Shown in pieces: positions 1 to 64,000 of a stretch of DNA of 64,000 bases; the first letter of the stretch is position 1; each line of letters begins with the position of its first letter. The position numbers and the translations under genes are program-made. Where the stretch lies: positions 5,892,001 through 5,956,000 of the forward strand of contig CM075996.1 in NCBI GenBank assembly GCA_038087875.1, read 5' to 3'. Under the pieces are notes generated by a model. It was not told where the DNA came from and made no database searches. It worked only from the letters and a program-made list of their open reading frames with translations. Origin of the DNA: Malacoraja senta. Its lineage: Eukaryota.

Positions 1-237
1 ATTGTTAGCCTGTCCTTCGCTCTCGCCACTGAAGCCTGCCAACGCAGACAGGTCATGGCAGGTAAAAGGCACAGAACTAACATGCAAACTCACCAGCTTC
101 TGCTCACTGGCTTCTGGTAAACCGCCTTCCACTAACCGGCTTCTAGTAACTGGTTTCCCCCTGATTAACTTTTGTTAAACCGGTTTGTCCAATAACCAGC
201 TTTAGTTTCTGCTAACTAACCAATTTTTTGTTAACTG

Positions 238-431
238 TTAGTGTGTAAGAAGGAACTGCAGATGCTGGTTTACAGACACAAAAAGCTGGAGCAACTCAGC
301 GGGTCAGGCAGCATCTCTGGAGAAAAGGAACAGGTGATGTTTCGGGTCGAGACCCCCCAAAAGTCACCTATTCCTTCTCTCCAGAGATGCTGCCAGACCC
401 CGCTGAGTTACGCCAGCTTTTTGCGTCTATC
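238..431. mobile_element. Fold-back Penelope pseudo-LTR-derived insert
   Basis: 12-bp duplication TTTTGTTAACTG at 226-237 and 432-443. Confidence 0.7.
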
Positions 432-461
432 TTTTGTTAACTGGTGTCTTGTAATCAGCAT

Positions 462-646
462 TTAAGAAGGAACTGCAGATGCTGGAAAATCGAAGGTAGA
501 CAAAAGTGCTGGAGAAACTCAGCAGGTGCAGCAGCATCTATGGAGCGAAGGAAATAGGCGACGTTTCGGGCCGAAACGTCGCCTATTTCCTTCGCTCCAT
601 AGATGCTGCTGCACCCGCTGAGTTTCCCCAGCACTTTTGTCTACCT
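462..646. mobile_element. Fold-back Penelope pseudo-LTR-derived insert
   Basis: Palindromic about ~572; 15-bp duplication TCTTGTAATCAGCAT at 447-461 and 647-661. Confidence 0.75.
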
Positions 647-1267
647 TCTTGTAATCAGCATCTGTTAATTGGCATCTACGGTCTGGGTTTCCGCTCATTT
701 ATATCGCACCCACGTGTTTCTGGGCCGATACAACCCGTCACACCCACAGCCCACTGTGACAGAGCACATGGCAACACAAGCGACAAGCTCTTCGCTTCAG
801 CACGGTGAAAATGTAACCAGAAGCAATCTCTGGAAATCAGATCTGACACTTTTTGGAATGTGAGAGTGCCGTGTGTCTGGTTTAATTTACGGTGTTTACA
901 ATCAGCTTCTGCGATCCTTGTACTGCAAAGTGAACCCAAAGACAGCCTGTTCCCAGCGTTGGTTGATGAATGAATGAGGCCATAAAAGAGTCATCGGTTA
1001 ATATCCTTATCACACCAGAGAAGGGCACAAGCCCATCTTTGGCCATTGCCCCCGGAGAGTGCAGTTATGAACTGCTCTCCCTGTTCCAATCCATCGTGTT
1101 CATTAATAAAGGTGAATTATTGGCCCAAACGCTCTTCAATGATCAACATGTTGCTGATGTGGATTTTGGCAAGGCAGTCCCCAATTATTAATCACAAATA
1201 CATCACTGGGAAGTGAAGTCAACCTTGCCTGCATAACCACTTGCAGTGCAACCCACAAGGAGAGTTA

Positions 1268-1779
1268 AGGGCCTGTCCCACCAGCATGCGACTGCATGCG
1301 GCGAGCGACACCAAACGTGGTGGCTTGAGGCGCACGGCCTCGCGGGGCCGGTCCCACTTCCAACCGCGGAGCTGTCTGGAGCTGGTCCCGACATCATACT
1401 CACCCATCAGCTGGGCAGGAGGCGGGCCGACTGAATGACTTCATCACGCAACGGCACGCCGGGCGGTGACGTCATCGCGCAACGCCACGCGCTAGGCGTA
1501 CGCCGTCAAGACGCTGCGTACGGCGTCAAGGCAGTGCGTATTCCCGTCGGGACGCTGCGTACGGCCTCAATGCGGCTGCGGGCCGGCAGGCCGTTGCCAC
1601 GCGGAATTTTTGAACAGTGTCAGTTTTTCTGAGCCCCGCGCGATGTCGGGACCAGCTCCGCACAACTCCACGCGGCTCCGGCGATCGAAGTGGGACCGGC
1701 CCCGCGAGGCCGTACGGCTCAAGCGACCACGTTAGGTCGTGCTAGCCGCATGCAGTCGCATGCCCGTGGGACAGGCCCT
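1268..1779. mobile_element. PIF/Harbinger-type MITE, near-palindromic over its whole length
   Basis: TIR AGGGCCTGTCCCAC...GTGGGACAGGCCCT, TTA TSD (1265-1267 / 1780-1782), GC-rich fold-back. Confidence 0.85.
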
Positions 1780-1794
1780 TTAGACACAGGCTGA

Positions 1795-1796
<2 letters not shown>

Positions 1797-1826
<30 letters not shown>
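1797..1826 (+). repeat. (CA)n microsatellite
   Basis: Direct inspection. Confidence 0.95.
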
Positions 1827-1828
<2 letters not shown>

Positions 1829-2361
1829 GTCCTAGCAGGGGCAACTTTGACTAAAGGTCTCTCTGCACACTCCCTCATACACTCCCCAGAACTGCGCCAG
1901 TATGTGTGTGCTACAGAGACTATTATCTGACCTTGTAGCCTATACCCATTGTAACTTGAGTCCTACCCAGGGCCCCTGTTGAAGCAGACTTCAGCAGCTT
2001 TGGCCAGTGAATCTGAAAGTTCCCATTCTGTTCTTAAATCTCCATCTGGTTCACACCACACGTCAGGGAAAATAATTTGTGGAGAGAAGGAATGGGCGAC
2101 GTTTCGGGTCGAGACCCTTCTTCAGACTGATGTCAGGGGAGGGGGCGGGACAAAGATAGAAAGATCTGTGACTTCAGATCGCCCTTGCTTTCTCTCTCCA
2201 TCCCCTCCCCCTTCCCAGTTCTCCCACTGGTCTTACTGTCTCCGACTACATTCTATCTTTGTCCCTCCCCTGACATCAGTCTGAGGAAGGGTCTCGACCT
2301 GAAACATCGCCCATTCCTTCTCTCCAGAGATGCTGCCTCACCCGCTGAGTTACTCCAGCGT

Positions 2362-3339
2362 TTAGATACATAGATACATAGAAATTAGGTGCAGGAGTAG
2401 GCCATTCGGCCCTTCGAGCCTGCACCGCCATTCAATATGATCATGGCTGATCATCCAACTCAGTATCCTGTACCTGCCTTCTCTCCATACCCCCTGATCC
2501 CCTTAGCCACAAGGGCCACATCTAACTCCCTCTTAAATATAGCCAATGAACTGGCCTCAACTACCCTCTGTGGCAGAGAGTTCCAGAGATTCACCACTCT
2601 CTGTGTGAAAAAGTTTTTCCTCATCTCGGTCTTAAAGGATTTCCCCCTTATCCTTAAGCTGTGACCCCTTGTCCTGGACTTCCCCAACATCGGGAACAAT
2701 CTTCCTGCATCTAGCCTGTCCAACCCCATAAGAATTTTGTACATTTCTATAAGATCCCCTCTCAATCTCCTAAATTCTAGCGAGTATAAGCCAAGTCTAT
2801 CCAGTCTTTCTTCATATGAAAGTCCTGACATCCCAGGAATCAGTCTGGTGAACCTTCTCTGCACTCCCTCTATGGCTATAATGTCCTTCCTCAGATTTGG
2901 AGACCAAAACTGTACGCAATACTCCAGGTGTGGTCTCACCAAGACCCTGTACAACTGCAGTAGAACCTCCCTGCTCCTATACTCAAATCCTTTTGCTATG
3001 AAAGCTAACATACCATTCGCTTTCTTCACTGCCTGCTGCACCTGCATGCCTACTTTCAATGACTGGTGTACCATGACACCCAGGCCTCGCTGCATCTCCC
3101 CATTTCCTAATCGGCCACCATTTAGATAATAGTCTGCTTTCCTGTTTTTGCCACCAAAGTGGATAACCTCACTTTTATCCACATTATACTGCATCTGCCA
3201 AACATTTGCCCACTCACCCAGCCTACCCAAGTCACCTTGCAGTCTCCTAGCATCCTCCTCACAGCTAACACTGCCCCCCAGCTTAGTGTCATCCGCAAAC
3301 TTGGAGATGTTGCCTTCAATTCCCTCATCCAGTTCATTC
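2362..3339 (-). mobile_element. CR1/HER1-type LINE, 5' truncated (RT C-terminus + 3' UTR)
   Basis: ORF 2460-3341: ISKFADDTKLGG...WQMQYNVDK...[15 protein letters not shown]...FTQRVVNLWNSLP; tandem TAGATACA tail. Confidence 0.92.
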
Positions 3340-5179
3340 ATATTTTGTGTCTACCTTCGATTTAAACCAGCATCTGCAGTTCTTTCTTACACAAAGGGAA
3401 AATAATTTGCTGCCTTTACCTAATCTGGCCAACTTGTCCCTCGAGACACACGCAACAAGGTTGATTCTGAATGGGATCCAAATTGGCCAGCAAGTCACTA
3501 AAGATAGACACAAAATGCTGGAGTAACTCAGTGGGAGAGGCAGCATCTCTGGATGCTGGAGGGAATATGTTTCGGGTCGAGAGCCTTCTTCAGGCTGAGA
3601 GGCAAGGGAGAGGGAAACGAGAGGTAAGGAAGGGTAAGGTGTGAAAATGATAGATCAAAGGGGATGAAACTCAAGGAAAATATAGAATAGATCACGTAGA
3701 ATATATGTCGCTAAATATAGGATAGAATGTAAGAGAGGGTGATGATAGGATAAGTATAGAAGGAAGACAAAAGTGCTGGAGAAACTCAGTGGGTGCAGCA
3801 GCATCTATGGAGCGAAGGAAATAGGCAACGTTTCGGGCCGAAAACCCTTCTTCAGACAGAAGGAAAGCACTGGATGGGTCTGGAGGGGCGTGAATGGCAG
3901 CAGAACGATTAATGGTAAACCAGTTGGATTTGGTTAGGGAGGTGGTGCAGGGACGGTTCATGTCTTGCTGATTTCCTAATTTAATCCAACGTGAAGCATG
4001 TGCCTCTGGTTCCTTTCAGCTAAAACCTTAGCCGAGTTGGAGAAGTGGGACGAGGTGAAAACCAGTGAGAGGGTGAAGGACAGAAGACGGTCAGACGACG
4101 GCGACTCGGAGGTGAAGCTGCACAGAAACGTCTTTGTTTTGTCAGGACACAGAGTGGCAGCCAATGCAAACTCAGGGTATCGTCAAGAATTGGCCAATTC
4201 AAATTCAGGATAGGCGTCCCCTGTTTCGGAGCCAAATGACAACAGGGAAGGGAGCAACCAATGTTCAGGAAGACAAAGAACGTCCACCGACCCCAAGACT
4301 AATGTATGAGTGGGGGCAGGATCTCACCTTGGGAGAAGGGGACAACTCTGAACCGTCAGAGGCAGTGAATTGGTGTACAACAGGCAGATTGTTAAAGAAC
4401 CTCAGTCCCGTGGTGGTGCTAGGTTGCTGTCTTGGTCTGGAGCAACTGGTTGGAGAGGTCGTGGCAAGCAAGACAGCGAGTAGCCAGACTGTCCAAAAAT
4501 GGGGCCGTCTGTGAGATCTGTTAAGACCAACTCCCCTCACTCAATCTCCAAGGGACTCATTGAATCGCCAAGACCATGCCCCTCGTTGCTCACTGTTTGG
4601 TTTATCCACCCCATCTCAGTCAGAAGGTAACCACTGGAATATCTGGTAGGTAACCTCTGCCAGTGAAGGACTCCTGCCTTGGGGGGGGGGGGAGGCTGCA
4701 GAACAAAGACTGGAGGGATAGAAGCGACCTAGCTTGTCCTTAGAATCAAACATTTCACTGTTGCTTCTGATCAGTTTCCCACATCACACGTTGATGAAGG
4801 ATCAGCCCAGATTGATCTGACCATTGTTAGGTTTATGGTATTGGTCTCTGCATCTGGGGAGGGTCTTTAACTGCTCAGTTGCTGGGTTAAAATGTCGGAC
4901 ATCTATTTGACCACCCTAGAGATTCGTTCTCCCTCCCTGAACTCCCCGTCCAGTGACTCCCTACATATGGGGCTCATTACCTTTTAACCCCCCCCCCCCC
5001 CCGCCCTCCTCCTGCCTCACACTAGGTATCACTAACCCTTCACCTTGGACAGTTCAGAGATGTGCTGGAGGATCAGCCGTGATCCCCATAGACAAAAGTT
5101 CAGAACTAATCAGCTCTCAGCTGTAATATTTTAAAATCAATGTATTTCAATTAACATACAACTAAGTTCATAAAGAGTG

Positions 5180-5520
5180 TGCAACACCATGAGAGGAATA
5201 GATCGGGTAGACGCACAGAGTCTCTTGCCCAAAGTAAGAGACCAGAGGACATCGGTTTAAGGTGAAGGGGGAAAGATTTAATAAGAACCTGAGAGGTAAC
5301 TTTTTCACACAAAGGGTGGTTGGTGTATGGAGTGAGCTGCCGGAGGAGGTAGTTGAGGCTGGGACCATCGCAAACTTGAAGAAGCATTTGGACAGGTACA
5401 TGGATAGGATAGGTTTCGAGGGATATGGGCCAAACCCAGTCAGGTGAGAATAATATAGATGGGACATGTGGGTCGGTATGGGCAAGTTGGGCCGAAGGGC
5501 CTGTTTCTACACCGTATGAC
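5180..5520 (+). mobile_element. CR1 LINE 3' fragment
   Basis: ERFNKNLRGNFFTQRVVGVWSELPEEVVEAG plus 3' UTR GGGCCGAAGGGCCTGTTTC. Confidence 0.8.
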
Positions 5521-5983
5521 TGGAAAACAGTAGCATCTGTGGGAAGAGGGGAACCGTTCATGTTTCAGATTTAGTTCATAATTGTCACGTGTACCGAGGT
5601 ACAGTGAAAGGCTTTCTTGTTGCGTGCTATCCAGTCGGCCAAAAGACTACACATGATTACAGTCGAGCCGTCGACAGGGCAAAGTCCAGGTCAACGACTT
5701 TGTATTGGAACAGGGACATGTTTGAGTGTTAAAAGCAAGTCCGGAGATCGGGAGAAAAGGAGGTGAGAGAGGGTGAGAAGACTCGTGGTGGAGAGAGGCC
5801 AGGTGGGATTGAATGGGAGAAGGAAGAATGGTGCAAGGCAGGAGAGGGTGAAATTGGGATGAATAATAAAGCGAGTGGATGGGTCTGGGGCACGGTGGTT
5901 TGGAGTGGAAGAATCATGACCAGTATCTGTAACGTGAGAAACTAAAGTAAGGTCACAGGTTAAAATGGTTGAGTCAGTAATGG

Positions 5984-6388
5984 CAAAGATCCTAGAGCGG
6001 AGCAAGATAGACCACTCCTGCTAAACGCAATGGGCTGACGTGTAGTACGCAATGGAGTGGAACGTGGGCCTTTTTTTCATCCATTTCAGTAACCCGACCC
6101 GACTCGCAGTGTAATCAACGTTGCGGGGGGAACAGTTTGTGTTAATAAATTATAATTCTGAAAATGAGGAGAAGATTTTTACCAAATAACTTTTAATTTT
6201 ACGAGGATGTTTCCGTAACCGGCTTCCGTCTCCGCACTAGTTATCTTTGCTCCGCTGTGACGGGATCTTTGGTGCGGAGACGGAAGCCGGTTACGGAAAT
6301 GGGGCCTAAAATTACCCATGAATCTGCCCATGACCGTGCTACGTCTTTTTCGTTGAGCGATCTATCTTGCTCCGCTATAGGATATTTG
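5984..6388. mobile_element. MITE with CAAAG-type 28-bp TIRs and 7-bp TSD (P-element-like)
   Basis: CAAAGATCCTAGAGCGGAGCAAGATAGA / TCTATCTTGCTCCGCTATAGGATATTTG; GTAATGG duplicated at 5977-5983 and 6389-6395. Confidence 0.8.
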
Positions 6389-8270
6389 GTAATGGTGTGG
6401 TGCTCGCCGTCACCCAAACCCACCAAGTTACTACTTTCCGGAAGTTTCTGTTATGTTTGTACAGTTGGAGAATTGGGAATTGCATTCGCAGAAATCACAA
6501 CAGAAATCACCACTTCATATCTCCATTAGTTCCTGTCCATAATTGCCCCAGAGGAGTTGAGGGTATGAGCTGCTGGAGTGGTGTTGTGGAGGTAGCATTG
6601 TGCTGTTGGCAGGGAGTGCTCAGAGCCTTTGGCCATAATGGATCAGGGAGCAACTTCATATTTCCAGGTCAGGATGATGTGCTGTTGGGAGGGGATCCTG
6701 CAAGTGGCGGTGCACCCAGCAACTGCTGCCCCCTGCTACTTGTGGGTAGACGTTGCAGGTCTGACAGGGGTTGTCGAGAAGCTTTAGGCAGGGGTGGCAA
6801 CGTGCCTGCAGTGGTTCACATCTGTGGAAAAGCCTGGGTTGATGTTTTTCAGAAATGTCCTGCACCCGATTGAGTCCGTTAACACCGCCTACACTGGTTA
6901 CCCTTCAGAAGAAAAGACGCAATGTGCTGGAGTAACTCAGCGGGTCAGGCAGCATCTCTGGAGAACATGAATGGGTGACGTTTCAGGTTGGGATCCTTCC
7001 TCAGACTAATTGTGGCAATAAGTGTGTGAAAAGGAACTGCAGATGCTGGATTATACCGAAGATAGATACAAAGTGCTGGAGTAACTCAGCGGGTCAGGCA
7101 GCATCTCTGGAGGAAAAGAATGGGTGACGTTTCAGGTTGGGACCCTTCCTCCAGACTGATTATGGTAATATTGATCAGTGGTCCTGGGGTGGACTCCCTC
7201 ACCATTCCACTTTCAGTCTGAAGGATGCCGTACCGAAATGTCACGCATCCTTTCCCTCCAGAGATGCTGCCTGACCCGCTGAGTTACTCCAGCACTTTGT
7301 ATCTATCTTTGGATTTTGGCAATAAGTTGATTGGTAAGAGGGCTGATTGATAGATAGACAAGAAGGTGAGCGAATGGAGTTGAAATTGTCAGGGTTGAGT
7401 TGGGAGGAAATGTTTTTGGAAAGTTGGGTGCAATCCAATGGGAGAATGGGATGGCAATTTGCCAATGAGAGCGTTTCAAGGTTAGTTGGAAATCATGGAG
7501 GTGAATTGCAGGAAAAGGCCGACTAACTTCTCAGGAATGTTTCTACGGCTATTTGGGTTCAGTTCAACTGTTCTTTTGGGATAGAAATTTGGGATTTTGT
7601 TTGGGGCTGTGACTTAGCAGAATATTAATGCTTGAAAGGAAAATAATTTAAAGAGTTCCTGTTCTTTTGGATAAGTCTATCTTCCCATTAAAGAAAAAGA
7701 CACAAATTGCTGGGGTGAGTCAGCGGGTCAGGCAGCATCTCTGGGGAACATGGATGGGTGACGTTTCGGGTCGGGACCCATCCTCTGGCTGATTATGGTA
7801 ATATTGATCATTGGTCCTTAGGTGGACCCCTCACCATGGCTGAGCAATGGGGCAAGAGACATCCATCCACCTCTTGCTTACACAGCCGAGTGTGCAAGAG
7901 GCCTTTCCCCTCCCTCCAAACCCCCTCCCCCCCCCCACACAAGTGATCACCCTGCGAAATAAACACTCCTTGATTGCTGGAGCAGGTTGTGTGATCGGGG
8001 AGATGTAGCTTCTTCCAGGCTGAAGGAACCGGGGCCAATTTTGCTCCCGACCTTCTGATCATTCCTTCGGGTTAAGCACAACACCAAGCTGGAGAACGTG
8101 ATGCAAAGAATGGAATGATATGAAGATGTTTGACCAGAGATCAATGTAAGATCTACAGTATACAATGCATTAAAGAACCTTCTGCTTCATACGGACCATT
8201 TTTAATGCTTGCTATGTTGGGGCAGGTGGAAACTAGAACCATACTGGACATGCAAAACCTTTCCAGCATT

Positions 8271-8408
8271 CTTCTTCTTGCGTGTGGCGTGCACAGCCTA
8301 AAGTTGTAGGACAACTTGTTCTATTTGATCTTATTTGTTTGTGCACACCAGGTTGATTGCATTCGTCGAAACAGGGCGGACCACGTGAAGGTTGCAATCT
8401 CCCACCCC
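8271..8408 (-). mobile_element. Short SINE headed by an HDV/CPEB3-like ribozyme fold, (AAG)n tail; copy 1
   Basis: TSD TTTCCAGCATT (8260-8270) / TTTGCAGCATT (8409-8419); 5' 54 nt forms a nested double pseudoknot; second copy at 9650-9786. Confidence 0.85.
8355..8408 (-). ncRNA. Minimal HDV-like (CPEB3-type) self-cleaving ribozyme, predicted
   Basis: GGGGUGG-GA-GAUUGCA-ACC-UUCACGU-GGU-CCGCCCU-GU-UUCGA-CGAA-UGCAAUC: P1 with G1-U wobble, P2 7 bp, P3 3 bp, L3 UUCACGU, J4/2 CGAA. Confidence 0.8.
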
Positions 8409-8565
8409 TTTGCAGCATTGATATTAGACAATAGACAATAGGTGCAGGAGCAGGTACACAAAAATGCTGGAGAAACTCAGCGGGTGCAGCAGCATCTATG
8501 GAGCGAAGGAAATAGGCAACGTTTCGGGCCGAAACCCTTCGTCAGACTGCCAGCACCGCCATTCA

Positions 8566-8880
8566 ATCAATAGACAATAGACAACAGGTGCAGGAGTAGG
8601 CCATTTGGCCCTTCGAGCCAGCACCGCCATTCAATGTGATCATGGCTGATCATCCCCAATCAGTACCCCGTTCCTGCCTTCTCCCCATATCCCCTGACTC
8701 CGATATTTTTAAGAGCCCTATCCAGCTCTCTCTTGAAAGCATCCAGAGAAACTGCCTCCACCGCCCTCTGAGGCAGAGAACTCCACAGACTCACCACTCT
8801 CTGTGAGAAAAAGTGTTTCCTCGTCTCCGTTCTAAATGGCTTACCCCTTATTCTTTAAACTGTGTGGCCCCTGGTTCTGG
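8566..8880 (-). mobile_element. CR1 LINE 3' fragment
   Basis: Same family as 2362-3339; CAATAGA tandem tail. Confidence 0.8.
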
Positions 8881-9649
8881 ATATTACCTGACTGAATCCA
8901 GTGTGTCATTTATGCTCTACAAGTGTTTTTACTTAAACTATTTTATTTTATAACTTAGGTGTGGGGAAGGGGAACGGCATTGAAAAGGTGAAATGTATTG
9001 ACCATTCCTGATTGTCATATAAGATGATGATGGAGACACAAAGAACTGGAGTTGCTGGAATCTCGTGTAGAACACAGTGTTAGAGTAAGTCAGTGGGTCA
9101 TGGATGAATGGAGGAGATAGATGGGAGTTGTTTGGGGTCCCAACCCTAAACATCACCTATCCAATTGCTCCAGAGTTGCTGCCTGACCCACTGGGTTACT
9201 CCAACACTTGGTGTTCCAAGAAAATCATAGGTCTTCTTAGAGTCATGCAGCCATTAGACGGATTACACCCTCACGCTCTCGATTTCCCCAACATATTGAC
9301 CCAACACCAATGACGTGTAACTTGGAGAACTGATTGAAAATGACGGCAATCTTGAGGATTGTGTTACCGTTTTTAAGATCACCTTCACCCAAACGTTGGT
9401 GTTTGGAGAACCATTTTCAGGTCAAGGCAAAAGATTCCTTTGCACAATTCACTGGTGTAGGGAGGCCGGTGAGAATGTCCGGCAGCTTCATAGAAGGTGC
9501 GATGTTTGTCAATTCCAGCACACTTGGCAGAACGCATCTCAGTCAAGGGTCGAAGCCTGTTTCAACATTGAGTAACAATCGCACCTCTACAACAGCTGCA
9601 AATGGGAAGTCAGGTCTTCTACAAAGGAGATGACACAAAATGCTGGAGT

Positions 9650-9786
9650 CTTCATCGTCTTGCGTATGGTGTGCACAGCCTAAAGTTGTAGGTCAACTTG
9701 TTCTATTTGAACTATTTGTTTGTGCACGGTTTGTTTGCATTAGTCGAAACAGGGTGGACCATGAGAAGGTTGCAATCTCCCACCCC
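9650..9786 (-). mobile_element. Ribozyme-headed SINE, copy 2, inserted into a Penelope-derived repeat
   Basis: Perfect 11-bp TSD AATGCTGGAGT (9639-9649 / 9787-9797); homologous to 8271-8408. Confidence 0.85.
9733..9786 (-). ncRNA. Minimal HDV-like ribozyme, predicted, copy 2
   Basis: GGGGUGG-GA-GAUUGCA-ACC-UUCUCAU-GGU-CCACCCU-GU-UUCGA-CUAA-UGCAAAC; P1 U-G becomes U-A, catalytic C retained. Confidence 0.7.
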
Positions 9787-12700
9787 AATGCTGGAGTAAC
9801 TCAGCGGGACAGGCAGCATCTCTGGAGAAAAGGAATCTAGTGCTTTGGTTTAGGACCCTTCTTCAGTCTGAAGAAGAATCCTGACCCAAAACGTTGACTA
9901 TCAATGTTCTCGGGATGCTGCTTGACCTGCTGAGTTACTCCAGCACTGTGTCTTTTTTTGTATACCAGCAGAGTTAGGCCATTCAATCATGGTGGATCTA
10001 TCTTTCCTTCTTAACCCCATTCTCCTGCCCTCCCCATAACCCCCGACACCAGTACTAATCAGAAATCTAGCTATCTCTGTATCGATCTATTTCTTGTTTC
10101 TACATATAGTGTTAAACAGGAAGAATGAGCATTTTGGCAAGTTGCCAGGTGCCATAGATACTGTGGAAATTGAGGAACTGGACTCCAGCATGAATCCTGA
10201 AGTTTATAATCCAGTAGAAAGTAATGTAACACTCCACCCAACACTGGGTTCCACTCCACTCCACCATATAGACAGAAAGCCACGGACTCACACAGGAGCC
10301 TTCCAGCTTCAGGATCATTGTGAATTACTCATTGTTTTTGTTTTTAAACTCTCAGACAAAGGGAGGAATTAGCTCCAGCCTCCACCCAAGGAATGGTGTA
10401 TATTAACGGCTTCTGCCCTGGGGTTCCTAATATATCTGCCAAGCCAATCTTTAACCATAAATCAATTCCAAAGCGTGTCTGATGCCTGATGTGTTTTTAA
10501 CTTCACCTTTAGTGAGCTCAAAACATGTGGCCTTGGCTTTGCCAATACAATGCCCGTTGGGTAAAACCGGTTACAATCAGCCGACACCAACAGCATCATG
10601 GTGAACTTCACACAGAATCACAAGATCGTGAAATGTGTTCTCCCACAAATTAACAGGTTTGCGGAACAGACTCTGGGCGAGTAGTTAAAGGTGCATGAAT
10701 TAACGATTAAATGAGAACTGCACTGATATTGTGATTGAATATTAGAAGAGACTAATGATCATTATCTGGCAAGGTGAAGTGTCCATGGATGGTGTAATGT
10801 GCCTCAGGGTCCAGGAGTTCATCTGAATAGAAAACAGAAACTAGTTCATTCAGTCGTCTTGTCTGTAACCAGACACACAGGTTGAGTAGTGTAAGGAAGG
10901 AACTGCAGATGCTGGTTTACACCAAAGATAGACACAAAACGCTGGAGTAACTCAGTGAGATAGATAGCATCTCTGGAGAGAAGGAATGGGTGACATTTCG
11001 AGTCGAGACCATTTCTTCAGACTGAGAGTCAGTGGAGAGAGAAACTGGAGATATGGAAGGGTAAGGTGTGAAAACGACAGATTGAAGCAGACATGGTCGG
11101 AGAGCAGAGGGGGAGTAGCGAGAGAGGGCATTGAGTTAGTTTACACGAGAGACTGTGAGACGCTCCGGAGAATGTTCACGTTTCAAAGAGATCAAAGAGA
11201 ACCAGCCCTGAATGAGTGTTCAAGTCCCCGATGACACGAGGTTTTTTTCCCCGAAGAGGAAAGTTCCAGGAATGGAGATTGAAGCAAAACGTGATTGGAA
11301 GCAGAGCATAGATGTGGTGGGACAAGGGGTGGATATTAAAGAATTGGGAGAGTGGTGGGGTATTAATGGCTGTGGGGAGTGAGAGGCAGTGGAGTTTGAC
11401 TCTAGCTTATCAAAGGATATGAGAGTGAGGGGAAGACCATGGATTACCAGGGGTAATGGATAAATAGACTTCCCCTAAGTAGGATGTTGAATAGGTTGGA
11501 GAGAGTGAGGTTAGACTTGGTTGGATATTGATAATGAGGGAAACAGTAGGAAAATTGGGATATTAAAGAGAATGGGAGATTGTTAAGGAGAATGGGATGG
11601 TGATTTTTTGGTTAAACTCCTGGTATTCCAAAAGCAATATATTTCAGATGCTGGAAATCTGAAATAATAACAGAATATGCTGGAGATACTCAATTGGTCT
11701 TTCAAGAGAGAGCTAGTTAGGGCTCTTAAAGATAGCAGAGTCAGGGGATATGGGGAGAAGGCAGGAACGGGGTACTGATTGGGGATGATCAGCCATGATC
11801 ACATTGAACGGCGGTGCTGGCTCGAAGGGCCAAATGGCCTACTCCTGCACCTATTGTCTATTGCCTATTGGTCAGGCAGCATCTGTGGAAAAAGAAACAG
11901 AATCAACGTTTTGGGTCTAAAATCCTTCATCAGTAGCAAAATAAGGGAGAAAACAAGTTAGTTTTAATTCCCTTTGTCTGATCCATTCACCAGCACCTTC
12001 TCTGAAACTTGTGACTACTCATTTTCTCACTTTTCCAGTTCAGATGAAAGGACTTTGACTTGCAAAGTTAACTTGGTTCCACAATCCAGAGATAAGTACA
12101 AATCCTACCATAATATCTGACGAATTTAAAATCAGATTTATTTAAATAATCTAGAATTAATTTAAAATCACAGCACTACTGTGCTGTCATAAAAAAGGAA
12201 ATCTGCCTCCTCTGGAGTCAAGGGTGTGTTATTGTCATCTGTCCCTGATAGAACAATGGAATTCTTACGCACAACAAACAACCCAGTGATGAGGTATATT
12301 TGATCCTAAATTCACAATGGTGTGATGATTTTTAACCATCCTTTAAAAGGAACCAGGAAGCATTCATCTCAATGACTATCGCTGTGCTAAAGCAGGTAGA
12401 TCAGTTAGCATTGGCCCTGGATCCAGACACGCCCAACCCAACCTTACAAAGTTCTCCTAAGGAACTTCTGGGGACTTAGGGAGTGTGTCACAGGCTTGCC
12501 CGTCTGCCAGACTCGTAGAAGTATTTTAAAATGCCACAAGCCAGATGCCTTCATCATAATCCCAGGGTGGCTTTGTCCTAGTGAAAAAACAGAGCCACTA
12601 GAAGTGGTAGTGTGAGGATGTTCTCAACACTTTGAGGTACCAGGACAAGCACAGGCACTGAAAACTGCTGATCATCCCATGTTCTCATATTTCCTTACAC

Positions 12701-13204
12701 GTGTGGAGTCCATTCAGCCTGTTGAGTCAATGCAATCTCATCAAAACTATTTTCCTACTTTATTTTCTTTAGATATCCAGCACAGAAAAGTACCTTTAGG
12801 TCTGCACTGGCACCACTATCATGCTTAATGAAATAGACTAAGAACTGACCTGGCAGCTCAGAACTGGGCATTCACGAGGATACTGAGAACTATCAGCCGC
12901 GGCGGAACCGTACATCGCCACAATCTGTCACCTCATGTCTTGCTTACTGCAACAAGAGAGAATCGAACCGCCCACCCTTGCCACTCAATTGCATGACTAA
13001 GATAAGGCAAGCTATGGGAGAGATTAGGCAAGCTAGGACTTGATTCCTTGGAGCATGGGAGGCTAAGGGTGATCTTATGGAGTCATAGAGTGATACAGTG
13101 TGGAAACAGGCCCAACATGTCCCAGCTACACTAGTCCCACCTGCCTGCGTTTGGTCCAAATCCCTCCAAACTACATTGTGTACATGGCTATTCCAGTTAG
13201 TCAG

Positions 13205-13521
13205 AGTCATAGGGTGATACAGTGTGGAAACAGGCTCTTTGGCCTACCTTGCCCACATTAGCCAACATGTCCCATCTACACTAGTCCCACTTGCCTGCGC
13301 TTGGTCCATATCCCTCCAAACTTGTCCTATCCATGTGCCCCTCTAACTGTTTCTTAAACGTTGGGATAGCCCCAGCCTCAACTACCTCCTCTGGCAGCTT
13401 GTTCCGTACACCCACTGCCCTTTGTGTGAAAAAGTCACCCCTCAGATTCCTATTAAATCTTTTCCCCTTCACCTTGAACCTATGTCCTCTGGTCCTCAAT
13501 TCCCCTACTCTGGGCAAGAGA
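13205..13521 (-). mobile_element. CR1 LINE 3' fragment
   Basis: [29 protein letters not shown]...EGYGPSAGKWD. Confidence 0.8.
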
Positions 13522-15687
13522 GTTCGGTTTGTGGTCTGCAGAACAGCTTGCCAGAATAACACCAGGCATAACCAACAAGTGAGGCTACAACCTGGCACAG
13601 CTAAAATACATGAACCCTGTAGAGAAAAACAGCAAGAAGAAACAGCATGCAATACCACGACCAGCAGGCTGGAGACTCTGAAAACCTATCATCTCATTAT
13701 AAACATTAGGAGGGAAACGCGAAAAACAGCCAACAAGCGGCGGGGACTCCAAGAACAACCCCATCCTCAATAATCATGGAACTGTGAATGGTAAGCCTGA
13801 AAATATGTGTAGCCATTTACAGCCAAGGTATGAAGTGATTCCTCCTGAGCTTCCGCCACTGGCCAATTCAATTCACAGGTGTCAGGGGTTATGGGGAGAA
13901 GGCAGGAGAATGGGGTTAGGAGGGAGAGATAGATCAGCCACGATTGAATGGCCCAGTAGACCTGATGGGCCGAATGGCCTAATTCTGCTCCTATCACCTA
14001 TGAACTTCAAGTGAAACCAGGAAGTATGAGAGAGCAGGGGACAGAGCAAAAGACCCGGCATCACACAACTTGTATGTTACAGAGCTGAAGACTTGCGCCT
14101 GAGAATGAGCTGTGTTAAGATGCTCAATACTCTTGGTGGCATTTTAACAGGCAAAAAAACAAACTGTTGGAGGAACTCAGCGGGTCAGGCAGTGTCTGTG
14201 GAGGGAATAGGCAGGCCCTTTTTTAGGTCGGGACCCTTCTTCAGACTGAAGGAGATGGGGAATAATGGACAGATGGAACTATGTAGGGGAGGGGAAGGAG
14301 GAGAGGTTTGATTTAACAGCCAGTTCTTGTGATGGAACGGGTTATAAGTTACAGGGCACCAACTGATATCTATTGAGAACACATTGAGGACATCTCTTGT
14401 CCAGAGTAGGGGAATCGAGGTCCAGAGAATATTGTTTCAAGGTGAAGGGGAAAAGATTTAATAGGAATCCGAGGGGTAACTTTTTCACACAAAGGGCGGT
14501 CGGTGTAGGGCCAGAGCTGCCAGAGGAGGTAGTTGAGGCTGGGACTATCACAACGTTTAAGAAACAGTTAGATAGGTAGGTTTGGAGGGATATGGACCAA
14601 ACGCAGGCAGGTGGGACTAGTGTAGCTGGGACATGTTGGCCGGTGTGGGCAAGTAGGGCCTGTTTCCACGCTGTATCACTGTTTGACACTGGGAAGCCAA
14701 TGAGCCCGAAGTGTGCCATAGTTAAGTGTAAGACAGAAACAAAATGCTGCAGTAACTCAGCGGGACAGGCAGCACCTCTGGAGAGAAGGAATGGGTGACG
14801 TTTCGGGTCGAGACCCTTCTTCAGACCCAAAACGTCACCCATTCCTTCTCTCCAGAGATGCTGCCTGTCCCGCTGAATTACTCCAGCATTTTGTGTCTAT
14901 CTTCGATTCGGGTCCGAGATAAGTGGAGACATAGAAAATAGGTGCAGGAGTAGGCCATTCGGCCCTTCAAGCCAGCACCGCCATTCAATGTGATCATGAC
15001 TGATCATCCAGAATCGTTCTTCAGTCTGAAGAAGGGTCTCGACCCAAAACATCACCCATTCCTTCTCTCCAGAGATGCTGCCTGACCCGCTGAGTTACTC
15101 CAGCATTTTGCGTCGACGATCCAAAATCAGTACCCCGTTCCTGCTTTCTCCCCATACCCCTTGATTCCGTTAGCCCCAAGAGCTAAATCTAACTCTCTCT
15201 TGAATACATCCAACGAATTGGCCTCCACTGCCCTCTGTTGCAGAGAATTCCACAGATTGACAACTCTCTGGGCTCGCAGGCATTGATGCCTGGAGGCATT
15301 GAAACCTACCTATCTAACTGTTCCTTAAACGTTGTGATAGTCCCAGCCTCAACTACCTCCTCTGGCAGCTCTGGCCCTACACCGACCGCCCTTTGTGTGA
15401 AAAAGTTACCCCTTGGATTCCTATTAAATCTTTTCCCCTTCACCTGGAAACAAAGTTAGATGGTTATCGGAAGTAATCTGATGAGGGGGGGTCTCAAGTC
15501 GAAACATCGCCCATCCCTTCTCTCCAGAGATGCTGCTTGTCCCGCTGAGTTACTCCAGCTTTTTGTGTGTGTCTTCGGTTTAAACCAGCGTCTGCAGTTC
15601 CTTCCTACACTCTTCTCACATATTCATTGACGTCTGGAAAGTGCCGATGTCAGCTGATTGTGCTGACCGGGCAGTCGGACCCTGCTC

Positions 15688-15694
15688 TATAAAA
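15688..15694 (+). promoter_or_regulatory. TATA box of DHDH
   Basis: TATAAAA in a small CpG-rich patch ~50 nt upstream of the DHDH ATG at 15740. Confidence 0.6.
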
Positions 15695-15739
15695 CCGCGC
15701 CGAGGGCACCGCGGCCGGGAGATGGGATTCACACCGGCC

Positions 15740-15871
15740 ATGGCCACTCGCTGGGGCATCTGCAGCGCCGGCAGAATCTGCCACGATTTCATGGTGGCTC
15801 TGAAGACCCTGCCGGACACTGACCACCAGGTACACAGAGACAGAGAGAGACAGAGACAGAGACAGAGAGAC

Positions 15872-15958
<87 letters not shown>

Positions 15959-15983
15959 TACAGAGAGACAGAGACAGAGAGAG

Positions 15984-16058
<75 letters not shown>

Positions 16059-16082
16059 CAGAGACAGAGAGAGAGAGACAGA

Positions 16083-16125
<43 letters not shown>

Positions 16126-19100
16126 GGCAGAGGTAGGGAGAGAAGGAGAGGAGAAGGGGGGGGAGAGTCACAGGATGGGGGGAGAGCAGAGGAGAGGAGG
16201 AAGAACGGGTGGGAGGGGAGAGTCGGAGAGGGGGAGGAGGGAGTGGAGATGAGGGGGGGAGTCAGGGGAGGGGGAGAGAGTCAGAGGAGGGCCCAGAACC
16301 AGGGGCCACAGTTTAAGAATAAGGGGTAAGCCATTTAGAACGGAGACGAGGAAACACTTTTTCACGCAGAGAGAGTGGTGAGTCTGTGTAATTCTCTGCC
16401 TCAGAGGGCGGTGGAGGCAGGTTCTCTGGATGTTTTCAAGGGAGAGCTAGATAGGGCTCTTAAAGATAGCGGAGTCAGGGGATATGGGGAGAAGGCAGGA
16501 ACGGGGTACTGATTGGGGATGATCAGCCATGATCACATGAATGGCCTACTCCTGCACCTATTGTCTATTGAGAGAGAGGGGGCCAAGGGGGGAACTGGAG
16601 AGTGAGGGACGGGGGGGGGGGGGGGGTAGAGGAAGATGGAGTGCGAGTCAAGAGGGTGAGAGAACGGGAGAAGAGAGGGAGAGTCAGTGGACAGGAGAAC
16701 AGGGAGCGAGGGAGGCAGAGAGAGGGAACGAAAATACAAACAGAAGAAGCGACACGTGGGGAAGAAGGAGCCAGCAGGAGGTGGAAGAAAACCAGGGGAG
16801 ACAGAAGGGGCGGCGTGAGGGAGGGGGTGGGAAATGCGTGGAGTGTGGGGGCGAGTGATGGGAGTGAAGCAGGAGGGGATTAGGGAGGAGGCGGTGATTC
16901 TTGCATTGGAGGTGGATCTGAGCGGGGACGGGGTTTAGGGACCCTGTCTGTCCCGCTGTGTTACTCCAGCATTTTGTGTCTATCTACCGTTCCACGGTTG
17001 GTCTGTGGTTCTGTGTGTCCACGGGATGTTTGATCGGGAGGGGTAGGCAGGGGGGATACTTGGGTCTCCACCACCTCACCTTTAATGTTACCAGTGCCCA
17101 GTGAAGTCTTTGGTTGCCGAGTGTACATGTAGCGATGGGGCTCGGAGACCACTCTGGAGCACATCTCTGTGCTAAAACATCACTCATTCCTCAATAGACA
17201 ATAGGTGCAGGCCCTTCGGCCCTTCGAGCCAGCACCGCCATTCAATGTGATCATGGCTGATCATTCCCAATCAGTACCCCGTTCCTGCCTTCTCCCCATA
17301 TCCCTTGAGTGCTATTTTTAAGAGCCCTATCTAGCTCTCTCTTGAAAGCATCCAGAAAACCTGCCTCCACCGCCCTCTGAGGCAGAGAATTCCACAGACT
17401 CACCACTCTCTGGGAGAAAAAGTGTTTCCTCGTCTCCGTTCTAAATGGCTTACTCCTTATTCTTAAACTGTGGCCCCTGGTTCTGGACTCCCCCAACATC
17501 GGGAACACGTTTCCTGCCTCTAGCATGTCCAAACCCTTAACAATCTTATATGTTTCAATGAGAACCCCTCTCATCCTTCTAAACTCCAGAGTGTACAAGC
17601 CCAGCTGCTCCATTCTCTCAGCATATGACAGTCCCGCCATCCCGGGAATTAACCTTGTAAACCTACGCTGCACTCCCTCAATAGCAACCCTCCTCTCCAG
17701 GGATGCTGCCTGTCCCGCTGAGTTGCACCAGGTTTTTGTGTCTATCTTTGGTTTAAACCAGCATCTGCAGTTCCTTATCTATGTATGTCCTTATCTATGT
17801 ATCTCCCTCAGTCTGAAGATGGGTCTCGATCCAAAACGTCACCCATTCCTTCTCTCCAGAGACGCTGCCTGTCCCGCTGAGTCACTGCAATGTCTTATTC
17901 TCTCCCCAGGCTGTGGCCGTGGCCTCCCGAGACTCATCGCGAGCTCGAGACTTTGCAAAGCGGCACCAAATCCCCAAGTGCTACGGTTCCTACCAGGAGC
18001 TGGCGAATGATCCCAACGTGGGTAAGGACGACCGGGACCTCAGCAATGCCAGCATATCTTAGAGGCCCCAGGGATTAGGTTAAGCATCTTGGGTTTTACT
18101 CATTCAGCAGCTATGGGAATTGCTCGGGTAAGCCAGCATTTATTTACAGATTTGTACAGTGGGTGGCTGGAACACGCTGCCTGGGGTGGTGGTGGAGACA
18201 GATGCAATAGGATTTCACATGGATATGCAAGAAACGGAGGAGTGCAGACCACGTGAAGGTAGATGGGATACGGTAAGTAGATGGGTTTCCAAACACTTTA
18301 ACTCCCCTTCCCATTCCCACACTAACCTTTCTGTCCTGGGCCTCCTCCACTGTCAGTGTGAGGCCAAATGCAAATTGGAGGAACAGCACCTCGTATTTTG
18401 CTTGGGCAACATACACCCCAGCGGTATGAATAATTATTTCACTAACTTCAAGTAACCCTTGCATTCTCTCTATCCCTCCTCCACCCTAGTCGTCGTCCTA
18501 CTAGTTTCATTGTCATCCTCCTTAGTTTCACTGTTTGTATCCACTCGTTATCACCTTCTCCCACAGCCAACAATGGACCATTGTGGGCTCCACCTTTATT
18601 TGATCACCGTTGCTGGCTTTGATTTGCTGGCTTCATACCTTTCATTCATTTGTTCTTTGTACCTTTTCATATCTCTAGTCTTCCTCTCCCCTGACTCTCA
18701 GTCTGAAGAAGGGCCTCGACCCAAAACGTCACCTATTCCTTTTCAAGAAGGAACTGCAGATGCGGGAGAATCGAAGGTAGACAAAATTGCTGGAGAAACT
18801 CAGCGGGTGCGGCTGCATCTATGGAGTGAAGTAAATAGGCAACGTTTCGGGCCAAAACCCTTCTTCAGACAGCTTCGTCTGAAGAAGGGTTTCGGCCCGA
18901 AACGTGGCCTATTTCCTTAGTTCCATAGATGCTACCACACCTGCTGAGTTTCTCCAGCAATTTTGTCTATCTATTCCTTTTCTCCAGAGATGCAGTCTGG
19001 CCCGCTGTGTCCCTCCAGCATTTTGTGTCTATATATTTGGGATGAGTTAAAATCTGTACCATAGTCAGCATGGACAATGCAGGTAAGGGGTCTGTTCTGG

Positions 19101-22100
19101 TGCTGTTCAACGTTTTATGTTTTATTGAATATTCATAACTTTGCGCTACTTGAGAGTCACCGTGATGAAGCTCCAATTTCCATGATGTTTGACTCCATGG
19201 CATAATGGTTCCACAATGTCTTTGGCAGACATCGTCTATGTGGGGACCATTAACCCCCAGCACCTGAAGGTGGCCCTGCTCATGCTGCAGGCAGGCAAGA
19301 ATGTCCTCTGTGAGAAGCCCATGGCCATGAATCTGAAGGAGGTCCAACAACTCATCTCTGCCGCCCGGAAATGCAACCTCTTCCTCATGGAGGTGAGCGC
19401 ACTCGCAACAGCCGCTCAAAAACGCTACGCCGGAAACAGACGAGGTGGGAGCTAGAAGTTTAGTTCAGAGATACAGCGCGGAAACAAACCCTTCGACCCA
19501 CCGAGTCCATGCCGACCAGCGATCCCCGTACACTAGCACCCTTCCACACGCTGGGAACAATTTACATTTTTACCAAAGCTAATTAACCTACAAACCTGTA
19601 CGTCCTTGGAGTGCAGGAGGAAACTGGAGCACCCGGAGAAAACCAACGCAGGTCATTTGAATAACCGGAAGTTCAATAATTTCCCATTTCTAGTGCCTGA
19701 CACTCACTAACAAAGCAGGAATTAGAAAAATGAGTAAAACTATCTCTATATTACCCCATCATCCATTCCCATGGTTGGTACAGCAAGGGGAAATTACATA
19801 GCTTCCTGCCAAAACAAAAATTCAACATTGGTTAGATTAAACTGTCCATTGCTCCCTTGTGCAAAATAATTAAGTTCTCTATCTGCAACATCCTAAACAT
19901 ATTGTAAATGTCTGTCCTGCTGAGTTACTTTTGCAGAGATGCTGCATGTCCCACGGAGTTACTCCAGCATTTTGTGTCTATCTTCGGAGTAAACCAGCAT
20001 CTGCAGTTCCTTCCGACACAAATGTTCATACACAACTGCTTTGTAGATTAGATTCCAGAATATCAGAAATCAGAAAGATTATATGCTGTATGCGACGGCT
20101 GATGGGGTGCACAGCGAGGACAGGGGGGACTCTGTCCCTGTTACAAAATGGGAGGAGGGGGAGCAAGAGCGGAGCTGCAAGATATCGAGGAAACCCTTGT
20201 GAGAGCCTCATCTATAATGGAAGAGGGGAACCCGTTCCCTAACGAATTAGGACATCTCCGATGACATGGTATGGAACACCTCACCTTGGGCACAGATGCA
20301 GCGTAGATGAGGAATTGGGAGTAGGGGATAGAGTCTTTACAGGACGCGGGGTGGGAAGAAATGTCATCAATGGGAGTCGGTGCGTTTATAATATATACAG
20401 TTGATAGTTTGTCTGTTGTGATGGAGACGGTGACATTACGAAACCGTAGGGAGATGTCGGAGAGGGTCCGTGTGAATTTTAGTGCAGGATGGAGATTAGT
20501 ATTAAAGTTAAGTCGGTGAGTTCTGCATGGGTGCAGGAGGTAGCACCGATGCAGTCGTCAATGTAGCGGAGGTAGAGTTTGGGGATAGGGCCACTGTACG
20601 CCTGGAACAGCGATTGTTCGACGTACCCTACAAAGAGTCAGACATAGCTGGGGCTAATAGCTACACCTTGGATTCGGAGGAAGTGGGAGGAGTTGGAGAA
20701 GTTGTTATGGGTAAGGTAGGTCGAGGAAAAAACAGTGGACTTTAAGACCTTCCTAGTGGGGGATGGAGGTATTACAGGCATAGCCCTTTTCAGCATCAAA
20801 AGCATCTACATGAGGCACTGCATCAAGAAGGCAACATCTATAATCAAGGATTCCCCCCCATCCAGGCCATGCCCTCTTCTCGCTGTTACCGACAAGCAGG
20901 AGGGACAGAGGCTTGAAGTCCCACACACTTAATTTCAAGGACACCAGTTACCCTCAGCAATCAGGTTCTTGAACCGACCTGCATAATCTTAATCCCATCT
21001 CAGCAACGGAACACTAGATCACCTCTTGAACTAGTTTTCTAATTGTTGGAGTAAAGAGGTCCTTCTGCAGTTGTACAGGGCCTCGGTGAGACCACATCTG
21101 GAGTATTGTGTGCAGTTTTGGTCTCCTAATTTGAGGAAGGACATCCTTGCTATTGAGGTAGTGCAGTGTAGGTTCATAAGATCATAAGTAATAGGAGCAG
21201 AATTAGGCCATTCAGCCCATCAAGTCTACTCTGCCATTCAATCATGGCTGATCTATCTCTCCCTCCTAAATCCAGTCTCCTTCCTTCCCTCCATAACCTC
21301 AAGACACCTGTACTAATCAAGAATCTATCCTGATATATCTTGGTGTAATCCCCAGGATGGTGGGACTGTCATGTGAGGAAAGATTGGAAAGACTGGGCTT
21401 GTATTCAGTGGAATTTAGAAGGATGAAGAGATCTTATAGAAACGTATAAAATTATAAAAGGACCTGACAAGCTGGATGCAGGAAAAATGTTCCCCATGAT
21501 GGGAGAGTCCAGAACCAGGGGCCACAGTCTAAGAATACAGGGGAGGCGCCAATTGGAACTGAGACGAGAAAAAACGTTTTCACCCAGAGTTGGAATTCTC
21601 TGCCTCAGAAGGCAGTGGACGCTGATTCACTGGATGCATTCAAAAGAGTTAGATGGGGCTCTAGGGGCTCATGGCATCAAGGGATAATGGGGAGAAGGCA
21701 GGCATAGGTTACTGATTGTGGATGATCAGCAATGATCACAATGAATGGTGGTGCAGGCTCAAAGGGCCAAATGGCCTCCTCCTGCACCTATTTTCTATCT
21801 TTTCTATTTCACAGTGATTTTTTTCTTGCAGTCTTTTCTTTTGGATTTACATGCAATTTATGAGTAATTTATGTTTTTGTGTGGTGTCTGAGTGTATATG
21901 CTACAAGCAAGATTTTTATCGATCCTGTACCTCTACAATAACAATGTGCATATGACAATAAACTGGACTTGGGATCCAATTTTCTCAAGACACGCAAGAC
22001 TATGGCATTGGGATCTGGAACCATGCATGTCTGCAGGTTGCAATTCAAATGCTAAACTAAATTTGACTCGTTAAAACAAGGTCACAGGCTTCCATTTATT

Positions 22101-24891
22101 ACATCTTCCCGACACGGGTCCTTTTGAGTTTTGTCTGTCATGTTTACAGGGTCTTTGGACACGGTTCTTCCCGGTCTCCCACAAGATTCGGCGTCTACTG
22201 TCTATCAATAATGTTGGAGAGATTAAAATGGTGAGGGCAGAGTTTGGCACGTGGATGCTGGGAACACCACGGCTGGTGGAGAAGGAGTTGGGTGGAGGAG
22301 TACTCTTGGACATTGGCTGCTACTGCCTACAGTTTGTCTGCATGGTGTTCAATGGCGAGAAGCCAGACTCTGTCCACGCCACAGGATTCCTCACGGAGAA
22401 AGGCAAGTGTGCAATGGACCGCTCTCCAAAGAGCAGTTCAAACCAAGCTCTCCCTTCCTCTATCCATATCGTTCTGAATCTGATAGTTTATCTGTCCACT
22501 GGGAGCAAGCTTCCTGATGCCATCTTACCTCTTGTATCGCTGCAGGTGTTGACGAAACAGTGACCATCATAATAAAGTACTCCAGAAAACGCATGGCCAT
22601 AGTAACTGTAACTATGGCATCACAGCTTCCCAACCAGGCAATCATCATTGGTACAAATGGCACAATCACGGTAACTCTCTCTACCTTTATACTGTGTACA
22701 ATACCATTCCTTGCTTTTGGATCCGTGTTGCTCTTACCCAAAACTGGCAGCTGCAACGTCTGTTGAGATTTGATGTTCTTTTCCCAAGAGATCATTAGGC
22801 TCAAAGTTCACTCTGTAGGACAGTTTTAGTCATGGGCTGGACACATGAATGCCATAGAGTGATACAGTATGGAAACAGGCTCTTCGGCCAACATGTCCCA
22901 GCTACACTAGTCCCACCTGCCAGCATTTGGTCCATATCCCTCCAAACCTGTCCTATCCACTTACCTGTCTGTTTCTTAAATGTTGGGATAATCCCTGCCT
23001 CAACTACCTCCTCTTGTTCCACACCATTTGTGTGAAAAATGTTACCCCTCAAATTCCTATTCAATCTTTCCCCTTCACCTTAAACCTATGTCCGCTGGTC
23101 CCCGATTCACCTACTCTAGGCAAGACTGAGCATCTACCTGATCTATTCCTCTCATCATCTTATACACCTCTATAAGATCACCCCTGAACCTCCTGTGCTC
23201 CAAGGTATAGAGTTCCAGCCTACTCAACCTAATTATCACTTACCAACTTGCACGCAGTCCCCAGTTTACGATCGACTGTCTTATGTACAGCCTGTTGATA
23301 CAATCAAGTGTTTGCGAGACCTGCAGGATGAATTTTCCAACTGCTGTAGGGCTGCAAGTGACTTTGTGACACCAACTGAATCTTGCAACCTTGAACCCAG
23401 GAAGAATACATTCTAGTTAACACTTTTACTTCAGAGATACAGCGCGGAAACTGGCCCACAGGGTTTTCACCGACTAACGACGCTACATTTATGAAACCAT
23501 ATACCTGCACCCCTCGTGCCCTGTTCTACAACAGTCCCCAGGGCTCTATCGTTTACCATGCAAGGCCTGTCCTGGTTTATCCTACCAAAGTGCAACAGCT
23601 CGCATTTACCTGTATCTACCACTTCTTGCCCCAGTTGATCCTGATCCCATTGTAACTGTAGATCACCCTCTTTGCAGTTCACAATACCACCAAATTTAGT
23701 GTCATCCACAAATTTGCCATCAACATTCACATTCTAATTATCAATATAAATAACAAACAATAGTGGACCCAGCTCCAATCTCTGTGGTACACAGGAAACA
23801 CAGATGAGAAATATTAATTTAACATCTCATCCAAATGGACTCATTGAACTTTCAGTGCAATTACCCCATTTAAATTGTAATTCACAAAATACTCCAGCTG
23901 TGGCCTTAGCAATGTTTCAGAGTTGTCTCAAGACCGCCATAAAATGCGAGTAGGATATGTGTAGGAAATGGGAAGGCTGTGGCCTAGCGTTTGGAGGAAG
24001 ATAGGAAAAGCAGAGTGACATATTGTGGGCAGACACACACACACAAACAAGACAAGACTTTTAGTTATATAGATGGCCAAATGGCTAGCTTACATGGGCA
24101 TCTTGGTAGGCATGGATGGGTTGGGCCAAAGGACCCGTTTCTGCTCTGTAAGACCATGAATTCAGCTTGGTCTAACCAATGTTTTATACAATGTCGGGAA
24201 TGCTACACCTTCTGCTCTGCCATTTATATTTTGTTCCAAGGTACCAGGGCACATGTGGTGTCCCACAAGCCTTATGGTCAATGGAGACAGAGAGGAGTTC
24301 CCACTGCCAACTCCATCTCAGCCCCTCAACTTCACCAACAGTACTGGCCTACGGTACGAGGCTGAGGAAGTAAGGCAGTGTCTTAAGAAAGGTAAATGAG
24401 CATCTGCCAAATACCACTTGCCAGTGCCTCTAAACATGCCGCACATCCTGTAGGATGCCCAGCACGCAAACTCTGTCCTGTCCACCATAGGGAGACATCC
24501 ATTGATTTAACAGGACACTTTTCCAGTGGTTTGAATTAAGTTGGGGGGGGGGGGAGGGGGAAGAGAAGAAGAGAGGAGGATAGGAAAAGGGGACAATATG
24601 AATCAAAGCTTCAAAATTACTGGTCTACTGAACCACCACATTATAGAGAGAACCGTGCCCATTTTTACTGAACTACCAGATTCAGATTGCGTTCCTCGAG
24701 TCGGTGCGAGTTAGTTCTCACTGCTTGTAAACGGAACCACGTGTGTAAGATATTTTGAGAGCAATTGTGTTTATGTTGCAGGACTGAAGGAGTGCCCCCA
24801 GCTGACACTGGCCGACAGCGAGCTGATCATGAGCATTCTAGACGAGGCTCGGCAGCAGATCGGGGTTGTCTACTGTCAGGATACAGCTTGA
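15740..24891 (+). CDS. DHDH: Trans-1,2-dihydrobenzene-1,2-diol dehydrogenase (dimeric dihydrodiol / D-xylose 1-dehydrogenase, Gfo/Idh/MocA family), 7 coding exons, 334 aa
   Basis: Exons 15740-15829, 17910-18021, 19229-19392, 22150-22402, 22546-22670, 24241-24391 and 24782-24891 (90+112+164+253+125+151+110=1005 nt) splice in frame: [17 protein letters not shown]...[25 protein letters not shown]...[11 protein letters not shown]...[12 protein letters not shown]...[12 protein letters not shown]...[12 protein letters not shown]...[12 protein letters not shown]. All introns are GT-AG except intron 4 (GC-AG). Confidence 0.95.
15835..16122 (+). repeat. (GA)n / (GAGACA)n microsatellite at the start of DHDH intron 1
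   Basis: Direct inspection. Confidence 0.95.
16292..16570 (+). mobile_element. CR1 LINE 3' fragment in DHDH intron 1
   Basis: CCAGAACCAGGGGCCACAGTTTAAGAATAAGG...CTATTGTCTATTG tail. Confidence 0.8.
17193..17686 (-). mobile_element. CR1 LINE 3' fragment in DHDH intron 1
   Basis: [23 protein letters not shown]...[14 protein letters not shown]. Confidence 0.85.
18278..18742 (+). mobile_element. Penelope-like element fragment: GIY-YIG endonuclease C-terminus + pseudo-LTR
   Basis: [24 protein letters not shown]...[12 protein letters not shown]...PSGMN, followed by the hammerhead-like repeat at 18703. Confidence 0.8.
19455..19655 (-). mobile_element. HE1-type SINE, 5' truncated
   Basis: Reverse complement of the V-domain/CR1-tail sequence (GGAAACTGGAGCACCCGGAGAAAACC; GATACAGCGCGGAAAC). 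Confidence 0.7.
20085..20660 (-). mobile_element. Penelope-like element reverse transcriptase fragment
   Basis: Minus strand [32 protein letters not shown] (YIDD motif). Confidence 0.8.
21048..21805 (+). mobile_element. CR1 LINE 3' fragment with nested short CR1 insert
   Basis: GAGACCACATCTGGAGTATTGTGTGCAGTTTTGGTCTCC ([13 protein letters not shown]) to the 3' UTR. Confidence 0.8.
22850..23232 (-). mobile_element. CR1 LINE 3' fragment
   Basis: Homologous to 13205-13521. Confidence 0.75.
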
Positions 24892-25099
24892 AGGCAAGAA
24901 CTCAGCAGTGTAGAATCACCAACCATACTGGGACCGGTGCGCACACAGACACCATTAAAGACAGTCACACGTCCTTCATGCAGATTCTTGTTGCAACACT
25001 ATTCTGAAGACTGCGAATCTCCTGGTAGGCAGCATTGCTTCAAAGATGTAAAGTTGTATAAAGAAATATCAAGTATGACCTGAAGATTGAATTCATCAC

Positions 25100-25105
25100 A
25101 ATAAA
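25100..25105 (+). terminator. Probable polyadenylation signal of DHDH
   Basis: AATAAA ~210 nt after the stop codon; an ATTAAA also lies near 24954. Confidence 0.5.
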
Positions 25106-25257
25106 CTGCACCAAACATGCGCACACTGCGCTGATTTGATCACCAATCACTGCATCTCACAAAGAGCTGAGGAAATCAAGAGATGGTTCCCCATCACTAC
25201 CAGCTTCTGGTGCTTCAATGAAATTCTGGGCAACATGTGGCATTTTCTCATAAAGGC

Positions 25258-25263
25258 TTTATT
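25258..25263 (-). terminator. Polyadenylation signal of RPS11
   Basis: TTTATT on + (AATAAA on -), ~27 nt after the RPS11 stop codon. Confidence 0.8.
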
Positions 25264-25289
25264 GTAGATGATTCACATTACAGCCGCCC

Positions 25290-29095
<3,806 letters not shown>

Positions 29096-29245
29096 CTCGG
29101 CCGCCGCGCGTTGACGAAAGAGAGCGAAGACAGGCCACGGGGTCGCTTAAGTGCCACTGCACGGAAGGAAATGACGCCAAGTGTGGGCGGAAGTTCTTAT
29201 TGACCTGCTGGAGTTTGGGCAGACTGGGCGCCGCCATGTTATCTG
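29096..29245 (-). promoter_or_regulatory. RPS11 promoter: 5' TOP pyrimidine initiator, ETS/GABP and YY1-like sites
   Basis: CTCTCTTTC on - at 29116-29124, CGGAAGT at 29188-29194 and GCCGCCATGTT at ~29230-29240, inside a CpG island; typical ribosomal-protein promoter elements. Confidence 0.7.
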
Positions 29246-30754
29246 CCCCCCCCCCCCGCTTCAGCGTGTGTGTGTGTCAAGTAGACCCAGCGCCATGCAG
29301 AAGACCTCCAAATAATCATCATCATCTCCAGAAAAAGAGAGAGTCCTACGGCATTATTATTTCCATTGCTGATTTGTGGGGTTTGTGAGGAAGCTGAAGG
29401 AGGTGAGAGATTCGGACACGCCTACGGATGGAGCGTGTAAGGGAAGGAACTGCTGGTTTACATCGAAGATAGACACAGAATGCTGGAGTAACTCAGCGGG
29501 ACAGGCAGCATCTCATATGGCGATGGGACACCTACAACAAAGAGACCATATCACACGGGAACAAAAACGGGATAACTCAATTACAAGCAGTTGAAAGACA
29601 AAAACTGCCGATGCAATTACAGAAAATGCTGGAAATATTTATGATGGATTTACTGATGAAAAATTGTTGAAGTGAAATTTTAACTAAATCTCTTTTGACA
29701 AATGTTACCTGACCTGCTGAGTATTTAGCATTTTCTGTTTTTATACCAGCAGTAAAGTAATTTCACTTAATTGTCCTTATCATTTTTTCCCACAGTGGGG
29801 TACAACATGGGATAGGTACAGAGTATAGCTTCTACTGCACTGCCAAAACCACTCCCACAGGAGTTACAGGATGAGTCGGTTACAGAGTAAAGCGTTCTCT
29901 GTAATGTCCCTTCAAACACTCCCATGGTAAAAAGGGCAGGTAGAACACAAAAAATGGCAGGGGGAATCACTTATTCATCCTTTGGTGCCACATAATGACC
30001 ATGAGCAGTGTCAGCATCGTGACCACTTGGAACTAGTTACAGAAAAACCTCCAGACTCCTTGTGTGCATATATGTAGTGTCAATCTCCCACGATAAATGG
30101 ATTTGATAAATGTGGTCAGATTGCCCTGGAGCTCAACAATGCTAAATATCTGCTTCCAAAGAATGAGCTCTCAGTTATCCTGTGAGTTTTAAACAAAATA
30201 CAGACGATAAACCACTTGGATTTTGAGTCGGGCTTTAGTGCAAGATCAAATACAAAGCTACTGTAAACATTAAAATTCAGCTCTCACTTAATCATTTCTT
30301 CCTGAATAACTCCAGGTCCTTTGTAATATCACACATTGTGAATCCATTCAACATGTCTGCGTTTACAACATTTTAACTGCACATTTTATTCTTTGCTTTA
30401 TTTTGTTTAAGAAAACAGCTACACATACATGAAAATGCTCATGTCAAGAGCGCCTTGACTTTCTGTTAAAGTGACATTGATATTACTGGTTAATTCAAGT
30501 TCAGCAATGGAGCAAATAGTTAAAAGATTTGGTAGTGTTTTCAGTTACATCAGTCTTCAGTTATTTCAATAAAGAAGACAGGATTAAGTATGCAACATGT
30601 GGACTCTGGCCAAATTGAAGCAAACAGTTGAACTGAGAAAAGAATCCCGTTACACCTGTAAGATTCAAACAAGGGCATTGATCAGAGAGTCCTGAAAATT
30701 AAGAAAAGTTTGCTCAGATGACTAAGGATATTCAGTATTTCTCAATTAACACAT

Positions 30755-31260
30755 CAATATTCTATAGAAAGCATCCTATCGGGATGCATCACAGCTTGGT
30801 TTGGCAACTGGTCTGCCCAAAACAAGAAATTGCAGAGAGTTGTGGACAAACTTAGTGCATCACGCAAACCAGCTTCGCCCCAATGACTATCAACACTTCA
30901 CAATGTCTCGGGAAAGCAGCCAACACAATCACATTCTGCTCACTCTCCAATCATTCCCTCTGCTCCCTTTGAGCAGACGATACAAAAGCTTAAAAGCACG
31001 TCCCACCAGTTTCAAGAACAGCTTCTTCCCTGCTATTATCAGAGTCTTGAAAGCACCTCTCATTAACTAAGGATGTGTTCCCAATCCCTCGATCTATCTT
31101 TTTACAGCTCTTAAATCCCTTCTTTTGTTGCACTTTGTATCTGTAGCACTAAATTTCTCATGGTTATTTGTATTCATGTATAGACGTTTTACTTGGATGG
31201 CACACAAAACAATGTTTTTCACTGTATCTCGGTACGTGACAATGATATAAACCAAACCAA
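30755..31260 (+). mobile_element. Rex1/Babar-type LINE 3' fragment
   Basis: IESILSGCITAWFGN and LLPLSRRYKSLKARPTSFKNSFFPAIIRVL. Confidence 0.7.
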
Positions 31261-32351
31261 TGTGTATGGATACACAAAATAAACCTGGTGTTAAGACATC
31301 ACATCCTACCACGTTGGAAATCATGGACAGGAACAAACATCTATCTTTAAATATTTTCTTAAGAATGATTTAAAGGTTGTGCACTTGACCAGGAGAACAT
31401 TCCATTCCATTCATGTACCTTGTACTGCATGGGTTCAGGTTATTTGTGGAATGGAAACTTAGTACACACAACATTGCAGAATATGTTTGCATGTACAATA
31501 GCTCCATTCAAATTCTAGCTCTTGCACTCCGTGTAAAAAGATAAACAATCCGATCAGGGTCACCACATTCCTCATCTTGCACGGACAGTCAGATTCATGT
31601 AGGTTCTCCAACAACTCCCGTGAGATGTGGCAGATTTTATAAGGTTGTATTTCGCAGTCAAACCTTAATTTCCCCACTTCCTTCAGTGCTTGATGTGGTG
31701 GCCTTCCCAGGGCTTGGGGTTGTTTGATGAAGTTCAGCAGCAGCAAAGCAAAACGTAACCTCAAGCTCCTATTCCATAACTATCTAATCGGGAATGGGCA
31801 TCATGATCAATACACCACTTGCAGACTGACACCACCAGCAAGTGTTGCAATTTACTTAAAAGATAGATGTCTGGCCAGCCAGAGGCACTGAAGACCATCC
31901 CTAACATGGGCAGCTTCACCCCACAAGCTATTGCACATTAAAAAATCCACACACTCATTACTACCAATAGTCCATAGGCAGAAGCAATTGACAATGAGCC
32001 AGCCGCATATTACTCTGAGAAAGAAAAATTATCACGTCATTAAATATTTTAAAATCCTCTTTGCGAGTTATAAACATCCAAACCTATGTAAAAATGTTCT
32101 CTAAAAAATCACTTGTTCCACAATATTACACACATGCTGTCACAAGTGGATTCCTTGCACTGAGGCACTTAAATCATCAACACACACACACACACACTCT
32201 ATAACTGCTTCACAAGCCAATGCTTATATAAACGAATTCTCTGTCACAGTCTCCACAAGTGAATTTTTCATCTCTCTATGAAAACATTTGTTCAGCTGGA
32301 TACTTGTATTCCCCCCCCCCTCCCCCCCCCCAATATGTGGACATTCCTCTT

Positions 32352-32800
32352 TGGGGTACAGTCTTGAGGTGCAGTTCCTGACTCTCTCGGGTACAGTCCC
32401 AATGGTGTTGACTCTGAGGGATAGTTTTTGTCTCTCCTGGGGGTACAGTTTTTGGAGGTGCCAACTCTCTGTGGTACAGTTCCTAAAGGTACAGAGCCTC
32501 CCTGAAGTACAATTCCATAAGGTGTTGACTCTCCCCAGAGGCAGTACCCTCTGTCCCTTTTAAATACAGATGTTTATCTCAGCAAATGTTACTGTTTTTA
32601 ATTTAAACGCTGAACACTAACATGCTCACATATAATTTTTAATCCGGAATCCGTGCCAGAGAGTGACTGGGTACTGTAATCAGGAGCTGCTAACCCTGGG
32701 CAGTGAACAGGATTAGGGATCCCCAGGCAGTGATCATGAGCTGAACTTCCAGGGCAGTGATCGGGAATGGGAATTCCTGGGGCAGTGATGTGGATCAGGA
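32352..32800 (+). repeat. Two degenerate minisatellite arrays
   Basis: Recurrent GGTACAGT/ACTCTC units (32352-32555) and ~27-bp GGGCAGTGA(T/A)C units (32695-32800). Confidence 0.55.
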
Positions 32801-35800
32801 ATCTCTGAACCATCACACCTCCGTCAGCCCATACTCTTATGGCAGTTCCATCACTGACAGCTGCCAAAAACTGCCCCAAATACACCCTCACCCTATGCTC
32901 TCCACAGTCTTTCTTGCTTCCTCCTCCTACCTTCTCTCCTTATTGGAGTCTCATCCTCCCTTTCCCAACCTAGCTTTGTTTGGAAGCATTCCAAAGCCTG
33001 TAAGATCCCAGGATCTACACTTGACTTGCAATCTCAGATTGGGAGTTGCAGTTCTCATTAAACAGTGGCAGAGGATGCTTTCTGGAGTTAAAGTTCATTG
33101 CACCCACTCCTTAATTCACCACTGGTTTAATTAGAAGGCTAGCATCAGGTTCAGTTATGACACAAGGGAGAAAATGTAGCTAGGGCAGTCCAGTAACCCT
33201 CAATTAATTCTCGTCTGAGTTTAGAACCAAGCTCAATCCAAAACCGTCTCGTCAAGGGACAGGTTTGCTTAGTTCAGAGCAGGTGGACTGGGAAAGAATA
33301 TTACTTTCTTTTCCAGTTTGTGAATGAGTAGCCCACAAGGGCTGTGCTCACTCCTTACCCAACCCCAGCCTTACTGACACCAGCATATTGATCAATGGAT
33401 GGAGATTCAGAGTAGATATCCCAACAATGAACACCAATAAACCCTGCCGTTGGATTATTTCTAAAGCTAGCGGCGCATTCACCAATTGAGAGGAGGAAGT
33501 TGGTACGATTTCTGTGGTGGGATCACATTCTGGATTCAGGATCCGAGAATCTCAGACGGACCAACAAAATGATGCACAGACTGCTAACAAATAGGGCAAG
33601 GCAGCATTAGTAGTGAAGCTATAAAACAGATCTCTGGAGGCTTTCCTCTCGAGAACTCCTGCAGCAATACATTGCTTGGCGATAAGATGCGCTCCAAGTA
33701 TACAGGCTTGTATAGCTAAAAATATGAAACATGATAGCAGTGTTCTTGACAGTATTTGGGATCCTTTTGGCGAGTGATTAGAAACAGGCACGGTATTTTT
33801 GATTTCACAGCACTGCCTGATCCTAAAGGGTCCAACACAGAGTATTCATCTCTTAATAGAATTTGGCTTCCAGAGCACATGGGCAATTGTTCCATCCCAC
33901 TATTGAACTAATCATTTTTTAATCAACAGTTAGACATGCACTTGACAGGGATCAGCAGTGACTCCACAGAGTTCAGCCACTGTTGCAGGATTGTCACATG
34001 ACGCTAGATAAGAAATCAAGCTCCACACAGGGTTCTGGCCAGCCATCCTACACGGTATGCCAAATCTGGCAAAAAGGCATGTAGTCCCATAGATCAAGAT
34101 CATCACTAGCTAAAGCAGTAAAAGGAAAGTCATTTAAACATTAAATAACACCCCCTCACCTGTGTCCACCTACAACTTGTCTTGACCCCCCCTCTCCCCT
34201 CCTCTCTCTCCCCCTTACTACAATCAATGTCCCGATCCAAAACATCACTATTCACTCACTCCACAAATGCTGCCTGACTTGTCGAGTTAATCCAACATTT
34301 TGTGTTTTGCTAAATCTTGCTGGGCTCCATATCTCACCAGCAATCTCACGGACACTCTGTTTCTACTGGAGGGAAGCTGGAAACTTGCAAGTGATAGCTT
34401 GCAATGTTGTGGCTTGCTCCAGTTGCTGGATCCAACTATAATTTAAAGATAACTACAGCATACTATGCAACAAACATAGGCAAAGATTTCTTTTTTTCCC
34501 CACAGAAAAACAAGTAGGCACAATTTTAAATTCTCTACAATGGGATGAAATTGTCCTAATTCTTGCCACAAAGGTCAATTTATGACATTCAGCTTTGTAG
34601 ATAGCACTCACTCATGTGTTTGAACAGTGACAAGCTGCTTAATTGTAATAGGATGGGAATAGAGGTGATCCTAGCTTGCCATCACATTGCTTTTTGACTG
34701 GGTCCCTGATAATTAATCTGCAGCAGAACACTGGTTGACTTTCATTGCAATCAGGATGCCAAAATGAGCAATATCAGTCTGCACAAGATCAGCTAATCTA
34801 TCGCAGCCTACAAACTCCTGTAAACCCTTGGCTGATCAATATTGCCGGTTTGTCTGAAGCTACAAAGAAGCTGTGATAAATATATATTCATGATCTATAA
34901 ATAAAATATAAAGAAAATTCTTGGCTTTCTCAAACCAGCCTCATAGCAATGCAGGTCCCAATATACCATGTCTGCATCTCCCTGTGGCCCCAGGTAGGAA
35001 ATACGGCCAGTCTCATCCGACACATTGGCTGTTCCTGGGGGAAAGGACAGAGAATCCCTTTGGGCTGCCCTGGCTTCAACATTCAATCACCATGATAGGG
35101 GACTAGGATTATCTGAGGATGAAGGCAGAATAAGGAGGGCATATCATTGAATGAAGCTCCACTTACACTGGAAGATCATCTGGAACAGTGGTGGGTGATG
35201 GAGGTTGGGGAGGGAAGGTATCCTGACACAGTGTAACCACTGTGGTATTACCGTCAGGCACAGGCAAGATAATTAATCATTACAGCAGCTTTATAAAAAA
35301 TATGACATGGGTGAGGATAGAGGCATGTCAAGCTACCAGCCTGGATTTCATGCATACAGCAATTATATCCAAGCACATGTTATTAATTTTGAAATATTTA
35401 AGTACTTCAGACAGCAGTTAAAAATATTAGGAACCGCATAGCTAAAGTAGCTGGTTGTCCAATTATCAGCTGAATAATAAAATCCATCGCAAATCAAGCC
35501 TGGAGGAGGCTGGCAATTGCAGACTATGAGTCCCTTTTGCCTCTTTAACAAAACATGATTAGACGGCTGATGAAAAACTGATCAATGAGAGTGTATCAAA
35601 TTTAAACAATATCATTAATTAGATTATTTTCAAAGGGGTTGCGACTAATCATTTCAATGCATGATATGCCGAAGATGACATGCTGGTTAGTTTACCCCCC
35701 ACATGACCTTGGATACATTATCCAATTGGGATTTTTCACACAAGGTGGACAGAGAACAAACATGGGTTGTTCAACTCATTCACTATTGTGTCTGGAATCC

Positions 35801-37319
35801 AGAATCTTTTTCTTTATTGGCTGAGCCAAAGAATATAAGAGCCAGAAAGGTCTACGTTTAGGCCACAGCAGGGGTATTTGTACAGATATTGTCACCACAC
35901 AAAAGAACGAGAGGCTGGAGAAGATATTATGAAGATATTATCAGAGCTGAAAGAATTATGATTATGAGGCAAGTGCGACTAAATTGGGTTTGTTCACTTT
36001 GGAAAAGGGGAGGCCAAATGGAGAATTGACGAAAATAAAACAGCGAAAGACCAAAATAGGTTGGATAACGAGAACCTACTCCCTTTAACAGAGTGGTAAG
36101 AAGGAGAATAGAAAATATAGGAATAGGCTGAAGGATTAAAAATAATTGCAGAAGGTAGTGAATTCACTGCATTTAAATAGCATAAACACAAAATGCCGGA
36201 GTAATAAATAGCAGTTGGCTGAGCATTCTGACCCTGTCAGTCTCAGCTGTGGAAGTTCCAGCCGTGCCACTTGATTCTCCTGGCTGGCCTTCCATGTAAA
36301 ACTGGGCCCTAACTCACACCGACTCAATTCACACTCATCTCTATGCTTGCTGACCCACGTTGGGTCCCAGTTAAGCAACGTTTCATTTAAAATTCACTTC
36401 TGGGTTTAAAAATCCCAGTTTTCATTCCTTTTAAATCCCATTCCCTCAAGAGATTTCTCTGCTCCGCCAGTTCTGTCCCTCTGATCATCCCTAAATTTAA
36501 TTGCTCCTCTTCCAGTAACTATGACTTCAGCTGCCAAAGTCTTAAGCTCTGGAATGTTCTCCCTAAATCATTTTTTGGCTTCTCTCTCCTCCTTTACGAT
36601 GCTTTGTTGACCAAGCCTTTGGTCATTTGTAGCAAAATTTGCGTACGTGGCTAAGGTATCAGTTTCTGTTTAAAAACACTCCTGTGAGACACCCTAGGAT
36701 ATTTTGCTCCAATGAAGGCACTATATAAAGGCAATATGCTTTTGTATTGTAATAATACAGAACTCCGGGGCAATGTTTTGTGATACACGGATCGGCTGGG
36801 TAGCCCTTTATCCCTCTGTATAGGAGATGATGGGTTGAATAGCCTTTTTTAGTGACTATTTCTATTAACTGTTCTGGGGCATCACGGCCAAGGCAATCTC
36901 ATCAGAACATCTACTATTGGCTAGTGCACTCTGTCGGATGTTCCTCTTTCTGACTGGTGGATGTGGACGGTGGCTCAGATTAGTTACCTGAACAGAGACC
37001 CAGGAGCTGGGTCTTTCCTGCTCTGTGGTGCCAGAGTGTGATCCTGGCTGATGCAGCCACTCCGAGCCAGGTTTGACAACTACTTGCAGGGTTTGGAGGA
37101 AGTTCAGCGGTGGGGCGTGGAAAACGGAGGAAGGTTAAGCTGTTCCCACCTTTATGGTGGCTACCTCTACCTCATATTGTGTTCACTCAAAAGCTGGTAC
37201 ATATTCCTGGCTAAACACTCGTTGGTGCGTGGGGGGCTTGGGTTTGCAGAGTACGTCGATCTTCCCCAGGCAGAACTGGTGTGGGGCTTGTACGGCTCGG
37301 GCTCAGTGCACCCGGCAGT

Positions 37320-40300
37320 TTATACTACGTGTGTGGCCATGTGCCTCTCCAGCAGAGTCTTGTGCGAGAAACGCTTGTTACAGACGTGGCACTCGAAGGC
37401 CTTCTCGCCACGGTGGAGCCGCATGTGCACGTTAAGGGAGCTCTTTTGTGTAAAGCGTTTATTGCACACAGGGCACTGGTACGCTCGCACGCCTGTGTGC
37501 GTCACCATGTGTTTTATCAAGTAGTCTCTGAGCGAGAACGAACGCCAGCACACGCTGCACTGATGAGGCTTCTCACCTGCGGAGGAGGTGGGGAGAGGAA
37601 AGACATCAGTAAATCAGAGACTTCAACTGCACAAAAGGAACTGTGATTAAAACCATTCAGTAAGCAGCAAATCAGTGGAAGACTGGTGTGATAAAAGGAG
37701 CATTCTGCACACATGTTTACACAACCCTTCGTAGCCTGAACCTAAGGCCTGCAAGCGATATTATTTACTCCAGAGCAAGGGAGAGAGTGAGAGCCAGACA
37801 GGCCCTGCTCCTGACCACTGCCCTTCACCTCAGTTGGAATATGGGCATAGTTTTATGTCAGCTGAGAGATATTTAGTAGCTAAACACCGAGCTTCAGCAT
37901 AGAGTAGTGACTCGACTGAATAGAGAGTGCTGACTTTATGGATTCCAATGAGACAAAACATCTTCAAAAGAGGAGAGGGAAGATACTAAGAATGTACACA
38001 ATTAGTACTGCAAGACCTGCCAAGTAGCAAACATAGGTAGTTCACTTACCAGTCAACGAGGTAAGTGCCACAAATGTGGACAACTGAATTAAAGGGACTG
38101 ATGCCTTCTAATATTAGCAGAAATGAATTTGATTATTTCCAGGAATATATTATTCTATGTGCATTCAGTTGCATTCTGTGCATTTTGGCTGCAGCACATC
38201 CTCTTTACATCATCCAATGGTTAGTTCTCTCACTCGAGTCAAAAGGTCAGGGATTCAAATCCCACACCTGGCTAACACTCCAGTGCAATTCTGAAGGAGC
38301 AGAAGATGATATCTTTAAAACGAAATGTTAAGCTGAGGCTCAATATGCTCGTCGAGATGACTGCAAAAGCTCTCACAGAACCAGCTTGAAGAGCATGGTG
38401 CTTTCTCCAATATTTATCCTTCAAAGAACTCGGAGGTATGGGGAGAAGTGGAACTTGCTCTGGTAGAGTTGGCGCGGACATGATAGGGCCGTTCAGGACT
38501 GCTTTCTAGTTGTGCTAGGATGATTCAGTTGCCTGATAACAGCTGGGAAGAAACGGTCCATGAATCTGGAGGTGTGCATTTTCACACTTCTATACCTTTT
38601 GCCTGATGGTAGAGGGGAGAAGAGGACTTTTCAAAATATTGATTGAGTTGTACATTGGCTTCAGAACTGAACCAGGGCATTCAGCTCCTATCATGTCCGT
38701 GCCAACTCTACCAGAGGACTTTACTCCCATTGCTCTATTTTGATGGCAATTTTCTTGTTGATAGTGCTGTGACAGGCACTATCGAGATATACTAGTTATT
38801 TTTCCACTATTACTCACGAGTCTTTTCCTCAATCTGAGACCGAGGATCTCCAGTCTGAAGAAGGGTCTCGACTTGAAACGTCACCTGTTCCTTTTCTCCA
38901 GAGATGCTGCCTGACTCGCTGAGTTATTCCACCACTTTGTGTCTAACTCCTCACACATTTCCGACTGTGCTTCCATTCATTCAAATATCAAGTATCCTCT
39001 GCTTTCCAGCCGACAATGCAGCAATGAATGGTTTCATTGTACTGAGAACAGCACACTGCCAAGGTGGACTCTGACTCATCCCCAGACCATGTGTAGTGCT
39101 CGCTATAACCCACTTGTGGTAACAGTCACATTACTCCTTATTCATTAAACCTGTCCACTAACGCCGACAGTTATCTCTTCATGTCCGGTTCCAGCCCTAT
39201 GTTATTTATTGCTGACTGTAACAGGCATGCATTACCCAGAACCCTTACATTACGGCGCAGTAGTGCTGAACCTTACAGAGCCAACTACCTTTGGTAGATA
39301 TCCACCACCTTTAGGTTGGGAACCAGATACTTAATGCATAAAAAACATATGGGGTGAGCGATTCCTCAGAACCACTCAAATGACCTCATATCCTCACAGA
39401 CCACTTAGCAAGAAGAGCAGATGCACACAGGAATAAGGTTTCCAACCTAACTCACATTTTAGTCTTTATTACACAGAAATGTTAGCTGCAGCATAGCTTG
39501 GGCTTATGAAGAAAATAGATCAATGCCAAGTAGACTTATACAATAGAATTTCACACTCCAGTGGGAGCCTCTAACTTTGTATGCTGTACCCCAGGCAAAG
39601 GCAGCATGGTGGTGCAGTGGTAGATTTACTGCCTTAAGGGGCTGTCCCACTGCGCCGACCTAATCCACGAGTTCAGAAGAGTGTCTTCGACCTTCAAGCT
39701 CAAGGGCACTCGCCTGAAAAACAATGAACTGGATCGACCGTCAGCGATGAAACCGCGAACTGGATCGACTAACCGTGCACACACACAAACACATCGCAAA
39801 GGCGGGGGCCAGGGAAAGCGGTTGTGCGCTGTCTGAAATTCACACCCGCGATGAAGAGGAAAGTAAAAGACGGCTGTACAGTGTACGGTAAGTCCTTTAG
39901 AGAGCGCGGGGGGGGGGGGGGAGAAAAGGAGTGGGGACACTTTTAAGAAGTCAGACAACGTTTAATAAAGTTTAGCGGGCATTTAACCTACTGGTCGGTT
40001 TTCCTTGGTCCTGAAAACTCCAATGAGCCAATTAAAATGCCCGGTCAGCGAAGGAGATTGCCCACGGCTGCCCTAGACTGCCTGTAACTAAATAGCGACC
40101 CCACTTTCAACTGCACTACGAGTTACACGCTGCTGGCTGTACGGAGTTTGTACGTTCTCCCTGTGACTTCATGGGTTTTCTCCAGGTGCTCCGGTTTCTT
40201 CCCACGTTTCCAAAGACATGTTTAATTGGCTTCCGTAAATTGTCCTTAGAGTGTAGGATGCGAAAATGGGATAACATGGTACTAGAGTGTGGGTCAGCGT

Positions 40301-43051
40301 GGACTCGGTGAGCCGACGGGCCTGTTTCCATGCTGTACCTCTAAACTAAACACTGAGTAGACTCACTCACTGAGTCTGTGAAGCTGGCTGACGGCTGCTC
40401 TTCCCACACCTGCTCGCTGTCCTGTCACAACTGTTTCTGTGACAGGAGAGCGAGCAGATACTATACTTGCTCATTCCGGACCTGCAAATAGTCCGGTGTA
40501 CAAACAGCTCTTAGGAATGGAACTTGGTTTAACCTGTGCATAAATGTTTGAAATTGGCAATTCCTGGTGAGAGGCATTAGCAAAGGAAATGGCATACTGT
40601 GTTACATAAATACACATGGAATACAAAAGCAGGTAATATAGGAAACACTGGTTAGCTAAGCCATAACTGGGGCTTTCGGTCCAATTCCCATCACTACATT
40701 TTAGGACGGTTGTGAAGGTCCTGTAAAATGTGCAAAAAACATTTGCTTTAATGGTTGCAGGGACTGGGGATTTCAGCTCCAAGATTAGGTTGAAGAAACT
40801 GAGGTTGTTCTCCTTGAAGGTTGGAAGATTTGCTCAAGGTGCACAAGGCTATGATAGATAGGATAAATGGAGATTAGCTGTTCCCATTACTAGACTTCAG
40901 GTCGGGGGGAGTTCCCACCGCCACGGGTACCATGTAATCCCGTGCTACCTGCTCCATGGTTGGATAGTCGGCGACTAAACTGTCTCCCTCACCTGGCTTG
41001 CCAGGTGAGGGAGGGGGCTGTGGACCCCCAGCAGGACCAAAAACAAGACGTGTCAAAGGGCGGATGAGCTCCTAGCGAGCCAACGGTAGGAGTTGCGATC
41101 GTTGTCGTACATAGCATTGTAAAACACCGTGCCCGTTGATGTTTTCAACGATCATGATGATGATTAGTAGATGATTGGGGAAGTGCGAGGACAGAACTCA
41201 AAGTAATAGGGAAAAATTCGGGATGATGCAAAGGCATTGTTTTCTCTCTAAAAACACAGTGATTATGATTTTAAACACAATCTTTAAGAAGGGTGTAAAT
41301 GGAGGTAATCAGGAATTTTTGAGAGGGAGATATATTTTGGGGGAGGTAATAAATTGCAGTGCTCTAGGGTAAGAGGGGAGATATAGGACTGATTCTTTTT
41401 TAAAAAAGCAATTGGCAAAATGGCTTCTGTTTGTACTATAAAAATGCTATTAAAAAAAGAACCTGAAAGATTGCATTTAATAAAAGAGAACAACAATGTT
41501 GAACCTACCGGTGTGGACAAACATGTGCTTGGCATAGTTCTGTCTGGAGCTGAAAGTTTTCCCACACTGCGTGCATCCGTAGGGTTTTCTTTCGGCATCA
41601 CTGGAAATCGCTGGAACTGCCTGGCTTCCATCTGGGAATACCGGGGGATTCTGGCACGAGGGCTGTGCTGGAATGCTGGACACAGACGTCTGGGAGGTGG
41701 AGGCCAATGGTGGGAGATGATGGGACTGAGTAAGGCCCATTTGATAAAGGCTGCGGTGAGTAGTTGCGCCGGCTCCAGTGGGGTCTTCTTCAACATCATA
41801 TTGTGCAGAACAGCCCTGGTTACGTAGGTTGGATTGCATGGTCGAACCTGGGAGAAAGTCTTGCATGAATGTTGAAGGCCGCGGAAAAGAAGCATCAAGC
41901 TGCGACTTGCAGTCCGCTTTGCGATTTTGCGGTATGGCAGTGTCCTTCTCCTCCTTCTCTCCCTGCCAAAAGGACTTCAGTTCTTCTGGTAAGAGATCAC
42001 TGGCATTGAAAAATTCCATCTCATCTCCTTTGCTGCTCAAATTCAGATGACCAGCAGAGTCTCGTCGGTCCTCCAGTGCACTCTGGTTGGGGTTAAACGC
42101 ATTCGCCTCAGTAATTTCCTCGGTCTGTTCGTCTTGGTTGCCTTGCTGTGCGATTTGGTTGGAGACGGTTCGGACAGCGATGCTCTCGCCACAGTAAAGG
42201 AGATCATCGTCTTCTTCTTTGATGGTCACTTGACTTCCGTCAGCCATTTGAAGTCTGATTGGCTGCCGTTGCTTGCGGCTATGACTGCCCTGTGACAAAA
42301 GCCCCATCTCGGGCCGCTGGTTGGCTGCAGTATTGTACCAGATTCCACGCACCTCATTATTGCGGCCAGTCTCCATTAGAGTCAGGTTCTCCTGGTCGGT
42401 TATGACCTGCTCTCCAACTCCCTTCTGACGTGCTAATATTTGTTGCCTGCACAGAATGGGGACCATTTCTTCTGCCTTGTACCCACCATCACCTGTGGCT
42501 GTGTTCTTTGAACCTCCCTGTACAAAGTCAAACTCTCTCTCAGCAGTGTGGGGTGACAATGCTGTTTCAATAAAACCCATGGGAAACTTGTGGATCTGGT
42601 CGCCAGTGTTCTGGCAAAGACCCGCTTCCTTCTCATCGGAGAGGTCCATCTTTTGCTGGTCCCCCTGAGCTTTTTGTTGGGCATTTTGTGAAATGATCCG
42701 TGTGCACTCGTCGATTATGGTTTTAATCTGAAGGACACTCGCTGCCGTGAGGATCTGCAAAGCCTCCACATGAGAGACCATCAGTGAGCCACTATACATA
42801 AAATCCACTAGTCGTCGCAGAGTCTGGGCTGAGACCAGAGGTGGGACCTCAATCTCGCTGTAACCCAACAAGAGTTTATCGTGGAAAAAGGGGCTAGCTG
42901 CAGCCAAGACACAGCGGTGGGCTCGGAGAGCTGTGTTATGGATACGTACGGTTACATCGCAGAAATGACCACCCAGGCGCTGCGAGTTCAGCGTCTCCAG
43001 AAGGGACCTGCTGAAATTCTGAAGGTTGATGCTATGAAGTTGCTCAGCCAT
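37320..43051 (-). CDS. ZBTB45: Zinc finger and BTB domain protein 45 (ZBTB20/45 family), 2 coding exons, 599 aa, BTB + 4 C2H2 fingers
   Basis: Exon 43051-41509 ([37 protein letters not shown]...[26 protein letters not shown]) splices GT-AG to 37576-37320 ([35 protein letters not shown]...[16 protein letters not shown]). [16 protein letters not shown] and four fingers favour ZBTB45 over ZBTB20. Acceptor at 43080-43081; probable non-coding exon 1 donor at 44153-44154. Confidence 0.88.
39599..40350 (+). mobile_element. HE1-type (V-SINE) tRNA-derived SINE, split by the Harbinger insert
   Basis: Head GGCAGCATGGTGGTGCAGTGGTAG...GCCTTA, body GTACGGAGTTTGTACGTTCTCCC...CTCCGGTTTC, CR1-like 3' end GGGCCTGTTTCCATGCTGTA and CTAAA tail. 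Confidence 0.75.
39637..40125. mobile_element. Harbinger-type non-autonomous element, right end lost, inserted in an HE1 SINE
   Basis: Starts TTA|AGGGGCTGTCCCAC like the MITE at 1268; interrupts the HE1 tRNA-like head. Confidence 0.65.
40895..41162 (+). mobile_element. Structured short retroelement with (ATG)n tail (RTE/RTEX-related SINE?)
   Basis: Near-TSD ATTACTAGA / ATTAGTAGA interrupting an old CR1; several strong hairpins. Confidence 0.55.
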
Positions 43052-44049
43052 TCTGCTCTGTCTCACTGCACAAGTCAACCTGCAAACCAGAATCATAGAA
43101 ATCACAGAAAGTTTACCATGCAGGCTATACAGCCCGTCATCTAAATGTCAGCTGTAAAAGAACTGCCCAGTCTAATCCTGTCCTCCAGTACTAAATTGGT
43201 AGTCCTACAGATCACGCCTCTTCAAATGGATATCCAAATTCTTTATGGCTTCTATTTCCATCTTCTTTTCAGACATGGAGTTTCAAATTCTTAACATTCT
43301 AACATTCCCCAAGGGATATTCTATCTTATAATTCAACATTATCTTACCCAACAGATGAGGAAAGAGGGAGAGGAGCAGGATGTGAACAGGGCAAACAATA
43401 ATAGCGTGAATGGGAGGGGAGATTGTAAATATCGAGAAAGTTGTGGCAATAACGAATTAGGTGGGAGAGTGGGGAGATGCTAGATATAGGGCAAGGCATG
43501 TGATCACAACCTGCCATCAGATATTAGCAAATCAACTTCACTTCAATTTCATTTGCTGGATGCCTTTCCAATAAACACTGCCAATCAAGCTTAAGCTCAA
43601 GGTAGACACAAAATGCTGGAGTAACTCAGCGGGTCAGGCAGCATCTCTGGAGCGAAGGGACGGGTTGGAAAGAAGGAATGGGTGACGTTTCGGGTCGAGA
43701 CCCTTCTTCAGACTCATGTCAGGGGAGGGGGCTTAAGCTGACACCAGCCTGACCCACTAAGTAAATCCAGCACTTTTATTTCTTGTGGATCTTCTGCACC
43801 AAGGCTGAGGACTCTTTACTGAGGCTGTGGCAGTGCCATCCGTGCCCTGGCTGCCATCTAACAGAGCCTCCCCTGGGCCATTCATGGAGGCTGCAATTGG
43901 ACAATAAGTTGCAGACCCATAAGGAAGGATATGGACCCTTTAACAGGTCGGTGGATTAAGGAGGGATATGGACCCTTTAACATGTCGGTGGGAGGGAGGT
44001 TAAGGTGGGATATGGCCCCCTTTATCAGGGTGGAGGGGGGATTAAGGTG

Positions 44050-44500
44050 GGACACGGGCCCTTTAAATCCGAGACGAGGGCAGCGGGGCCTCTGATCACG
44101 TGAGTGCTGCGGCCCATTGGTGCCATTGACCCCCTGACCCGCAGAACAACGTACCTCCGCTTTCTCCCGCGGTGAACCGGCGCTACGCCTCTGCGAGCGG
44201 CCCTCGCAAGCCTCACGTGAGAAGTGTGGGGGATGTGGAGGTCCCGGTGCCGCCGCCGCCGCCGCCGGCGCCGATCACCCTCTCGTCTCGTCTCGGCATC
44301 GACAACCCCTCAGGGGCGGCGGGGCGATCGGACCTGTGCGTCATCACGCAACGCGACGCGTGTGTGGTTCGGCACGCATCCCACGCATGCGCTGTTCACG
44401 GCCGGTCGAAGATTGTGGGGTGGGGGGGGGGGTTGCGACATTGTGTGATGACGTCACGGGGAGCCAATGTGGCCGCCATTTTAGTGAGGTCGACTGGACA
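44050..44500. promoter_or_regulatory. CpG-island bidirectional promoter between ZBTB45 (-) and THAP7-like (+)
   Basis: High CpG density; TCACGTGA E-boxes at 44096-44103 and 44213-44220, NRF1-like CGCATGCGC at 44384-44392, full CRE TGACGTCA at 44449-44456, CCAAT at 44464, YY1 GCCGCCATTTT at 44472-44482. Confidence 0.7.
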
Positions 44501-45101
44501 GAGTGAGGCAGAGAGCGCGCAGGGAGGGAGGGAAGGAAAGAGGGAGGGTGGAGGCTGGCAGGAGGCGAAGGGAAGGATAGAAGTGGGAGGGAGAGAAGTG
44601 GGAGGGAGAAGACAGGCAGGAAAGGAGGGAGGGAGGGGTGCTGGCAGGAGGGGAAGAGAAGAAGAAAAGTGGGAGGGTGAAGGATGGGAGGATGGGGAAA
44701 GGAGGAGGGGGAAAGAAGGGCAGAGACCAGAGCAGGGAGGGGGGCTTGCGGAGAGCAAATGACCCTTGTCATCATCACCATAGCTGCCCCTCACCCCAAC
44801 CTCCCTTCTTCTCTTGTCTATGGCCACCCCTCTTTTCCCGTTTGCTGCCCTGCTCCCCCACACCCCTTTGGTTGCCTCTCTCTTTCCCACCCCCCACTTT
44901 GCTGTCCTCTTGACTCCCTGTCTACTGCCCATGTCTCCCCTCCTCCCTCGCCTTCCCTTTTGGCCCTATGACCACTGTTGTCTCCTTACCTTGCCCCTCT
45001 TTAATGGCCAGTTTGGGGAATAGGGAGGGATGTGGAATGATTATCATTATGAGACTGAAGCCTTCTGTGGTTTCTCTCAGGCTGCTCCCAAAGTGCCTGC
45101 C

Positions 45102-48018
45102 ATGCCTCGTCACTGCTCTGCTGAGGGATGCAGATCTAGGGACACAAAGGACTCGAGAATTAATGGCATCACCTTTCACAGGTCAGTACAGCAGCACCAG
45201 CACGACTAGCCTCATTCCTCCTCAGCATGCCTGCAATCTTCCATTTCACACTGCTTCAGTATGTTGTTTGATTTGTCTTGGTTTACACAGGTTACCAAAG
45301 AAAGGGAAAAGTCAGCGTGAGATCTGGTTGCTGAACTGTTGTCGAAAGAACCCGGATGGGACTGTTCCCTGGACTCCTTCCTCGCAATTTGTCTATTTCT
45401 GCTCAAAGCATTTTGAAAGACAGTGCTTTGAACTTGTGGGACTGAGGTAATATGCAGCATCAGTCTGACTGCTAATAGCTTAAGTGTTTAAAAAATGCGG
45501 TAGAATAGAGGATTGACTGTTCAAGGGGGACTGAACGCTCAATGGCCGTTTCTGGTCATGTTATTTTAAGTCTTCTTTCCACCTCCACACTAGCTTGTCT
45601 GTCCTGTACCTTCTCCGTTGCTATGTAGAGGTCAAGCGATAATTAAGAACAATACCATAAATTCTGCCTGGGTGTCTTACAACCAAATTTACATGAAAGT
45701 GGAATTTTCTAGTTTCAGGCAACGTCCTTTTGTTTCCTTATGTCTAGTCTTTGTCCACCTATCCGTGCATTCACCTATCACTTACAGGCTTGTCCTACCC
45801 CCACCTCTCTATGCAAGATTCCAGCAGCTGCAGTTCCTGATGTATCCATGCTGCAGTACTCTGTTCCTTACTCAGATGAAGATGCACAACTCTACCTGAG
45901 CTGACATGTCCCTGGTTTCTGTCCTCTCCCACGTCACCTGGAATCTCCTCGTCCCCAGCTCCCATTATTCTCCTCTTGTCCAACAATGGCGTGACAATTA
46001 CTTTGTCCCTGACCTTTCATACTTGGACTTTGATGTCTGACCTGAGTCTGGCACTTCGCACCCTCTCGTGCTTGTTGCAGTCCCTCAATTAAACAAAAAT
46101 CGTCTCGGCGTAATCTGTCCATTTTCAGTCTTGTTCCATGAAGATGACACAAAAGGAAGAAGAGTCTCGACCCGAACCTATTCTTTTTCTCCAGAGATGC
46201 TGCCTGTCCCGCTGAGTTACTCCAGCTTTTTGTGTCTATCTTTGGTTTAAACCTGAATCTGCAGTTCCTTCCTGCACAGAAGAATGTTGCAGTGTTGTTG
46301 TGTTCTGGCCTGTGACGTTCTGGTTGTGGGGAGGTCGTGGTCGGAGTTCATCGTTCACCTTCTGTTTTCGCAGTGGTTATCACCGGCTGCGCGATGACGC
46401 GGTCCCCACGTTGTTCCAACCGAGTCCTCGAGGAAAAGTGAAGTCGACCAGAGCAAACAGAGAAAAGGCAGCAGCACCAGTGGCCACCAGTGAATGGTGA
46501 GGGGTTGGTGCTTTAACATTCTTTCACCAAAAATCTGAGTTGTTTGCTCCCTTGCTGGCTCTTAGTGCTTTGAATGGCAGCAATCAGATGGTCAGTCCAT
46601 AAGAGTGTGTCCAGTCATTACCACCACTGGAGCAGAGATAATAAGAACCAATGTAAAGAATGTTCCCAGGCTGGCTGTGTAGCAGAATCAGGTTTTAGTG
46701 TTGATGCCTTCTTGAGTGAATATCATTGAATATTTGCTGTCAGATTATATCAGGACTTGAAGGCTTCAGCTTTATTCCATGGAGTGCAGAAGGCTGAGGG
46801 GTGATCTTATGGATGTGTATAAAATCACGAGAGGAATAAATAGGGTGAATGCGCAGAGTCTTTTACCCAGAGTAGGGGAATCAAGAACCAGAGGATATAG
46901 GTTTAAGGTGAGAGGGGAAAGATTTAATATGAACCTGAGGGGGAACGTTTTCAGACAGGGTGGTAGCTGTATGGAATGAGCTGCCAGAAGAGATTGTTGA
47001 GGCAGGTACTATAACAACATTTAAAAGGCACTGGACAGGTAAGTGGATGGGAAAGATTTAGGGGAATATAGGTCAAATGCGGGCAAATTAGACCATCTTA
47101 GAAGGGGCATCTTGACTGGCATAGACGAGTTGGGCCAAAGGGCTTGTTCCATCAGAGAAGGGTCATGGGCGTGCTATTGAGACTGGCTGTGTCAGGAATA
47201 GCACTTGGGAAGGGGAGAAAATTGGCTTTGTTGCCTTGTGTGGTCACTGTCGAGCTTCCCCTGTGTTTAACTCCCCTCTTCTGTCCATCTCCTCCAGTCT
47301 CACTAACAATGCTGCTTTACCCGACGCGGATCTCGGGGACGCCACGTCCAGTTTGGAGGCGAGCTTCAGCAGTTCCCACGATGCTTCCACCTTTGTCCCA
47401 GATTATTCCGTTCTCCAAGCGAGGATGAGTGAAAGCATTTGCTCGAGCAATACGCTGCTCACCGAGGCCCCGCTGTGCTCGAGTCAGGCTGAGCTGGAGG
47501 CTTCTGTGCCCACTGTAATTTACCTGGTGGACACCGAGTCAAAGCCGGTGGAATTGGACAGCACCGAGAGTGAAGAGGAAGCCTGCATGAGCATCCTGTT
47601 GTCTCAGCCCGATGTGTTGACTGACCTCCCGGCCCACAGCCAGGAGGAGCTGCACGATTTTGGGACCCTCATTCCCATCGCGCTGTACATGGCACGCCTT
47701 CCCAGTGCGGCCATGAACCCTGGGGCCCACGTCGCGGTCGAGCACAGCTATACCGTGGGCTGCCCGCTGGTTTGGAAAAAGAGGGCGGAGGTCCTGAACG
47801 AGGCCTTTGAGAGGGTGAGCAAGGAGCTGCGGGCCAGCAAGAAGCGCGAGAGCCGGCTCAGGTCCCGCATCACCTCCTTCCTGAAAGCACGAGGCCGCGG
47901 GCTGCGGGGGCGGCGGGTGAAGCTGGGCTTGGCCAACCATCTGGCCCAGCCGGTGGAAGTGTTTGAGGTGCAGGTGATAAACGATGCTGTTGAACTGTGC
48001 AACCCAGTGACCTGCTGA
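45102..48018 (+). CDS. THAP7: THAP domain-containing protein 7-like, 4 coding exons, 359 aa
   Basis: Exons 45102-45181, 45291-45446, 46374-46496 and 47298-48018 (1080 nt): [31 protein letters not shown]...WLLNCCR...[32 protein letters not shown] (C2CH THAP domain with AVPTxF box), then HCF-1 binding motif EHSY and coiled coil WKKRAE...[12 protein letters not shown] as in THAP7. AATAAA at 48612. Orthologue versus paralogue is not resolved. Confidence 0.85.
46770..47150 (+). mobile_element. CR1 LINE 3' fragment in THAP7-like intron 3
   Basis: [16 protein letters not shown]...[14 protein letters not shown]. Confidence 0.8.
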
Positions 48019-49634
48019 ACAGAGTCAAGCCTCCAGGATGGTGCCCAGAGCAATGAAGGTGAAGAGCCGTCACACACAGAGGAGAGGTAGGGAGGGAGAG
48101 GTGTGCTGGGAGTTGAATTGATCCACAAGGAGGGGAGAGGACTGAGAATTATGGGGTTTATGGGAGGGGGAGGCTTCTGGTGGGGAGGTAAGCAGTGCAT
48201 GAAGAGGAATGCTTGGGGAGGTGAGAAGGAGAAGAGAGGAGAGTGCTAGGATAGGTGTGGATAGAGGGGATGGGATCTTCTGGGAGGGACGGAATGGGTT
48301 AGGGAGAAGCATGAATCCTGACTGAGAGAAGAGGAGGGAGAGATTAATGGGAGATCGGGTGAGGCAGAGAAGAACGGTGTGAGATAAGTGGGTAGGAGAT
48401 GTGGAGTGGTAAAGAGACAAGGGAAGAGATTAAATTAGGTGAGGTTGAAGTGGCTGGGCAGGGAATTGAGAGGGAACTATATAACAGCAGTGTGTGGTGA
48501 CTGTCGCCATTGTTCTGAGGCACCAAGATGTGCAGGAGGGCATTTGTTCGCAATCAGTTGTTGATGTTTGCCTGACATGAAATGTAACATTTGAATATGC
48601 TACCTTTTAAAAATAAAGTAACTTGGATCATTACTATGGAGCACTTCAGTTCTGTAAAACACTGTTAATCACCTTTTTTAGTTACAAACTTGACTTTTCC
48701 TTGATCAGATCTTTTTTCTTATTTGGATCAGCAACGTTCAACATCATTGGGCATCATTGACCATGGCTTCTCCCACCATGTGGACGTCTGTTGGCTCGGG
48801 TAGGGTCTGACGATGAAGAATAGGATTTTCCAGGGTGGATTTTCTTTTGTTGCTCTGCCTTGAGGGTATCTTCATTATGTGTAAACAAATTGGATCTGAG
48901 CACAAAACTGGATTTGTGCAAGGGAAGATTGGGGAGGTAATGGGCAGAGCTGGTGTGAGTGCGAACGAGATGAGAGGAAACAGAGCACAGAACAGACAAC
49001 AGTACAGCACAGGAACGAGCCCTTTTGCCCACAATGTTTGTGCCGAGCATGTAGCCTAGTAAAATTGATCTCATCTGTCAGTATATTCCTTGCATTTCCA
49101 CGTGCCTATCTAAAAGCCTCTTAAACGCCACTATCGTATCTGCCTCCGCAAGGCAGACTGATGAAATGCTGCTAGAAACCTCCTGTTTTAAAATGTGCTG
49201 GTGAGCCGTCTCATTTGGGAGTTCCGCCGATGGTGCTGTGCGTCATTGCTGGGAGAAGGATCATCCTGGCGTCCACCCTGACGAGACTGTGCACCACCAC
49301 TCACCCACTGGGGCCCGGAGAATGTTCAGCCCATCAAAATAAGTCGCAACAAAGCAATGATTAAAATGTCACAACTTCCCCCCTCCCCTCCGACAACTGA
49401 ATTCTTGCTGAACAACAATTGACTGTATATTCACTTAACAACATTAAGTTATTTTTTTTTTCTGGGAGAACTTTAATACTTTGCTGTAATAGGAAATTTT
49501 AGAGCAGATGTCCACAAGTTTGGTCATTGAGGAAGAATTAAGGAGTTTCTTCAGGGAGATAGAATAGTGACATAGGTTTAGGACTGGAAGGTTATGGGCA
49601 GAGCTAGTGGCTGGGGAGCATGGTAAAAGGAAAT

Positions 49635-50075
49635 AGAACATAGAACTGTACAGCACAGGATCGGGCCCTTTTGCCCACCATGATTGTGCTGAGCATGATG
49701 TCTGGTTAAATTTATCTCATCTGCCAGTACTTGCTCTATATCCCACTATTCCCTGCACTTCCACGTGCTTATCTAAAAGCCTCATAAACATCATTATCGT
49801 ATCTGCCTCTGCCAACACCCCTGGCAATGTGTTCCAGGTCCCCACCGCTCTCTGTGTGGGGGAAAAAAAAAACCTTGCCTGTACATCTCTATTAAACCGT
49901 CCCCTTCCCACCTTATAGCTATGCCCTCTGCTGTTGGACATTTCCATCCTGGGGGAAAAGAGGTTCTGACGCTCTAATCTATGCGTCTCATAATTTTATA
50001 TACTTCTATCAAGTCTCTCCTCAACCTCTGACATTCTAGAGCAAACACTCCAAGTCTATCCAATCTCTCCCCGTG
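49635..50075 (-). mobile_element. CR1 LINE 3' fragment
   Basis: ERLDRLGVFALECQRLRRDLIEVYKIMR; TQRAVGTWNTLP. Confidence 0.75.
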
Positions 50076-51924
50076 AAGGATAAGGAGAAAACTGGAAGAA
50101 AGTCTGGGCAATGGAATGGAAATGGCTGAGCCTGAGGGACCAGTAATGGGGGAAATGAAGTCCATAGACCAAACGGTGGAGGTGGAAGATGGAGGCAATG
50201 GTGGAGAAATTTAAAGATGTAGATAATATAAATGAAACAAGTTTTGAGAGGGATGATCATGGGATTTGGTCAAGGTGGGGGTTGCAGAGTGATGGACATT
50301 ACATGCGGGTTGGGAACCTCAAAGGGAAATCAGGAATGGAAAGTTAGAAAAGCAGTAGAAAAAATAAGCAGACGTTAAGATAAACTCATTGCAACAGGAA
50401 TCAAAGCACTATAAAAAATAAAATGGTGCATTTGCAGTGGGATCAAAGAGATTATTGATACTATTATTAAATAGTTGTAATCTTATTGCCACTGTGAAAA
50501 TATGGCTATAGGTTGACCACAGATGGGAACTAAACATTCCAGAGTATTTGACTGGAAGGATAGGCTAAAAAGAGTAGCTGTAGCATTATTAATGTGAGGG
50601 GATGAATGCAGTGCTGAGAAATAATCTTACCACGATAGATATTCCACAAGAATCAATTTGGGTCAATGCCAAGAAATAGTAAAGGGCTGAAAATGCTGGT
50701 AAGAGCTATTTAGAGGCCAATAAGTAGTGGATGTAATATTGGATGTGGAATTAATTGAGAAATTAGAGGTATGTGCGAGACAGGAGTAATACAGTAATCA
50801 TGGGAAATAACCTATATTTATACTGGATAAATTAAATTTGTTCCAACAGGGTGAAAGGTGAATGCCTAGAATGTTTTTGAGATGCTTTTCTAAATCAGTA
50901 TGTTGAGGAGGCAAGTTGGGTAAAGGATATTTTGGATGTTGTTTTGTGTAATGAAAAAGGGGCACTTTAAGGAGGAGTGACTGTAATATGATAGAATTTG
51001 ACATTAAGTTTGAAAGCCATTGGTACAATGTAAAACTAAGATCTTAAATCCAAACAAAGGAAATTGAGAGCATGAAGGGTAATTGCTGTCAATGGGTAAT
51101 AGAATCCAGGGTAAGTTAATGTGAATGTATAGAGAATAAAGTGTGATTAATGTAATATTGTTTGTCAGCATGGATTTTTAAGGCAAAAGGGCCAGTTTTG
51201 GTAGTATATGAATTTTAGGATGATGATCTCTCATCAGGAAGTGTTATTCTGACAGTGCAACTTCCACTTGTTTCTGTTCTTGAGTAACCAGCTGGAATTT
51301 TGTGCTTGCATCTTCGGAGAACATAAGAAACAGAACAATAAGTAGGCCATATGACCCTTGAAGCATTCTAATATTCAATAAGATCAGGATCTTATCTTCA
51401 CTTTCTCTTGCTAACCCAAGTCACTGACACTTTCCCCAAATTTGTCTTGAAAATTTGTCTGAGCTTCCGCAGCTTCAGTAACATTACCTCTTATTTGAAT
51501 AAACTCTCGAGTACAGGCTCTTCGTAAACATTCTGGAACTTCAAGGATACTATTCTTAAGCATGGAACCCAGAACCTGTATACACCATTCTAGGCCATGT
51601 GTAACAACCCAAAGAAAATAGATTTTTTATATACAACAGTCTATTGGTCCTGGGTAGAGTTTGTATGTTATCTTTTTGACTGTTTGAGTTTCCCCATGGG
51701 TGGTCTGATTTCCTCCTTCATTCTAATGATGTGTGGGTTGGTAGTTTACTTGGGCCCTGGAAATTGTCCCTTGCAAGTATTAGAATCGGAGTGGGGGGGG
51801 GGGGGGGGGGGGATGAATGTGGAGTAAATGTAAAAAATCGGATTAATCTAAATGTCCATTAATTACTTAAAATTAATGTAAACGAATGGAGTCCAAAGAA
51901 GGGTTCCAACTCAAAACATTACCT

Positions 51925-52430
51925 ATCCATCTACATCGGTGAGACCAATGAGCTTGGCGATCGTTTCGCCGAACACCTCCGGTCGGTCCACAATAACCAA
52001 CCTGAACTCCCGGTGGCTCAGCACTTCAACTCCCCCTCCCATTCCGTATCTGACCTCTCTGTCCTGGGTCTCCTCCATGGCCACAGCGAGCAACACCGTA
52101 AATTGGAGGAAATGCACCTCATATTCCGCTTGGGCAGTCTACATCCTGGGGGTTTGAACATTGAATTCTCCCAATTCTGCTAGCCCTTGGTGTCCCCTCC
52201 CCTTCATCAGCCATCTGGTTGTCTCCTCCCCTCCCCCAGCCCTCGGGCTCCTCCTCCGCCTTTTTCCTTTTTTCCTTTCTTCTCCCCACCCCCTATCAGT
52301 CTGAAGAAGGGTTTCGGCCCGAAATGTTACCTATTTCCTTCGCTCCATAGATGCTGCTGCACCCGCTGAGTTTCTCCAGCATTTTTGTGTACCTTCGATT
52401 TTCCAGCATCTGCAGTTCCTTCTTTAACAC
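51925..52430 (+). mobile_element. Penelope-like element fragment: GIY-YIG region + pseudo-LTR
   Basis: IYIGET...LGDRFAEHLRSVH...VAQHFNSP, then CTGAAGAAGGGTTTCGGCCCGAAATGTT at 52301. Confidence 0.85.
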
Positions 52431-52642
52431 ATTACCTATCCATATTCTCCAGAGATGCTGTCTGACTGAAGAAGGGTCTCGACCCGAAACGTTGCCTATT
52501 CCTTCACTCCATAGATGCTGCCTCACCCGCTGAGTTTCTCCAGCATTTTTTGCTACCTTAGATTTTTCCAGTATCTGCAGTTCTTTCTTAAACACTGAGA
52601 TACTCCAGCACTTTGTGTCTATTTTTGGATTAAGATTAATGT

Positions 52643-53332
52643 GTGAGCAGGTGCTATAGACCTGCACGGGAAGGTAGACGCTCCCGCCCCCACGAGTCTC
52701 GGCAGATGGGGCTCGTAAGCCTGGGAAGGCAATCCATCCATCTTAAAAAGGAAATTTTAAAACCTCAACTGCCTTGTGGCTATATCCAGTCATGGAAAAG
52801 GCTCCAGGTGTAAACCGCAAGAAAATCTGGTCGGAGCCCCTAAGGCAGTTCGCCGTTGTCTACAACCTCGCTCTGGCAGCTCCTGCGACGGCGCTGGTGC
52901 TAAACTGTAACGGCCCTGCTGTTCCTTTGGATCGATCAACGACGTGCTGCATGGGCAACAGCCTGTCCTCCATATAATAATAATAATAATAATACATTTT
53001 ATTTATGGGCGCCTTTCAAAAATCTCAAGGACACCGTACAAAGTTTAACAAATAGTAGAAACATGTAAGCAGAATGAAATAAATAGTAAAGACAACACGA
53101 GCACACAAATTAAAGAGAGAATTCAGTCCAAAAACAAAAATCAAAAACACAATATGGAAGAGAGAGCAGCGGCTGCTAAAGCGCGCCAGCGTCCATTCTC
53201 CCTTCCGGCATCCATCTTGGACATAAAATAAAATATCATTAATAATATGACATTGCCCAGGCTTGCATCCGACCAGGATGCATCACCCATGGTCAGTCAT
53301 GACCGAGAGTGGCCTACTACTACTACTACTTG
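52643..53332 (+). mobile_element. RTE-related SINE/fragment with (TAC)n tail, containing a nested minus-strand element with L2-like (TTA)n tail at ~52975-53246
   Basis: GATTAATGT duplicated at 52634-52642 and 53333-53341; RTE-like GCCTGGGAAGGCAATCCATC 5' motif. Confidence 0.55.
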
Positions 53333-54420
53333 GATTAATGTAAATGAATGGTTGATGGTCGGCATCAACCTGGTGGGCCGAAGGGCCTGTTTCCATGCCT
53401 TATGACACTGTGACCTTCTGAAAATAGTTGCTGGCAGAGAAACCTATGCTAGCCGACTATCTAAGAGTGAATAAGATAGATGGTTGGAGAACAAGGAAAT
53501 CGAGAGATGGGGTGAGATGAGCCATAAGCTTGATGAATGGTTCAGCAGGCTCGAGGGGCCGCATGGTGAAGGTTGCAGCCTGGCTGGCCTGCAGTGCCGG
53601 CTCCGGCCCGTGGCGGCGCCCGCACTCCAGTAATCGGGGCCCGGGGAGCATTCTCCCATCACCACGGCAACGGCTCCCTCGTGTCCCCGACAACGAACCC
53701 CCTAACCCCGGGCGCCGAACTTTCCCGAGTCCCGGCCGAAACGATTGAACTCAAGCCGATCAGAAGGCTTCAATACGGACTCGTTATGAGGATCGGAACA
53801 ATCCAAAGGATTATGCTTTCTTCCCGCATCTGCAGCTCCTTCTTACACCATTACGTTTTCTTTTTTTCGCCCTCTCGATCTACGCCCTGGTGCTTGGACT
53901 CGGTGACATCCCTCGCTCCCCTTTGGAGCCTCGGCCGCCGAGTGTTTCCGAAGCTGGCGGGCGCCGGCTGCCGAAGGCTCCACAGGCAACGACATCCTCT
54001 CTCTGCTCCCCCCTGCCCCCACTCGGCGCGCGCGGGGGGAGCTGCTGGCGGCGGAGGCGGGGACTCATGCATGCGCGGCGCCGGGCACCAGCACGCGCCG
54101 AGTGGGGGCTCGTGCACGCGCGGGCGCGCCAAGCTAGGCCATTTTTTTCAAAGATTGTTTTCCGCTCCCGCTCCCCAGCGTCTCTCTCTAGCTGTGTTTT
54201 GTGTGTGTTAGAGTGTGAGGTAAAACTCGGCGCCGTCGCCCCCGCACTTCTGCGTGAGATTGCCACGCCGTTAGCCGCCGTGTTTGGTGTAAAAAGTGGT
54301 TGTTGTTTTTTTTTAATTGTTAGCCCGAGGGATATTTTTTATTTTTTTTTCCTCCCCCACCCCGCGCGGTCGTCCGGTTTCATCGCGCTCGGCCCGTCCG
54401 CCGAGTCCGGGAACACCGCC

Positions 54421-54458
54421 CCACCACCACCACCACCACCACCACCACCACCACCACC
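54421..54458 (+). repeat. (CCA)n trinucleotide repeat in the 5' UTR
   Basis: ~12 CCA units ending ~30 nt upstream of the ATG at 54488. Confidence 0.9.
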
Positions 54459-54487
54459 TTCTCCTCCTCACCTCGAGTCCCGAGCCC

Positions 54488-54664
54488 ATGGCGGCGGAGC
54501 CGGTGGCCGGTGGCGACTTCGGCCCCGAACCTGGCCCCGAGCGAATGCTCCGAGGTCTGAAGCGGGACGAGCCGGGAGATGAGGCGGCGGCCGAGGCGAA
54601 GAGACAGCGGCTGGAAGCGAGAGTGAACCCCGGAGAGAACGGGATGAACAGCGAGGCCGCACAG
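54488..54664 (+). CDS. First coding exon (59 aa) of an unidentified, probably nuclear protein; the gene continues beyond the window
   Basis: CCCATGGCG start, MAAEPVAGGDFGPEPGPERMLRGLKRDEPGDEAAAEAKRQRLEARVNPGENGMNSEAAQ, then CAG|GTAAGC donor; KR-x11-KRQR bipartite NLS-like motif; CpG-island context. Confidence 0.75.
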
Positions 54665-57600
54665 GTAAGCAGGAGAGGCGGACAGGGTGGCTGGTGACCC
54701 CTACCCCCGCCCCCCCAACTGGGGCTGGTCTAGAGCCCTCGAAGTGACCCCGCCACCCGAACTCTCCCCCCCCCCGTAAAGTACCCCTCTCGATGTGCCC
54801 CATAACCCCCTTAAGATACCCACTCTTCGCCCCCCCCAAAATTACCCCCACCCTTCCAATTTACCCCAACCCCTCCAAATCCCCCCCTATCCCCAACCCT
54901 CTCCACTGGATCCCCTCTCACGGTGTGGCCTCGGACCCCCCCTCCACAATGTGGCTCCGGACATCACCCTCCCCCTCACAAGGGGCCCTCTCCAGAATGG
55001 GCCTCCGCTCCATTTTGGCTTCGACGTCGTGATGTACTTGACTGCTTCCCACAACCTTCATTCAGTGAGACAGAAACGGTCTTGAAACACGCAGCGAAGC
55101 CCTCAGAGACGCCTCGAACAATACTTAACCCAGTGCCTGTATCTTTCACCCTTATTGGCTACCTCGTCCTTTGAAATATCCCGCTGCTTTAAAATAGTGG
55201 GTAAACTATGCCCTGTGCCCTGGTCTGAGTTGGAGCTAAGTGCCTTGAAGAGGACTGGGGTTGATGTTAGTGTCAAGAGTGGGGTCAGTGTTGGGAGTGG
55301 GACCGACGATTTTCAGAAAAGACAGATGTTCCCATTTCCAGGGATAGGGTCAATGTTATGCCAGTGCCAATTATGGGGATGGTGGCAAATGTCAGGAGCG
55401 GAACATTTCTCTGCAACTAGTGTCAGGCTGTGTATGGACTTGGGAATAGATACATTTGTCGAGTCTGGAAGCTTGCGGCGTTTTGTTTGTTAGTTAATGT
55501 CTTGAATAGCTCGCCATTGAAGCTGTGTCCAAGGATATTGTCAAGGTTTGTTAGTCGTTCTCTTGGATAAGCTGACAGGGACGAGGTGTGGTAAATCCAG
55601 CAGTCTACATTATGTGATGTCATTTAAAAAAATAATTTAAACTTCTATTGTGGCCAGGAAACAAGTCTGGAAATGATAAAGTACTGTGTTGTTTTAGAAC
55701 TTTGGACCAAAGTGAATTGGAGCTGAATATAAGTTGATTTGAGAGTCACTATTTGAAATTTACAAAAGGACACAAAGTGCTGGACTAACTCCACAAGTCA
55801 GGCAGCATCTCTGGAGAACATAAGTGGTTTTGGGTCGAGGCCATTCTTTGGACACTATTTACCCAATTTACATTGTAGCCAGGAATTATGTTAAAATCAA
55901 ATCCATAAATGTGGGGAGAGGAGTGAAGTAATTTTAATTTATAGGTGACATTTTTGCTCGTGTAAATTGAATGGCTGTAGTTTCAGAACATTCAAAAGGA
56001 AAGCGAATTGACAGATTGCCTCATTTGATGTTGCACATTGTTGATTCCTGCATTCCAGCCAACAGCAAATCCCCCCAATTTCCCCCCTTTTTCAATCTAG
56101 TAAGAACATTAAAGACAAGCTTTGCTCTGCAGATTGATCCCAGTGTTGTAATTATTGTGCATGCCATCTAAATCGTGTAGGCGAGTACACCTTATGAAAA
56201 TCTGCAAAGATTAACGCAAAATGAATCTTCAGTTTTCAGTAAATTGAGAATATATTGATTCCTGAGAATTAACATATTCTAAATGTAATATTGAGAGTGC
56301 GAGGTGAGTGACAAAGCAATGAAAAGTGTTAGGGAAATAAGAGCATCATATTGCATGATGTGACACAGCTGCTGTGGCAGAGTGTACTTGTGTTGCCATT
56401 TGGCTAATATAGGAATCTGAGGAAAAACAATCATATTTATAAACTTGCATTTAGATTTTGCTTTATTGGGTGTCACTGAATGCTCCAAAGCATGTTAGTA
56501 AAATGTAGTCTCTTATATAGACATATGCTGTAGATATCTTATGCACGGTAATATTGCTATATCAAAGTCTGGTCAGTCATTTATTTTAACATTATTTCAT
56601 TGTGGTAAAGTAATATTAGAGAATTTTCTCTATCTTCAAAAAATTGTGTCTGATATCTAACATTATTTGAAGCCATTAAGATAGAAGATATGGCTTTGGG
56701 TTAAATATATGGGAAGGATAGAGAATTGTTGTAAGTGATTTTAAAATGCAAGAGTATTGAGGAATGTGGAACCAATGTTAGTAAATTAATGACACAATCA
56801 GCCATGATTGGTTTTCCAATGGGGAAATATATCCTGGAAACTGGCTTACTTCTGTGATTGTCTGGTCTCAATACTGCAATGCTAGTCCAGTTTATATTAT
56901 CAAATCCTGGAATGGTGGTTGAATCAACATCAGACTCTTGGCAAAAGTAGGTAAAATCACCCCTTGTGAAAAGTTCTTAAATGCTCATCAGAAATGTTTC
57001 TCAGTGTGAACATAATCAGTTATATGTGCAAACATTAGCGATTCATCCTTGCAAATGCTGTATATGTTCAAATTTGCCAAAGCAAGCTGTATATACCAGC
57101 TTGTATTGATATGGTAACTGCAAGAGAGCATCCTTGTAAAGAGATGAAAATTGACTGAACCAATAAAGGAAATAAGAGTGAATGACAAAAAAATTGATTA
57201 AAGCGAGAGATTCAAAAAAGGGAATTTCAGGCCTTGGTAGGTATGCTGTGATCTAGGTTGAAGGATGGCTATCTAGGTAGCTGTGATCCATGGTATTTAC
57301 TTTTCATTTTATTGCTGAACGTGAACATGTTATTTAGTCTAAACAAATGTCATGCTAACCATCAAAATCCTGATACAAGAGAAGATCATCAGGCAGGCAG
57401 AGGAAATTATTCAAGGTTGTGCTCAGCCTTCTTGAAGGAAAGAACCATCCCCACTAAAGATGGGAATCCCATGCCCATGATTGCACAAGGTGGAGATGGA
57501 GCATTCATGATAGTATGGAAGAGTCTATGCATCACGTCCACACCACCTAAAATCTACCCACCTACTTACATGCTCTGCCAGGCACTACCTATCCCAAGTG

Positions 57601-60600
57601 TGGTAAGTCCGCAGTTCCCAAATTGGCCTCGTCAGGCATTCAGAATATGAGTAGAATTAGGCCATCCTTGAACTTGAGGAACTGCCTAAGGAGAGCCACA
57701 TTTCCCAGCTCAATATAATATCAAACTATTGGAAGCATTGTGAAATGCAAATTGGTGAACGAAGCTTTGTTTATCATTTAAAAAATACTCCACTTTATGT
57801 TGTAGTGTCTCCAGCAGGAAAATACATATGGTTAACTCAATGAATTAGTCCATTTATATAATTATGGACTAACGACTAAAACTGTTGACTTTTCGTGCTA
57901 TGGTGCAATGCTGCATATTAAGTAACAATTTCTGATTTATTTCAGCACAACTGAAGTACTGTTGCACACCTGTGTGGTGGGTAAACGTATGTTCTGCACA
58001 AGTTTCTAATACTGATCATTGTCAGGTACCTCATTTGGAAGTACATAGGTTAGATGTGGAAAGGATTGCACTGAACTGTCATTCACATGCACATTGATCT
58101 TCATTGTTCTGGTGAAGCTTGCAAGGCATGTATTTAGGTTTGGTACTGGAGAACTATATCCTGTGGATAGTTAACATTAAACTTTTTTTTGTTCCATAAA
58201 CTACTGTACTGTAACTCTAAAAATATAAATGGAAAAAAAATTGTTCTTTTAAACTTTGCGTAATGTGTAAACATAGAGATACAAATGCATCATTGTATAA
58301 CTTGGAATGATTTAGGTCTGCAGTTGAGAATAATATAAACTTAGTATCTTGAGAGAAAAACTGCTCTCATGTCTGTTGAATTGGAAAGTTAACACACATC
58401 AGCAGCTGCCATTGTAAATATTTGTGTAAATGCACAATGATTCATGAAAGTGAAAATAATTGGTTCATCAATCAATTATTTGAAAATATATGTTGTAATT
58501 TTCAGAATTAATTTAATGTTTACTCAGATTCTACATGGTTTAGAAATGGCCTGCTGCAATAAATAGTATGTTACTGATGATGGTGAATTCTGTGTATCCT
58601 TTTACTTGCGATGTTCCTGTTGTAAGAGAATGCCCAAGAGGAATAGAGATTTCAACCTCTGGAAAATCAGTTTGATGTGAAAATCGTACTCGAGTTAGAT
58701 ATTCTATGTATTGGGCCCTTTGACTTTCAAGATAAGGCAGGCACATTTGGCCATTGACTTTGAGAGAGTAGAGTGGAGCTGGAAAAAGGAATATAAGAAT
58801 TTTAATTCCCTTCATGAGGTAAACATTTCTCAAATAAGTTGTCAAATTAAATCTTTATCTCAAAATTAAAAGCAAGATCATAGATATGAACAAAATTGAT
58901 GAAAAGTAAATTTTAGGGTTAATATTACCTGGTTTATTTGCTTTCGATTGATAACAACAAACAGCAATGTGAATGGGTTGAGATGTATTGTTGAGACAAG
59001 AAGATGGCCTTCTATGACTTTGGTTTAAATTGTTAATAATTTTGCATACTCATGAAAATAATCATATACCTGTTTCTACAAACCATAATGAAAAATTCTA
59101 ATCATGCAATTGACAGTGCATGATCTTGCAGGCTCTTGACGTCTTTTTTAATGCAGATTTTAAAACTAGTGAAATTCCGTATTGCTTTTGGTCATTTTTG
59201 GCGCTTTTTCTTGTTATATGATCCTGGATATATTATGCCTTTTTGTTTAGACCTTGTTTGCCGTTCCCAAAATTTCAGGAAATGGGATAGTGATACTTTG
59301 TATTGGAAAATTCATTTCCCACACTATTCCTGAAACATAACCCTATTCTATGTAATTATTATTGGTTACTTTATGATTTATAACTTTCCGAACCTGGTGC
59401 ATTCTTTTTAGCATTTTGTAGAATCCAGAAACATAGTCTAAGTAAAGAAAAAAATAATCTTCTAAAAAAAAATTAAATTAGAAGGAATGCTGGTTTCCTG
59501 TGATTTTTCTTTTAAAACCTGTTAAGTAATTTGGGAGTAGTGTGGAGAGGAGCCTGCCTTGAGCATTCTTTATAAATTGGATGAGATTTGCCTCCTAATG
59601 CTCCTGGGTACAACAGCACTTAATCTGTTCCAGATCATGACAGATAAAGCTTGTTTCATTGCTGCTTATCCAGTTTAGAATGGACAAAGCTGCTTTAGTT
59701 GGGATTGTATAAATCAGATTAGTGATATTGTCATTGGTTTCTGACATTTGTTCCTTCTGCTTAGTCATAAGTTAATTTGTAAAGGTATTTTTGTTGAATG
59801 AAATACACTTATTATTTTATACACCATATGTTTCATTTTGCCAACATCTTGTGCTGGTGCTCAATGTCTAATATTTGAAACGTGATTAAGCTATTTAATG
59901 TTATTTAGAGAGGGGGACTGGTAGGGGCAAGGTACTAGAGGAAATCAGCAGCCTTAATTGAACAATAGAGAATAGAAACATATGCAAGTTGATTTGGTGC
60001 GTGTGTGACCATGGGCTGAAATTAGTCCCGTATCAGCAGCAGCGCAATCCTTTGGTTGATGTGACTTTGTTCTGGGTACTCGATGGTAGAAATTGGTTTT
60101 GTGAAACAAAATGAGTTTTGCTTGCATTTATTCGGCCTGCCAGAACATCTAGCCATGAGGGACACAATTTGATTAATTATGGAAAAAGCCTTAATCCTTC
60201 CTAGTTCTCAGTCCATAGTTCCATAGGTTACGGCACCTCCACATCCACATACTTTTTAAATGTGAAAGATTTTGCTTCTATCAACAGGTTTTAAATCCTC
60301 AATTCTCTGGATCGGTGGGGGGGGAGGGTCACTTTTTTTTGACTCTGCGAGTCATGTCTTGAATCTATGTCCTCTAGTTATTTTTCTATATGAGAGAAAT
60401 ACAAAAGTTATCCTATAAACCATCAGTTCAATCTAAAGTGATGAAGGAGTGTTATTGGAATGGTATGAGGAAATTTTAGTTTAAGGAAACTGAAGAAGTG
60501 TGATTGTTATCTGCAGCAGAGAAAGGTAAGGAGAAATGTTCATAATTATGAAAGATTTTGATCATTATGAAGAGATTTGGTAGTCTGCACAGTTTTAAGG

Positions 60601-61059
60601 TAAATGACAAGAAGACCAGAGTAACATAAGAAAACTATTTTTAATGCATTGAATAGTTTTGAAGTTGGTGGATGTTTAATTTGATTGAAATGTTCATAAC
60701 AGAATAAAATTGTGAACACAAAACTCGACTGTGGGGAATGAACTGAAAAATAGGACTGTTGGATCCCGTACCATAAAGCCATGACTGGCATCAATTTTCA
60801 GTTGCATAATTATGGATTAGCTAGGTATGCGTTCACAGTAAAAATATTGTACAACTGGCACAATACATTCAGTCACTAATCATTAGTATAGAATGTAAAT
60901 AGTTAAATATTTATCCCACTGGTACATTACAGTTTACCAATCGGAATATAATCTTTGTTCCCACTGTTCTTTTTCAATACATAACATAATACAGTGACGT
61001 TATTTGTTGTCAACATTTCTATCTCGAACTATAATACAAAAATAGCGTTTTTCCATGTA

Positions 61060-62696
61060 CAGTGCCCTCCATAATGTTTGGGACATAGACCCATCATTTA
61101 TTTATTTGCCTCTGTACTCCACAATTTGAGATTTGTAATAGAAAAAAAATCATATGTGGTTAAAGTACACATTGTCAGATTTTAATAAAGGCCATTTTTA
61201 TACATTTTGGTTTCAACGTGTAGAAATGACAGTTGTGTTTATACATAGTCCCCCCCATTTCAAGGCACCATAATGTTTGGGGGACAGCAATGTCATGTAA
61301 ATGAAAGTAGTCATGTTTAGTATTTTGTTGCATATCCTTTGCATGCAATAACTGCTTGAAGTCTGCGATTCATGGACATCACCAGTTGCTGGGTGTCTTC
61401 TCTGGTGATGCTCTGCCAGGCCTGTATTGCAGCCATCTTTAGCTTATGTTTGTTTTGGGGGCTAGTCCCCTTCAGTTTTCTCTTCAGCCTATGAAATACA
61501 TGCTCAATTGGGTTCAGATCAGGTGATTGACTTAATCACTCAAGAATTGACCATATTTTAACTTTGAAAAACACCTTTGTTGCTTTAGCAGTATGTTTGG
61601 GATCATTTTCTTGCTGTAGAATGAATCCCCAGCCAATGAGTTTTGAGGCATTTGTTTAAACTTGAGCATATAAGATGTGTGTATACACTTCAGAATTCAT
61701 TATGCTACTACCATCAGCAGTTGTATCATCAATGAAGATAAGTGAGCCAAAACCTTCAGCAGCCCAGGCCAAAACACCCCCACCACTGTGTTTCACAGAC
61801 GAGGTGGTATGCTTTGTGTCTTGGGTAGTTCCCTTCAGTTTTCTCTTTAGCATATGAAAGACATACTTTGCTCTTGCCATCAATCTGATATAAGTTAATC
61901 TTCATCTCATCTGTCCACAAGACCTTTTTCCAGAACTGTGGTTACTCTTTTAAGTACTTCTTGGCAAACTGTAACCTGGGCCATCCTATTTTTGCGGCTA
62001 ACCAGTGGTTTGCATCTTTCAGTGTCGCCTCTGTATTTCTGTTCATGAAGTCTTCTGCGGACTGTGGTCATTGACAAATGCACACCTGACTCCTGAAGAG
62101 TGTTTCTGATCTGTCGGACAGGTGTTTGGGGATGTTTCTTTATTATAGTGAGTATTCTTCTGTCATAAGGCTGTGGAGGTATTCCTTGGCCTGCCAGTCC
62201 CATTGCGATTAGTAAGCTCACCAGTGCTCTCTTTCTTCTTAATGATGTTCCAAACAGTTGATTTTGGTAAGCCTAAGGTTTGAGTGATGTCTCTAACAGT
62301 TTTATTCTTATTTCTCAGTCTCATATTGGTTTCTTTGACTTTCATTGGCACAACTTTGGACCTCATGTTGATAAACAGCAATAAAAGTTTCCAAAGGTGA
62401 TGGAAAGACTAGGCGCTGAGAGCTCTTTTACGCCTGCATTAAGGAGGCATTTAAACACACCTGAGCAATTACAAACACCTGTGAAGCCATGTGTCCCAAA
62501 CATTATGGTGCCCTGAAATGGGGGAACTATGTATAAACACAGCTGTAATTTCTATATGGTGAAACCAAAATGTACAAAAAATACCCTTTAATAAAATCTG
62601 ACTACACTTTAACCACGTGATTTTTTCTATTACAAATCTCAAATTGTGGATTGCAGAGGCAAATAAATAACTTATGGGTCTTTATGGAGGGCACTG
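61060..62696 (-). mobile_element. Tc1/mariner (Tc1, DD34E, IR/DR-type) DNA transposon, decayed
   Basis: TA TSD (61058-61059 / 62697-62698); ~205-225 bp TIRs (61060-61285, 62492-62696) beginning CAGTGCCCTCCATAA with internal direct repeats CCATAATGTTTGGG(G)ACA. Confidence 0.93.
61317..62366 (-). pseudogene. Tc1 transposase pseudogene
   Basis: MRSKVVPMKVKE...LPKSTVWNIIKK...GRPR, WTDE, VKHSGGGV, QQENDPKH-34aa-SPDLNPIE, RLQAVIACKGYATKY*; frameshifts and an in-frame stop. Confidence 0.9.
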
Positions 62697-62814
62697 TATG
62701 ATGCACCAATTTGCAGATGTTAAAATGTGAAATAAAACGTTGTTTGCGTTTCCATGTACTTGATGTGAAAATAAATGAGAAAAAAGGGAGACATGAGAAC
62801 TGATATGGTATACA

Positions 62815-63855
62815 TAGCAATGTTACAAAATTTTGAGATTTAAAAAATAAAGTCTGCAATTTATCCCATCAGATAAAGCATAAAAAGAAGTTTAATTTGA
62901 CACTTAATTCACTTTCATATCTTCAGTATTAAAAAAGTTATGGCCATTATCATACTCAGAAATTAGCATCTAGTTCCCTATTGCTTTTCCATTGACTTAA
63001 CACAAAAGCTGTGATCGAGGACAGTTAAAAGCCCATAACTTTCTTAAAAATTATGGTAACTGAAAGAAATTTTCAGGTATTATAGATTGAAGCATTCTGA
63101 AACAAATATGAAACAATCTTACTTCGAAGACATGAAAGTAAAGCATATAATTAGTTAGTTACCTAATTGTAGCTAATTACAAAATTCAATTACTAGATCT
63201 AAACATCTATCAATTTCTTAAGAATAGATTAACATTTTTAAATAGCCTAAGTGTCCAAATAACATTCACACAATAATTCACAATATAACATAATTTTTAA
63301 ATCTAATTTTCATGAATTTACAGGCCAAATGGAAGGAATTGAATGTTTAATACCTGTAAATTAATGGGCATTTAATTCATCTTGCGAGTGAGAATTTCTG
63401 GAACGCGATCTTTTGGAACGTTCATTTGCGGTGAATTTAACCCCGTATTGGCATGAAAAATACTGCCGTTAATTCGGGGAATAAAATCACCGTGTCGCAT
63501 GAAAAAATGTGAATTAAAGGCTTCTTAAGAAGCACTTTTATACATTTAAAGAAAGCACTTTCGTTTACCTGTCCATTGTGTGAAATCCGTCCCCGTTATT
63601 GGCGTTGACGCTTCAGGAGCTGCTTTTAAAATTATTGTAGCGCTGACATTGACGATTTAATTTTTCAAAAAAATTCACAAATCGCCGGTAGGAACGATTT
63701 TGTCAGCAAAGTTTTGTACTCCAACAAAATATTTCCAGGACAAGGGAGGAGAAACCGCGTTTTAACCCCGCCCCCCCCTTAAAGGCGCCAAAATCGCGCA
63801 CACGGCCAGTGGCAGAATTACAGCGCGACTGAAGGTAAGTTTTGTAACATACCTA
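62815..63855. mobile_element. Non-autonomous DNA transposon, TAG...CTA termini, 7-bp TSD (hAT-like, superfamily uncertain)
   Basis: Imperfect TIRs TAGCAATGTTACAAAA / TTTTGTAACATACCTA; GTATACA duplicated at 62808-62814 and 63856-63862; no ORF. Confidence 0.75.
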
Positions 63856-64000
63856 GTATACAAACTGAAACGGTACAATATTTGAACTGTGTTTTTCTGT
63901 GTTTGAAATTGCTGTTTTAAATTATTGATATCTATGATGACTTAGTTGTGCGTTACATTTGCACAACAACACAACGGAGTCACTTTAAATGTAATTGTGA

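Follow-up and report, generated by a model that had tools for sequence, protein, structure and literature searches.

A 138-nucleotide retroposon of Malacoraja senta with a predicted P4-less HDV-like ribozyme at its 5' end and its probable derivation from a Vingi-type LINE

What defines the 5' end of a retroposon of only 138 nucleotides that contains no ORF, and what moves it? This question is raised by an element on the minus strand of a 64,000-nucleotide stretch of Malacoraja senta DNA (hereafter, the window), which a first-pass annotation had described as a tiny SINE headed by a minimal self-cleaving ribozyme resembling those of CPEB3 and HDV. The reading favored here, to which we assign a probability of about 0.7, is that the element arose from a Vingi/Ingi-type LINE by internal deletion, cuts itself at its first nucleotide, G1, and is mobilized in trans. 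A copy would be transcribed by Pol II, either from an internal promoter or by read-through. In the transcript, nt 1-54 would adopt a P4-less HDV-like double pseudoknot and cut directly before G1, so that the 5' end is defined. The protein of the LINE would then bind the shared 3' end in trans, and target-primed reverse transcription would insert a new copy. Cutting at G1, combined with the small size of the element, would account for the predominance of full-length copies.

Table 1. Layout of the element and other features of the window (coordinates are those of the window; TSD, target-site duplication)
Feature	Element nt	Window position	Strand	Evidence or remark
Full bipartite non-autonomous retroposon, 138 nt	1-138	8271-8408	-	Unrelated flanks start at 8408 in contigs of four public runs, from four organisms
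Predicted P4-less HDV-like ribozyme	1-54	8355-8408	-	Fold parse and descriptor match
Remaining LINE 5' UTR, holding the 5' arm of the 11-bp stem	55-81	8328-8354	-	Matches LINE 5' ends in L315, L328 and L252
Family-specific linker, holding the 5' arm of the small hairpin	82-99	8310-8327	-	Chance-level matches only in 8 long LINE copies
LINE 3' end: last codons, TAG stop (8300-8298), 3' UTR, (AAG)n tail	100-138	8271-8309	-	Common to 29 of 30 LINE loci
Upstream copy of the 11-bp TSD		8409-8419	-	
Downstream TSD copy, one mismatch at 8263		8260-8270	-	Matching base there in one contig of public run X3
Second, more decayed copy		9650-9786	-	LINE-type A32/U45 head; L3 and P2 mutated; perfect 11-bp TSD
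Host-gene matches: RPS11-like exon with SNORD35, GFO/IDH/MocA oxidoreductase, BTB zinc-finger gene, weak THAP domain		26175-26609 (-), 28390-28476 (-), 19186-22560 (+), 41480-43147 (-), 44914-45447 (+)		

The annotation had described a non-autonomous retroposon starting at G1 of an HDV-like fold, and TSDs and ends shared with a LINE bear this out (Table 1). The 11-bp TSD that had been said to place the end exactly at G1 is less exact in this copy: its two repeats are identical at 10 of 11 positions (8412 differs from 8263) and, because two extra G residues follow the downstream repeat, this copy alone leaves the boundary ambiguous by 2 nt. It is the family that fixes the 5' end at G1. The first 100 places picked by their tail, hence without regard to the head, comprised 86 with a 5' end recognized by script, 5 LINE 3' ends and 9 shortened or rearranged copies; removal of two duplicates left 84 copies, one of which (L188) looks spurious. 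The TSD ends at G1 in 38 of these, 1-2 nt into the G run in 21 and 1-4 nt short in 15, and none was found in the remaining 10. The same four classes numbered 26, 17, 10 and 6 in a set of 59 copies picked by similarity, and TSDs in the family are mostly 10-13 bp long. The base preceding G1 is T in 49 of the 84 copies, compared with 27% in the background (p = 4e-9), which is a target preference. In three cases, L001 (second), L005 and L294, the copy was inserted into a different abundant repeat, each time at an identical position. Public sequencing matches amounted to 24 rows, from eight organisms and a metagenome, all of them contigs.

The 1.94-Gb genome contains 902 exact matches to a 42-nt core of the element and 2,452 matches to the tail pattern. 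As 13 of the first 100 tail matches hold the exact core, capture-recapture gives about 6,900 copies, a rough figure that assumes independence and takes in sister families. The 84 copies diverge on average by 5.9% from the family majority, and the second copy in the window is 88% identical to the first. A form of ~119 nt, with a 19-nt deletion between short direct repeats directly after P2 (e.g., L062 and L068), was seen at 17 of 100 places among the matches listed. The genes matched elsewhere in the window are ordinary host genes, and no Pfam match was obtained near 8-10 kb with the 55 open stretches that were searched. Another LINE family, with intact open frames of 1,277 codons at many places (L134, L138, L139, L145, L146), is apparently young.

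The helices, L3, the stub loop and C44 of the predicted ribozyme are all where the annotation had put them. P1 (8408-8402/8379-8373) runs for 7 bp from G1, with a G1.U36 wobble, and is followed by P2 (8399-8393/8361-8355), P3 (8392-8390/8382-8380) and L3 (8389-8383). After G37-U38, a 5-nt loop leads to C44 at 8365, the predicted catalytic C; P1.1 would consist of C22-G37 with U21.U38, and the predicted cleavage point lies 5' of G1 at 8408. When measured against the features of HDV-like ribozymes listed in PMC4836649, the head permits a nested P1/P2/P3 pseudoknot and contains U20 and G25 in L3, P1.1 and the sequence catalytic C-N-A-A. A P4 helix is absent, and the 5-nt unpaired loop in its place fits a minimal subtype. 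A relaxed HDV descriptor, run on both strands of the window, found this head as the one zero-mismatch site, and in 768,000 bases of Markov shuffles it gave no zero-mismatch match and 26 with mismatches. When the whole element is folded without pseudoknots, the result is unremarkable (z -0.85) and lacks P1. The small hairpin annotated outside the head is present, and a second stem has to be added, i.e., 11 bp between nt 59-69 and 114-124 (8340-8350 with 8285-8295), which joins sequence derived from a 5' UTR to sequence derived from a 3' UTR.

Both ends of the element were traced to a LINE. Nt 100-138, stop codon included, recur in five LINE 3' ends, whose coding part specifies a CCHC knuckle. 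Walking upstream from such ends led to a single-ORF element of ~3.1 kb with APE and RT domains, in which no RNase H match was obtained. The head sequence occurs in 6 of 14 long LINE loci, collinear with the body in three and inverted in three. In L328 (2.8 kb) and in the internally deleted L252 (1.6 kb), the head, ORF remnants and tail lie within one TSD. Inversion of the head relative to the body, as seen in L077, L219, L231, L245, L250, L319 and L323, fits 5' inversions during insertion. The element thus joins the 5' end (nt 1-81) and the 3' end (nt 100-138) of this one LINE of the same genome, and with its shared ends, its TSDs and its lack of an ORF it is a bipartite non-autonomous LINE of the SIDE/NARTc type. 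Since it is an internal-deletion derivative, its predicted ribozyme is the LINE's own 5' end. Mobilization by a LINE, as had been proposed, is consistent with a partner that shares not only the 3' end but the 5' end as well, and would presumably occur in trans. The linker (nt 82-99) has no clear source in the LINE and probably combines a short duplication with an inverted repeat of the 3' part.

Such deletions appear to have occurred more than once. Among 30 loci picked by a motif of the LINE 5' UTR, four run on as LINE, and the other 26, all short derivatives, show three further types of junction (11, 8 and 7 loci, the last comprising 6 plus 1 variant); the partner LINE therefore repeatedly shed head-plus-tail elements. 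Pairing of the two ends through the 11-bp stem may favor these internal deletions. The stem is completed by G61 in 66 of the 84 short-family copies, where the LINE has A. A search in which the bases after the head were negated gave 148 matches, and the 30 loci examined among them were deleted, truncated or rearranged short copies and included no LINE. The long LINE copies are about 84-92% alike. As no intact frame was seen in the 14 long loci, where the longest open stretch is 436 aa, the family looks like a past burst.

The partner had been annotated as RTE-like from its tail, a reading that finds no support here. The (AAG)n tail is common among the relatives of the partner, and the partner combines APE and RT domains with a C-terminal knuckle, C-x-C-x8-H-x4-C (weak zf-RVT match, E 0.003). 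RTE elements are not known to carry a C-terminal CCHC knuckle, which argues against an RTE partner. The LINE very likely belongs to Vingi instead, a name that is based on architecture (a single ORF, APE and RT, no RNase H match, about 3.1 kb) rather than on a tree with named reference elements. Its intact homologue P0001 (72% identical, 1019 aa) matches only APE and RT families. Vingi LINEs have been described with this same architecture (PMC13708176), size (Vingi-2_Gav measures 3,128 nt; PMC5786205) and proneness to internal-deletion derivatives (PMC13708176; PMC5786205; PMC5753468), a comparison made with published descriptions of Vingi.

The HDV-like head is shared by related LINEs. From 77 related metagenome loci, 28 were scanned upstream of the ORF. 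The descriptor found the fold in sense in 8 of the 28 (6 distinct), 157-384 nt before the match, and never in antisense; the other 20, some of which offer too little upstream DNA, gave no match. By eye, another four heads were recognized, in which P1 has 6 bp or L3 is enlarged. Heads missed by the descriptor include L330:424-565 (a long insertion in L3) and L363/L364:1297 and L400:1325 (6-bp P1). Over the whole length of all 77 loci, the descriptor gave several imperfect matches and one without mismatch, the latter within an ORF (L369). In L337, L351, L356, L363 and L364, the element is delimited by TSDs at G1 or at most 2 nt from it; for L339 and L330 no TSD was found. The heads lie directly before the ORF and have the same fold with different helix sequences, these cross-family changes being drawn from matches chosen for pairing.

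These heads bear on a different explanation, in which the head is mainly an internal Pol II promoter, or a promoter and a ribozyme in one like Pr77 of L1Tc, and G1 is a transcription start. A palindrome, CACGTG, spans L3 and P3 (8382-8387) and, as DNA, is an E-box, which would suit a promoter. The annotation had called the element promoterless, but the equivalent head of L1Tc and NARTc, Pr77, is both promoter and ribozyme (PMC4035085), and bipartite LINEs are thought to be transcribed by Pol II from their 5' sequences (PMC5786205). CPEB3 ribozymes, for their part, are reported to dimerize via an L3 palindrome (bioRxiv 2022.09.22.508989). However, distant LINEs keep the pairing of the full double pseudoknot although their helix sequences differ, which points to an RNA fold rather than a DNA motif, and this explanation is therefore considered unlikely, even if a dual role may apply.

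A self-cutting head would also be undermined if the loss of P4 had left a relic without catalysis, or with very slow catalysis, whose fold is retained to bind a protein or to protect the 5' end. All five relatives that were parsed have a P4 region, of 14-28 nt, so the loss is specific to the window lineage among those seen, and it could have crippled the ribozyme; moreover, P1.1 contains only one Watson-Crick pair. All pairs and key bases are kept in only 31 of the 84 copies, and no two-sided covariation was found within the short family. C44U occurs in 7 copies, against 5 each for other CpG sites, and its deficit relative to G45A (15) is not significant (p = 0.13, CpG-asymmetry test). Since C44U thus occurs at the neutral CpG rate, the genomic copies show no direct sign of selection on C44. 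Nevertheless, the autonomous LINE itself had a P4-less head and spread. Its head carries A32 and U45 (CUAA), whereas the window copy has G32 and G45 (CGAA), which is therefore derived, and C44, A46, A47, U20 and G25 prevail among the copies of either head type. The frequent variants, i.e., G8A (25 copies), G32A (28; U.G to U-A), G42A (15) and G45 to A or U (25), fall where the modelled fold should tolerate them, namely in J1/2, in the loop, at the second J4/2 base, or in P1 with the pair kept. A hairpin that might trap the catalytic C (G37-C44, GU-UUCG-AC) costs 1.7 kcal/mol and has a pair probability of about 0.05 in a pseudoknot-free model. A weak second P1.1 pair is compatible with fast cleavage (PMC13635239), and P4-less HDV-like ribozymes cleave in vitro (PMC10879173). 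Taken with these observations, a relic is even less likely than a promoter.

A conventional SINE that acquired a small-RNA head independently and ends in an RTE tail would account for the short length and the (AAG)n tail, but is highly improbable, as both its ends trace to a single LINE with a C-terminal CCHC knuckle, and tRNA and Rfam searches (the latter of the window and of 8200-8480) and a scan with A/B-box patterns matched nothing in the element, nor any tRNA in the window. The annotation had already remarked on the missing tRNA-like head; its term SINE is loose, since the strict use asks for a head derived from tRNA, 5S, 7SL or snRNA with a Pol III promoter.

The mammalian CPEB3 ribozyme, with which the head had been compared, has been conserved for more than 170 million years and is tied to memory in mice. 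The two agree in the register of nt 1-38, in G1.U36, in an identical L3 and in C22-G37 with U21.U38 (RF00622; PMC4836649; PMC9901934). They differ in the sequences of P1 (5-7), P2 and P3, and the window head lacks P4. By eye, 27 of 49 non-P4 positions agree with the Rfam CPEB3 consensus, and neither the window element nor the LINE head of L328 reaches the RF00622 cut-off of 35 bits. The likeness of this copy thus stands at the level of the family only, the CGAA motif being secondary.

The strong link with the origin of CPEB3-type ribozymes, for which the annotation had seen a possible relevance, comes from a relative instead. L356:1117-4292 is a full-length Vingi-like LINE of 3.16 kb from a metagenome, with an (ATC)n tail; it is flanked by a 14-bp TSD whose end lies one base ahead of G1. 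Its head matches RF00622 with 55.6 bits (E 2.4e-12; cut-off 35) and, by eye, is identical at 45 of the 49 non-P4 positions; its differences in L3 and J1/4 together change the U.U of P1.1 into C-G. Between families, heads agree at 21-39 of these positions (14 pairs), so this value lies outside the between-family range. The window head shares 38 of 49 with L339 and 24 of 49 with L356. L356 represents a single insertion, also present in L357 and L358, and has a 5'-truncated sister, L382; its flanks, its P4 and the ORF downstream rule out that it is the CPEB3 intron of a mammal. In the main segment its identity to P0001 is 37%, and in a quick-method tree of 43 RT pieces with an ingroup chosen by likeness to P0001 and without named references, it forms its own branch within the group holding the window's LINE. 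Other LINE families, from a Pfam endonuclease scan, served as outgroup only, and the RTs found in PDB were those of L1, R2 and a group II intron.

These sequence comparisons suggest that this LINE group supplied the head from which the CPEB3 ribozyme was domesticated; convergence of the two heads could also account for the match. Vingi has left traces in the human genome (X12_LINE; PMC5753468). The literature searched traces the CPEB3 ribozyme to no source, and a term search of PMC8233481 gave no mention of its origin or of a retrotransposon source. A TSD-bounded LINE with such a match makes an origin as a domesticated LINE head directly testable. A wider proposition is possible at somewhat less than even odds: that Vingi-type LINEs as a standard begin with an HDV-like ribozyme, that the active P4-less form of one lineage founded several vertebrate mini-retroposon families, that the mammalian CPEB3 ribozyme was domesticated from a LINE near the L356 lineage, and that this origin is not yet in print.

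In its bipartite construction the element resembles NARTc (derived from L1Tc), RIME (from ingi), the derivatives of Vingi-1_EE and the R2 SIDEs, which likewise lack an ORF and join LINE 5' and 3' ends by internal deletion, and an HDV-like ribozyme as 5' terminus has been shown for L1Tc/NARTc and R2 (PMC5786205; PMC4035085; PMC6765202). It is set apart by its vertebrate host, its length of 138 nt, its thousands of copies and a predicted ribozyme without P4. A short loop instead of P4 and a catalytic C as the first base of J4/2 are also found in the minimal drz-Mtgn and theta ribozymes, nearly 99% of which come from phages, often after tRNAs; the eukaryotes scanned in that study were human, mouse and protists only (PMC10879173). 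In contrast, the window head stands at the front of an animal retroposon, away from any tRNA or phage context, and has the U21.U38 of a CPEB3-type P1.1, and P4 was likely lost independently.

Bipartite LINE derivatives and 5' HDV-like ribozymes are known, and some non-autonomous SINEs use such ribozymes as well (PMC5786205; PMC13708176; PMC5753468; PMC4836649; PMC10879173; PMC6765202; PMC8256844; PMC9901934; PMC3391268; PMC4035085; PMC13635239; bioRxiv 2022.09.22.508989). Judged by titles and opening lines of abstracts, no paper found describes this family, reports a ribozyme in Vingi or derives the CPEB3 ribozyme from a LINE; older papers, supplements, Repbase or Dfam may list such elements. 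Within the literature searched, the P4-less form in a vertebrate retroposon is new, whereas the bipartite kind of element is not.

The thousands of vertebrate copies of a predicted minimal P4-less HDV-like ribozyme suggest a candidate job for it, i.e., setting the 5' end of a retroposon, and make many natural variants of the minimal head available for assay. Vingi elements are under development as tools for gene insertion (PMC13708176), and for this purpose a natural template of 138 nt marks out the minimal cis sequences.

Follow-up and report, generated by a model that had tools for sequence, protein, structure and literature searches.

A short non-autonomous retroposon of a likely Vingi-type LINE in Malacoraja senta, headed by a predicted HDV-type ribozyme without P4

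Introduction

The window analysed here, a stretch of 64,000 nucleotides from Malacoraja senta, contains two related short insertions, the second of which (copy 2) had been presented in a preliminary description as a ribozyme-headed SINE with structure-preserving variation, nested in a Penelope-type repeat. This raises the questions what kind of element copy 2 is, which LINE moves it, and whether its differences from related copies reflect selection on a ribozyme or decay. It is highly probable that copy 2 is a decayed example of a non-autonomous 140-nt retroposon, which consists of the first ~80 and the last ~45 nt of a 3.1-kb, likely Vingi-type LINE and carries a predicted P4-less HDV-type head that would cut at G1 and is likely crippled in this copy. 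This reading draws on a head and a tail shared with the LINE, on TSDs, on 5' ends at G1, on subfamilies and on covariation across sister heads. Copy 2 itself represents ordinary decay and the interest lies in the family. If the reading is correct, Vingi joins the LINE clades with 5' HDV-like ribozymes, an almost phage-only P4-less ribozyme is placed in a vertebrate genome with ~10^4 copies and natural variants, and the CPEB3 ribozyme receives a concrete, testable origin. Published work is cited by PMC number throughout.

Structure of the insertion

Copy 2 is 137 nt long and flanked by an exact 11-bp TSD, which bears out its earlier reading as an independent insertion (Table 1). As also described before, its 5' end is G1 of an HDV-like fold, the same as in copy 1, and the catalytic C is kept. 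Copy 1 lies 1,378 nt from copy 2, shows 87.9% identity and has a TSD at ~8260-8270 and 8409-8419, of which 10/11 positions match. All four listed differences between the copies are real: from copy 1 to copy 2, G32A changes a U-G into a U-A pair in P1, G45U changes J4/2 from CGAA to CUAA beside the retained C44, A23U and G25A give an L3 that reads UUCUCAU, and U53A in P2 gives an A11-A53 mismatch. Copy 2 is separated from the intact locus L051 by six substitutions and by the loss of 3 nt ahead of the tail repeats. For its 13-nt middle no convincing match was found among the LINE loci searched.

Table 1. Window coordinates of copy 2 and its parts, of copy 1 and of the host repeat.
Feature	Positions	Strand	Remarks
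Copy 2, non-autonomous internally deleted retroposon (likely Vingi-type), A32/U45 subfamily	9650..9786	-	
Predicted 54-nt HDV/CPEB3-type ribozyme head without P4, copy 2	9733..9786	-	G1=9786, C44=9743
LINE 5'-end-derived part of copy 2 (family nt 1-80)	9710..9786	-	97.5-98.6% to loci L319, L357
13-nt middle of copy 2	9697..9709	-	
LINE 3'-end-derived part of copy 2, with (AAG)n tail	9650..9696	-	tail common to 29/30 LINE 3' fragments
TSD, 3' side of copy 2	9639..9649	+	11 bp, exact
TSD, 5' side of copy 2	9787..9797	+	abuts G1 (9786)
Copy 1, G32/G45 subfamily	8269..8408	-	head intact under strict descriptor
Left stub of host Penelope-type pseudo-LTR repeat	9619..9649	+	
Rest of host: palindromic pseudo-LTR arm pair	9787..9960	.	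decayed minimal hammerhead cores

An 8-bp stem can be formed between family nt 62-69, which are head-derived, and the tail-derived nt 113-120, so that the full LINE RNA has a 5' UTR and a 3' end which are complementary. Such pairing could draw the ends of the LINE RNA closer and favour internal deletions.

The predicted ribozyme head

The family head is predicted to fold into the nested double pseudoknot of HDV-like ribozymes, built from a 7-bp P1 (1-7/30-36), P2 (10-16/48-54), a 3-bp P3 (17-19/27-29) and P1.1 (C22-G37), with registers that are partly fitted. It has a 7-nt L3 and a J4/2 with C44, and its G1 wobble pair coincides with the 5' boundary of the element. Majority letters in the family are U20 (46/48), G25 (39/48) and C44 (44/48). 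A canonical P4 helix is absent from the family head, and only a 5-nt loop is found where it would stand; the absence of P4 defines the minimal subgroup of HDV-like ribozymes (PMC10879173).

A structural descriptor, written after the element had been seen, recognised copy 1 with its strict rules, required relaxation of G25 and one P2 pair for copy 2, and had no match in 60 shuffled windows. With Rfam, no ribozyme match was obtained for copy 1 or copy 2 at E<=10 or at the gathering threshold, nor for the heads of loci L025 and L075. Nested-only folding, which is blind to pseudoknots and served solely for the misfold described below and for the 3' stem, gave weak z-scores of -0.2 to -2.1.

Related heads in the genome

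The Rfam CPEB3 model (RF00622) gave 59 matches in the genome, 39 of them above a cut-off of 35 and the best with 64.2 bits. Among the best 20 of these 39 loci, nine continue into the ORF of a second Vingi-type LINE, whose head is also found in three of the others, while the remaining eight fall into three short families. The second LINE was refetched in eight copies, which cover the protein nearly end to end. This LINE family, represented by L363-L390 (e.g. G000:C1:86602691, C21:8958189), is young-looking and includes full-length copies. Four short families in total, V3-V6, have CPEB3-like heads; V6 is formed by eight of twelve lower-scoring matches that were fetched, and its head is P4-less, with a P2 and P3 that differ from those of the family of copy 2. 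Six V6 copies (L391, L392, L398, L399, L401, L402) show four G's where the 3' strand of P1 would pair five and begin after the T that ends the TSD; V6 copies may lack G1.

Seven head types of the genome were compared for covariation, with one representative per family as a row; 4/22 loci gave no head under the anchor, and L371 was anchored on a neighbouring copy of the family of copy 2. In this comparison 112/119 cells are paired and 11/17 pairs are changed on both sides. Shuffles had a mean of 84.8 and a maximum of 97 and reached the observed level in 0/5000 cases, a control that overstates the support since the registers of the 5' strand of P1 and the 3' strand of P2 were fitted for best pairing, the heads are related and two of them are subfamilies of a single family. 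C22, G37 and a C-N-A-A joint are present in 7/7 head types and G25 in 6/7, the V5 representative having A25, and J4/2 reads CGAA, CUAA or CCAA. In HDV itself, the antigenomic ribozyme has CUAA and the genomic ribozyme CGAA in J4/2. Support for the fold comes from the head types across families, not from individual copies.

These data bear on the possibility that the head is mainly an internal promoter like Pr77 of L1Tc, with a start at G1 and a fold that is a relic or very slow. Pr77 has promoter activity and could set the 5' end without any cleavage (PMC3383444); the head has no P4, and thousands of dispersed copies are easier to explain by an own promoter. However, covariation across families involves P1, P2, P3 and the catalytic joint, the second P4-less family keeps the core with other helices, and activity in vitro is known for HDV-like ribozymes that lack P4 (PMC10879173). 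We regard a head that is mainly a promoter as unlikely; the promoter and ribozyme roles are not exclusive.

Size, subfamilies and decay of the family

A first-look search of the species' own genome (1.94 Gb) gave 2,586 candidates, of which 40 were scored. An exact 15-mer of the head has 7,211 matches in the genome versus 2 for the reversed control, and 34/59 loci that were picked by the 3' half of the element hold this 15-mer; together this indicates roughly 12,500 family copies, a rough estimate from a sample that favours well-kept copies. The suspicion that two neighbouring copies point to an abundant family was thereby confirmed, with at least 7,211 copies. The element was furthermore found, whole or partial, in 20 sequencing runs from 12 studies and nine organism codes, with no RNA data set listed among them; two of the runs may be the source of the DNA analysed here. 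The runs examined were contigs only, and their summed depth was not taken as copy number.

After removal of six duplicates from the 59 loci, 53 distinct copies remained, in 48 of which the 5' end lies at most 2 nt from G1; some family copies are 5'-truncated. A TSD of 7-16 bp abuts G1 at 76/104 distinct G1-start sites, 71 of these TSDs having 10-14 bp, compared to 1/104 in a control with mismatched flanks. At 61/104 insertion sites G1 is preceded by T, and the five positions further upstream are without such bias. Some loci (L005, L006, L020-L023, L031-L036; L192-L196) are single insertions that were copied along with the flanking sequence, in the manner of tandem or segmental duplications.

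The family is divided into the A32/U45 subfamily of copy 2 (19/48) and the G32/G45 subfamily of copy 1 (22/48), a third marker, G8A, lies in an unpaired joint, and the markers G8A, A32G and U45G are all located on tolerant sites. Private substitutions were counted in copies picked by the 3' half, and their rates were taken from rows with at most 3 gaps. Outside CpG they affect 45/1708 critical versus 5/314 free sites (p=0.33), and at CpG sites 11/135 critical versus 19/135 free sites (p=0.17). Among changed pairs 17 are kept and 26 broken, and every pair and core base is kept in 17/53 copies. As about one third of the sampled copies has an intact core, host transcripts may contain potential self-cleavage sites in the thousands.

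The claim of structure-preserving variation is therefore to be divided: the alternatives U-A/U-G and CUAA/CGAA are inherited subfamily markers, while the private changes of copy 2 are decay. Substitutions random with respect to paired and catalytic positions had been named beforehand as one part of what would refute the earlier reading. Across copies exactly this was found (p=0.33, as above), but it does not refute the ribozyme, because dead inserted copies should show such substitutions. Inserted copies decay neutrally, as expected of dead insertions, and copy-level covariation tests fail on retroposons since the signal lies between subfamilies and families.

Copy 2 illustrates this decay, as its head combines three lesions and has neither the U20-G25 pair nor an intact P2. 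G25A (9762), a CpG-type change, deprives the U20-G25 pair of its G, and in the antigenomic HDV ribozyme the corresponding mutant, U23/A28, is slowed 528-fold (PMC3386971, Table 1). U53A (9734) causes the mismatch in P2. Due to A23U (9764), nt 8-11 pair with nt 21-24 and replace P2 and P3 in the lowest-energy nested fold. From the rate of the HDV mutant, the P2 mismatch and the predicted misfold it is concluded that the ribozyme of copy 2 is likely crippled. The contrary reading, that selection keeps individual copies active, copy 2 included, and that their differences preserve the fold, could appeal to the fold-compatible changes G32A and G45U, to the retained C44 and to the natural occurrence of U23 in the sister family V4; set against the three lesions, the competing helix among them, and against copies in which critical and free sites are substituted equally and most changed pairs break, it is very improbable.

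The parent LINE

The parent was reached from the tail side, as a pattern made from the tail led to L261, a truncated coding LINE which ends in the tail of the element, and 29/30 LINE 3' fragments match the element from nt ~94 to its end. At the other end, L357 contains head nt 9-80 (98.6%), followed by an APE endonuclease (PF14529, E 2e-8), an RT (PF00078, E 1e-25) and, at the C-terminus, a Cys/His knuckle, a layout that spans ~3.1 kb; on four ORF pieces of L357 there was no Pfam match to RNase H. Head nt 1-81, RT and tail stand together in L319, one 1.6-kb insertion whose 11-bp TSD abuts G1, and head and ORF are connected in contigs of the runs X1, X4 and X8, which have three organism codes. 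L358 also carries the LINE 5' end. An uninterrupted full-length LINE from G1 was not recovered, L357 starting at nt 9 with an interrupted tail and L358 at nt 43. When negated patterns were used to look for a long element that begins with the family head (30/30 in one search; 30 loci read and 100 of 151 listed in another), only indel variants, truncated copies and chance matches came up.

Vingi elements are defined by a compact single ORF with APE endonuclease and RT and without RNase H (PMC13708176). The parent has this domain content, with APE and RT and no match to RNase H, and its single ORF rests on the homolog P0001 because the genomic copies are broken. P0001 has 1019 aa and is 72% identical to the parent LINE, and the closest database proteins are ~1000 aa long, contain APE and RT families only and lie on ~3.2-kb contigs. 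In the RT, P0001 shows 75% identity to the parent, 44% to the second LINE (sister V2) and 25-34% to RTEs. The branch joining the Vingi-like rows has support values of only 85/94 in an RT tree without named Vingi or Ingi references, a tree that lost RTEC_L275, RTEC_L276 and the CR1 row and in which RTEB_L140 is a long row, probably misaligned. Judged by these sequence comparisons, the parent is likely a 3.1-kb endonuclease/RT LINE of the Vingi clade.

The designation as SINE had to be abandoned: the head is a LINE 5' end and not a small RNA, and the tail is a LINE 3' end. In the element head there was no tRNA and no Rfam small-RNA match, i.e., none of the Pol III heads from tRNA, 7SL, 5S or snRNA by which SINEs are defined in the strict sense. 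As head and tail equal the two ends of a LINE, the element is a bipartite, internally deleted non-autonomous LINE, and like bipartite elements and SIDEs it has a 5' part (as in L357, L358 and L319), a 3' part, TSDs and 5'-truncated copies. The class of bipartite non-autonomous LINEs has known members in RTE, Ingi, Vingi and R2 (PMC5786205). Among the short derivatives of the parent there are at least two other deletion junctions (L246-L249, L251, L262), so the parent LINE shed short forms more than once.

In 7/30 truncated LINE loci (L336, L342, L343, L345, L346, L350, L352), two of which represent one duplicated site, head nt ~5-80 are inverted at or near the 5' junction, and L301 is a further case. 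Such inversions resemble those left by twin priming, here at an A-rich site close to nt 80.

RTE LINEs were considered as parents as well, and three RTE families, found via DUF6451 and a protein search, had other tails. An RTE LINE as source or mover of the element can practically be dismissed: RTE-B 5' ends have 19/21 nt over the 5' strand of P2, P3 and L3 in common with the head and RTE-A has an (AAG)n tail, but none of the three RTE tails seen matches the element, RTE heads have G22-C37 and a different P1, and the Vingi-type LINE matches both head and tail at 90-99%. The RTE 5' ends in this genome (L122:~1300, L125, L135, L136 and L147:~4516, element-oriented) show a compensated P1, the same P3 and the swapped P1.1 pair, with no distinct J4/2 or P2.

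Proposed mobilisation

In the mechanism proposed for a Vingi-moved element, a source copy would be read through from a host promoter and the ribozyme would cleave 5' of G1, freeing the element from the host transcript. The LINE protein would then bind the shared 3' tail in trans, nick the target and reverse-transcribe the RNA, and the insertion would leave a TSD of 10-14 bp. The inserted copies would subsequently decay neutrally. Selection on the fold would act only in few source copies, which would explain why only differences between subfamilies and families keep the structure. R2 SIDEs (PMC3414825) and NARTc (PMC4035085) work by the same model.

Relation to known elements and ribozymes

Ribozyme-headed deleted LINEs are already known (PMC3414825; PMC4035085; PMC6765202). 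The R2 SIDEs of Drosophila possess the same kind of 5' HDV-like ribozyme and the 3' end of their parent LINE, arose by internal deletion and are mobilised in trans (PMC3414825). In contrast to these elements, which are rare, rDNA-specific and belong to the restriction-like endonuclease class, the family described here is dispersed in ~10^4 copies in a vertebrate, belongs to the APE class and has a 54-nt head without P4. NARTc, RIME and SIDER, which are related to L1Tc/ingi, are likewise short derivatives of Ingi-group LINEs that keep a 5' signature of ~77-80 nt with an HDV-like ribozyme and a short 3' end (PMC4035085; PMC3383444). They differ in that the parent LINE here shows no RNase H, in the head without P4 and in length (140 versus 263 nt for NARTc), and ribozyme activity was shown for the trypanosomatid elements, whereas it is predicted for this family. 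The non-autonomous Vingi derivatives Vingi-1_EE, SINE2-1_ACar and SINE2-1_AMi are composed, as here, of the 5' and 3' parts of a ~3.1-kb single-ORF LINE (Kojima 2018, PMC5786205).

Among ribozymes, drz-Mtgn-1 and the theta ribozymes share the double-pseudoknot core without P4, but nearly 99% of the minimal HDV-like ribozymes are found in phages, many of them beside tRNAs (PMC10879173), whereas here such a head leads a vertebrate retroposon. The mammalian CPEB3 ribozyme (RF00622) has an identical L3 and GU junction, a single-pair P1.1 and a CGAA-type joint. The head of this element differs from it in the letters of P2 and P3, lacks P4 and has no match to the CPEB3 model, and the CPEB3 ribozyme is a single intronic copy under host selection, unlike a dispersed family.

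The 5' end of the crocodilian Vingi-2_Gav (Kojima 2018, PMC5786205 supplement) has the same L3 and the same junction of P1 and GU. By eye, it is close to the head of sister V2 and nearly equals the CPEB3 consensus, while with the family of copy 2 it shares the core only (L3, GU junction and joint). The human genome holds a trace of Vingi (PMC5753468), and a transposon origin of conserved vertebrate ribozymes by co-option has been suggested in a general form (PMC7761336). Given sister LINE heads that score up to 64 bits, the likeness of Vingi-2_Gav and the human Vingi trace, it is probable that Vingi LINEs and their mini-derivatives are headed by CPEB3-type ribozymes, among them 54-nt forms without P4 with ~10^4 copies in a vertebrate genome, and that the mammalian CPEB3 ribozyme represents a domesticated Vingi 5' end.

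The available parts of PMC10919898, PMC6326823, PMC4494074 and PMC5753468 contain no link between Vingi and CPEB3, and a literature search, with most subscription papers outside its reach, found no link of Vingi to ribozymes or to CPEB3. Vingi elements are under development as gene-writing tools, and in its accessible text a 2026 review mentions HDV ribozymes for R2 only (PMC13708176). As far as these searches reach, three points are new, namely Vingi as a clade that bears ribozymes, a vertebrate head without P4 and the resemblance between Vingi heads and CPEB3.

The host repeat

The family of the repeat into which copy 2 is inserted carries a minimal hammerhead core (CUGANGA/helix II/GAAA), and the window contains 12 such cores. 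In 5/9 motif matches the core stands behind a GIY-YIG-like endonuclease fragment, at a distance of 355-513 nt in four loci and of 1,102 nt in one. As the hammerhead core and its position relative to GIY-YIG fit pseudo-LTRs from Penelope-like elements with minimal type I hammerheads (PMC7761336; PMC6765202), the host is assigned to the Penelope type; in contrast to those pseudo-LTRs, it serves here merely as a landing site and the cores of the copy that hosts copy 2 are decayed. The earlier picture of an HDV-type element nested in a hammerhead-type element is thus correct as to the nature of the host, but the nesting occurs at chance rate: the host repeat covers 5.1% of the window and takes 6/104 insertion sites, which is no enrichment, and the landing of copy 2 in it is incidental. 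Another copy is found at the same position of a Penelope-type repeat (L239:~1500), and a decayed coding-like stretch lies beside the host repeat at 9210-9615.

Other features of the window

Elsewhere, the window encodes SNORD35 (Rfam, 55.8 bits) on the minus strand at 28390-28476, near an exon (26166-26609) that we take to be ribosomal protein S11. Further exons presumably belong to a dihydrodiol dehydrogenase (15584-22563, plus strand), a BTB zinc-finger protein (41477-43147, minus strand) and a THAP-domain protein (44914-48018). Two stretches on the minus strand are presumably remains of other mobile elements, namely a CR1-like RT fragment at 2460-3350 and a piece of a Tc1-like transposase at 61907-62272.
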